DNA of 64,000 nucleotides, taken from Macrostomum lignano. Its lineage: Eukaryota. Shown piece after piece: positions 1-64,000 of this stretch (its first letter is position 1; the number at the start of each line of letters is the position of its first letter). The notes beneath the pieces are model-generated. The model did no database searches. It had not been told where the DNA came from and saw only the letters and a list, made by a program, of their open reading frames with translations. The position numbers and the translations under genes were made by a program. The stretch is taken from assembly GCA_002269645.1 (NCBI GenBank), contig NIVC01002359.1:1-64000 (forward strand), written 5' to 3'.

Positions 1-99
1 AGCAGTTGAAACTTTGGGATTTATGCATAACCATCTTGTAAGGCTTCTTGTGATAATCATTTTTATTATCGCTGGATTGTCGTCCATAGAGGGATTTTC

Positions 100-610
100 A
101 TTTTCATAGAGTGATTATCACTGAATAATCATTTTCATAGAGTGATTATCACTGAATAATCATTTTCATAGAGTGATTGTCGCTGGATAATCATTTTCAT
201 CGAGTGATTATCGCTGAATAATCATTTTCATAGAGTGTTATCGCTGAATAATCATTTTCATAGAGTGATTGTCGCTGGATAATCATTTTAATCGAGTGAT
301 TATCGCTGAATAATCATTTTCATAGAGTGATTATCACTGAATAATCATTTTCATAGAGTGATTATCACTAAATAATCATTTTCATAGAGTGATTATCACT
401 GAATAATCATTTTCATAGAGTGATTATCACTGAATAATCATTTTCATAGAGTGATTATCACTGAATAATCATTTTCATAGAGTGATTGTCGCTGGATAAT
501 CATTTTCATCGAGTGATTATCGCTGAATAATCATTTTCATAGAGTGGTTATCGCTGAATAATCATTTTCATAGAGTGATTGTCGCTGGATAATCATTTTT
601 ATGGAGTGAT
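100..610. repeat. 31-bp minisatellite
   Basis: CTGAATAATCATTTTCATAGAGTGATTATCA units. Confidence 0.95.
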
Positions 611-1759
611 TATTGCAAATTATTAGTGTTGAGATTGACTCTTAAAAATGATGATTATATCACTGCTTGGTAGCCTGTGCTGTTGCTTTTCCAACGGGGG
701 TATCTGGTCCAAAAGCGAGTACATGTTTATTATTAAACACATTTCTACAAAGGCCGCTTCGCCCCCGCTTTACACGCAGTTCTGTTTTTTTTGTCCGCAA
801 AGTTTGTTAATCAGCGCTGTATTGAAGCTCTTGGTTTTTCTCCTTCTGTTTGCTTCTCTCGATTCGTCTCTCGTGACGTGTTGCTGAGCGGACTTGAGTA
901 GCTCAGTTTAGTGTTCAGCCACCCCCCCTTCGACTTCAACAGCGGAATGGTGACTGACGTGCATCCGATCTATATATGTCATTAGTCATCTGTGCTTCTC
1001 TACTAATCATGTATTAAATTTACTATTATTATTATTGTTATTATCGATGCAGTCAGGCTCTGCACACTCCTGTCCGAGTCCCAGGATTTGTCCTTGTTGA
1101 CCCGTTTTCTTATTAAATTAAAAGCTGTAATCTGAGCATTATTAATTAACACCAATTAGCAAGCTGAAAGTTGAACTGTACTGCCTGAGTGTGTTTCTCA
1201 ACAGATCAGTAACCTCTGCAATATAACCGTTATCACTAACTTATTTTTTCAAATTTTAACACCGCGCAGTCCGAAGCATATTAATATAATAATATTTAAT
1301 ACTACTACAATAAATATTACTAATTATTATCACAATAAATGTTCAAGAAAATATGAAAACATTTGCTCGACTTCAAGACCCGTGTATTCGGTTATTTATA
1401 GTCCATTAAAAAACTATTACAAGAGAAGCTATCAGACATTGTGCCCGACTTTTGACTTGCCTTGTCAGTTTATTTATTATTGCTGGCTACTGTTAGTAGT
1501 TTTAAAGTAAAGCTATGTACTTTTATGTACTGGAAACCTGACAAGATCACGAGAAAAAACAATTACACTATTAATTTTGGAGAATCTCTACAAATAAGAA
1601 GTATATAGATGATGCACATATCACCAAGTACATGTAAGTACACTACTTAAAGTAGACGCTACGTATCTGTCGCAATTCTTGGCTAAGAAAATAAAAATTC
1701 AAAAGTTGAGTCCAATGCTATGGGATGTTCATTTTTGCTGTAAGTTGTACTCTTAAAAT

Positions 1760-3163
1760 TCAAGCCAACGACTCGACGAATTCTCCGTCATCCTCTGAGA
1801 CTGAATCTCTCGACTCACTCTTGTTGTTCATTTTGTCGGTCGCTGAATCCTCGCCAGCCGCCGGCGTTGGTGGCGACGCGTCAGGCAGGCGACCGATGTT
1901 GGACAGCAGCAGCGCCTGCGAAGGGATGATTGAGGTGGGGCGTAAGAGCGGTCTGGGAGCAGCGAATATTCCTTGATAAGGACCACACATTTGTTCCGAG
2001 TGGGTCGGGATTCGAACCCCGACCTTTTTAGTCGTGAATCCGATGACCACTGGTGCAGTAGTGGATTGATGTAGGCCTAAATAACATGGATAGTGGCATC
2101 TATAACTGATAGATAATAATAGATACCTAATGAATAATTATTGATATTCTATGAATAATTATTGATATTCTATGAATAATTATCAATACTTAATTGATGA
2201 TAATAGACAATTAACTGATAATCATCGATAATTAATTGATCATCGATATCTGATAAATAAGCATCGATAACGAAGAGAAGCATTGATTGCAACCCACCGT
2301 CTCCCTCTCGTGCGCCAGCTCCGCGCTCCTGGCGGCGGCGCTGACCGCGGCCAGGACAGACTCGGTCGTGAAGGCGCAATCGGCGCCGCTCTGCTCCGGC
2401 GCCAGACGCAGCGCCAAGCAGTCAACGCGCCGACACCCGGCGGCCGCCGCAGTCAGGCCGAAGAGCCGCCTGCTGGCCGGCCAGATCCGGGCGCGGCTCA
2501 GCGGCAGGCGGCACCGGATGAGCCGACTGCCCGGCTCCACCAGCCAGACGCCCAGCTCTGACACCGTCAGCAGCACCTGCTGCTGCTGCTGCTGCTCGGA
2601 TGTCGACGAAGACGAAGCAGCGGCGGCTAGAACCGAATCCACGACGGCGTCCGGCTTTGTCCGGCAGCGGCCGACCAGCCGGGCCGGAAACTGGCGGGAG
2701 AATGCGGCCCCGGCCACGCAGCTGCCGACGCTGTCGGCTTCGGCGAAGTCATTCGCGCCGAGCGCCAGCGCCATCGACGACCGCTGCTCCGAGGCTTCGT
2801 CCAGCCACAGAGGCGGGTCGTCATTGGCAGCCTCGTCCTCCTCATCGGTTTCGTCCTCCTTGGAGGCGTCCCGAACCCGTGCCTCATTGTCGTCTTCATC
2901 GCTGTCGACATCCTCACCGCCCTCAGCGGCGTTAGCGGCCTCCGCTATGGCGGCAATCCATTCGCTGCGCTGGCGAGCGTTTTCGGCTTGCAGAATCAGC
3001 GGCCTGGCGGGAAGATCAACGATTTGCTTTTTTGATAAATGGCCAACTAACCAGCTAGCCAACTAATTAACCAACTAACTAACTAACTAAGCAGCTAACT
3101 AACTAACTAGCTAACTAACTAACTACATGTAGCTAACTAACTAACTAACTTACTGACTAACTG

Positions 3164-3214
<51 letters not shown>

Positions 3215-3219
3215 TACTG

Positions 3220-3272
<53 letters not shown>

Positions 3273-3273
3273 A

Positions 3274-3307
<34 letters not shown>

Positions 3308-3359
3308 GCTAGCCAACTAATTAACTAACTAACTAACTAACTAACTTACTGACTAACTG

Positions 3360-3406
<47 letters not shown>

Positions 3407-3411
3407 TACTG

Positions 3412-3476
<65 letters not shown>

Positions 3477-3477
3477 A

Positions 3478-3515
<38 letters not shown>

Positions 3516-3550
3516 GCTAGCCAACTAATTAACTAACTAACTAGCTAGCC

Positions 3551-3582
<32 letters not shown>

Positions 3583-3613
3583 TACTAACTAACTAACTAA
3601 CTAACTAACTAAG

Positions 3614-3664
<51 letters not shown>

Positions 3665-6600
3665 ATAACTAACTAACTAAATAACTTACTGACTAACTAA
3701 CTAACTAACTAAATAATTAACTAACTAACTAACTAACTAGCCAGCCAGACAACCCACCCCACATCCGGCACGGTCACAATGAACACGTTGCGCCTGTCGT
3801 CCAGCTCGGCGGGGGCAGCCGAAGCGGCGCAGTCCGGTCCACCATCGCCGCGTAGGTGAATGGCGATCGGCCGACTCGGCCGTCGTCTGGCCTCAATCTG
3901 CAGCCGGCCGCCGCTGCGCAGCGCACAGTGCAGCCGCTCCCAGCGGGCCGGCCCGACGCCGCCAACATCGCCAGGCCGACACCGGTGCATCAGGTAGCCG
4001 CGAACTCGGCGAGATCGCAGCCGCACCGGCTGCCCAGCCGCCGGAGATCCGGCCTGAACGGTTTCGAAGTCGTCCGGCAGAAAGACGGCGTCGGGATAAG
4101 CGGACTCGAGCCGCGCCACCGAAGCCGCTGTGCCGGCTCGTTCGAGGTCGAACTCGCGCTGCAGGCTGCGTGCGATCCGGAATAAAGTCATGTATCGTAT
4201 ATATCATGTTTATAATGAAAATGAATAAAAATATGCTTCGACGTAACGTGAGTTAAGACTCGTACGCAAACAGAGCTTACTTTGGACAGTTCTGTTCTCT
4301 AGAGGGATTTTTGGTCTCGCAGGCCTCAATGTTTCGCAGACCCAGTTGTTCATGGTTTGCTAATCTAAACTGTGACATGGTTAACTCTGGATTGGAATTT
4401 CTAAGAGTAAGCATTTCTCATATACAGAACATATAAGTACAGTTCCCAGTATATACATGTACAGTTGCTAATATCTGAGTTGCCGCTAGTCATGCCAATT
4501 CCGCTGACTTTCTAATTATCAGGCATGTGATGTACATACTCTGTGTCTTGCGTAGCTGGTCCTCATGATCGTGGGTCTGCACACGTGCAAGGTAGCTAAC
4601 CTAGCCAATTTTCTAACTAGCATGTGCACGACTGCTTGTCTAATCGCAGCCAATCGACTGGCAACAGTTTACCATAGCAACAGGCCTCTGGCGTTGCCGC
4701 TAAGCGTATCCAAGTCGCGCTTATCAGCAAACTCATTGGCCAGCCTGAACAGGCGCAGATGGGCCTGCAGATGCCCGGCCAGGGGCTCCAGGAAGGCCAG
4801 CTGGCGGCGCTGCTGCACCAGATTCATTGACGAGAAATAGTGAAGCGCAGTCTGCGGGTTAGGGTTAGGGTTAGGGTTAGGGTTAGCTTTTCGTGTGTGC
4901 ATCAGACAGGCCCATGGCTTACCCTGTGCAACTTCTTGCGCATGTGATAAACTTCGTCAATAGCTTCGCGTCTGGCCTGTTCGCTGCATCTGGTTGACAG
5001 TTTGGCGTAGCGCTGAGTTGACTGCTCGTGCTCTGCAATAAGCGATTGGAGACAGGTCGGTTTTGGAATTGATTGACTGCTCTGTGGCTGTTCTGTGTGG
5101 AGGTGGCTTTTTGTGGAATGGTGGCTGTTCATGGGGTGGTGGTTGTTTTGTAAGGTAGGGTTGTTCCGTGAGATGGTGGTTGTTCTGTGAGGTGGTGGTT
5201 GTTCTGTGAGGTGGTGGTTGTTCCGTGAGGTGGTGGTTGTTCTGTGAGGTGGTGGTTGTTCCGTGAGGTAGGGTTGTTCCGTGAGATGGTGGTTGTTCTG
5301 TGAGGTGGTGGTTGTTCCGTGAGGTGGTGGTTGTTCCGTGAGGTGGTGGTTGTTCTGTGAGGTGGTGGTTGTTCTGTGAGGTGGTGGTTGTTCCGTGAGG
5401 TGGTGGTTGTTCTGTGAGGTGGTGGTTGTTCTGTGAGGTGGTGGTTGTTCCGTGAGGTGGTGGTTGTTCCGTGAGGTGGTGGTTGTTCTGTGAGGTGGTG
5501 GTTGTTCCGTGAGGTGGTGGTTGTTCTGTGAGGTGGTGGTTGTTCCGTGAGGTGGTGGTTGTTCTGTGAGGTGGTGGTTGTTCCGTGAGGTGGTGGTTGT
5601 TCTGTGAGGTGGTGGTTGTTCTGTGAGGTGGTGGTTGTTCCGTGAGGTGGTGGTTGTTCCGTGAGGTGGTGGTTGTTCCGTGAGGTGGTGGTTGTTTTGT
5701 GAGGTGGTGGTTGTTCTGTGAGGTGGTGATTGTTCCGTGAGGTGGTGGTTGTTCCGTGAGGTGGTGGTTGTTCCGTGAGGTGGTGGTTGTTCCGTGAGGT
5801 GGTGGTTGTTCCGTGAGGTGGTAGTCGTTCTGTTTTGGTGGCTGCGGTCTAATTATATTGACTTTGCTAAAACAAAATTAAATGAAGCAAATGCACTGCA
5901 CACTTGGACCAACTCACCATCACTAACAAGTCCATATAGGTTTTGCAGCTGCATCAGCTCTGCAAATTGATTGAAGCGATAGAAAGCTAAATAAATCAGG
6001 CGATAACAAAATCTTTATCATTTCCACTGTTCAAATAGTAGACAAACGAGTCATGAGTTAAGATTTGTAAAAATGTGAAAGCATAAATATACGTCGTGAA
6101 ACCGGGTCTAACATAATTGTGCCACCGAAAACCCTTGCTTCTTTATATGTGATAAATATGCTCTAAAAACCGCTGTAACAAGATGTAAACAAATTAACTT
6201 TAAAGCTTTGAAACAAAAAAGCATGGCTTAATAAACGCCAAAACTCCTTATAAATGAAAAGTTATCAATGACCTTCAAGATCGGCTGTAATAAACCGACT
6301 AATGGGGTTGATCATGGATTGGGAGATCTGTCGGGCGACCTCCTGGTGCATGGTTCCTATCTGGAAAAATGTTTTTACTAGAGTGACTGACTGCGTTTGA
6401 GATCCAATTCAACATATTTTAGATATAAAACACTGCTAGACACAATCCAACACTGCTTAGACCTAATGCAACACAGTTCAGTTCTTTGAGTCATTTAACT
6501 CATAACTCAGATTCAAAGTTAATTAACAAGTTCGGTAGGCTCACCTCCTCAATATAATCGGCCAGCATAGGAAAAGTTGTTACCAGACAAGAATTCTTCT

Positions 6601-8707
6601 TCTCCATAGGAAACTTCTGGAATAAAAAGGAAAAAGTCCATCAGTTTTTTCTAGCAATTTAGACAGAAGCAACGAGGTCAAATCCTGTGAAAAAAATCAA
6701 TATGATCAAGCTTGCATACCATGCTACCATACTTCTTCATCAGAGCTGCCAGTCCATGAGATGCAGCTGCCAAAGCCTGTTGAGCAGCCTGGATTTTCTC
6801 GCAGTAGCCATGAAATTCATAGGCAAATTGCCTAAGCATTTGTGCATCTTCTTCATAGATCGAAAGCACTGACTGAGTCTACAATGGAATTCAAATTATT
6901 TTTTTTAGAAAGTGGCCATTCAAATATATAAAATAATAAAAATTCTTTGCATAGACTAAGACTAGTTAGAATTTTATTAGCTTATGACTAAGGATAATTG
7001 TTCTAGGTCTTTTCTCAAGTGCTCAAGGATTCTATGTGTGCAGGGCGATCTATATTTTTACGATTTGATGCTTTTAAATTCGTGCCAAAATACTAAGCAA
7101 ACGATTTGTTATAATGTACATGTTTTCCAAAATATTTTTGCAAATTAATTTTTGTTTAAAACTACGGAATAATTTAGTATAAATAGACGTGATCTGGGCC
7201 GAGAGAGAGCAACTTGCCTTCGTGCAGTTCCTATGAAAGGAGTAAGCATATAAAGAAAGGAGTGTTACGAATAATTATAAGAGGAGCCGTTTTCCGAGTC
7301 ATTCATTTGCAGACATAAAAGCAAAATAGACTGAAGCGTATACAGTATATACTATTGAGAAGCAGCAGCATTGAGTAGTAAGAGAATACAAAGTAGTTCC
7401 TAAGTAATAAGTGTAAGAATAACCGGAGGCTGTGACCCTCTGATCTTGGTAACGCCCAAGGACTTGCAAAGTACATGAAATACATATACCAGTATAGCCA
7501 ATAGACCACTCAGGCCAGAATAATAATAAAAGCTACCAGAACAATAGTAAACGCTACTGGAATAACAAGAGAACGATAACAATTGTAAGGGCTAAATAAT
7601 ATTCTAAGAACAAAATACTCAGACTAAATACTCAGACTAAATACTCAGACTAAATACTCAGACTAACTACTAAAGATATATACTCAGATCTATTCTAAGA
7701 AACATTTCTTGGATTATTCTAAGATTGATAAACTCATAATTTATTAATAATAATAGGATAATCCTGGTGGCAGCTACCAACTTAAAAAATTAGTTTAGCC
7801 CTTTGACAACTTGGTGGCAGCTAGTAAGGCTAAACAAAATAATAATTAAGACCCCTGAGACAGCTTTTGGTAACAACAGTGGGATATTATTAAGAATGAA
7901 GAATCACCCCTGTTACATATGATATTTTGCTCATTTATGTTGTTCTATTATTTTCTATTAATTAAGCTCCATTTATTAAATAAATCTATTTTAAACTTGC
8001 ACTTAAGCACAAAAAGTTTAACAACCTATAAATGAAATTTAATAAATCAAAACAAAGAACATTGAATATTTATTAAACTATTTTAAAGTGTTAAAAATTA
8101 GCTTATAATTTTTTTAAAATTAAGATAAACTATATTTTGTTTAATATACAAATCTTACAATAAATTTCTTAATCAGTTAACTAATTTAACAACAAAAGTT
8201 ATCAATAGGACTAATAGGTAATAGGGGGGATTCCCATTTCTGGCAATTTTTGTTGCTACATTAGACCAGAATAAAGCAAATATATGCAAAATATAAAAAC
8301 AAGATATAACTATCTATCGTGCATCTCTCTAACAAAAACCAAGTTGCCAGCCCTTCATATTTCTAATATTTTCAACCTTTACCAGTGTAAAAATGCCAAA
8401 ACGGTTGGTAGCTCTAACTATTGATAACATAATTTATTATTGACAATATTGACTATAAAAGAAACATTAAAAAATAAAAACAGTAGCCAAATGTAAAATG
8501 TTATGAAGGAACACATATGAAATTTACTGAATGGCCCAAAAGATCATATTTGTATTTATTATAAAATATGCAATAAGCTTCAAATCATTAGTCATGAATG
8601 AAGTCATAAAATAAAAAATGGCTTCTAAAATCAAAAGTAAAATCACTTTGACTTACCTTGGGACTATCATGAATTGCTTCCTCTAATGTAAGCTTCCTTG
8701 GAGCCAT
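1760..8707 (-). CDS. APPL1: APPL1/2 (DCC-interacting protein 13)-like BAR-PH-PTB endosomal adaptor, 10 exons, ~656 aa
   Basis: Exons (minus strand): 8657-8707, 6720-6878, 6545-6616, 6273-6360, 5918-5959, 4923-5032, 4673-4851, 3758-4165, 2298-3003, 1760-1915. All are GT-AG and phase-consistent (1971 nt). N-term MAPRKLTLEEAIHDSPKTQSVLSIYEEDA parallels APPL1 MPGIDKLPIEETLEDSPQTRSLLGVFEEDA. BAR segment TALHYFSSMNLVQQRRQLAFLEPL parallels TMMHYFCALNTLQYKKKIALLEPL. PH (LILQAENARQRSEWIAAI) and PTB regions follow. The last exon is the least certain. Confidence 0.9.
1985..2065 (-). mobile_element. Degenerate SINE family A head
   Basis: The minus strand has GGTTCGAATCCCGACC...GGAACAAATGTG, similar to the other copies. 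Confidence 0.55.
3045..3740. repeat. (CTAA)n microsatellite, APPL intron
   Basis: Read directly. Confidence 0.97.
4856..4886 (+). repeat. Interstitial telomeric repeat GGG(TTAGGG)4TTAG in a 71-nt APPL intron
   Basis: Read directly; it ends 4 nt from the acceptor AG at 4853-4852 on the minus strand. Confidence 0.95.
5150..5830. repeat. 19-bp G-rich minisatellite, APPL intron
   Basis: GTGAGGTGGTGGTTGTTCY units. Confidence 0.95.
7100..7900 (+). repeat. Dispersed repeat; diverged inverted copy at ~25800-26550
   Basis: Shared segments such as CTGTGACCCTCTGATC, CAGGCCAGAATAAT and CAAATTAATTTTTGTTTAAA occur as reverse complements in 25800-26550. Confidence 0.6.
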
Positions 8708-10255
8708 TATGTTTTTTCAGATTTATTAGGCAGAAAAATTCAGTCAAGCGCACACCAGTTTATTATTTACTTTCCTGTTGCATGTAGCAGAAACTCATAA
8801 AAGCATAAAGAATAAAAGGTTCCTCAGAACTGTCGAGGAGTCGGTTTCTGGGAAAATTGATATATTGAAATTTCGCTACTGGGAGTCCTTGATCCTGAAC
8901 CTGTTAAAACAAATGGGCGCTAAGATCATCACGAGCTTGCTGCAATATGAATAATTGACTTTCTCCAATCAAAAACGAAAAAAAACTTGAGTTATTATAT
9001 GCATAGTTCTTGAATATACTATGAATTATTATGATGTGCCTATATATTTCTTTCGATGTAGTCGATTTTATAAAAAACAGATGGCTAAACTGATTTTTAC
9101 ACAACTTTCACCAAACATGCCTAGCCAGTGTAGATCAGAAATTATTTAGCAACATACGATACAATGTAACTGTACTGTCTTGGCTAGTAGACTGCTTTTT
9201 GAAGGACTATGCTAAAAACGGTTATCGATTCTAGTCAGTTTGCTCCGGAAGCTTGCTTAGTCTTCCATAGCTTGATTATATTTCCAAGGATTATACGAAG
9301 GTATATTTATTTGGTATATTTATACCAAGGAATAAATGATAAGTCTCTGAGCAGAGCAAGCAAGGCTATATTTGGATGAGACAATGCCTAGAATGTGCAG
9401 CGTTTTTTTAGTGCTGGTCGAACTAACACTCCGATAACTAGGAAACATGAATAGCTTTTTCCTTCAGTTAGCTTCAGAGCTTGGTGTGAGGGGGGGCAAA
9501 GCTATTCAGGTATGCAGGTACATGTACCTACCTTAATCACTGCCATAGACCATTTTTGTTTTCTATAAACAAATGGCATCAAGTCAAGAACAACTATCAT
9601 CTGTCAGCTTTGCAGCTACATTTAATTCTATTTAATTATTAGAATTATGCAATATAAATAATAACATTCAACATTATCGTGTGTATTTTAAAACAATATG
9701 AATGAACATTAAAAAGAAAATAATGTAGTCAATTTGAGAGACAATATCAGAATTGTTAAATGAACAGCAATAATCTATTCCCAATAGTAACTGAAGACAT
9801 TGGAAGCGATTGAATGCCAGCTGTAGAAGCGCAGACTAAATTAAAAACAAAAAACATGAAAACTTGGATAATACTGCTTATGAGTAGCATCTATAGCATA
9901 CAAAAATGTTTAGTATATTGCAAAAGGCATGTTGGTAAATACGAGAGAGTGAATAGACGAAAGTGCAAAAATGAGTGAATTGCAACAATATAACTGGAAA
10001 TCAATTTCTAGCAAAGCATTTAATTCTAGCTTTATATCGTATTAAAGAAAGCAACAGAGTAAACAATCACAAAGACTATAAAAGAGCTAGCTGAGAAATT
10101 AAACATATCCGTACAGTGAAAGCATAGGCTAGCTTTGCTATATATAATGCATATAAAGCGGATTTAAAGTGTTTGCCACTGAATATGAAATAAAATGAGG
10201 CACAATGAGCCTGAGAGCCCAGACGAGGATTAGAAGGCTAAGTGACTATAAAAAG

Positions 10256-10527
10256 AGGGGGTTGTAGCCTAGTGGTTAGAGCGTCGGACTCCCGACTGGA
10301 AGGTAAGGGGTTCGATTCTCGGCTCACTCAGAACAATTTGTGTCCTTGAGCAAGACACTTTAGCTGTAAAATGGGTGGCAGTATTAGCTAGGTTATTAAA
10401 TGAGGGTGTGTGTGGCGACCCCCAGTCCTTGGACTGAACAGCCGTACGCAGCCTTCAGGCTGCGGCTGAGCTGTCGGTTGCATATCTGCCCATTAGGGCA
10501 GGTTTAACCAATTATTATTATTATTAT
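10256..10527 (+). mobile_element. Full-length tRNA-derived SINE (family A) with 13-bp target-site duplication
   Basis: A box TAGCCTAGTGG, B box GGTTCGATTC, core TGTGTCCTTGAGCAAGACAC, 3' hairpins and an (ATT)n tail. TGACTATAAAAAG occurs at both 10243-10255 and 10528-10540. Confidence 0.88.
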
Positions 10528-10753
10528 TGACTATAAAAAGTTGGATATCTGTCAACTTAGGCAGCCTACAGTTGTTTAAATATGGGTTGAATGATAATCA
10601 CGAGAGGCCTCTGGGAAACCCTGGTGCTAAGAGACAGTTCAGAGACAGACAGAGAGAGCGGAGAACACGTGACTAGAAATCGTGGTCCATAGTGTCAACA
10701 AACAGACTAAACTTTTAAAAGGCAAAAAAACCCACCAATATCTGTAACGCCTG

Positions 10754-13700
10754 CTACTCATCAATAAATAGATCCTCTGTAGGATGACAGAACGCCATGT
10801 ACTCATTGTAGAACCTGGCGTAGGCAGCCTGCACAGCCGACACTAAGCTGGCCAGCTGTTGGCAGGCGCCAGTGAACACGTGAGCAGCGGCCAGACGGCG
10901 CTCCAGTCTAGGATGCCGGGTGACGAAAGCGGCAACCGCTGGCAGAGTTGGATGGACGCAGCACAGGGACACATTGCGCATGCTGAAGTAATAGCTGAAC
11001 TGTTCGGCAGTGGGCTGTAATACAAATTTAAATTTTTTTGGAAAAGTTTTTGTTTGTAAAAAATTTATTTAACTATCAACCCTTGCTACTTATCAGTAGG
11101 CGATTTGGAATATTATATTCAACATCTAACAGAGGAATTTTAAAAAGCCACAAGTTATGGATGATAAAATTGACGTCTTTGGAGGGTCGCCACACACACT
11201 CTCAATTACCCCAGCTAATGCTGGCACCCATTTTACAGCTGGGTGAATTGAAGCAATGCGTCTTAAGCGTCTTGCTCAAGGACACAAACAGTGGGATCGG
11301 GAATCGAACCCCCGACCTTCAAGTCGTAAGTCCAACGCTCTAACCACTAGGCTACAACCCCCTGCCTAAAACCCCCTTAGAAAACACTGAGCAAGTTGTC
11401 CATGCTTACTTTTGTTTAACAAACGAGTACTAAAAAGTTACAAAAATTAAAAAAACAATTTGAATGATAAAAGTACAGCCGCATTTTATCAGCCTACCTA
11501 CTGACTTAAAAAACGCAACCTTAGCTACGCATCTGTAATACCTGCTGCAAACAGCAGTGACTGTCACGTGACTGCCGCTTTAATGCCCGCTTATTGACAA
11601 GATCGGCGGCGCCCGTAGACGCTGCCAGACAGGGCGAGGACAGACGGCGCAGCAGCTGCGTCAGCAGCGGTGGCGCCGTTTTCTGGCGATGCTTTGCCGT
11701 AAAATTTGCATCGCCCTGTTGCGGCTGCTGTTGCTTGAGCGAAGAAAAAAGCAGACAACTTTAGATTTTAGCGCACATAATAACAGATGAAAAAATAGGT
11801 TAGCAAAAGCGCTACACTACTCACATAAGCATTGCAAGTAGGCGAGAAGCGTTTTGTAATACAATTTATGCATTTGGAACGACAAGAAGGGCATCTTACC
11901 TCGCCAGTTAAACAGCTGCTAGACATTCTAATGCCGTAGGTGCTCACTACCACACTGCAGTTGGAGCCACTGCGACCTGATTGGCTGCTGAGCACCTTGA
12001 AATGAGTAAATACGAGTATCAATAGTATGTGCATTAGCATAACTGCTTGATGAGGGACAAAAATCTGTTTTCTTTTTTGATTAAATAAATGAAATGACGC
12101 TCAGTTAAGTGAAATGGCGCCCAGTTAAATGAAAAAAGGCGCCTAGATAAATGAAATGGCGCCCAGTTAAATGAAATGGCACCTAGTTAAATGAAATGGA
12201 ACCCAGTTAAGAAAATGAGTCCCTAGATTTCCTCACAAATGGCTCACAATGCTCACCCGATCCAAAGCCTTGGCCAGACGGGCCCGATCGACTCCGGCGG
12301 CCACTTCAACCGCGCCAACAAAATTTAAACCTGTGGCAACAAAATTGCCGCCGCTGCCGCCAACGCCGCCTTCAGGTTCGGCAACGACAGCGGCGGAAGC
12401 GACAACAGTCGTTGGCGGACTCGACAATGTCGACAAGGTCAACGACGACGAGGACGACGACGAAGGCGGCGGCGGCGGCGATATGGCGGGAGCCGGCGGC
12501 AGTAGTGACTGACTGTCGCCAGTGCAGCTGGGCTTGGCGGCAGATGCCAACGGCAGAGGGAAGACGCCGCGCTCTCTAGTGCGCAGATTGACCCCGGCAG
12601 CCCAGCCGTCTGGGTCGACACGTAGCACAACAATAGGATCGCCTTCGACTAGAGCCAGCTGGTCCGGATGGCGCGGGCAGAACCGGTGGGCTGCCCGATG
12701 CGACGGGGTCGGCGTTGGCGACGGCTGAGCAGTCTGGGAGTCGCTGACAGACCAGATTGCCTCCCATTCGGCTGATTTGTAGAATGAGCGGCCGGCTGCT
12801 TTGGAGTTTATAAATTATTTATATTTAATTATACTGCCAATATTTTTACGGCATACTGTATGCTTTGCTCCATCCCTGCTAACCTAACCACTTTCTGAAA
12901 CACTTCTTAGCACAGTTGTCAACTCTTTTCGCGAGCGTCTACTCTTTTTCAGTAGTTCATCTGCGCATCATCCCTTAAATTTTAATTTGGCAGCTAAAAG
13001 TTTCTTTTTTCCTCGGGTTTTGTGGCCTCAAGAGCAAATGGGGTTAAGCAGGAACAAAATGACCCGTTAGAAAAGTTATACACCTGCAGAGGCATAAAAA
13101 GTGAACGAGGTGCACAAAAGAGGCAATTTGATGTCCTATTTCGTGCATGTTTTGGAAATGCACCTGAGTGCACCTTTTATGCCTAAATGTCACCAATATT
13201 TTTGAAGAGGCATGAAAAGTGTAAAATCGGTGAAGTGGTCAGGCAGTAGGTGAATTCTCAATTTTGATTGGTTGCGGCGTTAGGAGCAGTAAAAATGTGT
13301 AAGGGGCACTGGAGGTGCGCAAAAGGTGAACAGCAGGCTCACAAGTGAGGCACAGCAGGTGCACGGGAGGTGCAGAAGGAGTACAGAAAGTGCATGAAAG
13401 GTGAATCAGAGGTGGGTGTACATGATTCTAATTAAACTACTTCTTTCAAAAGACAATTAAGTCACGGAATAAATAGGTGCGTACATGTGCATTTCCAAAA
13501 CAAGCACGAAATTGGCCACTAAGGTGCCTCTTTTGTGCACCTTGCTCACCCTTTATGCCTACGCAGTTGCATAACTTTTCTAATGGGAATTAGTAATAAA
13601 AATTAACTGTAAGTTACATACTCGTAATTTGCAGGCACATTAAACATAGAAAAGCTTTATTTACACCTATACTAATCGCTGCTATCCCTTCCTGATTCTG

Positions 13701-15155
13701 GCCAACCGCGATAGTAAACATTCCCTATACTGATAAGTTCCAATGACTTTCAAATACTGAGGAAAAGTTCCGAAAAGTGATGAAAAGTTTTGCATCAGTG
13801 TGGAAAAGTTCCGAATCTTTCCAAAGAATAGTGAGGAAAAGTAGCAAAGAACTTTCGCAAGTTGGAATGCCCCTTGCATTGCTTCTGCACCTAAAGTGCC
13901 CACTGTGCACCTTTTGTTCACCTTTTGTGCCTCCAATGCACACTGTACACCTTTATGCACCTCCACCGCGGCGCACCTTTTGTTCACCTTTTACTCCACC
14001 AATACCCCCAATTCCTACTCTGTTCACCTTTTGTGCCTCCAATGCACACTGTGCACCTTTAATGCACCTAACTCCCCTATGACACTTGTGCCCCTACCGC
14101 CTATTTCATGCCTTAAATTCACCTTTTGACCCTGCAGAGGCACTGAGGTGAACACGCGGTGCACAAGTGGAACAAAATAGGCATAAGAGAGACGAAAGTG
14201 AGGCAGAAGGTGCAAAACTCTTCACCTTTTATGCCTACTTTAGAAAATCAAAATCCAACGGGTGAACGTAATACAGACGAAACTCAGCCTAGGGAGCAGG
14301 CAGGCCTAATATAGCTCAGCCAATGACAGAGCAGTAAGAAGAGAGGTCAAAGTTGGACGATCGAAACTCAGCCTAGGGAGCAGGCAGGCCTAATATAGCT
14401 CAGCCAATGACAGAGCAGTAAGAAGAGAGGTCAAAGTTGGACGGTCGAAACTCAGCCTAGGGAGCAGGCAGGCCTAATATAGCTCAGCCAATGACAGAGC
14501 AGTAAGAATAGAGGTCAAAGTTGGACGGTCGAAACTCAGCCTAGGTGGACAGACCCCATCTAGCTCAGCCAATGAGAGAGGAGTAAGGATTCGCTTTAGT
14601 ATTTTGTTTAAGTCAGACAGACACAAGCGGGCAAGAGGAAATCCTTAAACTGTTTTACGGGCCTGGCTGGAGGGCTGGAGCGCCAACCCTTTTCACTCTG
14701 CTCTTTATGCACACGCATTGGATTTGGGTGCAGCTGCAAACAGGATGAATACTCGTAAGCTAATTGAATGTGTTCGCTTTAAGGACAAAAAGCCTGTGGC
14801 GAATCTTGCAACTCAAACACTAAAATATCTATCTATTGTTATTTTAGTATCTGTGGTCACGACAGATCAACTTCAATTTTGACACCCTCTATTTTTTCCA
14901 AGCTGGAATTTAACAAACGGCGCCTGGAACCCCGCCGATAAAAAACAAAACTAAGTTTATTTTTTTCTAAATTTCAATATTACCTTCCGGAGACTTCTGT
15001 TCAGAGCCAGCCAGATCTTCGCCAACTCTACTACACACCGGCATGCTGACTGGCCTAGACGGTGTGCTGCTCATAAAACTGCGCAGCGATTGGCTGACGC
15101 TAGTATGACGCAACAGTACAGAATCCACCACTTTGGACGATACTTCGTGCTCCAT
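10754..15155 (-). CDS. MAPK8IP1: JIP1/JIP2 (MAPK8IP1/2)-like scaffold with SH3 and PTB domains, 5 exons, ~419 aa from first ATG (possibly ~51 aa longer)
   Basis: Exons (minus strand): 14984-15155 (frame open to 15335), 12257-12795, 11900-11995, 11542-11733, 10754-11014; phases are consistent. SH3 HRAAHRFCPRHPDQLALVEGDPIVV...WAAGVNLRTRERGVFP matches JIP1 [25 protein letters not shown]...NMRTGARGVFP. PTB C-term FVTRHP...HVF...FYNEYMAFCHPTEDLFIDE matches JIP1 FITKHP...HVF...YTCPTEDIYLE. Confidence 0.88.
11178..11363 (-). mobile_element. SINE family A copy (5' two-thirds)
   Basis: Reverse complement of the head and core of the 10256 element (GGGGGTTGTAGCCTAGTGGTTAGAGCG...GGTTCGATTCCC...GTGTCCTTGAGCAAGAC). 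Confidence 0.85.
13063..13587. mobile_element. MITE-like element with ~65-bp imperfect terminal inverted repeats
   Basis: CCCGTTAGAAAAGTTATACACCTGCAGAGGCATAAAAAGTGAACGAGGTGCACAAAAGAGGCA at the left end matches the reverse complement of 13520-13587. A related GTGCAC/AAAGGTG-rich segment follows at ~13880-14262. Confidence 0.65.
14275..14700 (+). repeat. Dispersed element with 84-bp CCAAT-containing tandem units (x3.5); related inverted copy at ~30100-30480
   Basis: GAAACTCAGCC recurs at 14279, 14363, 14447 and 14531. Reverse-complement similarity, including the flanking GCAAGAGGAA and GGCGCC segments, to 30100-30480. Confidence 0.75.
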
Positions 15156-15419
15156 TTCGTCTAAGCAGTGCCGACAAGGTCTGGCATCAGCTAAGCTTGT
15201 ACAATCGGCCGCCGGGCTCAACTCAGTCAGCTGATAGAATTGGCGCTGACATCCGGTACAGGTGCGGATAGTGCCGCTGTGGCCTGACGCCTGCTGCTGC
15301 TGCTGCTGCTGCGGGGGCCGTTGTTTAGTATTTTGTTAAATTCAACTTTGACTACTGCAAGTAGGCTTACTAGATGACGAGTTCGGAATGTTCCACCTCT
15401 CATACTCCTTCGGCGACAT

Positions 15420-15560
15420 TGACTGCTGAGCACATACAAGAGCGCGGACACGCTCACTCAGGGTGTACAGCGGTCCGGACTTTCTAATTGTCGGGCATGT
15501 ACACTCTCTGTGTCTTTGGGGTTGGCCCTTATAGGTGTGAATCGAACGCGCGTTTATAAT
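15420..15560 (-). mobile_element. SINE-like family B copy between NLE1 and the JIP-like gene
   Basis: Minus strand GTTCGATTC...GGCCAACCCC...GTGTACATGCC...GAAAGTC...CTGTACACCCTGAG...GTGCTCAG. Confidence 0.55.
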
Positions 15561-15806
15561 CTCCAACATATGGAAGCTGATGGGATGGCTGGCAGTGGAA
15601 GAAAAATTAATACAACTCAAAAAAGGCAATTTTTCATGCAAAAAAAGTTTGACAGTCACAATTTTATTACTTTCTTGACAAGGTCTCCGGGAAGTGAGGC
15701 AATTTGAATCCAACAAAGTGCGCTAAATATAAAATGCTCCTGTTGCCTACTAACAGTAGGATAAAAACACCAATTTAATTAAGCTAGACTATTCCACTTG
15801 TAATCT

Positions 15807-17211
15807 TCAGTTTCGCCACAGCTTCAATTCGCGATCCTTCCCTCCGCTGGCCACTTTCTGGCCGTCGGGCGACCAATCGACTGCGTAAACTTCGTCAGCG
15901 TGGCCGGGCAAATCGTTCACAGGTTTTAAACGATTCTTGCCGCCAGCAGCGCCAATGTCCCACAGTTTTAGGGTGCTGTCGGCGCTAGACGATACCAATA
16001 GGCGGCTGTCGGCCGACCAGGCCACCTGGTAGACTCGGCCAACATGGCCAAGCAGGGTGGCCAAGAATTTGCCTGTCCGGCCGTCCCACAATCGGACAGA
16101 TTTATCAAAACTGGCGCTAGCCAATAGGCGGCCGTCCGGGCTGAATCGGACATCGTTGACCAGCTGCAGGTGGCCGGTTAGGCGGGCCACGGGCCGCTTG
16201 TCGGTCTCCGGGGTCCACAGCGTTAGCGTGAAATCGTCGCTGCCTGATACGAGGCGTTCCGGCTGGTCGCGTCTGGGGTGGGCGGGAGAATGAAGGGTTA
16301 AGTACTTGGTTCTTAGCCAATGGGATGGGGAGCATTATATAATGAGATTGGGAGCATTATCCAATGAGATCGGGAGCATTATCCAATGAGATCGGGAGCA
16401 TTATCCAATGAGATCGGGAGCATTATTCAATGAGATCGGGAGCATTATCCAATAAGATCGGGAGTATTATCCAATGAGATCGGGAGCATTATCCAATGAG
16501 ATCCGGAGCATTATCCAACGAGATCGGGAGCATTATCCAATGAGATCGGGAGCATTATATAATCACACTAAGAACCCTAGCAAACTGCATGGAGACTAAA
16601 CATGATGCTAAGGAAGCCGTAGTCTTCTATTGTCTAATTGCCTAACCTGGCAGCCTCGTAGACTCGCCGGGCCCGTTCGCACAGCTCAGTTCTTGGCGCG
16701 CCAATCTCCGGTGCCGGCTTGCCAGGCTCGTTAGCACCAAGCCGCATAGCGTAGTCCGTACTGAGCGCCAGAGTGTTCACCCAGTGCGCGTGCTGCTGCA
16801 GGGTGCGGCACAGGGCGCCGTCGTCAGCGCGCCAAACTCGGACTGTCCGATCTCGGCTGCCCGTGTAGAGCAGGTCGGTGCCGCCCCAGCGCACCTGCGC
16901 AATGGGATGGAGGGTGAGGGTTTTCAAGTAAGTATATTGCCTGGACCACGATTTCGTTTATTCATTTTTGATAGTGTCTAAAACTTAGGCATTTGAACAT
17001 TTGCTTATCAATCTGCCTTGCTACTGTCCTGTCTTAGTGTCTGTCTGTCTGTCTGTCTACTTGTCTGTCTGTCTGTCTGTCTGTCTGCCTACCTTAGTGT
17101 CTGTCTGTCTGTCTACCTTAGTGTCTCTCTGTCTGTCTGTCTGTCTGTCTGTCTGCCTACCTTAGTGTCTCTCTGTCTGTCTGTCTGTGTCTGTCTGTCT
17201 GCTTACCTAAG

Positions 17212-17264
<53 letters not shown>

Positions 17265-17489
17265 GCCTACCTTAGTGTCTCTCTGTCTGTCTGTCTGCTT
17301 ACCTAAGTGTCTGTCTGTCTGTCTGCCTACCTTAGTGTCTGTCTGTCTGCCTACCTTAGTGTCTGTCTGTCTGCCTACCTTAGAGTCTCTCTGTCTGTCT
17401 GTCTGTCTGTCTGCCTACCTTAGTGTCTGTCTGTCTGCCTACCTTAGTGTCTGTCTGTCTGCCTACCTTAGAGTCTCTCTGTCTGTCTG

Positions 17490-17531
<42 letters not shown>

Positions 17532-18965
17532 CCTACCTTAGTGTCTGTCTGTCTACCTTAGTGTCGCTCTGTCTGTGTCTGTCTGCCTACCTTAGTGTCT
17601 GTCTGTCTTAATGTCTCTCTGTCTGTCTGTCTATCCACCTTTCCTATCTACTTAAAATTTTAAAAAATTAACACAGCCCCCAAGTTACTCACCTGAGTCA
17701 CGGCCTGCTCGTGTCCGCTAATAACCCGGCTAACCTGTCCAACAATGGTGTCCCACAGTATCACAGTGCAATCCTTAGACGCCGATGCCAATAATCTGCA
17801 CTCAGAATCCAGATGCAGCGGTCGCCAAGCCAAGCTGGTCACCCACTGCGTGTGCCGAGCCAGCGGCCGGCCAATCTGCTTGCCAGTGTCCGGGCACCAC
17901 AGGCAAATCTGGCCGCGCTTGCAGGCGCTGGCCAGGCGCCGGCCGTCCGGCGACCAGGCAATGCACAGCACCCAGTGCTTGTGTCCCCGACACTCGTGCA
18001 AAGGCGTCTCGGTTGACAAGTCCCAGAATCTGACGGCGGCGTCGCCGGATCCGCTGGCCAAATTCCGGCTGTCAGGCGAGAATGCCGCCGATAGGACGGC
18101 CTCCGAGTGGCCGGGCAAGCTGGAGGTGCAGCGAGTCACCGGGCGGACACGAAACAGCGCTTGCGGTTGGTAGACTATGCGGAGCAGGCGCTCGTTGACT
18201 TGGCCGCAGTCGACAGCGACAGCTAGACTGGTGGCCACTTCCGCTTCGTCTACGAAAAATCTGGGGTAGGGAATATGTAGGGCGCAGTTAGTCGCGGGTT
18301 CGAATCTACGCGCAGCCATATTTAATTTAGGTTATTAATCAGCTTTTATATCCGGCTGCATTTATTTTAGCGCCGCTGAGCACTTATTTTGGAGCCGCAG
18401 GCACTCAGTTTGGCACCAATGGCACTCATTTTGGCGCCGCAGGCACTCATTTTGGCACCATAGGCTCTCATTTTTGGCGCCATAGGCACTCAATTTGGCG
18501 CCACAAGTACTCATCTTAGCGCCGCAGGCACTCATTTTGGCGCCATAGGCACTAAATTTGGCGCGATAGACACTCAATGACGCAGACACTCCTTTTGCCG
18601 CCGCAGGGCCCTTTTTGGCACCCTGAAGCAAAAATTCTTGGTTTTCATTAAGCTGCGCATATTGTAGAGTTATTTTGATCACCGGGGGCGAATCATTTCC
18701 CAAAGAATTGACAAGCCCCCCCCCTTACTAACTTCCTAACGCATTACCTAGCAAAGCATACTACTCACTTATAAATAACTTGATCATCATAATCCCCACT
18801 CTGGACTATCAATTGAGCATCGAGTGTCGCCTTTAGATCTGCTACTGTAGATCCCAGCAGAGCCTGCAGGGGCGGCCCAGCTTCCTCGCCAGTCTCGCTG
18901 ACAAACTGCACAAGCACGGCGCGATCTTCTCCATTGTCGTCATTGTCATCAGCTGTGCTGGACAT
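15807..18965 (-). CDS. NLE1: Notchless homolog 1 (NLE1/Rsa4), WD40 ribosome-biogenesis factor, 4 exons, ~492 aa
   Basis: Exons (minus strand): 18769-18965, 17693-18260, 16647-16894, 15807-16272 (1479 nt, phase-consistent). Diagnostic motifs: [96 protein letters not shown]. Confidence 0.95.
16340..16560. repeat. 22-bp minisatellite, NLE1 intron
   Basis: ATCCAATGAGATCGGGAGCATT units. Confidence 0.92.
17020..17635. repeat. (GTCT)n compound microsatellite with CTACCTTAGT spacers, NLE1 intron
   Basis: Same family as 39320-39430 and 43790-44770. Confidence 0.95.
18365..18575. repeat. ~21-bp imperfect tandem repeat, NLE1 intron 1
   Basis: GGCACTCATTTTGGCGCCRYA units. Confidence 0.8.
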
Positions 18966-21900
18966 TGTTGTTGCAAACAGGTTAAATTTTAGGTGCTAGA
19001 AGAAATAGCAGATAGGATCTGAAATAAAAAAAAATTGCTTTTAATAATTGAAAGTTTTTATATTGAAAAACATTAATTTTTAGAGTAAGAAAAAGTGGCT
19101 AAGTAATGTTTTGGCTTTAGAAAATGTGAAGAAGATACAGTCAGCTACAAGAGGTTCTGGACATTGAAACTAGGCAAGTTGAAGCTTCAGACCATTCAAC
19201 ACTAACACTGGCATATGTAGAAGCTGTGTATACAATGGGTGCCTCATTTTCTCACTGACTTCAATGGAGGCACTAGTCGTGGTGTGCTAGACATAGGTGA
19301 TGTTTTCATGGGTAACAAAACAGATCTATTAGCTTGATCTAGAAACTAAATGCTAATCAACTGTCTGCTGCTTCAATGGCAAGTTTTCACCAATGAAATT
19401 GTAGATGGAGTGCTAACAGGCTTTTGACAACTTTTTTTCTCAAAAACTGATTAAATTGCAAGTGGTATTGTAAAACCAATAACTATGAGCACAATAGTAT
19501 ACTAGCTTCTGTCCCCCTAAGGTGATTATAATAAAAGTATAAAATATAACTGCTGCAATACCTGCCTGCACTATGACAATACCAATATATACACTATTAA
19601 AAACTATTGATTTCTTTGCTAGCAGCAATATCAAGACTATTATTCATCCTGGTTACTTGGGAGACCTGGGTCTGGAATATCTTTCCTGTCTTGAAGGTAA
19701 AAGAGCAACTATTAGATAATTGAATTTTGATTCTATAAGTCAATCATAGATCATATAAACATGCTAATGGACTTATAAAATTTGATTTGTTTTAATTTGT
19801 TAAAAACTGTGAATTTGTTTTGCTAAACATTATCTAATAAAATTCTACCTGATTATTCTATAAAAGTAGCCATACCTATACCATAGCTATCTAAAATAAA
19901 CAGTAACTTTTTGAGCCTTTTGAGAAATTCAATCTTTAGGACCCTAGTCTTTTAAGTTTGTGTATGACCAAGGCATAAAGCCTAAGAAAGATTACAGTGC
20001 ATAAAAAAGCACAAGATAGGAGAAGTCTTAAAGGCTTGGAATTGGGAAATTGAAGTTATAAAGGCTTAAAATAGGGCAATAGAAGCCATAAAGGATTATA
20101 ATAGGTGTAAGAAATTAGGCAAATACTGTTAGGCATAAGGAAATAAGAATACAAAAACTTATAATAAAGGTATTGATAAGATAGAGGCTTATTGCTAGAC
20201 ACCCTTGATCCTAGAAAAAGCCATTACTTTTAGGATACACTAGTGCTTTAAGCCTTCCTAAAGGCATTTAAATTTGAAAATTCAAACATTAAAAGCATGA
20301 AAACAGTTTTTAATTTTTGACCTAATTCCAAATTGATTTTTGCATTTTTCAAAATTTTATATATATTTGATTACTCACCACTGAAAAGTTGCCACTCTAT
20401 GCACTAGTGAGCAATGTCTCTTGTATTATTCTAAAGTAAAAGATACAAAAAAACTGATTGGGTGGCTTTAATCCATCTAACAAAACCCTTACACATTGCA
20501 TCCTCCCACTTTATTCCTTAACTCGAAAGCTTACCGCAGTGTAGCAAGTGTTGTCATTGCAAAGATAGAGAGACTACTTTCAAAAGAGACAGATGGAATA
20601 TTCTATGATAGCAAATTTTTGATGTTGCTAAATATATATAAGAACACTATGACACTAAGCCCTCAATGATAAGTATTCAAATTAAAAGTTCTAATATTGA
20701 AGGCATTAAAAACTTGTTTTCAAATATTTGACGCACTTACAATTGGTATAAATTTGATATACAAATTTTCCAAATGATTTTGAAATAATTAGGCCTATTA
20801 GCTATTGCCTCTACGGGCTCTACCTACAACTGCACTACCCAGTATTGTGTATTCATAAAATAAGACAAACAAGATCAGAGAATTTTAGGGGGTTGATAAA
20901 TTGTAGGCTACCTTTTTACCCCCCCCCTTATATACACCCACACTTTTATTAATTGTCTATTAGACTGATTATTAAACAATAATAAAATTAAACCAACCCT
21001 ACCATTTGTAAGCCTATTACGCTACACAAAGGGTCATAAAACTCCTTTAGCTTTATTCCTAATATAAATCCTACATTAGGGCCTATACATTGGCTAAGGT
21101 CAGAGAAGCCTAAATGGTTGCACTGAACAATTAAATTTAAAAACAATGCACCCATAAAAAGCATTGAAAATCATTTTTTTATTTGATCTACTTTCTATTC
21201 AAAGCTATTTCCTATTTAATGTGCTATTTCTTTGATAGACTAATAGACAAATAGCGCAAAATTATTATATAGATCTATTGGCATATTTGGTCTGCTTGAA
21301 TCCTAAAAAAGTTGTATTTAGCAATGCAAAGGCATCTAAAAAAGTAGTATAAAATGCACTTTGAAAAAAAGGTGCAAGTAATATTTTAGTTTCTATAATA
21401 AAAGGTAGGCCTAGCTAGAACATTTTAAAGGAAAAGGTAAGCAGTTGAGAGGTGATGGGAATATTTAAACAAATAAATAATAATAGTAATTAAACTTGTT
21501 AATCCTTTTATAGAATTTAGACAGATCAACTAGAACTTTATATTAATATATAATTGCAAGTTTTTATAAATGAGAAAAAGACATAACACTTTTTTTGTTA
21601 TAATGTGCATATAGAATATCAAACATAAGAATGGAACAAGTTTTTTTATTGTTGCAAAACGCAATGCAAAAGTAAACTTAGTAAAGTTGTATATTTTGAA
21701 ATTTTGGTATATTTGACCTAAACAAAGTCACATTTCTAATTTTTGGTATACTTGGCATATAAACTATGGGCTCATGACAGGGCTCTAGTTACAATTAGGC
21801 CCTGCCCCAACCTTTGATTTTTTATTTTAAACATTAAAAATACTTGAGCTGATGAATAAGCAATGAGGACCATATTACTAGCTTAGTTTTTTAAAAATAA

Positions 21901-23318
21901 ATTAGGAGTTGTAGGGATTCTAGTTTTGTGCAACAATTAATTAATTGCATATTTTAGCTAGAAGATTAGGAGGATCATTAAATTTAAAAGTAATAATAGG
22001 CCTATGCCAATGGAAATGCAAGCAATACTTATTATTATCACAGTTGCTAGGCCTAATAATAAATGAATAGACCAACTTGAAATACTTTTAAATAATTCGT
22101 CTTCCATTCAATACTGACAATAGGCATAGCCAAAATGGCATAGTAGGTAAAAATAAGGTAAGTAGGGTAAGTAGGTGACTGTAGGTCTACTGGAAAATTT
22201 TCAATTCATGCCAACCAATACTTAAACTTGAAGTGTAGACAAAACTTCTATATTAACATCACGTGTTACTAGGCCTACGCACTAAACTTTCCTTTACTCT
22301 TCTTGCTTCTTGAGTGATTGCAAAATACTTAACAATAAATTTATCTCAAATGCATCAATGAATTAACATTGCTAGGTTGATTAATTGTAATTAATTAATT
22401 GTAATAGGTCCTAGTCACATCTTATAGGCCCACCATATGGCCCGCTTTAATTTAGTTATCAAGTTTTAATTTTTTCTTAGAAAACTTTTACACAAAAACA
22501 AATTACAATATGCAACAGACAACAGGAATGTATTGTGTTCCGGCCTTTTGCTTGTTAAATATGTGAATGAGATTCATATGCATAATATTTGAGGTAGCTA
22601 TAAAATGTAAATTCGGAACAATCAGTGCTCATCATCACTCGTCGGTCAGCAGCAGCATGTAGAAGTGTAGAACTTGTTGTATGATGTTGTATTGTTGTTT
22701 AGCATAGCCATAAGGGCTGAGGGTTTAAATAAATTATCGAAGCTTTAAATTAAAAAAACTAGGCCACTATGAGTTACTATAGTTAATTAGGCCTAGGGCT
22801 ACTGTAACTTTCTAAAGTTCTTAATGTTCTTAACCTTCAAAATAAAGTAAAGCACTATTTCGAACTATAAAATGGTTGTAGGCCTATAGTACAGAGTCAC
22901 AGACGCAGAAGTAGCAAGTAGGCTAGGGGCTACACTAGTGCAGTGCCTAAGTCAACTTAGTTTAATTAATCATTATGTTTACTTTAGTGACAATCAATCT
23001 GGTGACTGTCATTTTAAGCCTAGGGCCTAGTGCTAATGTGGTGCAATATGAGTATGTGTAGGCCTATTATTATTTTGTTTTTATTTACACTAGATAGGCA
23101 GTATCCAATTAATCAGGCAATAAAAGGATATAGCAATATATGATCTAGTGCATACATGCCCAACCTAAAAATTTCACCCATCCGATGCAACTTAGTTTTG
23201 TCCAGATTTGTGACTTACCTATATATCACCACACTGAAAGACTGGGAGAGGGGGTAAGTTTCTGGATGTGCCCAGACTGTCCAGACAGAAAGTTATTGAG
23301 AATAAAACAGTTTAGTTA

Positions 23319-24583
23319 TGAGGGCTAAGCAATAAGTTTTTAGATATGCATAGTTGAGAGGCAGCTGACAAAATCTGACACCATAGGTATCAAGTGCATT
23401 AGGCCCTATATAAGTACAATGTTTGTAAAGTTTCAGACACACTGGTCATATATATTCAGTGTAGCACCCAAACCAAGCTAGTATACCTACCGTATCTATC
23501 AAATTCACAATGGAGCTCAATATGAGTCATTTTAGAGCAATGATTTATTACTATTTTAAAAGTGGTTTGCAGCAGCAAGAAAGTCTTAAGCACTTGCAAG
23601 GAGCTTTTGGGTATGAAGCACCATCTAGATCCACCATTTTTGACTAGTTTGTCAAATTTCAATGTGGTAGATAGAGTCTGGATAATAAAGAGCATAGCGG
23701 CTGGCCTGTCTCCTCAATGACCAAGGATAGGCCTAATATTGCTGCTATCTGGGCCATGGTTGAGGATAGGCCTAATGTCCAAGTGACTATGGTCTAGATA
23801 GAAGCAGAAGTGGGCATCTCATCAGAATCTATCAGGACAATCCTGCATTCACAGCTCAACCTAAGCAAGATTTCTGCATGCTAAGTGCCTTATCAGTAGA
23901 CTCTGAAGCAAAAAGAGGCTCAGGTGACCTAATGCCACACCATGCTCGACAGATTCAATGGAAGTAGCTCAAACTCAGTCTGGGATATTGTCAGTGGTGA
24001 CAAGTTCTAGATCTATAGTTTTGACCCAGTGACTAAGCAGCAGTTGGCCCAGTGGACTCCAGTTAGTGGCACCCTACCATCTAAGCTTCAGCAAGAGCGC
24101 AGCATGGCAAAGCAGATAATGGCCATTTTTGTGGTAAAAACTGGTTATCTGGCTATAGTTCCACTTGTGCAGCAATGCAAAGTCACCAGTAACTAGTACA
24201 CCAACGTTTGCTTACCAGAAGTGCTAAGTGCTCTTTCTAGGCATTGCCCAAGGACTCAAGCTTGGGGCATCCTTCTCTATCATAACAATGCCCCAGCCCA
24301 CAAGGCTCAACTGGTGGTAGAGTTTCTGGCCAGAGAGTGCATTCAAGAGCTCGGTCATCCACCCTACAGCCCTGACCTGGCCCTTTGCAACTTTTTTGTG
24401 TTTCCACAAATCAAGCGCAAGATGTCTGGGATCTGCTATAGATCACCAAAAGCTGCAGTGGAGGCTTTTATCTGGCATGTGGAGGAGGTGCCTGCTTACA
24501 ATTGGTCCAGCTGCTTCAGCAAATGGTTTGAATGCATGAAAATTTGCATCGAATCTGCTGAAGAGTACTTTGAAAAGATGTAA
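23319..24583 (+). mobile_element. Decayed Tc1/mariner (mariner-type) transposon; transposase pseudogene 23510-24583
   Basis: MELNMSHFRAMIYYYFKSG...FGYEAPSRSTIFD*F, a WVP motif mutated to *VP, IVSGDKF*IYSFDP (GDETW), LYHNNAPAH, HPPYSPDLALCNF and EEYFEKM. TA followed by TGAGGGCTAAGCAATAAG at 23317-23340 resembles a mariner left TIR; no clear right TIR. Confidence 0.9.
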
Positions 24584-24809
24584 CTGTGCATGCAAGAGCG
24601 AAAATGATGCTATTTACAGGGCATTACAACAGATAAAGAATGTGTGATGACAGGAAGTTGAGTTAGACTTACAAGTTTGCTAAAACCATGGGCAAAAAAA
24701 CAATTTCTTTCAATACCATTGTGCTGCACACAAATTGGAGCCTTCTATATATCATGCCTTCTAAAATTTTCCATTTATACAACACCTAGATGATGGCCAA
24801 AAAATCTCC

Positions 24810-25150
24810 CAATTGCAACTTAGTTCTTCCCAATTGCAATTTAGTTCCTCCTAATTGCAACTTAGTTCCTTCTGATTGTGACTTACTTCCTCTTGATTGC
24901 AACTTAGTTCCTTCCAATTGTGACTTAGTTCCTCTTGATTGCAAATTAGTTCCTCTTGATTGCAAATTAGTTCCTCTTGATTGCAAATTAGTTCCTCTTG
25001 ATTGCGACTTAGTTCCTCCTGATTGCAACTTAGTTCCTCCGAATTGCGACTTAGTTCCTCCTGATTGCAACTTAGTTCCTCCGAATTGCAACTTAGTTCC
25101 TCCCAATTGCAACTTATTTCCTCTTGATTGCAACTTAGTTCCCCTGATTG
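24810..25150. repeat. 21-bp minisatellite
   Basis: TTGCAACTTAGTTCCTCCTGA units. Confidence 0.9.
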
Positions 25151-27913
25151 CAATGTAATTTTCACTTTGTATATGAGTTTTCTTGCCTTTTTCTTTTTTC
25201 TTTTCTTTCTTTTTCTCTTTTCTTTCCCCTCTCTTCTCCCTCCTTTCTTTTCCTTTTCTCTTCCTCTCTTCTTCTCCCAATTTTTTTGTTTTTGTATTTT
25301 TAATTTTGCAACTTACCTTGACTAGCAGCCATTTTACCCATCTAGTTTGGATGGGTTGGACAGGTGTTGGGCATGTATGATCCAGTGACAATCAATTTAG
25401 CAATAGTCAATCTAGCAATAAGATATAATACAAGGTAAATAAGCTATTAAATTAACAATTTAGGCTTAGTATTTATACAGATTATTAAGGCTATACTAGG
25501 CCTTGTTATTATGTTTATTGATATTAAATTTTGCAAGTGTTTATCTACTATGCAGAATTTGTTAAATAATAAAAGTCACAACTATATTGCATTCTCCTTT
25601 GTATTTTTAGTATAGCAAATACATGAAAATTGCAATGCAATTACTATTTTTTGGTTTTTTGATTCTCAAATATTGTTAAAAGTAAAAAGAATCTTAATGA
25701 TTAGGGCCTAATTGCCTTAAAGCTTTATATTTGTATAGTTTATATACAACAACAAATATAAATAACTAAAATAGGTCTAATTTATAAGTAATATACATGT
25801 CGTAGGGGTTTGCTTCCCTCTTTTAGCTATTCCACTAATGCCACCAAGTTGTAATAGGCTAAAGCTTCTCTCTATTAAAAAATCCTACTAAGGTCACCAA
25901 AGTTGTAACAGGGCTTAACTTCTATTTTTATAAATGTTGGTAGCTGCCACAAAGACTATTCTATTAATAAATTATAAGTTTATTATTTTTATAATAAGTC
26001 TGAGAAATGTTTCTTATAATTAGTCTAAGTATATATCTGAGTAGTTGTCTAAGTATTATTCTTAGTATTATTCTTGGTATACAAGTTGTGTTCTACTGTT
26101 ATTATGATAGCATTCTACTATTATTCTGGCCTGAGCAGTGTATTGGTTTATTGGTAGATATTCTGCATGTACATTTTGAATTGCATGTACTTTTAGTCCT
26201 GGATTTTACAGAGATCAGAGGGTCACAGCCTCTAGTTATTCTTGCATGTATCAATTTAGGATCTACTTCATATTCTCCTACTACTTAACATTTCTGCCTC
26301 TCAGTAGTAGTATATTCAGTATATGCTTTAGTCTATTTCACTTTGCTTTGCAAATAATTAACTTGGAAAACAATCTTCAATAACATTTACTTGGTACTCT
26401 TACTATTTGATACTGGCCTACTTCCTTAAGGAACCGCAATGCGCAAGGTAGGTCTCTCCTTTGCCAAAAATGCTTCTATTTATACTAAATTTAATGCTAG
26501 TTTAAACAAAAATTAATTTGCATAAAATATTATGAACATACATGCGCAACCCCCCTGATTTACACTGGCCATGCGACTTACTTTTTAACAAAAAATGCGA
26601 CTTACCTGCAAAAGAAACCTTAACGCAATTTTGGGTAAACGGCAGGAGTAACTATGACTGTCTTATTAGGCTAAATGCCTCGTCATCTAATTAGTACTCC
26701 ATCTGTATTCTTCAGGCTGGGCAGTTTTGCGACTTACCCCTGTTCCACCACAATTTACGGTGGCCAGATCGGCCAGGTCGGCCAGCAGTTGCGCATGTAT
26801 GCTTATGAAAAATATGTGTATTATAACAAATGTGTTTTCTTAGATTTGGCACGCATGCAAAATGAGTTATACAATTATCAATTTTGTCCCACAATGTTGA
26901 AAAATGAGTTCCCTAATAGTTCATAGCCACTGATAAAGATCATAAACTTGCTTTAATTGAAAAGATAAACATTTCATATAATTTGGTTAGCCTAGGTGTA
27001 TTTAATATGATGGGTCCACACTTTTATGTAATATCTAGCTTTATAGCTAAAACAACCTAAATGTTAATCAGGGCTTAATACAAATATTTAACTAGTTAGG
27101 CTATCTCATTGTATATTAACCAATGATAGCTAGAAATGAAATTTGCATATATTATTTACTTCATGTGCATTTACTGCATGTCATAGCATTATCAATTCTT
27201 ATAGTATACATAAAGGAAACAACATTTTTTTTCTTAATCAGATTTACAAAGTATTAATAACACCTAATTTTACTAATATTCTTAAATATTAGTAAATAAT
27301 GTCCAATATCCAAATATCCAATTATCTTTTTGAAAGACTTTATCTTAAAAGTTTTTATTTACTTTTTCAATTCTTTTGCTAATTTATAATCATAGAATAG
27401 AACAGCTATAACTACTAAGCTAATCAATAATATTTTATTCTATTTCATTTTTTATAGATAATATTTAGTAATCCTAGGCTTAATTATGTATATTTGTCCT
27501 ATTTCATTAAAATCTATCTAGGCAATATTATAGTTATATTATATAGAAAATTAGCAATGACTATCTAAATTTAAATTAACAACAAAATTTTGGAATCAAT
27601 TATAACTTAACTTTAACTTTAATTATAACTTTAACTTGTTCATTTGCCAACAAACAAAAAAACTAAAAATCACTATGTATCAACTAAAAAGTAAAGTCAC
27701 ATAGTAAAGATCAAATAAAACATATTAAAACAAAAAAACAGCTATTTAAAATTTTAATATCAAGCTTCTTATATATGCCATGGCCAATATGGCAATATAA
27801 TACTATAGACAATATAATAATAGTATATTTGGCAATTATATGCCCACCTAAGTTAGACAAAAAATTTCTATACCTAGCCTATTTTAAGGCTTAAGATAGG
27901 CCTATCTGGCTTC

Positions 27914-28093
27914 AAGTGGCGCAATCAAGGGGAGGGGTGGCAGTTGCCCCTCTTAGGCAAACACCAAAAAAAAATCGAAGGGGAGACAAAGCAAATTTTT
28001 GCCTAAAACAGAGCCACTTCTCCACCTCCCTTCCCAGGTCTTTATCCTTTAGAATCTACCCTCCTCCTTAAAAAATTTCTGGTTGCACTACTA
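27914..28093. mobile_element. Degenerate MITE
   Basis: AAGTGGCGCAATC...GGTTGCACTACT imperfect inverted termini, with G-rich and C-rich subterminal blocks. Confidence 0.4.
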
Positions 28094-28573
28094 CTGGCTT
28101 CTAGTCAATCTAGAGACAAGACAATCTAGCATTAGAAAACCCGGCAAGAGTCAGATTGGCAACAGATGATCTGGCAATAGATTTTTTGTAGATTTTATAG
28201 ATTTTAGGACTGTATCTAATGTTTTCTACATGTATATAACATTTTTATTCTAATCTAAGATATGTCAATCCTAAACTCCTAATGTAAGTTACTATAATAA
28301 ACAAATTTTATCTTCTAAGCTAAAATTTTCTAGCTATTTATTATATAATACAAATATGTATGTACAGGGCCCCTCCCGATTCTTTTACAAAATTTAAGCA
28401 ATAATCTCTTGAATACACCTGCCATTCCATTGATGCTGTCGTCTTAATTCTTTTGACAAGGTGTTGAAAAAATTGGTTTTAAAGAAAAAACCAATTGAAT
28501 AAAAAACAATCGTTTAAATTAATACAAAGTTTTTTATCCAATCAGTGCCATAAAAGCTGCCCCCCAACGACAC

Positions 28574-29749
28574 ATGGAGTTTCATGTTACTTGCGGCAGG
28601 CACAAAAAGCTGGTATCTGTCAACTGTCTTAACAGCTTAGAATCGGCCATCTGCAGTCGTTTCCATGTTCGCCAGCCGCTGCTGTTGCAGCGCTGGCATG
28701 ACGCCTACGCTGACTGGCTTGATGTCGAATTTCCAATAGCTGATGATAATGAGCTGCAGGCTAATACACGATTATTGGCTATACCACTGACACCTCCGCC
28801 GTCAACTTCTGCTGCTTCTGCCGCTACCTCATTTGTTGTTAGCACCAACAATCATAACAGTAATGAGGCTTTAATAGAATGCGATGACTCGTTGCCTAGC
28901 GATACTGCTTTATCTTCCTGTCTGCCGCAGCAGCAGCAGAAGGCTTCGCCGCCTCCGCCATTGTCAGTGTCGCTTTCATTGCCATTGTCTCTGCTGCCGC
29001 CGCCGCCACCGCCTCCGCAGCAGGTGACGGTGTCAACGCCAACGCCGACTCAATCGCCAACGCCATCCGTTGACTGTTCAGCACCGGCCTCGGCCGACCA
29101 GCCTAGCAACTGGCCATCTCCATTCGTCATTCCCGTTGACCGGTTCGACCCGTCATTATCGGCCGCCGTGTTTAACGCTGGCGGAGGCGGGGCGCTTAGC
29201 CGGGACGAATTGACCCGCCTGTTGGATATTCTGTTCCAGCAGATTCGCCAGTACACCTTCTATCCAAAGACCAGTCAGTACGCCGAGGTGGCCGAAGCTC
29301 TTCTGTCGCTTTATCCTCAACTGGACGAAGGCCTGCCACCAGAGGACGCCTTGTCGCTTTGGAAGAATCGACTGAGTCAAAAATTTCGCAACTGTCGCAA
29401 ACGCGGTGTTGGTTTCACCGACGAGGAAAAGGCTCGATTCTATGCCCGAAGGCCTCCAACCGCCGCCTCCTCAGTCGCATCGTCTAGTGGCAATTTAAAG
29501 CGAATTAAACTCGCTAAAAGCTCTTTCACAGCAGCAGCAGCGGCAGCAGCAATTTCTATTGAACCGTCGCCATCGTCAGAAGAAGTTGACGATTACGATG
29601 GTCGCTGCGTTCTTAATTATCCGACTAATTGCACAGCAGGTGGCGCCCAGGGCGCTAAAATTGGCGGAAGCGAGGACAATAATGTGGCATTCGGATCGGA
29701 GTTTAGAAATTCTGAATTGCTGAACGGTATCGGAGCGTTTGGTCTGTGA
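28574..29749 (+). CDS. Uncharacterised single-exon ORF, 391 aa: small N-terminal globular domain, Pro/Ser linker, SAMD3-like helical domain
   Basis: Uninterrupted GC-rich ORF with an acceptor-like TTTTATCCAATCAG just upstream. The segment PFVIP..F....L....L.DILFQQIRQYTFYP....Y.EVAEALL..YP.L......WK..L..KF.N.RK fits the pattern I recall from SAMD3-like uncharacterised metazoan proteins. The family call is from memory and needs a profile search. Confidence 0.6.
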   Translation: MEFHVTCGRHKKLVSVNCLNSLESAICSRFHVRQPLLLQRWHDAYADWLDVEFPIADDNELQANTRLLAIPLTPPPSTSAASAATSFVVSTNNHNSNEALIECDDSLPSDTALSSCLPQQQQKASPPPPLSVSLSLPLSLLPPPPPPPQQVTVSTPTPTQSPTPSVDCSAPASADQPSNWPSPFVIPVDRFDPSLSAAVFNAGGGGALSRDELTRLLDILFQQIRQYTFYPKTSQYAEVAEALLSLYPQLDEGLPPEDALSLWKNRLSQKFRNCRKRGVGFTDEEKARFYARRPPTAASSVASSSGNLKRIKLAKSSFTAAAAAAAISIEPSPSSEEVDDYDGRCVLNYPTNCTAGGAQGAKIGGSEDNNVAFGSEFRNSELLNGIGAFGL

Positions 29750-29789
29750 GACTGCTAGCGAGCGAGTTAATTATCAGCGAGTTTATTAC

Positions 29790-29852
29790 CTGACCCGCAG
29801 CCATGAGCTGGATTTTCTATTTGGCCCTTGAGGTAAAGTTTGCTGACCCCTG
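29790..29852 (-). mobile_element. hAT-Charlie-type terminal fragment
   Basis: Minus strand CAGGGGTCAGCAAACTTT...AAGGGCCAAATAG...GCTGCGGGTCA closely follows the Charlie/MER58-type terminus (CAGGGGTCGGCAAACTTT...AAGGGCCAGATAG...TTTGCGGGCCA) as I recall it. No partner end was found. Confidence 0.6.
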
Positions 29853-30099
29853 GCCGTAGTACAAGTGGGGAATAAATGCCATACAAGTACTTAATTAGGT
29901 AACTATGGCTCAATATATTCTGATTGTCATTTATTTGTCTAATCCACAGATAATAGAATAGCCAGATGTGCCACTTGCGAAAATGTACCCATCTAATGTA
30001 ATCTTTTTTATTACAGTTTTTGAAGCTGCAAAAATCTCTGGCTTTCTACAAGCTAGCTCATTAAATTAGCATCTTCATTCTGTTTTACCGACTCAAGAC

Positions 30100-30480
30100 G
30101 GAAAAAGGGGTGGCGCCCCAGTCCCCAGCAGAGCCGATGAACAGTTGAGCTTCCTCTTGCACGCTTGTGTCTGAATTTGACCTCTTCTCCTTACTGCTCT
30201 CTCATTGGCTGGGCTAGATTAGGCCTGCCCCCTAGGCTGAGTTTCGTCCGTCTAACTTCGACCTCTTCTCCTTACTGTTCTCTCATTGGCTGGGCCAGCC
30301 CCCTAGGCTGAGTTTCGTCCGTCTAACTTCGACCTCTTCTCCTTACTGTTCTCTCATTGGCTGGGCCAGCCCCCTAGGCTAAGTTTCGTCCGTCTAACTT
30401 CGACCTCTTCTCCTTACTGCTCTTTCATTGGCTGGGACTGCCCCCTAGGCTAAGTTTCGTCCCTCTAACTTCGACCTCCT
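30100..30480 (-). repeat. Inverted relative of the 14275-14700 element, with shorter tandem units
   Basis: Repeated CTAGGCTGAGTTTCGTCC...CTCATTGGCTG units. Confidence 0.7.
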
Positions 30481-32181
30481 CTCCTTACTGCTCTCTCATT
30501 GGCTGAGCTAAATTTGGCCTGCCTAACCGTTTCATAAGTCATTTAATTCTGGGTTTCTTTAAGCTAAGCGTCAGAATCGCTGCCATTCGGTAATTTTAGT
30601 TCAAATTAAGCCATTTTTTCTGAAATCTATCGCATACCCACAAACAACTCATTTTTAGTATATGAAGATTTAGTATATTTAGATTTTCAGAAGCCGTCTG
30701 GCAACAAGCCAAAAAAGTTTAAAATCGACTAAAATGTCGACATCCATACCCTGCCCTACCCTTTACACTGCTGAGTCCCTCTAACCCACAGAAATTGCAG
30801 AAGTCTGCAGACTCCCATATTTACAGATTACTAGAATTTGATAATTGATACAAGACTTAAAATCCTAACAATATTTAATAGTTATAAAATTATTGATACT
30901 GCGAATGAAATATGAACTAAAAATAGGGAACTTAAATTAAATAGCATCCACGTTTCCTAACAGGGTGTCAAAATGGAAATTTATGTGTTCTAATAGACAC
31001 TAGCTGTGACACTAAACTGCCTATTTTCTCCTTATGGGAATTATAACAAGTTTATTATTTTTTACTATAAAATGAAAGTTTTTAAATAAAACATTTCTCT
31101 GTTTGTTTGCGCGAGTATTTTACTTTTGTCGTTCAGGTCCACTGTGTGTCAATTAATAACTTCGTATAACTGTTATCCTATTGTAACGCAACGTCATTAT
31201 TATTTTGTATTGTTTATTATACTTGGACTTATGTATACTATTTGTTTTTTTCTTAGCAAATCTTGTCATTTTTGTCTAAGTCTCATTTTTTCATTCGAGT
31301 CGAGTATTTCAAATTGAATTTTTGTGTGTTTATTCGAATTTATCGAATTATATCAATTTATAGCTGTATTTTTCCTTTCTCGCTACTTGTGCCGCGCTTG
31401 TATAGTAGTCAAAATAGCACATTACCCGGAATTTCTTTTGGCCATTTGGCGCTATATCTCAGCACTACTCTGTTAGTGCTTAATGAACACTTTTTTCTTT
31501 TCTATATTGCATTTTCTGTTGTTGAACGCGTCTCAGTGTAGTTTTTGTTCGATTCTTTTCTGTTAGGCCTTCAATAAAAGTACAATATCTAATAATCATT
31601 TCTTGGTAGCCAATTTGTTCACTTATACAAGTCGCTATTGCGTACGAGTACCAATAAGGTAAATGCCGCTGTCTTGCTAAGTTAAACGTCTGTCCGACCT
31701 AGTATAACTGTGCTGTAGGCCTATTGTGCATTTTCTAATTTGTTTTCACCTTTTCTGTCACTGTTTAACTGCCTGTATTAGACTTTTTGCGTACTGGTAA
31801 AGCGTGGAATATATTATAATAACAATGTGGTGCAAGGTCCCATTGTCAGTCAATGGTAAGGGCAATCAGATTCGGTATGAACTTGCAATATCGGGTTGGG
31901 CTTTTCAATGATCAGTATTCATTATTATACAATAATTGCTAATGTATCTACGTGCAACCTCTGATGCTTATCAGTGTCGCAATCTCTTTCTATTGTCAAC
32001 TTTTTCTCTTCTGTTTGACTTTTTATTGGCTGTGCAATTTTTCTATGGGGAATTGCGGCCTGTTGTTAGACTTGTTTTTAGTCTATATATTGCGTTTCTT
32101 ATACTCTTGTCTAACAAGACTTATCAAAGTAAATTTGCATATGGCTGGGATAAAATGCTAGTCTATCATTTTTGCATGCAT

Positions 32182-32570
32182 GACCATAGTGGCAACAGTA
32201 GTCCATGGCTTCTTATGACCATAGTGGCAACAGTAGTCCATGGCTCCTTATGACCATAGTGTCAACAGTAGTCCATGGCTCCTTATGACCATAGTGGCAA
32301 CAGTAGTCCATGGCTCCTTATGACCATAGTGTCAACAGTAGTCCATGGCTCCTTATGACCATAGTGGCAACAGTAGTCCATGGCTTCTTATGACCATAGT
32401 GTCAACAGTAGTCCATGGCTCCTTATGACCATAGTGTCAACAGTAGTCCATGGCTCCTTATGACCATAGTGGCAACAGTAGTCCATGGCTTCTTATGACC
32501 ATAGTGTCAACAGTAGTCCATGGCTCCTTATGACCATAGTGGCAACAGTAGTCCATGGCTCCTTATGACA
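32182..32570. repeat. 35-bp minisatellite
   Basis: GACCATAGTGKCAACAGTAGTCCATGGCTYCTTAT units. Confidence 0.93.
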
Positions 32571-33159
32571 ATGACAGAAGTAGTAGTATGTGTCCGTTTG
32601 ATTATGATTAAAATCGTAGTCCGCCTATGACGATAGTGGTATGAATCCAAGTAACCATAATGGAAACCGCAGTTACTTTTATTAATTCTGTCTGAATGCC
32701 AAACATTATTCTTGTTAAGCTCTAGTTACTATGCTGTCCCTACTTTAACAGGTTCGTCTAGATGAGTTTGTCATTTTCTTTGAGAACCATGTGATTTATC
32801 TGTTTTACTGTTCCGTGCTTTTGTTAAAATTTCATATACAAGTGTAATTGGTATAGAGCCAAGTGTATTTGTGAGTCTACAGAAAAATACTATTTATTAT
32901 TTCAGTATCCTCGTATGCTCTTATCAGCAAACTTATCTCATTCTCTTGTTTTCAATTTTCCTGTGCTATACTGTGCGCTCTGTTAAAAATCAAAAGTTTT
33001 TCTATGTTGGTGTACACCTATTCTATCTGATGTTAAATTTGTTTTGGCTTTGATAATTTTTATTCTTTTCCTAATTCAGAAGGTGGTGTTTAGTTCCTAG
33101 AATTGCATCAATGTCGCATTGTCCTTTAACTAATGCGGGAATCATCTTTAAACCATTCC

Positions 33160-33495
33160 GTCAGTCATCCTTAAACCATTCCAGCAATCATCCTTAAACC
33201 ATTCCAGCAATCATCCTTAACCGATTCCAGCAATCATCCTTAACCGATTCCAGCAATCATCCTTAACCGATTCCAGCAGTCATCCTTAACCGATTCCAGC
33301 AATCATCCTTAACCGATTCGAGCAGTCATCCTTAACCGATTCGAGCAGTCATCCTTAACCGATTCCAGCAGTCATCCTTAACCGATTCCAGCAATCATCC
33401 TTAACCGATTCGAGCAGTCATCCTTAACCGATTCGAGCAGTCATCCTTAACCGATTCCAGCATTCATCCTTAACCGATTCCAGCAATCATCCTTG
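33160..33495. repeat. 23-bp minisatellite
   Basis: CAATCATCCTTAACCGATTCCAG units. Confidence 0.93.
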
Positions 33496-33808
33496 AACCT
33501 TGAAGTTGAAGTCTTTGAAGTCGTTAAAATCCTTGATGCAATTGTATTTTTTAGTGAAACACTGAAACGTTTATAAAAACCAGCTTATGCTTAATAAGCT
33601 AAGGTCAATAAAAGGTCGTTAATATGCATAAGGTCATTGTTAATTTCGCAAAGAAGTATTGATCCTTTAGTTAGCGACATAAGACCTTATGCTAGAAATA
33701 TACCATAGCTACTCGTAGCGGACAATAAAGCAGCATTTATTGCTATTTCCGCTAATGCTCGCCTTTAGAAATCTCGCGCCTGAGTGTTAGCCCGGTAACG
33801 CGCTAGAG

Positions 33809-36800
33809 ATGAACGGAGGAGTAGCTGAAGCCGTCTCAGACGCCAACGCCAGCAACAGCACCAATAATGGATGCCGTCTCTACCTGGACGATCTAGTAGT
33901 TCGACTGGATCGCGACAGGCGCTACGCCGATATCGGCATAGTGGAGGTTGAAGATTACGAAGACGCACCGTCGGAGGAGCCACGGCTTAATCCATCCGTT
34001 GACTGGCTGTGCAGCGGCGCTACCGGCGAGCTCGACCCGACTCAGGTTGCCGCCACGCCAGCCGATTTTAGTAACCATAGCGGCGCCGAGCCTGTTGTTA
34101 GCATTGTTGATAGGGCCTTCTCGACTGGCGACGCGGTCAGATGGGCCAACGACGAGGCTGGACAAGCTGGCACTGTTGAGGCCACGCGACGCCAGTGCCA
34201 CCTGTACGTGCCCGGCTATAGCAGGTTGATTGCCGGGGTCTCGGCTGATCGTATCCTGTGCGGCAATGTGAGTCTAGCTCAGATTATTCAATTCGTTTAT
34301 TGGTATGGTAGTTCGACCATCCAGTGTACGCTTTGAATTTCCCATCGCACATGCTAGGATTTCCCATCGTACATGGTAGGATTTCCCATCGTATATGGTA
34401 GGATTTCCCATCGTACATGGTAGGATTTCCCATCGTATATGGTAGGATTTCCCATCGTACATGGTAGGATTTCCCATCGTACATGGTAGGATTTCCCATC
34501 GTACATGGTAGGATTTACCATCGTACATGGTAGGATTTACCATCGTACATGGTAGGATTTCCCTTCGTATATGGTAGGATTTCCCATCGCACATGGTAGG
34601 ATTTCCCTTCGTATGGGGTAGGATTTCCCATCGCACATAGTAAGAATTTCAATTTGTACATGATAGGATTTTTTGTACATGGTAGGATTTCCCTTTGTAC
34701 TGGTACATAGTAAGATCCCAATCGAACTCGTACATGGTAGGATACATGGTAGGATTTCCCATCGTACATGGTAGGATTTCCCATCGTATATGGTAGGATT
34801 TCCCTTCGTATATGGTAGGATTTCCCATCGTACATAGTAGGATTTCCCTTCGTATATGGTAGGATTTCCCATCGCACATAGTAAGAATTTCAATTTGTAC
34901 ATAATAGGATTTTTTTGTACATGGTAGGATTTCCCATCGCACATAGTAAAGAATTTCAATTTTACATGGTAGGATTTCCCTTTGTACTGGTAGATAGTGA
35001 GATTCCCAATCGAACTGGTACATGGAAGGATTTCCCATCGTACATGGTAGGATTTCCCATTGCACATAGTAAGAATTTCAATTTGTACATGATAGGATTT
35101 TTTTGTACATTTTGTACATGGATTTCCCTTTGTACTGGTACATAGTGATATTCCCAATCGAATGGAAGGATTTCCCATCGTACATGGTAGGATTTCCCAT
35201 TGTACATGGTAGGATCCCCTATCGTACACGTTAGGGAAACGCTATAGTGGTTTTGGAAGACAGAATTAAGTGTCTTGCTCAAGGACACAAATTGTTCCAG
35301 TCGGATCGGGAATCGAACCCCCGACCTTCAAGTCGTGAGTCCGCCACTCTAACCACTAGGAAGTTTTAAAAAGAAACGAACTCCCTTGCCTTTGATTGAC
35401 AGTTCATTGACGAACTCGGTCGCCAATCAGTCCAGTACGACGGCTGGTACGGCTCTGTGCAGTCCATATCGCGGGAACTGGTGGAACTCAAATTTGTCGA
35501 CGGCTCCGTGTAAGCTGCTTGCCTCATTATTATTTGGTGTTTAATATTCGAATACGCAACCGGCTACTTAGATTAAGTAGCTTCCTTTGTCAGCATGAAG
35601 AAGCTTAATTACGAGTATTTGAAACTTAAAATAGCTAGCATTTATGCCCCCTCTTTTACATTCGCGATAATAACTTATGCTAGCGGGATAGTTCGACTTT
35701 TATATAGATTTTTATTGCATCTGATTTATAATTCATTGATTTTGCTAAACCCGCCCACACAGCTCTGTGAACTGAGCGATCAAAGATTTTTTTCGAAATT
35801 TATTGCCTGCAATTAATTTATGATTGCATTGAGAAGAGAAATCTCACGATCTTTCTTATTTAATATTAATTATTGAATTTGAATCATTTTAATTTCCTGT
35901 CGCCTCTGTAATCTTAGCCGTCTGGTACTCAGCTGGGAGTCTCGGAAATGAATTAATGTGCATGACAATTGTGTTAGGGACTTTTGTAGGATTTAATGAA
36001 AGTCATTAATTTGGTCTCTGTGGAGCAATGCTAACCCCATACTCGTAATTCATGTAGGTTCCTAATACATCAGCATTCGGGGCACTGCAGGGTCCTCACC
36101 TTCATATAGCTGGTCATTGTGCAGGGTCCTCACCTTCATATAGCTGGTCATTGTGCAGGGTCCTCACTTTCATATAGCTGGTCATTGTGCAGGGTCCTCA
36201 CCTTCATATAGCTGGTCATTGTGCAGGGTCCTCACTTTCATATAGCTGGTCATTGTGCAGGGTCCTCACCTTCATATAGCTGGTCATTGTGCAGGGTCCT
36301 CACCTTCATATAGCTGGTCATTGTGCAGGGTCCTCACCTTCATATAGCTGGTCATTGTGCAGGGTCCTCACCTTCATATAGCTGGTCATTGTGCAGGGTC
36401 CTCACTTTCATATAGCTGGTCATTGTGCAGGGTCCTCACCTTCATATAGCTGGTCATTGTGCAGGGTCCTCACCTTCATATAGCTGGTCATTGTGCAGGG
36501 TCCTCACTTTCATATAGCTGGTCATTGTGCAGGGTCCTCACTTTCATATAGCTGGTCATTGTGCAGGGTCCTCACCTTCATATAGCTGGTCATTGTGCAG
36601 GGTCCTCACCTTCATATAGCTGGTCATTGTGCAGGGTCCTCACCTTCATATAGCTGGTCATTGTGCAGGGTCCTCACCTTCATATAGCTGGTCATTGTGC
36701 AGGGTCCTCACCTTCATATAGCTGGTCATTTTGCAGGGTCCTCACCTTCATATAGCTCATTATTCTGCAACGATCATTGTATGTCAGCTACGAGTATATT

Positions 36801-39800
36801 GTTTCCATAGATATTAAACATAGACTGATGAGTTTCTCTAGCATCTCAACTGTTAAGCCTCATCAGCTCTCCCAATTCTCCTGCCAACCAACACAAACAG
36901 AATCCGCGCGCCGGCGCACGTGCTGGAGTACGGCGACACTCGGGTTATCGGCGATTTCTCCGCGAACCAGTCGCATCCGTTCTGCAGCGACCGGCTGTAC
37001 CGCGGCGCCTTTGTCGAGCTGCACCCGGGCGTACTGCACACCCTTCGATCCGAGATTCAATGGATTCGATTCGGCTCCAATCCTGCCGCGCTAAGGCGTG
37101 CTGTGAGCCGGCGGCGACTTGTTGCCGAGGTTATTAGCGTCAAGCCGAGCAGCTTCGAAGTTGATTGGCACTTCTGCTTCCCCTGTCTGACTGTCAGGCC
37201 GCTTGGCGACCTGCCTAAAGAGCTGGAGGCGAGCCGCCTGCTGGCCTGCAATCCCGCCATTGGCAGCGACCGGCCTGCTGTGGTGGACAGACTGACTCTC
37301 GGCTGCTTTGCGTGAGTCCGGGTCTGTCAGCGTGGGTCCAAGTGGGTCAAGGATGCAGCTTCGCGTGAGTCCGTATCTGTCTGCGTGGGTCCAAGTGGAT
37401 CAAGGATGCAGCTTTGCGTGAGTCTGGGTCTGTCAAAGTGAGTCAAGAATGCAGCTTCGCGTGAGTCTGGGTCTGTCAAAGTGGGTCAAGGATGCAGCTT
37501 CGCGTGAGTCTGGGTCTGTCAGAGTGAGTCAAGGATGCAGCTTCGCGTGAGTCTGGGTCTGTCAAAGTGGGTCAAGAATGCAGCTTCGCGTGAGTCTGGG
37601 TCTGTCAAAGTGGGTCAAGGATGCAGCTTTTCGTGAGTCTGGGTCTGTCAAAGTGGGTCAAGGATGCAGCTTTTCGTGAGTCTGGGTCTGTCAAAGTGGG
37701 TCAAGGATGCAGCTTCGCGTGAGTCTGGGTCTGTCAAAGTGGGTCAAGGATGCAGCTTTTCGTGAGTCTGGGTCTGTCAAAGTGGGTCAAGGATGCAGCT
37801 TCGCGTGAGTCTGGGTCTGTCAAAGTGGGTCAAGGATGCAGCTTCGCGTGAGTCTGGGTCTGTCAAAGTGGGTCAAGGATGCAGCTTTTCGTGAGTCTGG
37901 GTCTGTCAAAGTGGGTCAAGGATGCAGCTTCGCGTGAGTCTGGGTCTGTCAAAGTGGGTCAAGGATGCAGCTTCGCGTGAGTCTGGGTCTGTCAAAGTGG
38001 GTCAAGGATGCAGCTTCGCGTGAGTCTGGGTCTGTCAAAGTGGGTCAAGGATGCAGCTTCGCGTGAGTCTGGGTCTGTCAAAGTGGGTCAAGGATGCAGC
38101 TTCGCGTGAGTCTGGGTCTGTCAAAGTGGGTCAAGGATGCAGCTTTTCGTGAGTCTGGGTCTGTCAAAGTGGGTCAAGGATGCAGCTTTTCGTGAGTCTG
38201 GGTCTGTCAAAGTGGGTCAAGGATGCAGCTTCGCGTGAGTCTGGGTCTGTCAAAGTGGGTCAAGGATGCAGCTTCGCGTGAGTCTGGGTCTGTCAAAGTG
38301 GGTCAAGGATGCAGCTTCGCGTGAGTCTTGGTCTGTCAAAGTGGGTCAAGGATGCAGCTTCGCGTGAGTCTGGGTCTGTCAAAGTGGGTCAAGGATGCAG
38401 CTTCGCGTGAGTCTGGGTCTGTCAAAGTGGGTCAAGGATGCAGCTTTGCGTGGGTTCAAGCAAGCACTGACTGAGTGGAATAAACTGTGATTATTTATTG
38501 CTTTACACGCGTTGGTTCTGTACTTTCCCTATAAAGTAAATAGCGAAAATGTCAGAAAGTTTTTTATTCCGATTTTTCAATATTTTTTGCATTGACTCTT
38601 TAAGAGTAGACAGCTTTTACTGTGGCAGGCACTTGTAAAACTTTTGCTAAATTTCTAATGAGTTCATTTTTCAAGAGAGAGACAGAAAGTTACACTTAGT
38701 CCCATTTTTACGGCTTCCCAGAGGTGAATAAATTAATTATTAATTACATTCTGTCATCTCTTAAAAGATGCGCGAATTTACAATCGGCAATTTGAAGCAT
38801 CAATATTTCATTAATCTTCTCTTTCTGGCAGAGCACTGCTGCATGAGTACTGTCCCACTTACTGATTGTTGGATTTGGCTTAAAGCTGATGCTTTATTAT
38901 TACTTCTCCTGTAAAGTCTTCATTTAAGGCGCCGTGTGGATTATTTTTGTTGAGTAGCCAGACTCCCTTTCGGTGGAGCAGCCCCCCCATGGTCCATTGG
39001 TTGAGCAACCCCCCCCCCCTATGGTCCTTCGGTTGAGCCGCCCCATGGTCCTTCGGTTGAGCCGCCCTATGGTCCTTCGGTTGAGCCGCCCTATGGTCCT
39101 TCGGTTGAGCCCCCAATGGTCCTTCGTTTGAGAACCCCGCCCTAATTCTCCTTCGGTTAAGCAGCCCCTCAATGGTCCTTTGGTGCAGTCCTTTTGTTAG
39201 TGTCTTGCGATAAATCAATGTAATTAAGTCAAGTTAGTAAATATGCATATCGGTAGGTCTAATCAGTATGATGTATTTCATGATGCTTATATCGTAGATC
39301 GGACTGCTACACTTGTCTGACAGACAGACGACAGAGAGACACAGACAGGCACTGACAGACAGGCAGACAGACATACACTAAGACAACAGACACTAAGACA
39401 GACATACAAACCGACAGACAGACCGACAGTCAGACCAATTCTATCACAGATATAATATATAATATGATAGTAATAACATAATATAATACAGATGTTTAAT
39501 AACGGCAGTAAAGTCAATAAGTGTTCCTGAGCTGTAGCTGAAATTGATCGACCGTACACAATCGATGATTAATGAATTTCTTATTATAGATCAATTTGAC
39601 AAGCTGAGCGTGCCGGTATGGGATGCATTAAACCGGAACTATGCTGTGTAATGTAATCGACAAGACTCTACAGACAGACTGTAGTTCACTCTCCGCCCCC
39701 CCCCCCAGTTTGCCCAAATCTATCGACCTGGCTAAACAATGACTTAGCTAGAGAGAGTTCAACTTTGTTTAGCTTGAAAACAGCCGCTTGGCTTAGCTTA

Positions 39801-42800
39801 GGCTGGCTAATTTGCACTCTCTGGCAATGGCGTAGTAAAGTAGAGATGGATAAATTAATTAGAATCACGTCGTCAACTGTACTTGAGCAATCTTGTTACA
39901 ATTTGCTATTACTGTAAATGAGCAAAGGACAGAGAGAGTGATCGGTTATATCAAGATTGTTGCGTAAATAACTTTTTTGCGCTACCGAACACTTACAAGT
40001 TAAGCCAAGTGGGCAGCGGTTAGTACGCAGTTAAATAGACAAGATAAAGCTCAGCAGTAAACGTCTCTGACCCTCGCACCAAAGTGCCCTGGGTTCGATC
40101 TGGGGCTTCTGCGCTTCTTGCCCATGAAGGTCAACCACGAGGTACAGTGTGTACATGTCTCATAATGAGAAAGTCAAAGCCGCCGCTGTACACCCTGTGT
40201 GTGCGTGCTCAGGGCTGACTTCTTGCCTCTGCGGTTTAACTGGGTTGCGGTTGTGAATAAAAGCCCCCTGTAAACTGAGCACACTGAGCTGCAGTTCACC
40301 CTGCTGTGGTAGGGTAGCGTAAAAGCCCCCTGTAAACTGAGTACACAGAGCTGCAGTTCACCCTGCTGTGGTAGGGTAGCGTAAAAGCCCCCTGTAAACT
40401 GAGTACACAGAGCTGCAGTTCACCCTGCTGTGGTAGGGTAGCGTAAAAGCCCCCTGTAAACTGAGTACACTGAGCTGCAGTTCACCCTGCTGTGGTAGGG
40501 TAGCGTAAAAGCCCCCTGTAAACTGAGCACACTGAGCTGCAGTTCACCCTGCTGTGGTAGGGTAGCGTAAAAGCCCCCTGTAAACTGAGCACACTGAGCT
40601 GCAGTTCACCCTGCTGTGGTAGGGTAGCGTAAAAGCCCCCTGTAAACTGAGTACACTGAGCTGCAGTTCACCCTGCTGTGGTAGGGTAGCGTAAAAGCCC
40701 CCTGTAAACTGAGTACACTGAGCTGCAGTTCACCCTGCTGTGGTAGGGTAGCGTAAAAGCCCCCTGTAAACTGAGTACACTGAGCTGCAGTTCACCCTAC
40801 TGTGGTAGGGTAGCGTAAAAGCCCCCTGTAAACTGAGTACACAGAGCTGCAGTTCACCCTGCTGTGGTAGGGTAGCGTAAAAGCCCCTTGTAAACTGAGT
40901 ACACAGAGCTGCAGTTCACCCTGCTGTGGTAGGGTAGCGTAAAAGCCCCCTGTAAACTGAGTACACAGCTGCAGTTCACCCTGCTGTGGTAGGGTAGCGT
41001 AAAAGCCCCCTGTAAACTGAGTACACAGAGCTGCAGTTCACCCTGCTGTGGTAGGGTAGCGTAAAAGCCCCCTGTAAACTGAGCACACTGAGCTGCAGTT
41101 CACCCTGCTGTGGTAGGGTAGCGTAAAAGCCCCCTGTAAACTGAGCACACTGAGCTGCAGTTCACCCTGCTGTGGTAGGGTAGCGTAAAAGCCCCCTGTA
41201 AACTGAGTACACTGAGCTGCAGTTCACCCTGCTGTGGTAGGGTAGCGTAAAAGCCCCCTGTAAACTGAGCATACTGAGATGCAGTTCACCCTGCTGTGGT
41301 AGGGTAGCGGCGAGTTGCAACGCCAGAATGTCTCAGGTTACTCCAATGCAACCCGTGTAGTTTTCCCCTTGGAATTTCTACTTTTGACAACCATAATAAT
41401 CTGGCATTATCTCTAAACCCAGGTACTTGAACCTGCGCCAGGATGATCGCGTCTTCCAGGTGGAGCCGCACACCAGCCTCGGCTGTGTCCTATACGAGCT
41501 GATGCTAGGCGGCGAGCAGCGTGCGGCGTCTGAGCAGCTTGTTGCCTGTGAAATTCTGCCAGCAGTCGCGGAGGCGTCCGGGGATGAAACTGACACAGCA
41601 GAGGCGGCAGCGGCGGTCGCAGCGGCCTGCTGTCTAGACGGCGCTGCCGATTTCTCTGCCGATTCTTCCGACGGTGCCGCCGGCTCAGCTCCTCCCGCTG
41701 TTGCCCGCGCCCCCACCCGCTTTCCCGTTTCTCGAAGGCGTCGTGGCGGCGGCGGCGGCGGCGGCGGCGGCTTCGGTCGAAACGGGGGCCGGGGCGATCG
41801 GCGAGTCTCTGATGGCAGAGGCGGCGGCGGCGGCAGAAGCGAAGGCGGCGGTGGCGGCGCAGAAGGGGACGCCGTGCTGCAGGAGCTGCAAAAGCGGGCG
41901 CTGCGCTCGGGCCAGCTGCTAGCGGTGCAGGTGGTGAGCTGCTCCACCCGGGTGGACGTTCGCTGGCAGGACGGCCGACTGCAGACCGACATCTCGTCTT
42001 GGTGAGCGCCGATTTGCCTTTATTTCATTTGTTGATGCGTTTCTTTGTTCAAGCTGGCTTCTGCTACTTTTTTATTTTGTTGAGTGCCGACTTGAAAACT
42101 TCACAAGCAGCTTTTAAATGCCTTTTTCCAATTAGTGTTGATGTATTATTCTTCTTTGGCTTTGAAGTTCGCAAAGTTTCAATTTAGCAGATATTAGCCA
42201 CCTTCCTAATTAGGCATGTTTCTCTTCATTTCGAAACCAAGATAATGTGTTGCTTCAGACCTACACTCCACGTGTTAGTATATGATGTGAATTCACACAA
42301 TCACTCCGTAGCATGCTAATCTCAAATACAGTGTGACTTCACACATTCACTTCACTCCACAGAAAGCTTATTTCAAATACAGTGTGACTTCACACCTTCA
42401 CTCCACAGCACACTAATCTCAAATACAGTGTGATTTCACACCTTCACTCCACAGCACACTAATCTCAAATACAGTGTGATTTCACACCTTCACTCCACAG
42501 CACACTAATCTCAAATACAGTGTGACTTCACACCTTCACTTCGCAGCACACTAATCTCAAATACAGTGTACACACCTTCACTTCGCAGCTAGCTAATCTC
42601 TGTGTGACTTCACACCACTCGACAGCATGCTAATCTCAAATAGTGTGACTTCATACCTTGGCTTTAAATCACTCATCGTCTTACGGTGTGACGTCATGAA
42701 TCTGTATGTGCTTTGCTAACTTTTTACGGCATTTTTCCCCAATTAAAACCAAAAAAACCGACAAACAGCGATCTGGTGCCGTTCGACGATTTCATGGAGA

Positions 42801-43808
42801 GCCAATTCTTTCCTGGCGATTTTGTGCTCAGCAGCCAGCAGCAGCTGCAGCTGGAGGCCGACATCGGCGACGGCTCCAATCCGGCAAGCTCGTCGATGCC
42901 CGATCGCTACGGGCTGGTGCTGGAGAATGACGTCAGGCAGAAGCTGGCCAGAGTGCAATGGTTTCGCGAGGGCCCGGCCGCCTCTACCGCTACCGGCGGC
43001 GCCTCCGAACCGCTTGGCCAGCCCGAGCTAGTGAGCACCATCGACCTAAAGGAGTACCCTATCTATGAGTACAGGCCCAGGACTATCGTGATGCTCAAGT
43101 CGCAGCAGTTAGTGGGCGATCAGCCCGAAGCGGCAGCGGCATCTCCGCCCGGCCCTATCCAGTTAGGCGACGTTGTGCGAGTGGTGCTGGAAACGGTGAG
43201 ACTGCTGTGGGTCAGGGTTCAAATGTTGCTTCGGCGACATCGTTATACAAAACTAGCGCTGAGCCAATCCTGCCCATTCCGCTGACTTCTGAGCACATGC
43301 GAGCGCGTCGGTACTGTACGCAGGCACGTACTCAGGGTGTACAGTGCCCTGACTTTCTAATCATCAGGCATGTACACTGTCTGTGCCTGGGGGAAGGGGG
43401 TTGGCCGGCATGGGTTCGAGTCGCCCGACAACCCCCCGCCCTTCTCCAGCCAATTTTCATGCACAGGCTCCAAATTAAAGTTTAATTTGTTTAATAAATT
43501 ATTAGAGCGCTAAACTCTAACTAATGAGCCAGGTAGTTGTGTCGCGATAGCTAGGTGTTGACCGCTGAGCTGCTCTGCACGAAATAGATAGATGGGTAGA
43601 TGGACAGTTAGACAATGGGTATGTAGATTGATTGATTGATAATCAGGTGGGCAGAAGGACAGACAGGCAGACACTAAGAATAGGCGACAGGTGGCGTCGT
43701 CCGAGCCGGTGGCGAAGGCGTTGCCGCTGGGGAAGAACTGGGATGTTGGGCAGTGCGGGGCGGGTGGGTTGGCGCTGCGAGACAGGGCACTGGACAGACA
43801 GAAAGACT

Positions 43809-43860
<52 letters not shown>

Positions 43861-43911
43861 CTAAGACAGACAGACAGACACTAAGACAGACAGACAGACA
43901 GACAGACACTA

Positions 43912-43945
<34 letters not shown>

Positions 43946-43946
43946 T

Positions 43947-44001
<55 letters not shown>

Positions 44002-47000
44002 GGCAGGCAGACACTGACAGATTGATAGACAGACAGACAGACACTAAGACACAGACAGACAGACAGACAGACACTAAGACACAGACAGACAGACACTAAG
44101 ACACTAAGACGCAGACAGACACACAGACAGACAGACACTAAGACACAGACAGACAGACACTAAGACACTAAGACGCAGACAGACACACAGACAGACAGAC
44201 ACTAAGACCCAGACACACAAACAGACAGACAGGGAGACACAGACAGACAGTAAGACCCAGACAGACACACAGACAGACACTAAGACCCAGACACACAAAC
44301 AGACAGGGAGACACAGACAGACACTAAGACCCAGAGAGACACACAGACAGACAGGGAGACACAGACAGACACTAAGACCCAGACAGACACACAGACAGAC
44401 AGGGAGACACAGACAGACACTAAGACACAGACAGACAGACAGACACTAAGACCCAGACAGACACACAGTCAGACAGGGAGACACAGACAGACACTAAGAC
44501 ACAGACAGACAGACAGACACTAAGACCCAGACAGACACACAGACAGACAGGGAGACACAGACAGACACTAAGACACAGACAGACAGACAGACACTAAGAC
44601 CCAGACAGACACACAGACAGACAGGGAGACACAGACAGACACTAAGACACAGACAGACAGACACTAAGACCCAGACAGACACACAGACAGACAGGGAGAC
44701 ACAGACAGACACACAGACAGACAGACAGACACACAGACAGACAGACAGACACACAGACAGACAGACAGACATTGACACAGATACTTCAGAAATAGATTGA
44801 TCCACTTGGAATACGTAGTGTAAAAACTGGTAATAAAAGTTTCATTCAGTTTCATTCTATTTCATCGCTAAATCAGCTGTTAGTGTCAATGCAAACTGAT
44901 CTTCAAAGAGACCGGGAATTCAACTTGTTTCTTAAGCTAATAACCGCCCCCACTACCCCAGTGTAATTCTTCTTTTTTTGTTTGCCGAAAATCCGACATA
45001 TATTTGAGGATGGGAACTCTGCTGCCTACATATGTGCTTCAACCCCCCCCCCCCAGTGATTCGCACTTCCTGCCTCCGTCTATTACAGTTGTTTGCTCAA
45101 CAGCATACGCAATAGCTTATTATAACTACAAAGCTGTTGCAGTGTGCGGGCTAGGCTGTCAGTGGAACAGTTTCTGTGTCTTCATTTTCTGGTTTTATAG
45201 CATTCCATATATGTTCTATAAAAGAGCGCGTTAATAAAATTACTTTTCGATACATATCGGTATAATCATTACCTAACTATAAGTCTATTTAGGCCTATTC
45301 TAGCTTGTATGCAGTCTTATTATGTATCCTAGCGAATCACTTCTTAATAAAGTGTGCTTTCGATACATATCAACAGGGCAAAATTCGTGTCGCCTGGTTA
45401 GACGGCCAAGAGTCGGATCTGTGGCCCAGCGAGTTATTTAGTTTAGAAGGCCTTCTCAGTGGCGGCCCGGAGCAACGCTCGGCTAGCGAGTCTTCGAGCT
45501 TTTTCAACAATTTCGAAGCTGACTCGGACGATAACGAATCCTGGGAGACGGAGAGCGAAGAGACCGCTGAGCCTGACGAGGCTGACCGAGTAGGCATTGT
45601 TGTTCAAGTCACCAGCGGCGGGGATGTAGTTGCTATGGCTACAGAGGGAGACGACGAGATGGGCGGAGTGGCTACTGCCGCCAATTCGAATTGCTGGCTG
45701 CCGCACCACGCCTCCTGCTCGGATGAGTGGGCCTGCGCTAGACAGGTGGGTTTTTATAGTCTGTCGCAGTCTGTAATTGCTGTCACTGTGATTTTTGCAG
45801 TCTGTAGTTGCTGTCACTGTGATTTTTGCAGTCTGTAGTTGCTGTCACGGTGATTTTTGCAGCCTGTAGTTGCTGTCACTGTGATTTTTGCAGTCTGCAG
45901 TTGCTGTCACTGTGATTTTTGCAGCCTGTAGTTGCTGTCACGGTGATTTTTTGCAGTCTGTAGTTGCTGTCACGGTGATTTTTTGCAGTCTGTAGTTGCT
46001 GTCACTGTGATTTTTTGCAGTCTGTAGTTGCTGTCATGGTGATTTTTGCAGCCTGTAGTTGCTGTCACGGTGATTTTTGCAGCCTGTAGTTGCTGTCATG
46101 GTGATTTTTTGCAGTCTGTAGTTGCTGTCACGGTGATTTTTGCAGCCTGTAGTTGCTGTCACGGTGATTTTTTGCAGTCTGTAGTTGCTGTCACGGTGAT
46201 TTTTTGCAGTCTGTAGTTGCTGTCACTGTGATTTTTTGCAGTCTGTAGTTGCTGTCATGGTGATTTTTGCAGCCTGTAGTTGCTGTCACGGTGATTTTTG
46301 CAGCCTGTAGTTGCTGTCATGGTGATTCTTTGCAGTCTGTAGTTGCTGTCACGGTGATTTTTGCAGCCTGTAGTTGCTGTCACTGTGATTTTTGCAGCCT
46401 GTAGTTGCTGTCACTGTGATTTTTGCAGCCTGCAGTTGCTGTCACTGTGATTTTTGCAGCCTGTAGTTGCTGACACGGTGATATTTTGCAGCCTGTAGTT
46501 GCTGTCACTGTGATTTTTTGCAGTCTGTAGTTGCTGTCATGGTGATTTTTGCAGTCTGTAGTTGCTGTCACGGTGATTTTTGCAGTCTGTAGTTGCTGTC
46601 ACGGTGATTTTTGCAGCCTGTAGTTGCTGTCATGGTGATTTTTGCAGCCTGTAGTTGCTGTCACGGTGATTTTTGCAGTCTGTAGTTGCTGTCATGGTGA
46701 TTTTTGCAGCCTGTAGTTGCTGTCACGGTGATTTTTGCAGTCTGTAGTTGCTGTCACGGTGATTTTTGCAGTCTGTAGTTGCTGTCACGGTGATTTTGCA
46801 GCCTGTAGTTGCTGTCACTGTGACTGTCGCAGCCTGTAGTTGCTGTCATACCGGCTGTCACGCAGGCTGTCACAGCATCCATCGCACTCTGTGCCTTCTA
46901 TATGCTGCTGTCCTATGCTGCCGCCATTTTAGGTTGGTGTCCAGCTCAGGGAGCCGCTGCGACTCATTGCCGACTGCCTACGCGAGGCTGTAAACGCAAA

Positions 47001-50000
47001 TGCCTGTCGTACGGTAACATCAACAGTAGTGCACAGCATCCACCAGGCGCTGGACACCATCCTGCTAACAGCCCACGGCCTGCGCACCCAGCTGCACGAC
47101 CTGCGCTCTCGGCCGTCCTGCCTGTGCCGCAATGCCACAGCTAGTCAGCGCCAGGCTCTGCTGCAGTTCTCCAGCCACCTGCGGCACCTCACCGCCGACA
47201 CCGGCTGCCTGGAGGCCTTCACCGATCCGGAGGCCATGCCGGACAAGCTGGCGCCGTTGCGTCACGCGCTCACTCTGCGCCGTCCCGACGAGCAGCTGCT
47301 AGTGGATCAGCAGCAACGCGTTGTGCCAACATTTGTGCCGAGGGTGTCCAATCCGCTGTCCGACTCGCTTAGGCGCCTGTGGCAGTCGGCCACCAGCCTG
47401 ATGCGGGCCGGGCCCGACTTGCCGCCTGCTGAGCTGGACACTGACGCCCAGTTGGACGTGCCAGATGTGCGTTTGATTTGCCAGTCTGTCTGGACCTTCT
47501 GCTGTTTGTTTGTTGCTTATTGCATTTCCATTCGAGTTCAAAGCTGTAGTTTGGGACCGATCTTTGTTCGTATTCATCTGAAGGATTCTTTGGAGATTAA
47601 GAATTTTAGTTTTGAGGTTTGGATTCTTAGTTTTGAGGTTGGGATTCTTAGTTTTGAGGTTGGGATTCTGAGGTTGGGATTCTTAGTTTTAAGGCTGGGA
47701 TTCTTAGTTTTTGAAGTTGGGATTCTTAGTTTTGAGGCAGGGATTCTTAGTTTTAAGGTTGGGATTCTTAGTTTTGAGGTTGGGATTCTTAGTTTTTGAG
47801 GTTGGGATTCTTAGTTTTGAGGTTGGGATTCATAGTTTTGAGGTTTGGATTCTTAGTTTTGAGGTTAGGATTTTAAGTTTTAAGGTTGCGATTCTTAGTT
47901 TAGAGGTTGGGATTCTTAGTTTTGAGGTTGGGATTCTTAGTTTAGAGGTTAGGATTCTTAGTTTTAAGGTTGGGATTCTTAGTTTTGAGGTTGGGATTCT
48001 TAGTTTTTGAGGTTGGGATTCTTAGTTTTGAGGTTGGGATTCATAGTTTTGAGGTTTGGATTCTTAGTTTTGAGGTTAGGATTTTAAGTTTTAAGGTTGC
48101 GATTCATAGTTTTGAGGTAGGGATTCTTAGTTTTGAAGCTGGGATTCTTAGTTTAGAGGTTGGGATTCTTAGTTTTGAGGTTGCGATTCTTAGTTTAGAG
48201 GTTGGGATTCTTAGTTTTGAGGTTGGGATTCTTAGTTTTAAGGTTGGGATTCTTAGTTTTGAGGTTGGGATTCTTAGTTTTTGAGGTTGGGATTCTTAGT
48301 TTTGAGGTTGGGATTCATAGTTTTGAGGTTGGGATTCTTAGTTTTGAGGTTAGGATTTTAAGTTTTAAGGTTGCGATTCTTAGTTTAGAGGTTGGGATTC
48401 TTAGTTTTGAGGTTGCGATTCTTAGTTTTGAGGTTGCGATTCTTAGTTTTAAGGTTGGGATTCTTAGTTTTGAGGTTGCGATTCTTAGTTTTAAGGTTGG
48501 GATTCTTAGTTTTGAGGCTGGGATTCTTAGTTTTGAGGTTGGGATTCTTAGTTTTAAGGTTGGGATTCTTAGTTTTGAGGCTGGGATTCTTAGTTTGAGG
48601 TTGGGATTCTTAGTTTTGAGGTTAGGATTTTAAGTTTTAAGGTTGCGATTCTTAGTTTTGAGGTTGGGATTCTTAGTTTTGAGGCTGGGATTCTTAGTTT
48701 TGAGGCTGAGATTCTTAGTATTTGAGGTTGGGATTCTTAGTTCTTGAGGTTGGGATTCTTAGTTTTGAAGCTGGGATTCTTAGTTTTTGAGGTTGGGATT
48801 CTTAGTTGGAAGATTGGGATCACTAGTTTTATAAGCATTTTAAGGGGTGGATTTTTATGATTTGTTTGTTTAAACCTTACTAATTTTGATTAAATTTTTG
48901 TTGTTTTGTTTCTATATTGATATTGATGTCGCTGTGGTGGGGTCCGCACGTTCAATGTAGAATTGAGCATTGAATTTCAACCCGATGTCTGGACTTTAGT
49001 AAGATAAAAGATGCATATAAAGACATAATTTCTGATCCAGGCTCAATGATAAAACCGCTCCTGAAGGGTATAGCAAGCTTGTCAGAGAGCGCATCGGTTG
49101 CAAAGAAACAACAATTCACAGGACTAACCAGTAATGGTTTAGAATCGATTCATCTGTAATTAAATACACTCCAGCCGAGATGAGTAACAAAGAATGCTTG
49201 AAACGGATTAATGTCGGAATCGGCTGCCTTGAATGCGAATCAGTATTGGATTGATGGGCGCATTTGTTAGTTAGCTAACTAATTCCATAGCTAAATTGCC
49301 TGCAGATAAAATGGCTATGAATAAACTAATGAACTGTTTTGATTCTTTCCAAGCATTGCATACTATTGTCTTCAAACAGCTGTGCCCCTCTGAAGCTTCT
49401 AGGTATTCCCCTCTGGCGCTTCTAGTATTCCCCTCGGGAGCTTCTAGTATTCCCCTCGGGAGCTTCTAGTATTCCCCTCTGGAGCTTCTAGTATTCCCCT
49501 CTGGAGCTTCTAGTATTCCCCTCTGGAGCTTCTAGTATTCCCCTCTGGAGCTTCTAGTATTCCCCTCTGAACCCTCCAGCATTCTCCTCTGAACCCTCCA
49601 ATATTCCCCTCTGAACTCTCTAGTAATTCCCTCTAAACCCGCTAGAGCAACTCTGGAGAATGGTCTATTTATTCTTGCTTAGCAATCTACTTTTTGAACA
49701 ATAAAAATCATAATAAATAGCTCTTTTTATGGCTAACGCACACTTATCTTGCTCGTTGATATACACCTGTACATAACAGACCATGTTCTGTCGTTGTGCA
49801 TACTAGTACGCTCATATATGCATATCGTACTGGGTTGGCCGGCTGTCTTGTTGCATTAGCGAATCGCAGGTCAACGCACTGGACTCCTGTCCTATGTGTA
49901 TAAATATACTCCAATAGATTGCGGCTTTTTCAAGCCTCGTATTCAATGCATCCTATCTCTGGTGATCCATATCGAGTCTACTTTAGGTCACTTTCATTCT

Positions 50001-53000
50001 CTTCTCTAACGCGCATATTAAGAGAGCCTTATCCTGTGTGCGCGAGTAAGCTTTTTGGCGAGATTGCTTAATCGAGTTACCATAGGCCCGGCGGCTTTCT
50101 AGTTAGATTGCAGTAACTCACTGTGTTGTTAGTGTCTCCCTGGCTTACTAGGGGAGTTTTGGAATTACCTTGATGAGGCAGTAGCGGATGCCTGCCTGAC
50201 TCTCTCGGTGTGTCACTTCCTGCTTTCAGACTGCTAAATTTGATAGTTTTTAAAAGTAAATATGCCTGTAGTAATGTAATACTCTAGACCAAACAAGTCG
50301 ATGTGTGTCAATCGTACTACCCATTGTTCTCAAATATGTAAGAACAGGTTTACCTTCATCTATTCTCTTAAAAAATTTCGATGGAATCGAAATCTACGAA
50401 GGTCCGTCGATGCATAGTAGAATGCTTAACACTTTGGTAACCTTTAGAAAGACTGCAAACAAGGCGTTGGCTGGCTTGGATTGAAGATTGAAAATATAAT
50501 CTCTCCGAATTAGTCAAAACAATGGCCGTTTTGACTTTAAAACTCAGTCCTAAATTTGACGGAAATGGCATCAGTTACTATTTTTGCGCAATCGCTAATT
50601 TTCAAGACTTCAAGCTAAAGAGATTTGCTATCAAGTTATCTCAAGACTTCAAGCTAAGGAGATTGCTATCAAGTTATCTCAACACTTCAAGCTAAGGAGA
50701 TTGCTATCAAGTTATCTCAAGACTTCAAGCTAAGGAGATTGCTATCAAGTTATCTCAACACTTCAAGCTAAGGAGATTGCTATCAAGTTATCTCAACACT
50801 TCAAGCTAAGGAGATTGCTATCAAGTTATCTCAACACTTCAAGCTAAGGAGATTGCTATCAAGTTATCTCAAGACTTCAAGCTAAGGAGATTGCTATCAA
50901 GTTTTCGCAAGACTTCAAGCTAAGGAGATTGCTATCAAGTTAACTCAAGACTTCAAGCTAAGGAGATTGCTATCAAGTTATCTCAACACTTCAAGCTAAG
51001 GAGATTGCTATCAAGTTATCTTAAGACTTCAAGCTAAGGAGATTGCTATCAAGTTAACTCAAGACTTCAAGCTAAGGAGATTGCTATCAAGTTATCTCAA
51101 CACTTCAAGCTAAGGAGATTGCTATCAAGTTATCTCAACACTTCAAGCTAAGGAGATTGCTATCAAGTTATCTTAAGACTTCAAGCTAAGGAGATTGCTA
51201 TCAAGTTAACTCAAGACTTCAAGCTAAGGAGATTGCTATCAAGTTATCTCAACACTTCAAGCTAAGGAGATTGCTATCAAGTTAACTCAAGACTTCAAGC
51301 TAATGAGAATTGCTTAAGTTATCTCAAGACTTCAAGCTTAAAGACTCAAACTAATTATACGGTTTACCATGTTCGTGTAGATTTTCCATACGGATTAGTT
51401 AAGGAAGAGAGAGCATCATAACGTGGAGTGAAGACTACAGTTAGCTTCGTTTAGCTACATACCACATTGCGTGCACCGAAGCCATTCTGGTTGTGAACTA
51501 TTATCTGGTTTGGATTGTGGATAAGTCATATCATCGTCTTTCGTGATACGTGAGCCTAAAATGTGTCTTATAGGATAAAGCAAGATTACTCTGGGGCACA
51601 CTTTGAGACAAGCTGTGGTGACAACTTGGCAGCAAGCGACTTTTTTGCATGATTCGCAGCTTCCCTCCCTACTTTTTAATATCTTCTCGATCACTCTGCT
51701 AGTCGAATATTTTTCCGCGATTCTATCTACGTACTGGGGTACACTAGGCGTAGAACTGGGCGATAATATTCCCATGCGGCCTGGTTCCCACGCTTAGGGA
51801 TGAGGGAGAAGCTAATCGCCTTAAGCACAGGATCTTCATTTCTACTAAAGCACTGCAAATTTCTGGCACTGCAAATAGATTTTCAACGGCACTAAAATCA
51901 GTAGACTTTTGGCAGGAGGGGGGGGGGGCAAAATCTGCACACAAGTCTTCTGCTCCCTTGGGTAGGATAATTTTATTGTCTCTATGAGGGATTGTGGTGA
52001 GAGAAGATATTTTAATGGAAAGAGAGTGGTGGAAGATAATAGGAAGAATGGCAGAAAATATGATAAGGAATGGTAAGATATACGGGAGAGAAAGCTGTGA
52101 GATCTGGCAGATGTAGGTAGGAGAATGGTAGGAAATACAGAAAAAGAACAGTCAGAAGGCGAGAAGTAAAATCTACGAAGTACGACAAAGGGGTCACTCC
52201 ACCTGACTAAAGGCGGGTTGTGACACAACGGTATCACATTACATAATATGCCCGAAGGCATATTATAGAAGTGAGACATACCTGTGGCAACATTTGTACT
52301 CACCCACGCATTTATACTCTTGATGAGGAAAGGCAGCGAAATAAATAGCATAGCAGAACTGCGTCATGATCAGGCCACGATGTGGGACGCCCACTCTTCC
52401 ATTAGCTCATTTGCATAATTAGCCCACAATATAAAGGATTAGAAAGCCTTTATAGCTAATGAGGTTTTGAATTCACCTGTTACGAGTTTGTCGTCTGCAC
52501 GCCACCAAGCTTAGAGATATTAACACGAGCATAGATGACAATTGCATTGCTCCATTTGCTCCATTGGATTACAGGCTGTGAGGCTTTCGTTCGCTAGCTA
52601 GAAAATTACCTAATATATTCAAATTGATATAGCTAGTCTGTGTGAAAGAAAGTGTTAGTAAACCATGTTGACAAAACGCAAATTGACAAAACATTTCTCT
52701 CCCTCTCTCTGATGTCAATCAGAAAGATTGAAATCCCTAGTATAGGTGCTCTCTGCTCTATTTTTCTCCTCGATTTCGCTCTCGCCTTGTTTGCTCTGTG
52801 ACGTGTGTCGCCTACATCGATAACGCTTCCTCTCTGCTTGGTACTTCAAACTACTCGGCACTCGGCCAAAAATGCATGGCCAGCCATTCAGTCCCGCAGT
52901 TCAGTTAGGCGTGTTATACTTGATGGAGCAAAACTCCCAAGTGGGGACTCACCAAAGCATAAGAGAAGTTCGAGAATAAGTGAAATGCAACTGGGATCAA

Positions 53001-56000
53001 GTGTTAAGAGGAAAATGGCATATGCGTAGCAAAGCAAAGGCAACTAGTACGCTCGTATTTCCTTTTAAGCGCTCTCCTCGGCTCTATTAAAAATGCAGTA
53101 AAAAGCATTAAAAGAAAGTAAAAAGAGACGTAAGACTAAATTGTTTTTATTGCTTGTTCTTCAGATATTTATTGTCAAAACACTCCTAATTGTAGGTGGA
53201 AAATTAATTCGGTTCATTACATCATAGACGTTCGACATAAATTATTATACCTTTTCCGGACATCTTCTGAACTGAAAAAAATTGTCTGCTATTAAAAATA
53301 ATCATGCTCACACGAGCTACCAGGGTATAACCTGTGTCACATCCACCTTTTAGCTATATTAAAATCTCCGCAAGATTTTGGTGTCTAAAACCCTACAGTG
53401 CATTTGTATCCTTGAGCTAGAATATTAATGCAAGCAACGCCCCGGATTTTTGCTGATATTTCAAGTGCTACCGATTTCAACTGGCTTCAGCTGGGACTTT
53501 CTGCAGGCATTTAGACTGCTGGCTTGAAGCAAGCGATATTCTTAATCCTGAAAGCAGCATCACACTTCTTTGGCTAAGTCTCTTAGCACTCACGAAGATT
53601 TTCCTTCTAAGTAGAAAGCAATCCGTGTTTTTTGTGACTGATTTCATCTGGATTTCCTACTCTTTAGTGGCTCTTCCTAGCTTGACTGCTTGAAGTTCGT
53701 GTTTCCTGTGTCTCTCCTGCCCTTTCGTTTCCAACTCGATCGCTTCCTTTGCTAGTTTGACTCGCTTTCGGGCCTGCTCCTCTGATCGATCCTCTTCATC
53801 AGCTACTGCAAGCTTCTGTCAGGTTCATGCTTGGCATCTGACTTGCTTCGCCCTCTAATTTTATTATGCAGATTCTGAATCAATCGAAATATCAATGCTA
53901 AGTTACTCTCTCTCTAAAGGGTGGCACAGGTTGTGCAGTCTTTACTTTGATTGCTCAGAAGTGGTCGCTGGCTTATTGTATTAGTATATTTATTTCCGCT
54001 TCTCAACAGCATGCGCAACAAAAAGATCTAAGCGCGCTGATGCTGCATCAGTTTGCACTGGCACAATTTCTACGGAGCGAGAGCGAGAGGGAGAAGAAAA
54101 TAGGAAAATTAAAGGCGCGACACCGAATTCAATGGGATGCGAGTCGGGGTTTTAACGTCAATTCAAATCTTTCTTCAACTGCTTTCTGTTGGTATACGTC
54201 TGCATTATATTATTGTCTGACTCATTGTAACCGCAAATTGTGTTTGTTAGCTTAGAGTATTATTCCTTCATACAACACGAACAAAGTTTCCGCGATTAAT
54301 CTATTATTCAGTCTTGAAGTTCGTCAAACATCTTCTTGCCACGGAGCGGTGTGAACGAGAACCTCTTGCCGCGAAGCGGAGTGAACCTCTTGCCGCGAAG
54401 CGGAGTGAACTTCTTGCCGCGAAGCAGAGTGAATCTCTTGCCGCGAAGCGGAGTGAACCTCTTGCCGCGAAGTGGAGTGAACCTCTTGCCGCGAAGCGGA
54501 GTGAACTTCTTGCCGCGAAGCGGAGTGAACTTCTTGCCACGAAGCGGAGTGAACTTCTTGCCGCGAAGAGGAGTGAACCTCTTGCCGCGAAGTGGGGTAA
54601 ACTTCTTCCCACGAAGCGGAGTGAACCTCTTGCCGCGAAGCGGAGTGAACCTCTTTCCACGAAGCGGAGTGAACCTCTTGCCACGAAGCGGAGTGAACCT
54701 CTTGTCGTTCGAGCTCTCATCGTCCAGTTCTTGCTCTTCACCGTCGTCCTCCTGATCGTAGTAGGGCTCTCGGTCGTACGCGGTCGGGCTATTAACTTCG
54801 CTCAGTGCTTGCATCAGGTTGCGAACCTCGAATTCCGATGGTTCGTTCTCGCCCGTCAGCGCTTCCGGCTGATGCTGCTCTTGCTTTTGCTCCGTCGACG
54901 TAGCGTAGGCGGTTGAGAACATCGCCAAAGATACCAAGATGGCCACATATTGGGCGTACTTACACCTCGGCTTCATTTTCGCTCTTCACGCTATAGTTTA
55001 AAGCTGAACTGAAAAAGCCGATCAGTTGACTCCTTGACTCTGCCAGTTGTGCTTTATAGAGTCCAGTTAGGAGAGCTAGGTTGCCGCTCCAGTGTCTTTC
55101 TTCGCGTTGAATTTCTGCCTCTTTTTATCCCCTCTTTCCTGCAACGGAGCAGGGGTGGTTGCAGTTTTGCTCCGCATTTCATCAGCATTGCGCGCTGAGT
55201 CCAATTGGCTTCCACGGGTTGGATCCTATCAGAGTAAAGCTTCGGTGTTTGTTATGTCAGGATGCGATTTCCCCCACTGGCCGCACGCATACTCTCAATA
55301 ATCTCGACTCTCAACTTTAAGCTTTTGTTTAAAAGCTATAATTTCTTTTTGGAAAATAATACAACTGAACCAACTTGACGAGCCATTTGCAAATTAAATG
55401 CAATTTCAGCCGCTTGTGTCTCGGTTTGAAATTCGAATGTCATGAACTGTAGCTATGGAAACATAATTAGGTTTGCTCTTCTGGTATGGTTTTTTTATTA
55501 TCTAGCTTGTAGATCTCTATCATAATAAATAACGACGATAAAAATATTATATTGAAGGACTTTCATTACACATTAGAAATACTCAAAAAGAAATAACTAT
55601 TTAAAATATGTGGAAGATAATCGGTAATATGACCTGAAGCTTGTTATTGATTTGAGAACTCACTATGCCCTTATTGGCTTTAGTAATAGGCATTGACGTT
55701 GCTGATCCAAGTCTGCCGCATGATTATCCGCAGTGTCAGTTTCGTTGCTTGCCGCTCATCTCTAGTTGCTTTTGTCCATCCATCGTAAGGAGAAAATCGA
55801 AGCTTGAACTAGTTCTATCTTTTTTCTCCTACTTGCGGGGAAAAGACAAAGCCAATTTTCTCTTTTGGGCGGCTCCTCGGCAATCGATCGACTTTTGAGG
55901 GGAAATGCCGGCCAGTCTTTTCCGATCCCAATCTGGCCTTGCAGTATGTTGTTTATCATAAATTCAACAAAGCAGAAAAGCACACAGCGTGTTTTTAACT

Positions 56001-59000
56001 AAAGAGCGCACGCTTCTTGAGCCTGTGCTTGTCTATTAAACTTGATGATGTTCTTGGGATGTGCCACCGAACTCGTAAAAACTGTCGATACTATACTGTT
56101 TAACGGTTCATATTATGCCGTGTTGACTAAACCCAAACCCAGATTCCAGAATCCACTTTTGATTAATTCTAAACTGCTTCAATAATCAATAAAAAACCTT
56201 AATTAAAGCCGTAACACAATTTCGGACAGGTTCAAAGATTAAAGTGCTGCAATAGAAGTACATAAAAATTCTCGCTTCACTCTTGTTTGACAGCGTGGCA
56301 CAACTCTGAAAATTTAGGTATAGAGAGTTACTTTTTGTAGATATCAATACTTTGGAGAATTAACAACTGCAGCAATAAATATAGTTAAATTTCGTTGCAC
56401 CTGTGACCAAGACTGTGCTTGTCATGTATAGTCTGCAGTCCATATATTGAATTAGTCATTTTGCTTCTAGCTCGTACATACTCCAGAGCTTAAACTCTTA
56501 TTTACTCCCCACCCCACCCCCGCTCTATGCAGTACAACGCCATGCAAGAGATGATGCAGCTGCTGTACGGTCAGGTGCGACTTCGCATGGGCAGCCAGTT
56601 GACCGAGGCTACCCGCAACAATCTGGAATTCTTTCGCGGCACTATTTGCCGAGTTATGCAAGTCGAAATTGCCGAGGTAGCGGTGCCGGAGTCTACGGCT
56701 GGGACCGGAACTGCCGATCAGGTCTGTCGGTGGCCAATAATGGACAATGGCAGCTAAGGATAGGCAATGATGGACAATGGCAGCTAAGGATAGGCAATGA
56801 TGGACAATGGTAGCTAAGGATAGGCAATGATGGACAATGGTAGCTAAGGATAGGCAATGATGGACAATGGCAGCTAAGGATAGGCAATGATGGACAATGG
56901 TAGCTAAGGATAGGCAATGATGGACAATGGTAGCTAAGGATAGGCAATGATGGACAATGGTAGCTAAGGATAGGCAGTGATCGACAATGGTAGCTAAGGA
57001 TAGGCAATGATGGACAATGGTAGCTAAGGATAGGCAATGATGGACAATGGTAGCTAAGGATAGGCAATGATGGACACAATGGTAGCTAACGATAGGCGAT
57101 GATGGATAATGGTAGCTGAGGATAGGCAATGATGGACAATGGTAGCTAAGGATAGGCAATGATAGACAATGGTAGCTAAGGATAGGCAGTGATGGGCAAT
57201 GGTAGCTAAGGATAGGCAATGATGGACAATCGTAGCTAAGGATAGGCAATGATGGACAATGGTAGCTAAGGATAGGCAATGATGGACAATGGTAGCTAAG
57301 GATAGGCAGTGATGGACAATGGTAGCTAAGGATAGGCAGTGATGGGCAATGGTAGCTAAGGATAGGCAATGATGGACAATGGTAGCTAAGGATAGGCAAT
57401 GATGGACAATGGTAGCTAAGGATAGGCAATGATGGACAATGGTAGCTAAGGATAGGCAGTGATGGACAATGGTAGCTAAGGATAGGCAGTGATGGGCAAT
57501 GGTAGCTAAGAATAGACAATGAAAGCTAGGGATATGGACAAGGACAGCTAAGGATGGACAATGAAAGCTAGGGATATGACAAGGACAGCTAAGGATAGAC
57601 AATGAAAGCTAGGGATATGACAAGGACAGCTAAGGATAGACAATGAAAGCTAGGGATATGACAAGGACAGCTAAGGATAGACAATGAAAGCTAGGGATAT
57701 GACAAGGACAGCTAAGGATAGACAATGAAAGCTAGGGATATGACAAGGACAACTAAGGATAGACAATGAAAGCTAGGGATATGACAAGGACAACTAAGGA
57801 TAGACAATGAAAGCTAGGGATATGGACAAGGACAGCTAAGGATGCAGACGCAGTTAATAATGCTCAGCGGTATGTTCATTGGCGGCGATCACAGGAGCAG
57901 ACGGATCGCCAAGCCTCAAACCCAGCGTCGGCCTCCAAGCCAGCAGCACGTCCAACCGCATCTCCGGCAGCCGAGGGCGGAGCCGGCACCTTCCTCCTAG
58001 TCGAATGCGCCCCGCCAACGCATCTGCACTACGCCGAGTCGGCCTTCTCCAGTTCCGGCCTGCCGCCGAAGGCGTTCATTTCCGCCTGGAGACGCGAACT
58101 GGCCCTTCTTGGCGACCACCTGCCCAGGGGCGTCACCGTCAAAGCTTACGAGGACCGGATGGACCTCATGGCCGTTCTCATCGAGGGCCCGGCCGGCACG
58201 CCCTACTCTGGCGCCCTGTTCCTATTCGACCTTCATCTGCCCACTGCTTATCCCGCTCAGCCGCCGCGCCTGCTCTATCGATCCATGTGCTCTGGTCGGC
58301 TCAATCCCAACCTGTACGAGTGCGGCAAGGTGTGCGTCTCGTTGCTGGGCACCTGGGACGGCCAGGGCACTGAGCGGTGGGCACCGGGCGAATCAAACCT
58401 GCTGCAGGTGAGCTTTTGTAGTTGAACTGCTAGATATTCGATTTTTTTCTGTATCCAGTATCTCAGATAGCTAGTTAAAATCCCCATCTGAAAATCCCAG
58501 ATCCTCAATAAAATCCCAATCGGAGAATCCCAAATCCTCAATAAAATCCCAATCTAAGAATCCCAAAATCTTCATTAAAATCCCCATCTGAGAACCCCAA
58601 ATCCTCATTAAAATCTCATCTGAAAATCCCAAATCCTCATTAAAATCCCCATCTGAAAATCCCAACTCATTAAAATCCCCATCTGAAAATCCCAACTCAT
58701 TAAAATCCCTATCTAAAATCATTTGACCGCCGCCAGGTGCTGGTGTCGGTGCAGGGCCTGATCCTAGTCGAGGAGCCGCTATTCAACGAGCCCGGCTACG
58801 AGAAGGGCACCCAGGCGGCCGCGGTGAAGAGTCGCGAATACAACGAGCTGGCCGTGGTCCGAACCGCCCAGTCGATGGCCAGTCTGGTCTCCTCGCCGCC
58901 GGACACGTTTGCTGCCGAGGTCGGCCGCTACGCTGAAACTCGCTTGCGGAGCTACGCCGACCAGCTGGCCGACTGGCTGGCCGACCGCGGCCGGCCGGGC

Positions 59001-59099
59001 TTCCCGCTGCTGCCGCTGTCGGCCGGAGCCAAGCTGTCGCTCACTGCGGTGGTCAGGAGACTCACAGAACTTGCCGATAAGGTGCAGGGGAAGCAATGA
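33809..59099 (+). CDS. UBE2O: UBE2O (E2/E3 hybrid ubiquitin-conjugating enzyme), 10 exons, ~1316 aa
   Basis: Exons (plus strand): 33809-34267, 35403-35509, 36901-37311, 41423-42001, 42769-43195, 45377-45745, 46933-47466, 56533-56721, 57895-58407, 58737-59099 (3951 nt, all GT-AG, phases consistent). Motifs: VDVRWQDG...DLVP....QFFPGDFV, and UBC domain [23 protein letters not shown]...[20 protein letters not shown]...[23 protein letters not shown] with the catalytic Cys intact. Confidence 0.93.
34335..35215. repeat. 22-bp minisatellite with higher-order variants, UBE2O intron 1
   Basis: GATTTCCCATCGTACATGGTAG units. Confidence 0.92.
35265..35360 (-). mobile_element. SINE family A fragment in UBE2O intron 1
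   Basis: CCTAGTGGTTAGAGTG...GGTTCGATTCCC...TGTGTCCTTGAGCAAGACAC on the minus strand. Confidence 0.8.
36085..36755. repeat. 34-bp minisatellite, UBE2O intron 2
   Basis: GTGCAGGGTCCTCACCTTCATATAGCTGGTCATT units. Confidence 0.95.
37310..38450. repeat. 43-bp minisatellite starting at the UBE2O exon 3 donor
   Basis: GCGTGAGTCTGGGTCTGTCAAAGTGGGTCAAGGATGCAGCTTC, ~26 copies. Confidence 0.95.
40040..41340 (+). mobile_element. tRNA-derived SINE-like element (family B) with an internal 62-bp unit expanded ~17x
   Basis: A-box-like AGCTCAGCAGTAAA, B-box GGTTCGATCT, core GTGTACATG...GAAAGTC...CTGTACACCCTG...GTGCTCAG (shared with 4490-4600, 15420-15560 and 43270-43410 on the minus strand), then a 62-bp tandem array at 40256-41310. 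Confidence 0.6.
42290..42650. repeat. ~45-bp imperfect minisatellite, UBE2O intron 4
   Basis: CACACCTTCACTCCACAGCACACTAATCTCAAATACAGTGTGA units. Confidence 0.85.
43270..43410 (-). mobile_element. SINE-like family B core copy
   Basis: Same GTGTACATGCC...GAAAGTC...TGTACACCCTGAG...GTGCTCAG core on the minus strand. Confidence 0.55.
43678..43790 (-). pseudogene. Orphan fragment of a G-protein beta subunit gene (intron end plus 20 codons)
   Basis: Minus strand reads C-rich acceptor ...CCCAACATCCCAG then [20 protein letters not shown] (43737-43678), 19/20 identical to GNB1 [20 protein letters not shown]. It then runs into repeat-like sequence with no donor site and no further G-beta similarity. 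Confidence 0.85.
43790..44770. repeat. (GACA)n compound microsatellite, UBE2O intron 5
   Basis: GACA/GACAC runs with ACTAAG spacers. Confidence 0.95.
45770..46830. repeat. 30-31-bp minisatellite, UBE2O intron 6
   Basis: GATTTTTGCAGYCTGTAGTTGCTGTCACGGT units. Confidence 0.95.
47590..48815. repeat. 21-bp minisatellite, UBE2O intron 7
   Basis: GAGGTTGGGATTCTTAGTTTT units. Confidence 0.95.
49400..49640. repeat. 22-bp minisatellite
   Basis: CTTCTAGTATTCCCCTCTGGAG units. Confidence 0.85.
50600..51340. repeat. 38-bp minisatellite
   Basis: TCAAGACTTCAAGCTAAGGAGATTGCTATCAAGTTATC units. Confidence 0.95.
54308..54976 (-). CDS. Neuropeptide precursor (FTPLRamide prohormone), 222 aa, nested in UBE2O intron 7
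   Basis: Hydrophobic signal peptide ([25 protein letters not shown]), acidic spacer, then 15 units flanked by KR/KK with Gly amide donors: 13x FTPLRG, 1x FTLLRG, 1x FSFTPLRG. Variation between the 24-bp units is mostly synonymous or K/R swaps. Confidence 0.92.
   Translation of the reverse strand: MKPRCKYAQYVAILVSLAMFSTAYATSTEQKQEQHQPEALTGENEPSEFEVRNLMQALSEVNSPTAYDREPYYDQEDDGEEQELDDESSNDKRFTPLRGKRFTPLRGKRFTPLRGKRFTPLRGKKFTPLRGKRFTPLRGKKFTPLRGKKFTPLRGKKFTPLRGKRFTPLRGKRFTPLRGKRFTLLRGKKFTPLRGKRFTPLRGKRFSFTPLRGKKMFDELQD
55053..55058 (-). promoter_or_regulatory. Candidate TATA box of the neuropeptide gene
   Basis: TATAAA on the minus strand, ~30 nt upstream of a TCA dinucleotide context and ~80 nt upstream of the ATG at 54976. 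Confidence 0.35.
56745..57840. repeat. Compound minisatellite (30-bp then 41-bp related units), UBE2O intron 8
   Basis: TAGGCAATGATGGACAATGGTAGCTAAGGA, followed by AATGAAAGCTAGGGATATGACAAGGACAGCTAAGGATAGAC. Confidence 0.95.
58470..58720. repeat. Imperfect ~34-bp repeat, UBE2O intron 9
   Basis: TTAAAATCCCCATCTGAAAATCCCAAATCCTCA units. Confidence 0.85.
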
Positions 59100-59149
59100 A
59101 GATGCTGATATGGTTCTCTGTGTCTCTGAGGGTTGGGAGCAACTGGGAA

Positions 59150-60400
59150 ATGGATTGCTAATCTAGCCAGCTGGATTAGAATTGATTAGAGTGGATTTCT
59201 AATCTATCCAACTGGATTAGAATTGATTAGAGTGGATTGCTAATCTATCCAACTGGATTAGGAATGGATTGCTAATCTATTCAACTGGATTAGGAATGGA
59301 TTGCTAATCTATCCAACTGGATTAGGAATGGATTGCTACTCTATCCAACTGAATTAGAGTGGATTGCTAATCTATCAACTGGATTATAGTGGATTGCTAA
59401 TCTATCCAACTGGATTAGGAATGGATTGCTAATCTATTCAACTGGATTAGGAATGGATTGCTAATCTATCCAACTGGATTAGGAATGGATTGCTACTCTA
59501 TCCAACTGAATTAGAGTGGATTGCTAATCTATCAACTGGATTATAGTGGATTGCTAATCTATCCAACTGGATTAGGAATGGATTGCTAATCTTGGCAACT
59601 GGATTAGAGTTGATTAGAGTGGATTTCTAATCTAGACAACTCGATTAGAGTGGATTTCTAATCTAAGCAACAGGATTAGAGTGGATTGCTAATCTAGGGA
59701 ACTGGATTATAGTGGATTGCTAATCTAGCCAACTGGATTAGAATTGATTAGAGTGGATTTCTAATCTATCCAACTGGATTAGAATTGATTAGAGTGGATT
59801 GCTAATCTATCCAACTGGATTAGGAATGGATTGCTAATCTATCCAACTGGATTAGGAATGGATTGCTAATCTTGGCAACTGGATTAGAGTTGATTAGAGT
59901 GGATTTCTAATCTAGACAACTCGATTAGAGTGGATTGCTAATCTAAGCAACAGGATTAGAGTGGATTGCTAATCTAGGCAACAGGATTATAGTGGATTGC
60001 TAATCTAGCCTACTGGATTAGAATGGATTGCTAATCTATCAACTGGATTATAGTGGATTGCTAATCTATCCAACTGGATTAGGAGTGGATTGCTAATCTT
60101 GGCAACTGGATTAGAGTTGATTAGAGTGGATTTCTAATCTAGACAACTCGATTAGAGTAGATTGCTAATCTAAGCAACAGGATTAGAGTGGATTGCTAAT
60201 CTAGCCAACTGGATTAGAGTTAATTAGAGTGGATTGCTAGTCTATCCCACTGGATTAGAGTGGATTTCTAATCTATCCAACCGGATTAAAGTGGATTGCT
60301 AATCTAGGCAACTGGATTAGAGTGGATGGTTAATTTAACCAAATGGATTAGAATAGATTGCTAATCTAGGCAACTGGATTATAGTGGATTGCTAATCTAA
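59150..60400. repeat. ~31-bp imperfect minisatellite rich in GGATTA/TAATCT
   Basis: CAACTGGATTAGAGTGGATTGCTAATCTATC units, directly after the UBE2O stop. Confidence 0.93.
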
Positions 60401-61004
60401 CGCAGTAGATTTCTCTATAAACAATTATTTTGATGGATTAGCACTGATTTCTCTGTTCTATCAATTTTTGTCACCGAATACTGAGAGCCGGAGACACAGC
60501 TCAATGCCAGAGCTTCCATTGCGCCAGTTGGGTCCCCAGTTTTGCCTTGTATCTCGGCGCCTTAATTAACCTGATGCCGCCTGTAGCCTGTAGCATGTCG
60601 GCTTGGTTAAACAATGGCTTTTTTATCTCTTGGAACGGTCTTTCCTCAATCAGCAACCGCCACTCTGTCCCGTCTCGGAAAGCAGCCTTTCCGCTTCAGC
60701 AATTATAATTGCTTTACTATATAATATCTATAAAAGAAAATTATCTATTTTTACTGCGAGCTATTTTCTTATCATATTCAGCGCGCACTACTCATCGGTC
60801 ATTTTATTCAGTAGCCTGTTTTGAACTGCGATCGAGCAGAATGAGAGTTGGTCAATTGTTATTGTTATTATTGTGTAATTGCGTCTTTTCCCATTGCCTA
60901 AACGCCCCCCATCTCTTTTGAATCCCGTTCGGTGCTCTGCTCTCTCTCCATCCAGCTTCTTCGCTCTTTAACATTGTTGTTTTCCTTTGTCAGATAGGGA
61001 ATCT

Positions 61005-61690
61005 CCGGGGTGAGATTTCCGATCTAGTAAGTCTCCAGGGGTGAGATTTCCGATCTAGTAGGTCTTCGGGATGAGATTTCCGATCTAGTAAGTCTCTATG
61101 GGGAGATTTCCGATCTAGTAAGTCTCCAGGGTGAGATTTCCGATCTAGTAAGTCTTCGGGATGAGATTTCCGATCTAGTAGGTCTTCGGGATGAGATTTC
61201 CGATCTAGTAAGTCTCTATGGGGAGATTTCCGATCTAGTAAGTCTCCAGGGTGAGATTTCCGATCTAGTAAGTCTTCGGGATGAGATTTCCGATCTAGTA
61301 AGTCTTCGGGATGAGATTCCGATCTAGTAAGTCTCCTGGAGGGTGAGATTTCCGATCTAGTAGGTCTTCGGGATGAGATTTCCGATCTAGTAAGTCTCCA
61401 GGGTGAGATTTCCGATCTAGTAAGTCTTCGGGATGAGATTTCCGATCTAGTAAGTCTTCGGGATGAGATTCCGATCTAGTAAGTCTCCTGGAGGGTGAGA
61501 TTTCCGATCTAGTAGGTCTTCGGGATGAGATTTCCGATCTAGTAAGTCTCTATGGGGAGATATCCGATCTAGTAAGTCTCTATGGGGAGATTTCCGATCT
61601 AGTAAGTCTCCTGGGGTGAGATTTCCGATCTAGTAAGTCATCGGGATGAGATTTCCGATCTAGTAAGTCTCCTGGAGGGTGAGATTTTCA
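61005..61690. repeat. ~30-bp minisatellite
   Basis: GAGATTTCCGATCTAGTAAGTC core with variable spacers. Confidence 0.92.
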
Positions 61691-62147
61691 ATTTTAAGAT
61701 TTTCGAAGATATTCAGGGCTGAGATTTCCTAGGAGTGAGATTTCCAATCTACCCAATAGGCAAAGCATTTCCACTGCAAAGTCACTGCGTTATGCCATGG
61801 CTTTATTTTGTTTAAATTTAACTACCATAATTAAGAAGCACGGCGCTTAATACTTCCCTGCTAATTATTACGCCCTAATTATGCTCCCACACGCACAAGC
61901 GCTTAGCATGACTATAAATTGGCTGAATCATCAGCACTCTGAACTGCTTCTGCAGCTGTTTTAAGATCACTTTATTGCACTGTTGTTAGGCCTGCGAAAA
62001 TGTCTTCATTATATTACTGAATACAGTAGACTGTAAAGCGTATAAAATGGCATCAAGAACTGTTTTTTCATTGTTTCGGTTTCTGGCGTTTTTGATTATA
62101 AAAACACCTGTTGAATTTTGCGTTGGTTCGTTTTTTCCTAGCTTTCT

Positions 62148-62335
62148 AAAAGGTCGGGGGTTCGATTCTCGACTCGCCCGGAACAATTTGTGTCCTTGAC
62201 AAAACACTTAACTCTGCATTGCTTCAGTTCACCCAGCTGTAAAATGGGAGCCAGCATTAGCTGAGGTAATTGAGGCTGTGTGGCGACCCCTCCAGTCCTT
62301 GGACTGAACAGCCGTACGCAGCCTTCAGATGCGCC
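62148..62335 (+). mobile_element. SINE family A copy, 5'-truncated
   Basis: B box plus core and 3' region (CAGTCCTTGGACTGAACAGCCGTACGCAGCCTTCAG), near-identical to 10256-10527. Confidence 0.85.
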
Positions 62336-62957
62336 GCGCAATACAATAAGGCAAATGACAGTAAGTCGGTACACAATTTAGATACTATGCATACCAATAC
62401 ACTATTATTAATAATATGCATTTTTATATTTGAGTTGGTTACGATGAAGGGCAAACTGGGGGTGCAGGCTACACAGAAAGGAGCAGCTCACCTTGCTTGA
62501 AAATGGCTCAGAGAGCGGTGCATCTCAGCGGCCGCAGTCAGCTTTGCTGAGAAAAAATACTAAGGGCTACAGCAGCTCCAGTTTTGTGAGCAGGCAATGG
62601 TTGGGTGTTGAGACTTTTTAAGTATTTGGAAAAGCAATTGAGAATTGCTTCCAGCGCTGCTCGCAAAAGCATGTAAAAATTGACAGCAGTTTCATTTACG
62701 GACGCATGCGCTTGTCAAAGTGCTTTGTGTTCGATTGATTACGTAATATATTACCATCTTTAAGCGGAGTTTACAGTTCGTATGCAAGACACGGTAATTA
62801 GGGTAGACAAATAAGACATGTACATGTAACAATTGCATTTCACGTGTGAGTAGTTGATGCCGATTGACAAGTTACTGCAAATATCGATTGATCAGATCTA
62901 CGTTTAGTGGGTCCTTCACTAGCAGCATTTGCGGACAATCGTGTCTCAATTCCTCTT

Positions 62958-63050
62958 CCCGGGTCATTTGAGGTCAGTCAGTGATTTCCCCGGGTCATTT
63001 GAGGTCAGTCAGTGATTTCCCCGGGTCATTTGAGGTCAGTCACTGATTTC
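62958..63050. repeat. 3 x 31-bp direct repeat downstream of the Pitx stop
   Basis: CCCGGGTCATTTGAGGTCAGTCAGTGATTTC. Confidence 0.85.
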
Positions 63051-63157
63051 TTTCCCTCGTTTCCGCAACGCTGCCACACCAGCCGATCCGCCCCAGTAAT
63101 CGAGATCAAACAAGGTCAGAGAAAGGTCAGCGAAGGTCAGGAAGAGTTGCCAGCCAG

Positions 63158-63676
63158 TCACATGGCTCCGGGCGGAGCTCCTGTGTACTGGCTCAACGCC
63201 GATGCACTGGACGGCGGCGGCTGCCTCAGGCCGGCGGCGGCGGCGGCAGCCGGATAGGCGAAGGCGGCGGCGGCCGCGTGCTGCTTGGCGGCGGCCCGCA
63301 GTCGCAGGCTGTTGGCCAGCGGCGAGGAGTCGCCAGCAGCCCCGGCGGCGGACGACGGACCCGCCGCAGCAGCAGCAGCCGACGGTGGCTGCGAGTACAG
63401 CGGCGAATACGGCGACGGCCCGGCGTAGGGGCAGGCGGGCGCGGCAGCAGCGGCGGCGGGTCCGGCCGGGTGGCCAGCCGGCGTCCACGGGAAGCTCTTG
63501 GCCGTCGCCCAGCCGGTGGCTCCGTAGCCAGCCGCGGCGGCAGCGCCGTATGAGGAATAGAAGGAGTCCTCGAATGGCTGCATGAAGCTGCCGAACTGGC
63601 CGGTAAAGGTGCCCTTCAGCGCCTCCAGGTGGCGCTCGCGCTTGCGCCATTTGGCGCGGCGGTTTTTGAACCAGAC
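63158..63676 (-). CDS. PITX: Pitx homeobox gene, last coding exon (5' exons lie beyond the window)
   Basis: Acceptor ...TCTGCTCAG then VWFKNRRAKWRKRER (K50 homeodomain helix 3, conserved intron position), GQFGSFMQPFED, TAKSFP and an OAR-like LANSLRLRAAAKQH, all Pitx hallmarks. Confidence 0.93.
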   Translation of the reverse strand, partial: VWFKNRRAKWRKRERHLEALKGTFTGQFGSFMQPFEDSFYSSYGAAAAAGYGATGWATAKSFPWTPAGHPAGPAAAAAAPACPYAGPSPYSPLYSQPPSAAAAAAGPSSAAGAAGDSSPLANSLRLRAAAKQHAAAAAFAYPAAAAAAGLRQPPPSSASALSQYTGAPPGAM

Positions 63677-63719
63677 CTGAGCAGATGGGGCGGTTGCAGA
63701 ATCGGTCACTTCATTGCTT

Positions 63720-64000
63720 GCCTGTCACTATCTGCCTGACTCTCACTCTATCTGCCTGACTGTCACTCTATCTGCCTCTCTGTCACTCTATCTGCCTGTC
63801 TGTCACTCTATCTGCCTGACTGTCACTCTATTTGCCTGACTGTCACTATCTGCCTGACTCTCACTCTATCTGCCTGTCTGTCACTCTATCTGCCTGACTG
63901 TCACTCTATTTACCTGACTGTCACTCTATCTGCCTGTCTGTCACTCTATCTGCCTGACTGTCACTCTATCTGCCTCTCTGTCACTCTATCTGCCTGTCTG
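63720..64000. repeat. 20-bp minisatellite, Pitx intron (runs off the window)
   Basis: CTGTCACTCTATCTGCCTGA units. Confidence 0.9.

Follow-up and report, generated by a model that had tools for sequence, protein, structure and literature searches.

A short piece of a G-protein beta (G-beta) gene lies within a (GACA)n microsatellite in an intron of a UBE2O-like gene of Macrostomum lignano. The piece is real and adds one more case to an event type already known; its effect is probably neutral. We regard it as probably being a non-functional repair patch gained in the L lineage, to which two of the three homeologous copies of the host gene appear to belong. The window analyzed, that is the whole stretch of 64,000 nucleotides, is the start of contig NIVC01002359.1 of assembly Mlig_3_7 (GCA_002269645.1), and the host gene encodes the 1316-aa hypothetical protein BOX15_Mlig022576g4 [Macrostomum lignano]. 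The window was compared with two further copies taken from the 90% cluster of the host protein, g2 on NIVC01002157.1 (L002) and g6 on NIVC01002600.1 (L003). Coordinates of the fragment and its immediate surroundings are given in Table 1; throughout, a slash marks a junction or an exon boundary.

Table 1. The G-beta fragment and the sequence around it in the M. lignano window
Feature	Coordinates	Strand	Description	Basis
G-beta codons	43678..43737	(-)	20 in-frame codons, equivalent to human GNB1 residues 234-253	tblastn
C-rich tract	43738..43779	(-)	42 nt, 74% GC, 57% C, ends CAG; foreign to the array	Recurrent-8-mer island test
Host intron	43196..45376	(+)	GT...AG, 2181 nt; fragment antisense to host gene	
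(GACA)n array	43793..44771		~980 nt, higher-order TTAGTGTCT and GTCTCCCTGTCT variants	TRF
Array remnant	43650..43679		~28 nt, AGAAGGACAGACAGGCAGACACTAAGA, on the other side of the insert	Three-way alignment with the L003 empty site
Ambiguous junction segment	43780..43796		17 nt, AGACAGGGCACTGGACA	

A G-beta fragment inside a (GACA)n array

Read on the minus strand from 43737 to 43678, the coding part of the fragment is TTC TTC CCC AGC GGC AAC GCC TTC GCC ACC GGC TCG GAC GAC GCC ACC TGT CGC CTA TTC. When the window was searched by tblastn, human GNB1 was identical to the encoded peptide at 19/20 residues (residues 234-253, E = 6e-8), and an invertebrate G-beta consensus assembled from database matches was identical at 20/20 (E = 1.3e-8). 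Both alignments extended four residues beyond the 20-mer, giving 83-88% over 24 aa (GNB1 residues 234-257), and the match stayed better than chance when scaled to the 764-Mb genome. The exact 20-mer is also contained in nematode G-beta proteins. Directly 5' of the codons on the same strand is a C-rich stretch of 53 nt with a terminal CAG. The recurrent-8-mer test, which asks for sequence foreign to the surrounding repeat, delimited a strictly foreign island of 100 nt (43680-43779), the sole such island in the arrays of the window, L002, and L003 and in the window's 17-kb array.

The fragment has no donor site, since its last TTC continues directly into the array motif TTAGTGTCT. No other G-beta exon was found by tblastn in the window or at the L002 and L003 loci, and the only other WD40 gene in the window, a Notchless-like gene at 15.8-18.2 kb, is ~30% identical. 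A functional G-beta comprises an N-terminal helix and seven WD40 blades over ~340 aa; here only residues 234-253 are present, with no donor site to join them to further exons. GC3 of the fragment was 0.90 vs 0.70-0.75 in native genes of the window, a value suited to a native M. lignano gene that is GC3-rich. The host gene's acceptors in this window are preceded by comparable C/A-rich tracts (e.g., …CCCCACCCCACCCCCGCTCTATGCAG/). Owing to these two properties the fragment looks like M. lignano sequence and not like contamination.

The preliminary description of this DNA had reported a G-beta fragment within a (GACA)n tract, flanked by microsatellite sequence, preceded on the minus strand by a C-rich acceptor, and lacking both a donor site and any companion G-beta exon in the window. 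Each of these points stands: the 19/20 match to GNB1 is bordered by array sequence on both sides (the 43793-44771 array and the 43650-43679 remnant), the tract ends in CAG, the terminal TTC passes into TTAGTGTCT, and other G-beta exons are likewise absent from the two paralogous loci.

The G-beta similarity begins at an ancient intron position

Similarity to G-beta begins exactly at the residue equivalent to F234, an ancient intron position. In the annelid Owenia fusiformis an exon starts at the F234 equivalent, cag/TTTTTCCCC (…tttcag/TTTTTCCCCAGT), in Nematostella an exon ends at residue 233, and a nematode genomic read-through ORF (…DINAVA-[intron translation]-FFPSGNAF) has its intron at the same position. 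Human GNB1 shares this phase-0 intron. The trematode Clonorchis has no intron here; a universal flatworm intron at the F234 position was therefore rejected, and the intron is not to be assumed in flatworms. A chance break falling exactly at this boundary, just after an AG, is unlikely, which led us to accept 'intron end plus exon start' of a G-beta gene as the best reading of the fragment, with the tract at 43738..43779 as the putative 3' end of the donor gene's intron. The earlier proposal that the boundary coincides with the GNB intron position is thus supported by Owenia, Nematostella, and the nematode read-through ORF, with Clonorchis as a lineage lacking the intron.

The preliminary description had further concluded that the fragment was copied from DNA and not from mRNA. 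This holds in part. The presence of intron-like sequence excludes spliced mRNA as the template; it does not exclude unspliced pre-mRNA, which is a documented template for insertions of this kind (PMC5110952). Processed retrocopies and class 1 TSIPs, which are LINE-mediated, resemble the fragment in being ectopic copies of part of a transcribed gene. They are marked by splicing, poly(A), and a target-site duplication of at least 5 bp, none of which the fragment displays; unlike them it keeps intron-like sequence, has no poly(A) and no target-site duplication, and contains only 60 nt of coding sequence.

Filled and empty sites in three gene copies

The assembly consists mostly of three-copy blocks representing subgenomes S, L1, and L2 (PMC10733133), with SNP rates of 1.91% between L1 and L2 and 2.41% between L and S (PMC10733133). 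In unique flanks around the insertion site, divergence between the window and L002 was 1.89% in intron and 0.86% in exon, between the window and L003 2.68% and 1.92%, and between L002 and L003 2.46% and 1.63%. Near the site, 29 derived states were shared by the window and L002, compared with 10 and 15 for the other pairings. These values fit an assignment of the window and L002 as the two L copies and of L003 as the S copy.

L002 carries the 113 nt at 17286-17398, in the same intron and with the same junctions; the match is 113/113, an identity that polishing could inflate, as Mlig_3_7 was polished with multi-mapping short reads (PMC5730564). The 20 codons of the fragment are identical at L002:17286-17345. 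The two contigs are nevertheless distinct: one SNP lies 40 nt to one side of the insert (GATTGACTG vs GATTGATTG), a second lies ~45 nt away on the opposite side, and array length differs by ~800 nt. In L003 the corresponding site is empty and reads ...CACTAAGA/CAGACAGACAG... (...GGCAGACACTAAGA/CAGACAGACAG...), so that the alignment sets filled …GGCAGACACTAAGA/ATAGGCGACAGGTGG… against L003 …GGCAGACACTAAGA/CAGACAGACAGACAG…. The (GACA)n array is found in all three copies, at lengths of ~0.5, ~1.0, and ~1.8 kb, and because L003 has the array without the insert, the array exists independently of it.

A chimeric assembly join at the repeat had been put forward as the main alternative to a biological origin, and there is reason to take it seriously: the genome is highly repetitive, ~36% of assembly length lies in subgenome-chimeric scaffolds (PMC10733133), and the PacBio/Canu assembly was polished by Pilon with Illumina and RNA-seq reads (PMC5730564), such that a chimeric read or a local Pilon reassembly might have placed G-beta sequence in a poorly resolved microsatellite. 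The identical insert and junctions in a second, diverged contig are, however, a strong argument against a one-off chimeric join, since both the difference in array length and SNPs less than 50 nt away on either side distinguish the window from L002. A third contig is cleanly without the insert, and the insert has non-exonic sequence, so spliced RNA-seq reads cannot be its source. An assembly or polishing artefact is hence highly improbable.

The intact acceptor, the 20 undisrupted codons, and the 0/113 differences between two copies could be taken as signs of a functional element, with the fragment serving as an exon in a nested antisense gene or having been exonised so as to affect the host transcript. 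Zero differences are within neutral expectation (P = 0.12 at the flank rate); nothing therefore points to constraint, and purifying selection on the fragment was rejected. The fragment also lacks a donor site, further G-beta exons are not within reach of it, one homeolog is without it, and exonisation into annotated host proteins was rejected, as the fragment is part of no annotated product of the three gene copies. We attach next to no probability to a functional role.

Along the locus, the grouping of the copies changes. At 41310-42040 the window groups with L003 (six shared states vs one), and at 42700-47580 it groups with L002. Grouping with L003 only ~2 kb upstream of the insert means that the locus or the scaffold is a mosaic. 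The switch falls around a 46-bp tandem repeat (42286-42659) and could reflect homeolog recombination, conversion, or a subgenome-chimeric scaffold, of which the assembly has many (~36% of its length; PMC10733133). L002 additionally contains ~5.9 kb (9782-15685) that is absent from the window (~42030-42041) and from L003 within the same gene.

Junctions of the insert and the direction of the event

On the plus strand the insert ends are ...GCGCTGCG and ATAGGCG.... At the clean junction, CTAAGA/ATAGGCG, the GA may derive from either partner, the array or …CCTATTC in reverse complement, which constitutes a 2-nt microhomology. The second junction (43780-43812) is blurred, with …GCGCTGCG followed by AGACAGGGCACTGGACAGACAGAAAGACTGACAG…, and the CCCTGTCT found there is an array variant too. 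The ambiguous 17 nt could be donor intron, an array variant (the array has GTCTCCCTGTCT units), or a second short patch. It shows 15/17 complementarity, with a unique core of ~8 nt, to a site of the same intron that lies 425 nt away (43338-43354). The segment may thus be a second piece, inverted and templated locally as in polymerase-theta repair, or the similarity could be due to chance. Comparison of the insert with the empty site revealed no target-site duplication, no poly(A), no A-run at the ends, and no terminal inverted repeats belonging to the insert.

The same series of filled and empty sites could arise with opposite polarity, if the insertion were older than the three-copy split and had been precisely removed from the S-like L003, which would have occurred by replication slippage or by unequal exchange between flanking GACA units. 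Array sequence does bracket the insert on both sides, and array lengths are very different between copies (~0.5-1.8 kb). On the tree ((window, L002), L003) one event suffices either way, and among the three copies compared a loss is as parsimonious as a gain. Such a deletion, however, must have taken exactly the foreign island, leaving a seamless CTAAGA/CAGACAG array, and no trace of the island persists in L003. We therefore consider removal from L003 unlikely.

Alternatively, the fragment may be the last remnant of a larger DNA-level G-beta duplicate, the rest having been erased by microsatellite growth and deletions. The arrays at this locus are dynamic and the second junction is blurred by array-like sequence, in keeping with such erosion. 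Against this, the exon-side junction is sharp, the sequence passing exactly into the array motif of the empty site, and there is no other G-beta-like sequence in the 2.2-kb intron, the window, or L002. An eroded duplicate thus appears very unlikely, and insertion of a short piece remains the preferred reading.

Mobile elements and the array

A further candidate source is capture by a mobile element that moves gene pieces about the genome, whether a Helitron, a (GTCY)n-bearing Helentron/HINE-like element, or a Pack-type element; the preliminary description had suggested a Helitron/Helentron-like (GTCY)n element. HINE/DINE-1-type elements do bear microsatellites, including (GTCY)n (PMC4067079), and captures by Helitron, HINE, or Pack-MULE elements resemble the present case in that a gene piece with intron sequence lies beside a GTCY-type microsatellite. 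The window also holds a second (GTCT)n array at 17031-17640 (+), in an intron of the Notchless-like WD40 gene, with a recurring GCCTACCTTAGTGTCT variant that contains the TTAGTGTCT motif. A 17-nt inverted repeat of a G-run and a C-run (43387-43403 / 45040-45056, 88% complementary) brackets the first array together with the insert. It is the sole candidate for element termini around the array and, being of low complexity, is probably due to chance.

Canonical Helitrons insert between A and T and are bounded by a 5' TC and a 3' CTRR, with a palindrome of 16-20 nt lying ~11 bp short of the 3' end (PMC4067079). Neither TC...CTRR ends nor a terminal hairpin were seen in the insert, and its target was A/C on the plus strand (C/T on the minus strand). 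Hallmarks of HINE/DINE-1-like elements are a TT target, a palindrome at the 3' end, subterminal inverted repeats of ~13 bp, and conserved flanks around the microsatellite in many copies (PMC4067079). No subterminal inverted repeats were tied to the insert, the G-run/C-run repeat being one that brackets the array, and neither an A/T or TT target nor a target-site duplication was found. The flanks of the window's two GTCT arrays showed similarity no greater than shuffled controls, the 17031-17640 array contained no foreign island, and a transposon shared by the two arrays was rejected. Unlike element captures, the fragment has no element termini, target preference, hairpin, or, to judge from the window's two arrays, multi-copy flanks, and a homeologous array occurs without the piece. 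The two filled copies occupy homeologous positions and are not transposed copies. The suggestion of Helitron or Helentron capture is consequently not supported, and capture by any of these elements has a very slim chance of being correct.

Other features of the host locus and the window

Between 43330 and 43450 is a short interspersed repeat, with 85% identity between 43330-43388 and 15456-15515 and 96% identity between 43349-43373 and 4504-4528. Adjacent to it are an imperfect hairpin of 19 nt (43391-43441) and a GGGTTCGAGTCGCC stretch resembling a tRNA T arm. The repeat, at which neither ARAGORN nor Rfam made a call, may be what remains of a SINE or MITE. Minisatellites in or beside the host gene lie at 41000-41309, 42286-42659, 45766-46500, and 47580-48630, with units of 62, 46, and 31/221 nt plus ~21 nt after 47.6 kb, and their copy numbers are very different among homeologs.

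Nested antisense in an intron of the UBE2O-like gene, 54308-54976 (-) encodes a secreted precursor of 222 aa. It has a signal peptide and ~15 tandem FTPLRG copies flanked by KR, and resembles a neuropeptide precursor for FTPLR-amide-type peptides. At the matching position inside the host gene, L002 and L003 have called genes of 229 and 230 aa, located on the opposite strand. Two further ORFs in the window were recognized by eye. That at 24221-24583 (+) is like the C-terminal part of a mariner-type transposase (…PPYSPDLALCNFFVFPQIKRKM…), and that at 63158-63709 (-), in which an alanine-rich tail comes after a homeodomain end (VWFKNRRAKWRKRE), is probably the last exon of a paired-class homeobox gene.

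A probable repair patch

A long tetranucleotide array is a plausible fragile site. The course of events that we favor would start with a (GACA)n array already present in the UBE2O-like intron of the ancestor of all three subgenome copies. A break or collapsed fork near one array end, in the lineage leading to the window and L002, would have been sealed with ~100-115 nt copied from the animal's own G-beta gene, comprising the last ~42-53 nt of an intron and 60 nt of the next exon, with genomic DNA or unspliced pre-mRNA as the template. Joining would have relied on very short microhomology, GA/TC on one side and possibly a CTGTCT-like sequence at the other, leaving behind no target-site duplication, poly(A), or element termini. 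The patch would since have been inherited passively and is probably neutral. If so, it would date from between the L/S and L1/L2 splits; alternatively, S would have lost it. The content of the insert, its filled and empty sites, its junction sequences, and its occurrence in two diverged contigs are observed. We infer that there was a break, which locus acted as donor, how the copying took place, and which way the event ran (insertion vs loss).

Among known systems, the closest likeness is to class 2 templated sequence insertions, in which patches from a distant locus seal a double-strand break, with microhomology and with neither target-site duplication nor poly(A) (PMC5110952). These insertions include intronic templates, and the experimental cases are RNA-derived (PMC5110952). 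Like the class 2 TSI/TSIP of Onozawa et al. (PMC5110952), the fragment would be a short piece templated elsewhere, including from an intron, and is heritable, with both filled states (window and L002) and an empty one (L003). The 2 nt (GA) at the clean junction may be microhomology of the kind seen in them, and alignment of filled and empty sites showed neither a target-site duplication nor a poly(A) tail, nor any cryptic poly(A) signal. It differs from them in lying inside a long tetranucleotide array, in a flatworm, and in being fixed in two of three homeologous copies, whereas class 2 TSIPs are polymorphic among individuals.

More loosely, the insert would fit polymerase-theta end joining or MMBIR-type switching. 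Polymerase-theta filler DNA and MMBIR/FoSTeS products (PMC7165422, PMC2895639) would share with it microhomology-primed copying with return to the broken end, a possible multi-piece junction (43780-43796), and an association with repeats as fragile sites. The size and source of the insert set it apart from the usual products of this pathway. Templated insertions of the polymerase-theta type are usually shorter and come from nearby sequence, typical TMEJ inserts being a few to tens of nt taken from within tens of bp; the fragment is ~100 nt and would stem from a different gene, and a patch of that size from another locus is rarer. The earlier idea of a template-switch-type insertion at the microsatellite survives in this form, as a microhomology-type templated insertion at the array that fits the filled and empty sites.

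The putative donor gene

The 20/20 residue match and the conserved intron boundary point to M. lignano's own G-beta gene as the origin of the fragment. Should the insert be a repair patch, the intron of the donor would be predicted to end ...CCCAACATCCCAG before FFPSG, matching 43738-43779 or further. A protein search with the in-frame ORF spanning intron, exon, and flank returned only three nematode-type fragments and no M. lignano donor, and M. lignano was absent among the at least 120 matches listed for full-length GNB1. A chimeric query of UBE2O and the G-beta consensus found the host protein and no G-beta, in a search where candidate selection favored long proteins. When 1.84 billion representatives were searched exhaustively by HMMER with the 94-aa ORF, only generic multi-WD40 proteins came up, the members of ten G-beta clusters included no M. 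lignano entry, and exact-pattern scans of metagenome contigs for the fragment gave no match. Two proteins contained the exact 20-mer. One, the Logan protein P0328, was rejected as donor with 44/60 identical positions at the DNA level, and the other, P0327, is a named nematode protein.

Discussion

Taken alone, the significance of the fragment is small: one more break sealed with borrowed DNA, probably without function. As a case it is clean and datable, given that the filled/filled/empty series in the homeologs of a neopolyploid would place the event between the L/S and L1/L2 splits. It also demonstrates that short gene scraps inside microsatellites of Mlig_3_7 can be real and need not be misjoins.

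A broader proposal is that breaks recur at the (GACA)n arrays with the TTAGTGTCT motif, or that these arrays belong to an unrecognized mobile unit, and that they systematically acquire pieces of transcribed genes. We think this quite unlikely. If it were true, orphan intron/exon scraps beside such arrays would be common genome-wide and would mark a pathway of repair or capture that is particular to this neopolyploid flatworm, and should many scraps be found at GACA arrays across the genome, repeat-specific fragility and repair bias would be worth study.

Follow-up and report, generated by a model that had tools for sequence, protein, structure and literature searches.

An open reading frame on the minus strand of a Macrostomum lignano contig encodes a run of short, nearly identical peptides within an intron that holds several tandem repeats. 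The question that this locus raises is whether the frame is a gene or a repeat that is open by chance and, if it is a gene, what its peptides are and to which known peptides they are related. We examined it in a window of 64 kb, the whole stretch of DNA that was analysed, from contig NIVC01002359.1 of the deposited assembly Mlig_3_7 (GCA_002269645.1); this source agrees with the initial annotation, made from the letters of the sequence, which had spoken of a probable flatworm. M. lignano is a flatworm model in which transgenesis and RNAi can be used. We conclude that the locus almost certainly encodes an undescribed precursor of multi-copy amidated peptides, an ordinary kind of neuropeptide gene.

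Results

Anatomy and predicted processing of the precursor

The initial annotation had placed a prohormone at 54308-54976, and the 222-codon open reading frame, running from ATG to TGA on the minus strand, was reproduced exactly (Table 1). The start codon (54974-54976, context AAAATGA) is the first possible one, since an in-frame TGA lies just upstream of it. The N-terminus carries the basic residues K2, R4 and K6 ahead of a hydrophobic core at residues 8-20, in which the Kyte-Doolittle 11-mer maximum reaches 2.47, and the junction between AYA and TS conforms to the -3/-1 rule. Calling a signal peptide here is heuristic, being based on hydropathy and that rule only. An acidic spacer follows, and then the peptide array, in which each of the 15 Gly-terminated units ends in G-K-[KR] and a KR precedes the first. 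The encoded mature peptides are 5 residues long (7 in one case), with no spacer between the copies. A signal-peptide-like N-terminus, an acidic spacer and dibasic-flanked, Gly-terminated repeats are the anatomy of a multi-copy prohormone, as had been proposed for this locus down to the unit counts of 13, 1 and 1. Elsewhere in the 64-kb window we found neither a further copy of the prohormone nor another FTPLR-like open reading frame, and an Rfam scan of the window gave no match at the prohormone locus.

Table 1. Features of the prohormone gene and of its UBE2O-like host gene, in order of position in the window.
Feature	Position	Strand	Basis or remark
Host UBE2O SH3-B exon	42713-43285	+	Pfam PF23043, E=1.7e-8
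Host UBE2O SH3-C exon region, upstream of host intron	45305..45838	+	Pfam PF23044, E=1.8e-7
Host probable coding stretch	47029 to about 47470	+	Translation
Second AATAAA, candidate poly(A) signal	53860-53865	-	Downstream of stop codon
First AATAAA past stop codon, candidate poly(A) signal	53989..53994	-	Would give a ~315 nt 3'UTR
Prohormone CDS, complete, single exon	54308..54976	-	222 codons + TGA stop at 54308-54310
C-terminal tail peptide MFDELQD	54311..54331	-	Residues after last unit
Peptide array, residues 94-215	54332..54697	-	13 FTPLRG, 1 FTLLRG, 1 FSFTPLRG, KR/KK after each
First dibasic cleavage site, K92-R93	54698..54703	-	Directly before first peptide copy
Acidic spacer, residues 26-91 (66 residues)	54704..54901	-	21 D+E vs 3 K+R, pI 4.05
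Predicted signal peptide, residues 1-25	54902..54976	-	Hydropathy profile and -3/-1 rule; putative cleavage after AYA
In-frame TGA	54986..54988	-	9 nt upstream of ATG
TATAAA box, candidate core promoter	55053..55058	-	77 nt upstream of ATG; sequence only
Host UBC (UQ_con) core exon, downstream of host intron	57961..58411	+	UQ_con 58159-58425, PF00179, E=3.2e-15
Host 5' splice site CAG/GTGAGC	about 58411	+	Sequence after UQ_con exon
Host last exon	58737-59099	+	Gene model end

While this anatomy is read from the sequence, the processing steps are inferred. Translation would begin at the ATG at 54976, the first start past the in-frame stop, and the ~25-residue signal peptide would be removed on entry into the secretory pathway. 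A PC2-type convertase would then cleave C-terminal to all 16 KR/KK sites, a carboxypeptidase would trim the basic residues, and the exposed Gly would be converted into a C-terminal amide. Each precursor could yield 13 FTPLR-NH2, 1 FTLLR-NH2 and 1 FSFTPLR-NH2, together with the acidic 66-residue spacer peptide and MFDELQD. The calculated [M+H]+ values are 632.3878 for FTPLR-NH2, 648.4191 for FTLLR-NH2 and 866.4883 for FSFTPLR-NH2. A PC2 homologue of M. lignano is expressed in the nervous system and is essential (PMC4490696).

The prohormone gene lies antisense in a UBE2O-like gene

Domain exons of UBE2O (SH3-B, SH3-C and UQ_con) flank the prohormone on both sides on the plus strand, and a deposited 1316-aa UBE2O-like gene model, which ends at 59099, extends across the locus on the other strand. 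The prohormone therefore lies antisense in a UBE2O-like gene, within an intron of roughly 10 kb, where the initial annotation had put it. The same annotation had called the gene hidden, which is wrong, since an identical 222-aa product is already present as a called, unnamed gene in the deposited GCA_002269645.1 annotation. The M. lignano annotation was built from RNA-seq and transcript evidence only, with strand filtering (PMC5730564), so that a transcript from the prohormone strand is implied. The locus also illustrates neatly how an independent gene can sit antisense within a minisatellite-rich intron.

Variation between the repeat units follows the codon phase

Changes between the repeats had been described initially as mainly synonymous or K/R swaps, and a codon-phase comparison bore this out. 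The prohormone array was resolved by TRF at a period of 24, exactly 8 codons, with 14.4 copies, 91% matches and no indels. Alignment of the 24-nt units (n=15) gave 12 distinct variant states, 10 of which are synonymous in the prohormone frame; the non-synonymous ones exchange R and K at the second basic site or replace P by L. With 26.4% of possible changes synonymous, the binomial probability of at least 10 synonymous states among 12 is 6.2e-5, a value that refers to units which are not independent of each other owing to concerted evolution. Read in the other five frames, the same variants gave between 0 and 7 synonymous changes. Five other minisatellites of the same window with a period of 3n served as controls (two more, without register, were left out), and their variants were distributed evenly among the three column phases, with at most half of them synonymous in any frame.

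The non-repetitive codons 1-93, which comprise the signal peptide, the spacer and the first KR, had GC1/2/3 values of 0.59/0.34/0.70, and the flanking intron was flat at about 0.40; the exons of the window have GC3 values of 0.70-0.83, so that GC3 in codons 1-93 is exon-like. The variants between units indicate that purifying selection acts on the frame that encodes the peptides, and on that frame only, as seen between paralogous repeat units of one gene. The locus is thus a coding gene and not one of the many minisatellites of the window.

Searches for homologues and for earlier descriptions

In a word-indexed protein search the whole prohormone gave no match at E<=0.01, the N-terminal 109 residues gave one candidate and no match, and the repeat region alone returned meaningless short repeats only; an exact-sequence cluster look-up showed that the prohormone is absent from the protein collection. 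A phmmer search against 1.84 billion representatives yielded 396 matches, nearly all of them unrelated 8-residue repeats (such as the mucin repeat GTPSTGKT, or VRGARGTG), and clearly unrelated repeats outscored prohormones, so that E-values on such repeats are not evidence of homology. The 150 listed of the 396 matches were screened for multi-copy prohormones: among them the unit F-x-P-[LM]-R-G-[KR][KR] occurred in real prohormones of natalisin type only, including those of spiders, and no tachykinin precursor was present. Scans of metagenomes with back-translated peptides and with a degenerate two-unit DNA pattern gave no match. Since the searched databases evidently contain almost no proteins of Macrostomum or other free-living flatworms, this absence of matches is weak evidence.

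The initial annotation had treated the peptide as possibly undescribed, and no description of FTPLRamide was found in the searched literature, in which the two main flatworm catalogues, McVeigh et al. 2009 and Koziol et al. 2016, were not included; the peptide may have an existing npp number there. In the literature searched, the FTPLR string occurred in frog bradykinin papers and as chance strings only, and the PLRamide ending in one unrelated paper on ant sNPF; the search found no LRamide peptide in the flatworm literature and, among the 40 listed of 49 papers on Macrostomum and neuropeptides, no catalogue of M. lignano peptides. The spp/npp multi-copy prohormones of Schmidtea mediterranea are the same kind of gene with the same processing logic in the same phylum, and they include SPP-3, whose YLINPRL-amide was validated by mass spectrometry (Collins et al. 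2010); unlike the FTPLR gene, the 51 Schmidtea prohormones, as given in their supplements, contain no PLR and no multi-copy x-R-amide peptide.

Comparison with tachykinin-related peptides, natalisins and leucokinins

The natalisin motif FxxxR-amide (in Diptera FxPxR-amide) is carried by FTPLR-G, FTLLR-G and FSFTPLR-G alike. Drosophila natalisins have 15-24 residues and often contain ...DDPF.... The FxxxRamide motif is common to tachykinin-related peptides (TRPs) and natalisins, and FxPxRamide is a natalisin variant (PMC4730192, PMC6880623); FTPLRa had been said to fit the latter, as it does. The C-terminal motif places the peptides with the FxxxR-amide group of TRPs and natalisins, in its FxPxR-amide variant, and the resemblance may be due to common descent or to convergence.

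Arthropod natalisins resemble the FTPLR prohormone in being multi-copy, dibasic-flanked and Gly-terminated and in ending in F-x-P-x-R-amide. Examples among the listed phmmer matches came from two spiders, Uloborus diversus (XP_054719796.1, P0098) and Parasteatoda tepidariorum (XP_042905745.1, with P0086 representing its cluster). The annotation of both precursors is 'uncharacterized', and the natalisin label is a reading of their motif. Their units include SQFFPLRGKK, SSFMPMRGRR and SSFTLMRGRR, of which FFPLRG-KK, FMPMRG-RR and FTLMRG-RR stand 1-2 residues apart from FTPLRG-KK and FTLLRG-KK. Natalisin copies have N-terminal extensions and variable spacers, whereas the bare pentapeptides of M. 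lignano abut. TRPs have 9-10 residues and natalisins 10-17 (PMC6880623, PMC4730192), and the absence of an N-terminal extension from mature peptides of 5 residues (one of 7) speaks against natalisin proper, as does the organism itself, a flatworm: natalisins and their receptor are reported from Panarthropoda only, the clade in which the tachykinin system was duplicated to give rise to natalisin (PMC6880623). Protostome tachykinin-related peptides share with FTPLRa the F at -5, the R-amide end, multiple copies and dibasic/Gly signals, but they are much longer and have Gly at -3, a position that in the M. lignano peptides is Pro (Leu in one copy) and never Gly, so that they do not belong to the FxGxR-amide type. 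It is rare for tachykinin precursors to conserve anything beyond their peptides.

The phmmer search that gave the spider natalisin-type precursors also gave leucokinin-type ones (match P0121, with AFSPWGGKR units), which share an F-[ST]-P-x-x-amide core in tandem multiple copies. Leucokinins end in FXSWGamide (PMC6880623), and a leucokinin assignment was rejected on the C-terminal FxxWG-amide, in place of whose W-G the M. lignano peptides have L-R.

The initial annotation had proposed a system related to tachykinins or natalisins, or else a lineage-specific one. What stands of the former is the FxxxR-amide motif; nothing is similar outside it, the defining Gly is absent, and natalisins are reported from Panarthropoda only. 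Overall, a tachykinin/natalisin link is plausible but unproven, the likeness consisting of the 5-residue motif FxPxR-amide only.

Discussion

We consider it highly probable that the locus is a secretory prohormone gene with a putative promoter of its own, antisense in an intron of a UBE2O-like gene, whose product would be cut at 16 KR/KK sites into amidated peptides. The amidated pentapeptides are most likely a neuropeptide or peptide hormone that would act on a G-protein-coupled receptor. The alternatives concern the descent of the peptides, the cells that release them and the coding status of the array.

As to descent, we give about an even chance to a lineage-specific neuropeptide, restricted to Macrostomorpha or to flatworms, which has no orthologue elsewhere and resembles FxPxR-amide peptides by convergence. 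It is favoured by the non-repeat part of the precursor, for which no searched database gave a homologue, and by Schmidtea, whose 51 prohormones include no FTPLR-type peptide; McVeigh et al. 2009 reportedly found many neuropeptide families of flatworms to be phylum-restricted. The composition of the searched databases weakens this reading, as they are nearly devoid of proteins from Macrostomum and free-living flatworms and the prohormone itself is missing from the protein collection.

That the precursor is truly orthologous, in flatworms, to the tachykinin system of other bilaterians, with a Gly-to-Pro variant paralleling that of natalisins and acting through a tachykinin-clade GPCR, appears rather unlikely. 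The F-x-x-x-R-amide spacing and the multi-copy architecture are those of TRPs and natalisins, and the nearest real prohormones among the listed phmmer matches, from 1.84 billion proteins searched, are of natalisin type. According to a review, no tachykinin has been discovered in flatworms (PMC6880623), but a tachykinin-type receptor has been reported, on phylogenetic grounds, from a monogenean flatworm (PMC9645230); a receptor reported without a known tachykinin leaves room for an unrecognised ligand. Only 5 residues are comparable, however, and they lack the Gly that defines protostome tachykinins; the FTPLR peptides are without the N-terminal extension of TRPs and natalisins, no precursor is similar outside the motif, Schmidtea has no counterpart to FTPLR-amide, and short amidated motifs converge readily. 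It is a tentative and rather doubtful proposal that FTPLR-amide, with Gly changed to Pro independently of arthropod natalisins, would be the tachykinin-family ligand that has been missing from flatworms.

Improbable, in our view, is a secreted multi-copy peptide of non-neuronal origin, a gland product such as a pheromone or a seminal, adhesive or defensive peptide. The evidence from the sequence concerns secretion and processing and not cell type, and expression outside the CNS is known for some planarian prohormones (PMC2953531), but the classic architecture of a neuropeptide precursor is just what is seen here, with an acidic spacer behind a signal peptide and with many short, identical Gly-[KR][KR] units.

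We strongly disfavour, and regard as very improbable, a neutral 24-bp minisatellite that is open by chance, with the open reading frame and the gene model as artefacts, for example of antisense noise from UBE2O pre-mRNA. Such a reading could draw on the 34 strong tandem-repeat rows of the window (some describing one and the same array), of which several lie in the prohormone's intron, on repeats that give longer open reading frames (e.g. one of 350 aa at 56467-57519), and on the prohormone array itself, which is also open in two plus-strand frames. It is contradicted by the excess of third-position variants in one frame only, as against none in the five control arrays, by the 8-codon period without indels, by the ATG, signal peptide and non-repetitive 93-codon region with exon-like GC3 upstream of the array, and by the separate opposite-strand gene that the transcript-built annotation has here.

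The weakest alternative, a bradykinin-like or pyrokinin (PRX-amide)-like precursor, has next to no probability: frog Thr6,Leu8-bradykinin-related peptides (...GFTPLR), whose precursors are also tandem, end in FTPLR, and the whole prohormone matches the Pfam profile Bradykinin (PF06753) with 52.7 bits, but this score is a sum over repeats that covers profile positions 8-14 only, with no stretch significant alone. Bradykinins are nonapeptides of the RPPGFSPFR type that begin with RPPG and have a free C-terminus, and the frog skin peptides, a vertebrate defence secretion of this kind, have no bearing on a flatworm, while the FTPLR units lack RPPG and are Gly-extended for amidation; FTPLR is likewise a permutation of FxPRL, but FTPLRa ends in P-L-R-amide and the C-terminal PRL-amide that defines pyrokinins is absent. 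Bradykinin identity was rejected as a summed-repeat artefact, a five-residue coincidence amplified 15 times in the Pfam score, and pyrokinin FxPRL-amide on the other order of the last two residues; with PRL-amide absent, the initial remark on a swapped pyrokinin carries no evidential weight.

The codon-phase test offers a simple way to tell repeats that code from those that are neutral. Since the amidated peptide is present in many copies, it would allow one peptidergic cell population to be labelled and manipulated cleanly, by antibody, in situ probe, promoter-reporter or RNAi, and an FxxxR-amide peptide makes tachykinin-type signalling in flatworms directly testable by pairing it with candidate receptors. 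If the peptide is lineage-specific, it would be one more taxon-restricted neuropeptide, useful but not surprising; if it is the tachykinin-family ligand of flatworms, tachykinin-type signalling would persist in Platyhelminthes and the FxPxR-amide form would have evolved at least twice.

Anatomy of the Probable FTPLR Precursor

The 222-codon open reading frame (FTPLR gene) that the initial annotation had proposed as the precursor of a multi-copy FTPLR-amide begins at an ATG (context AAAATGA) that is the earliest start possible for this frame, because an in-frame TGA lies immediately upstream of it (see table). The product falls into five clean parts: residues 1-25, an acidic stretch, K92-R93, the peptide units and a tail (MFDELQD). 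At the N-terminus, basic residues are followed by a core of hydrophobic residues spanning positions 8-20 (11-mer Kyte-Doolittle hydropathy peaking at 2.47) and by AYA/TS, which meets the -3/-1 rule; on this heuristic reading, residues 1-25 appear signal-peptide-like, in agreement with the signal peptide first suggested. Residues 26-91 are indeed the acidic spacer that had been described (D+E, 21 vs K+R, 3; pI 4.05), and K92-R93 precede the first peptide unit. There are 15 units, 14 of eight residues and one of ten, comprising FTPLRG (n = 13), FTLLRG (n = 1) and FSFTPLRG (n = 1), each followed by KR or KK, and parsing of the frame thus gave exactly the counts originally reported. Tandem Repeats Finder described the array as period 24, with 14.4 copies, 91% matches and no indels.

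As read from the sequence, the product has the layout of a classical prohormone. The signal peptide would be removed, a PC2-type convertase would cleave on the C-terminal side of all 16 KR/KK sites, the basic residues would be trimmed, and the Gly thereby exposed would give rise to the C-terminal amide. The products of one precursor would be 13 FTPLR-NH2, one FTLLR-NH2 and one FSFTPLR-NH2 (calculated [M+H]+ 632.3878, 648.4191 and 866.4883, respectively), together with the acidic spacer peptide and MFDELQD. A PC2 homologue known from M. lignano shows expression in the nervous system and is indispensable after hatching (Arbore et al. 2015, PMC4490696). The peptides would act on a GPCR or, with lower probability, on a peptide-gated channel.

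Features of the window by position
Feature	Position	Strand	Remarks
tRNA-like match	11292-11361	-	Rfam tRNA model, 32.6 bits (gathering score 29, E=0.006); ARAGORN found no tRNA in the whole window; perhaps an element that is degenerate or derived from a tRNA
WD40-repeat beta-propeller gene	15807-16190 and 17660-18319	-	Two exon-sized ORFs; Pfam WD40 E=8.5e-38, 5.5e-30
Transposase-like ORF	24221-24583	+	120 aa; weak DDE_3 match (E=3.3e-4); probably a mariner/Tc1-like element remnant
Pro/Ser/Ala-rich ORF	28574-29749	+	ATG-initiated, 391 aa; no match in Pfam; possibly a single-exon gene
UBE2O SH3-B domain	42713-43285	+	Pfam
UBE2O SH3-C domain	45305-45838	+	Pfam
Minisatellite examples	47606-48807, 50602-51338, 56735-57843, 59225-60399
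Probable FTPLR prohormone ORF	54308-54976	-	222 codons, ATG to TGA
In-frame TGA	54986-54988	-	9 nt 5' of ATG
TATAAA	55053-55058	-	77 nt 5' of ATG; sequence match only
Canonical AATAAA signals	~315 and ~445 nt 3' of stop codon	-	Sequence match only
UBC core (UBE2O)	58159-58425	+	Pfam
UBC exon end	near 58411	+	CAG/GTGAGC donor
Host gene last exon	58737-59099	+	Preceded by CAG acceptor
Homeodomain-like ORF	63158-63709	-	Opens with C-terminal part of homeodomain (VWFKNRRAKWRKRE), then Ala/Pro-rich tail; Pfam Homeodomain E=7.7e-4, below curated cut-off; probably the final exon of a homeobox gene of paired-like type

Annotation and Genomic Setting

The contig is part of NIVC01000000, the Macrostomum lignano genome Mlig_3_7 with its annotation (Wudarski et al. 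2017, PMC5730564), confirming the flatworm source that had been presumed. The gene had been described as hidden, which it is not: its exact 222-aa product is already a called gene on GCA_002269645.1, NIVC01002359.1, where window and record coordinates are equal. The annotation look-up gave position and length only, and the protein sequence was not found in the named, clustered protein collection queried. The Mlig_3_7 annotation was built from RNA-seq and de novo transcripts only (StringTie/TACO, strand filtering, TBONE boundaries, TransDecoder; PMC5730564), and a separate gene model on the opposite strand therefore implies a minus-strand transcript, indirectly, via the provenance of the annotation. 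The TATAAA and AATAAA matches are compatible with an independent transcription unit.

The three Pfam families of the plus-strand domains are also present in a deposited 1316-aa UBE2O-like model, which extends across the FTPLR gene on the other strand and has its end at 59099. Since UBE2O domains lie on either side, the FTPLR gene is antisense in an intron of this host gene, as initially placed; the intron is roughly 10 kb (about 47.5 kb to about 57.9 kb, the exon boundaries being approximate).

Relation to Known Peptide Families

Protein searches, run with the FTPLR protein in full and with its repeat and non-repeat portions separately, returned no meaningful homologue, and two metagenome scans gave no match; this lack is weak evidence because the databases searched contain little Macrostomum material. 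An exhaustive phmmer search against 1.84 billion representatives yielded 396 matches, the best of which were plainly unrelated eight-residue repeats (mucin GTPSTGKT, bacterial VRGARGTG), so the E-values are not indicative of homology. When the best 150 of the 396 matches were screened for real multi-copy prohormones, leucokinin-type (…PWG-amide), …PFL-amide and …AWH-amide precursors were recovered, and the C-terminus of the query also occurred in the units of four precursors among these 150: P0098 (Uloborus diversus XP_054719796.1), P0086 (a cluster containing Parasteatoda tepidariorum XP_042905745.1), and P0038 and P0054 (Logan assemblies), with units including SQFFPLRGKK, SSFMPMRGRR, SSFTLMRGRR and DDPF[YFI]PMRGRR. 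Judged by motif, these four are natalisin-type, the spider entries being annotated as 'uncharacterized'. The spider proteins P0086/P0151 (XP_042905745.1) and P0098 have a natalisin-type architecture in which ...F[FM]P[LM]RG[KR][KR] occurs 11-13 times. In pairwise alignment, the likeness of the FTPLR protein to a natalisin-type precursor was limited to [KR]-x-F-x-P-[LM]-R-G-[KR][KR]. That the peptide is lineage-specific or convergent, which the lack of homologues of the non-repeat part would favor to the extent that databases poor in Macrostomum allow, stands at about even chances.

The FxxxR-amide ending is common to natalisins and tachykinin-related peptides. The latter take the form FxGxR-amide; dipteran natalisins are FxPxR-amide, and those of some other orders FWxxR-amide (Jiang et al. 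2016, PMC4730192). By its motif, FTPLR-amide would look and work like an FxPxR-amide peptide. However, it lacks the defining Gly of tachykinins and the N-terminal extensions of both families, and it comes from outside Panarthropoda; natalisins, reported from arthropods and tardigrades alone, are seen as having arisen when the tachykinin system was duplicated in Panarthropoda (Nässel et al. 2019, PMC6880623). The proposed tachykinin/natalisin relation is plausible on the motif, to which the similarity is confined. A true tachykinin-family orthologue, to which the F-x-x-x-R-amide motif and the report, from phylogeny, of a tachykinin-type receptor in a single monogenean flatworm (PMC9645230) would point, is unlikely given the missing Gly and extension.

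Pyrokinin and leucokinin identities were ruled out, since PRL-amide and WG-amide, respectively, are absent from the FTPLR peptides. The Pfam family 'Bradykinin' (PF06753) scored 52.7 bits on the FTPLR protein (gathering score, 20.7), covering only profile positions 8-14; this score sums 15 weak matches, no stretch of which is significant alone, and comes from a chance agreement over five residues with frog …GFTPLR peptides, repeated 15 times. With tandem short peptides, summed scores of this kind can mislead annotation. Among flatworms, all 51 prohormones of Schmidtea (Collins et al. 2010 supplements) lacked PLR and any multi-copy R-amide peptide.

Codon Phase of the FTPLR Array

Whether the array is coding or a minisatellite is important because tandem repeats saturate the window (34 Tandem Repeats Finder rows at a score of at least 200, some for one and the same array). 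Several arrays share the intron with the FTPLR gene, and some minisatellites give rise to longer frames, e.g., 350 aa at 56467-57519 (-), all of which would favor a neutral minisatellite. Minisatellites of the window have periods of 19-152 nt; many sit within introns of the UBE2O-like gene, and several yield long spurious ORFs.

Alignment of the 15 24-nt units gave 12 distinct variant states, 10 of which were synonymous in the FTPLRGKR frame, the others being an R/K swap at the second basic residue and P->L, which bears out the synonymous or K/R pattern noted initially. The binomial probability of at least 10/12 is 6.2e-5, with 26.4% of possible single-base changes synonymous, a figure that carries the caveat that concerted evolution makes the units non-independent as samples. 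In the remaining five frames, the same variants gave 0, 2, 1, 7 and 3 synonymous states. Five other minisatellites of the window (period 21, 24, 30 or 33; two further arrays were not alignable in register) served as controls; their variants were even over the three column phases (e.g., 2/6/5, 3/2/3, 2/3/2, 5/5/6), and their synonymous share never exceeded half in any frame. The 93 non-repeat codons 5' of the array have GC1/2/3 of 0.59/0.34/0.70, with GC3 of 0.70-0.83 in neighbouring exons, compared to ~0.40, flat in all phases, in the intron on both sides. Codon phase, base composition and the N-terminus, three independent observations, set the array apart from the minisatellites of the window. 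The synonymous excess, the exon-like GC3 and the signal-peptide-like N-terminus (heuristic) leave a neutral minisatellite very improbable, and the FTPLR gene is very likely a genuine prohormone gene.

Novelty and Significance

In the literature searched, outside the catalogues McVeigh 2009 and Koziol 2016, there was no FTPLR-amide, nor any '…LRamide' with 'flatworm', and the literature searched on Macrostomum and neuropeptide held no catalogue of M. lignano peptides. Ladurner is among the co-authors of McVeigh 2009, which reportedly included M. lignano ESTs, and the gene may therefore already have an npp number. Overall, the FTPLR gene is a real, apparently undescribed multi-copy amidated-peptide precursor. 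Every neuropeptidome survey finds dozens of such genes; the present one belongs to a tractable model animal. Tachykinins are stated in review never to have been discovered in flatworms (PMC6880623), and the FTPLR motif makes this long-noted lack of tachykinin-type ligands open to experiment.
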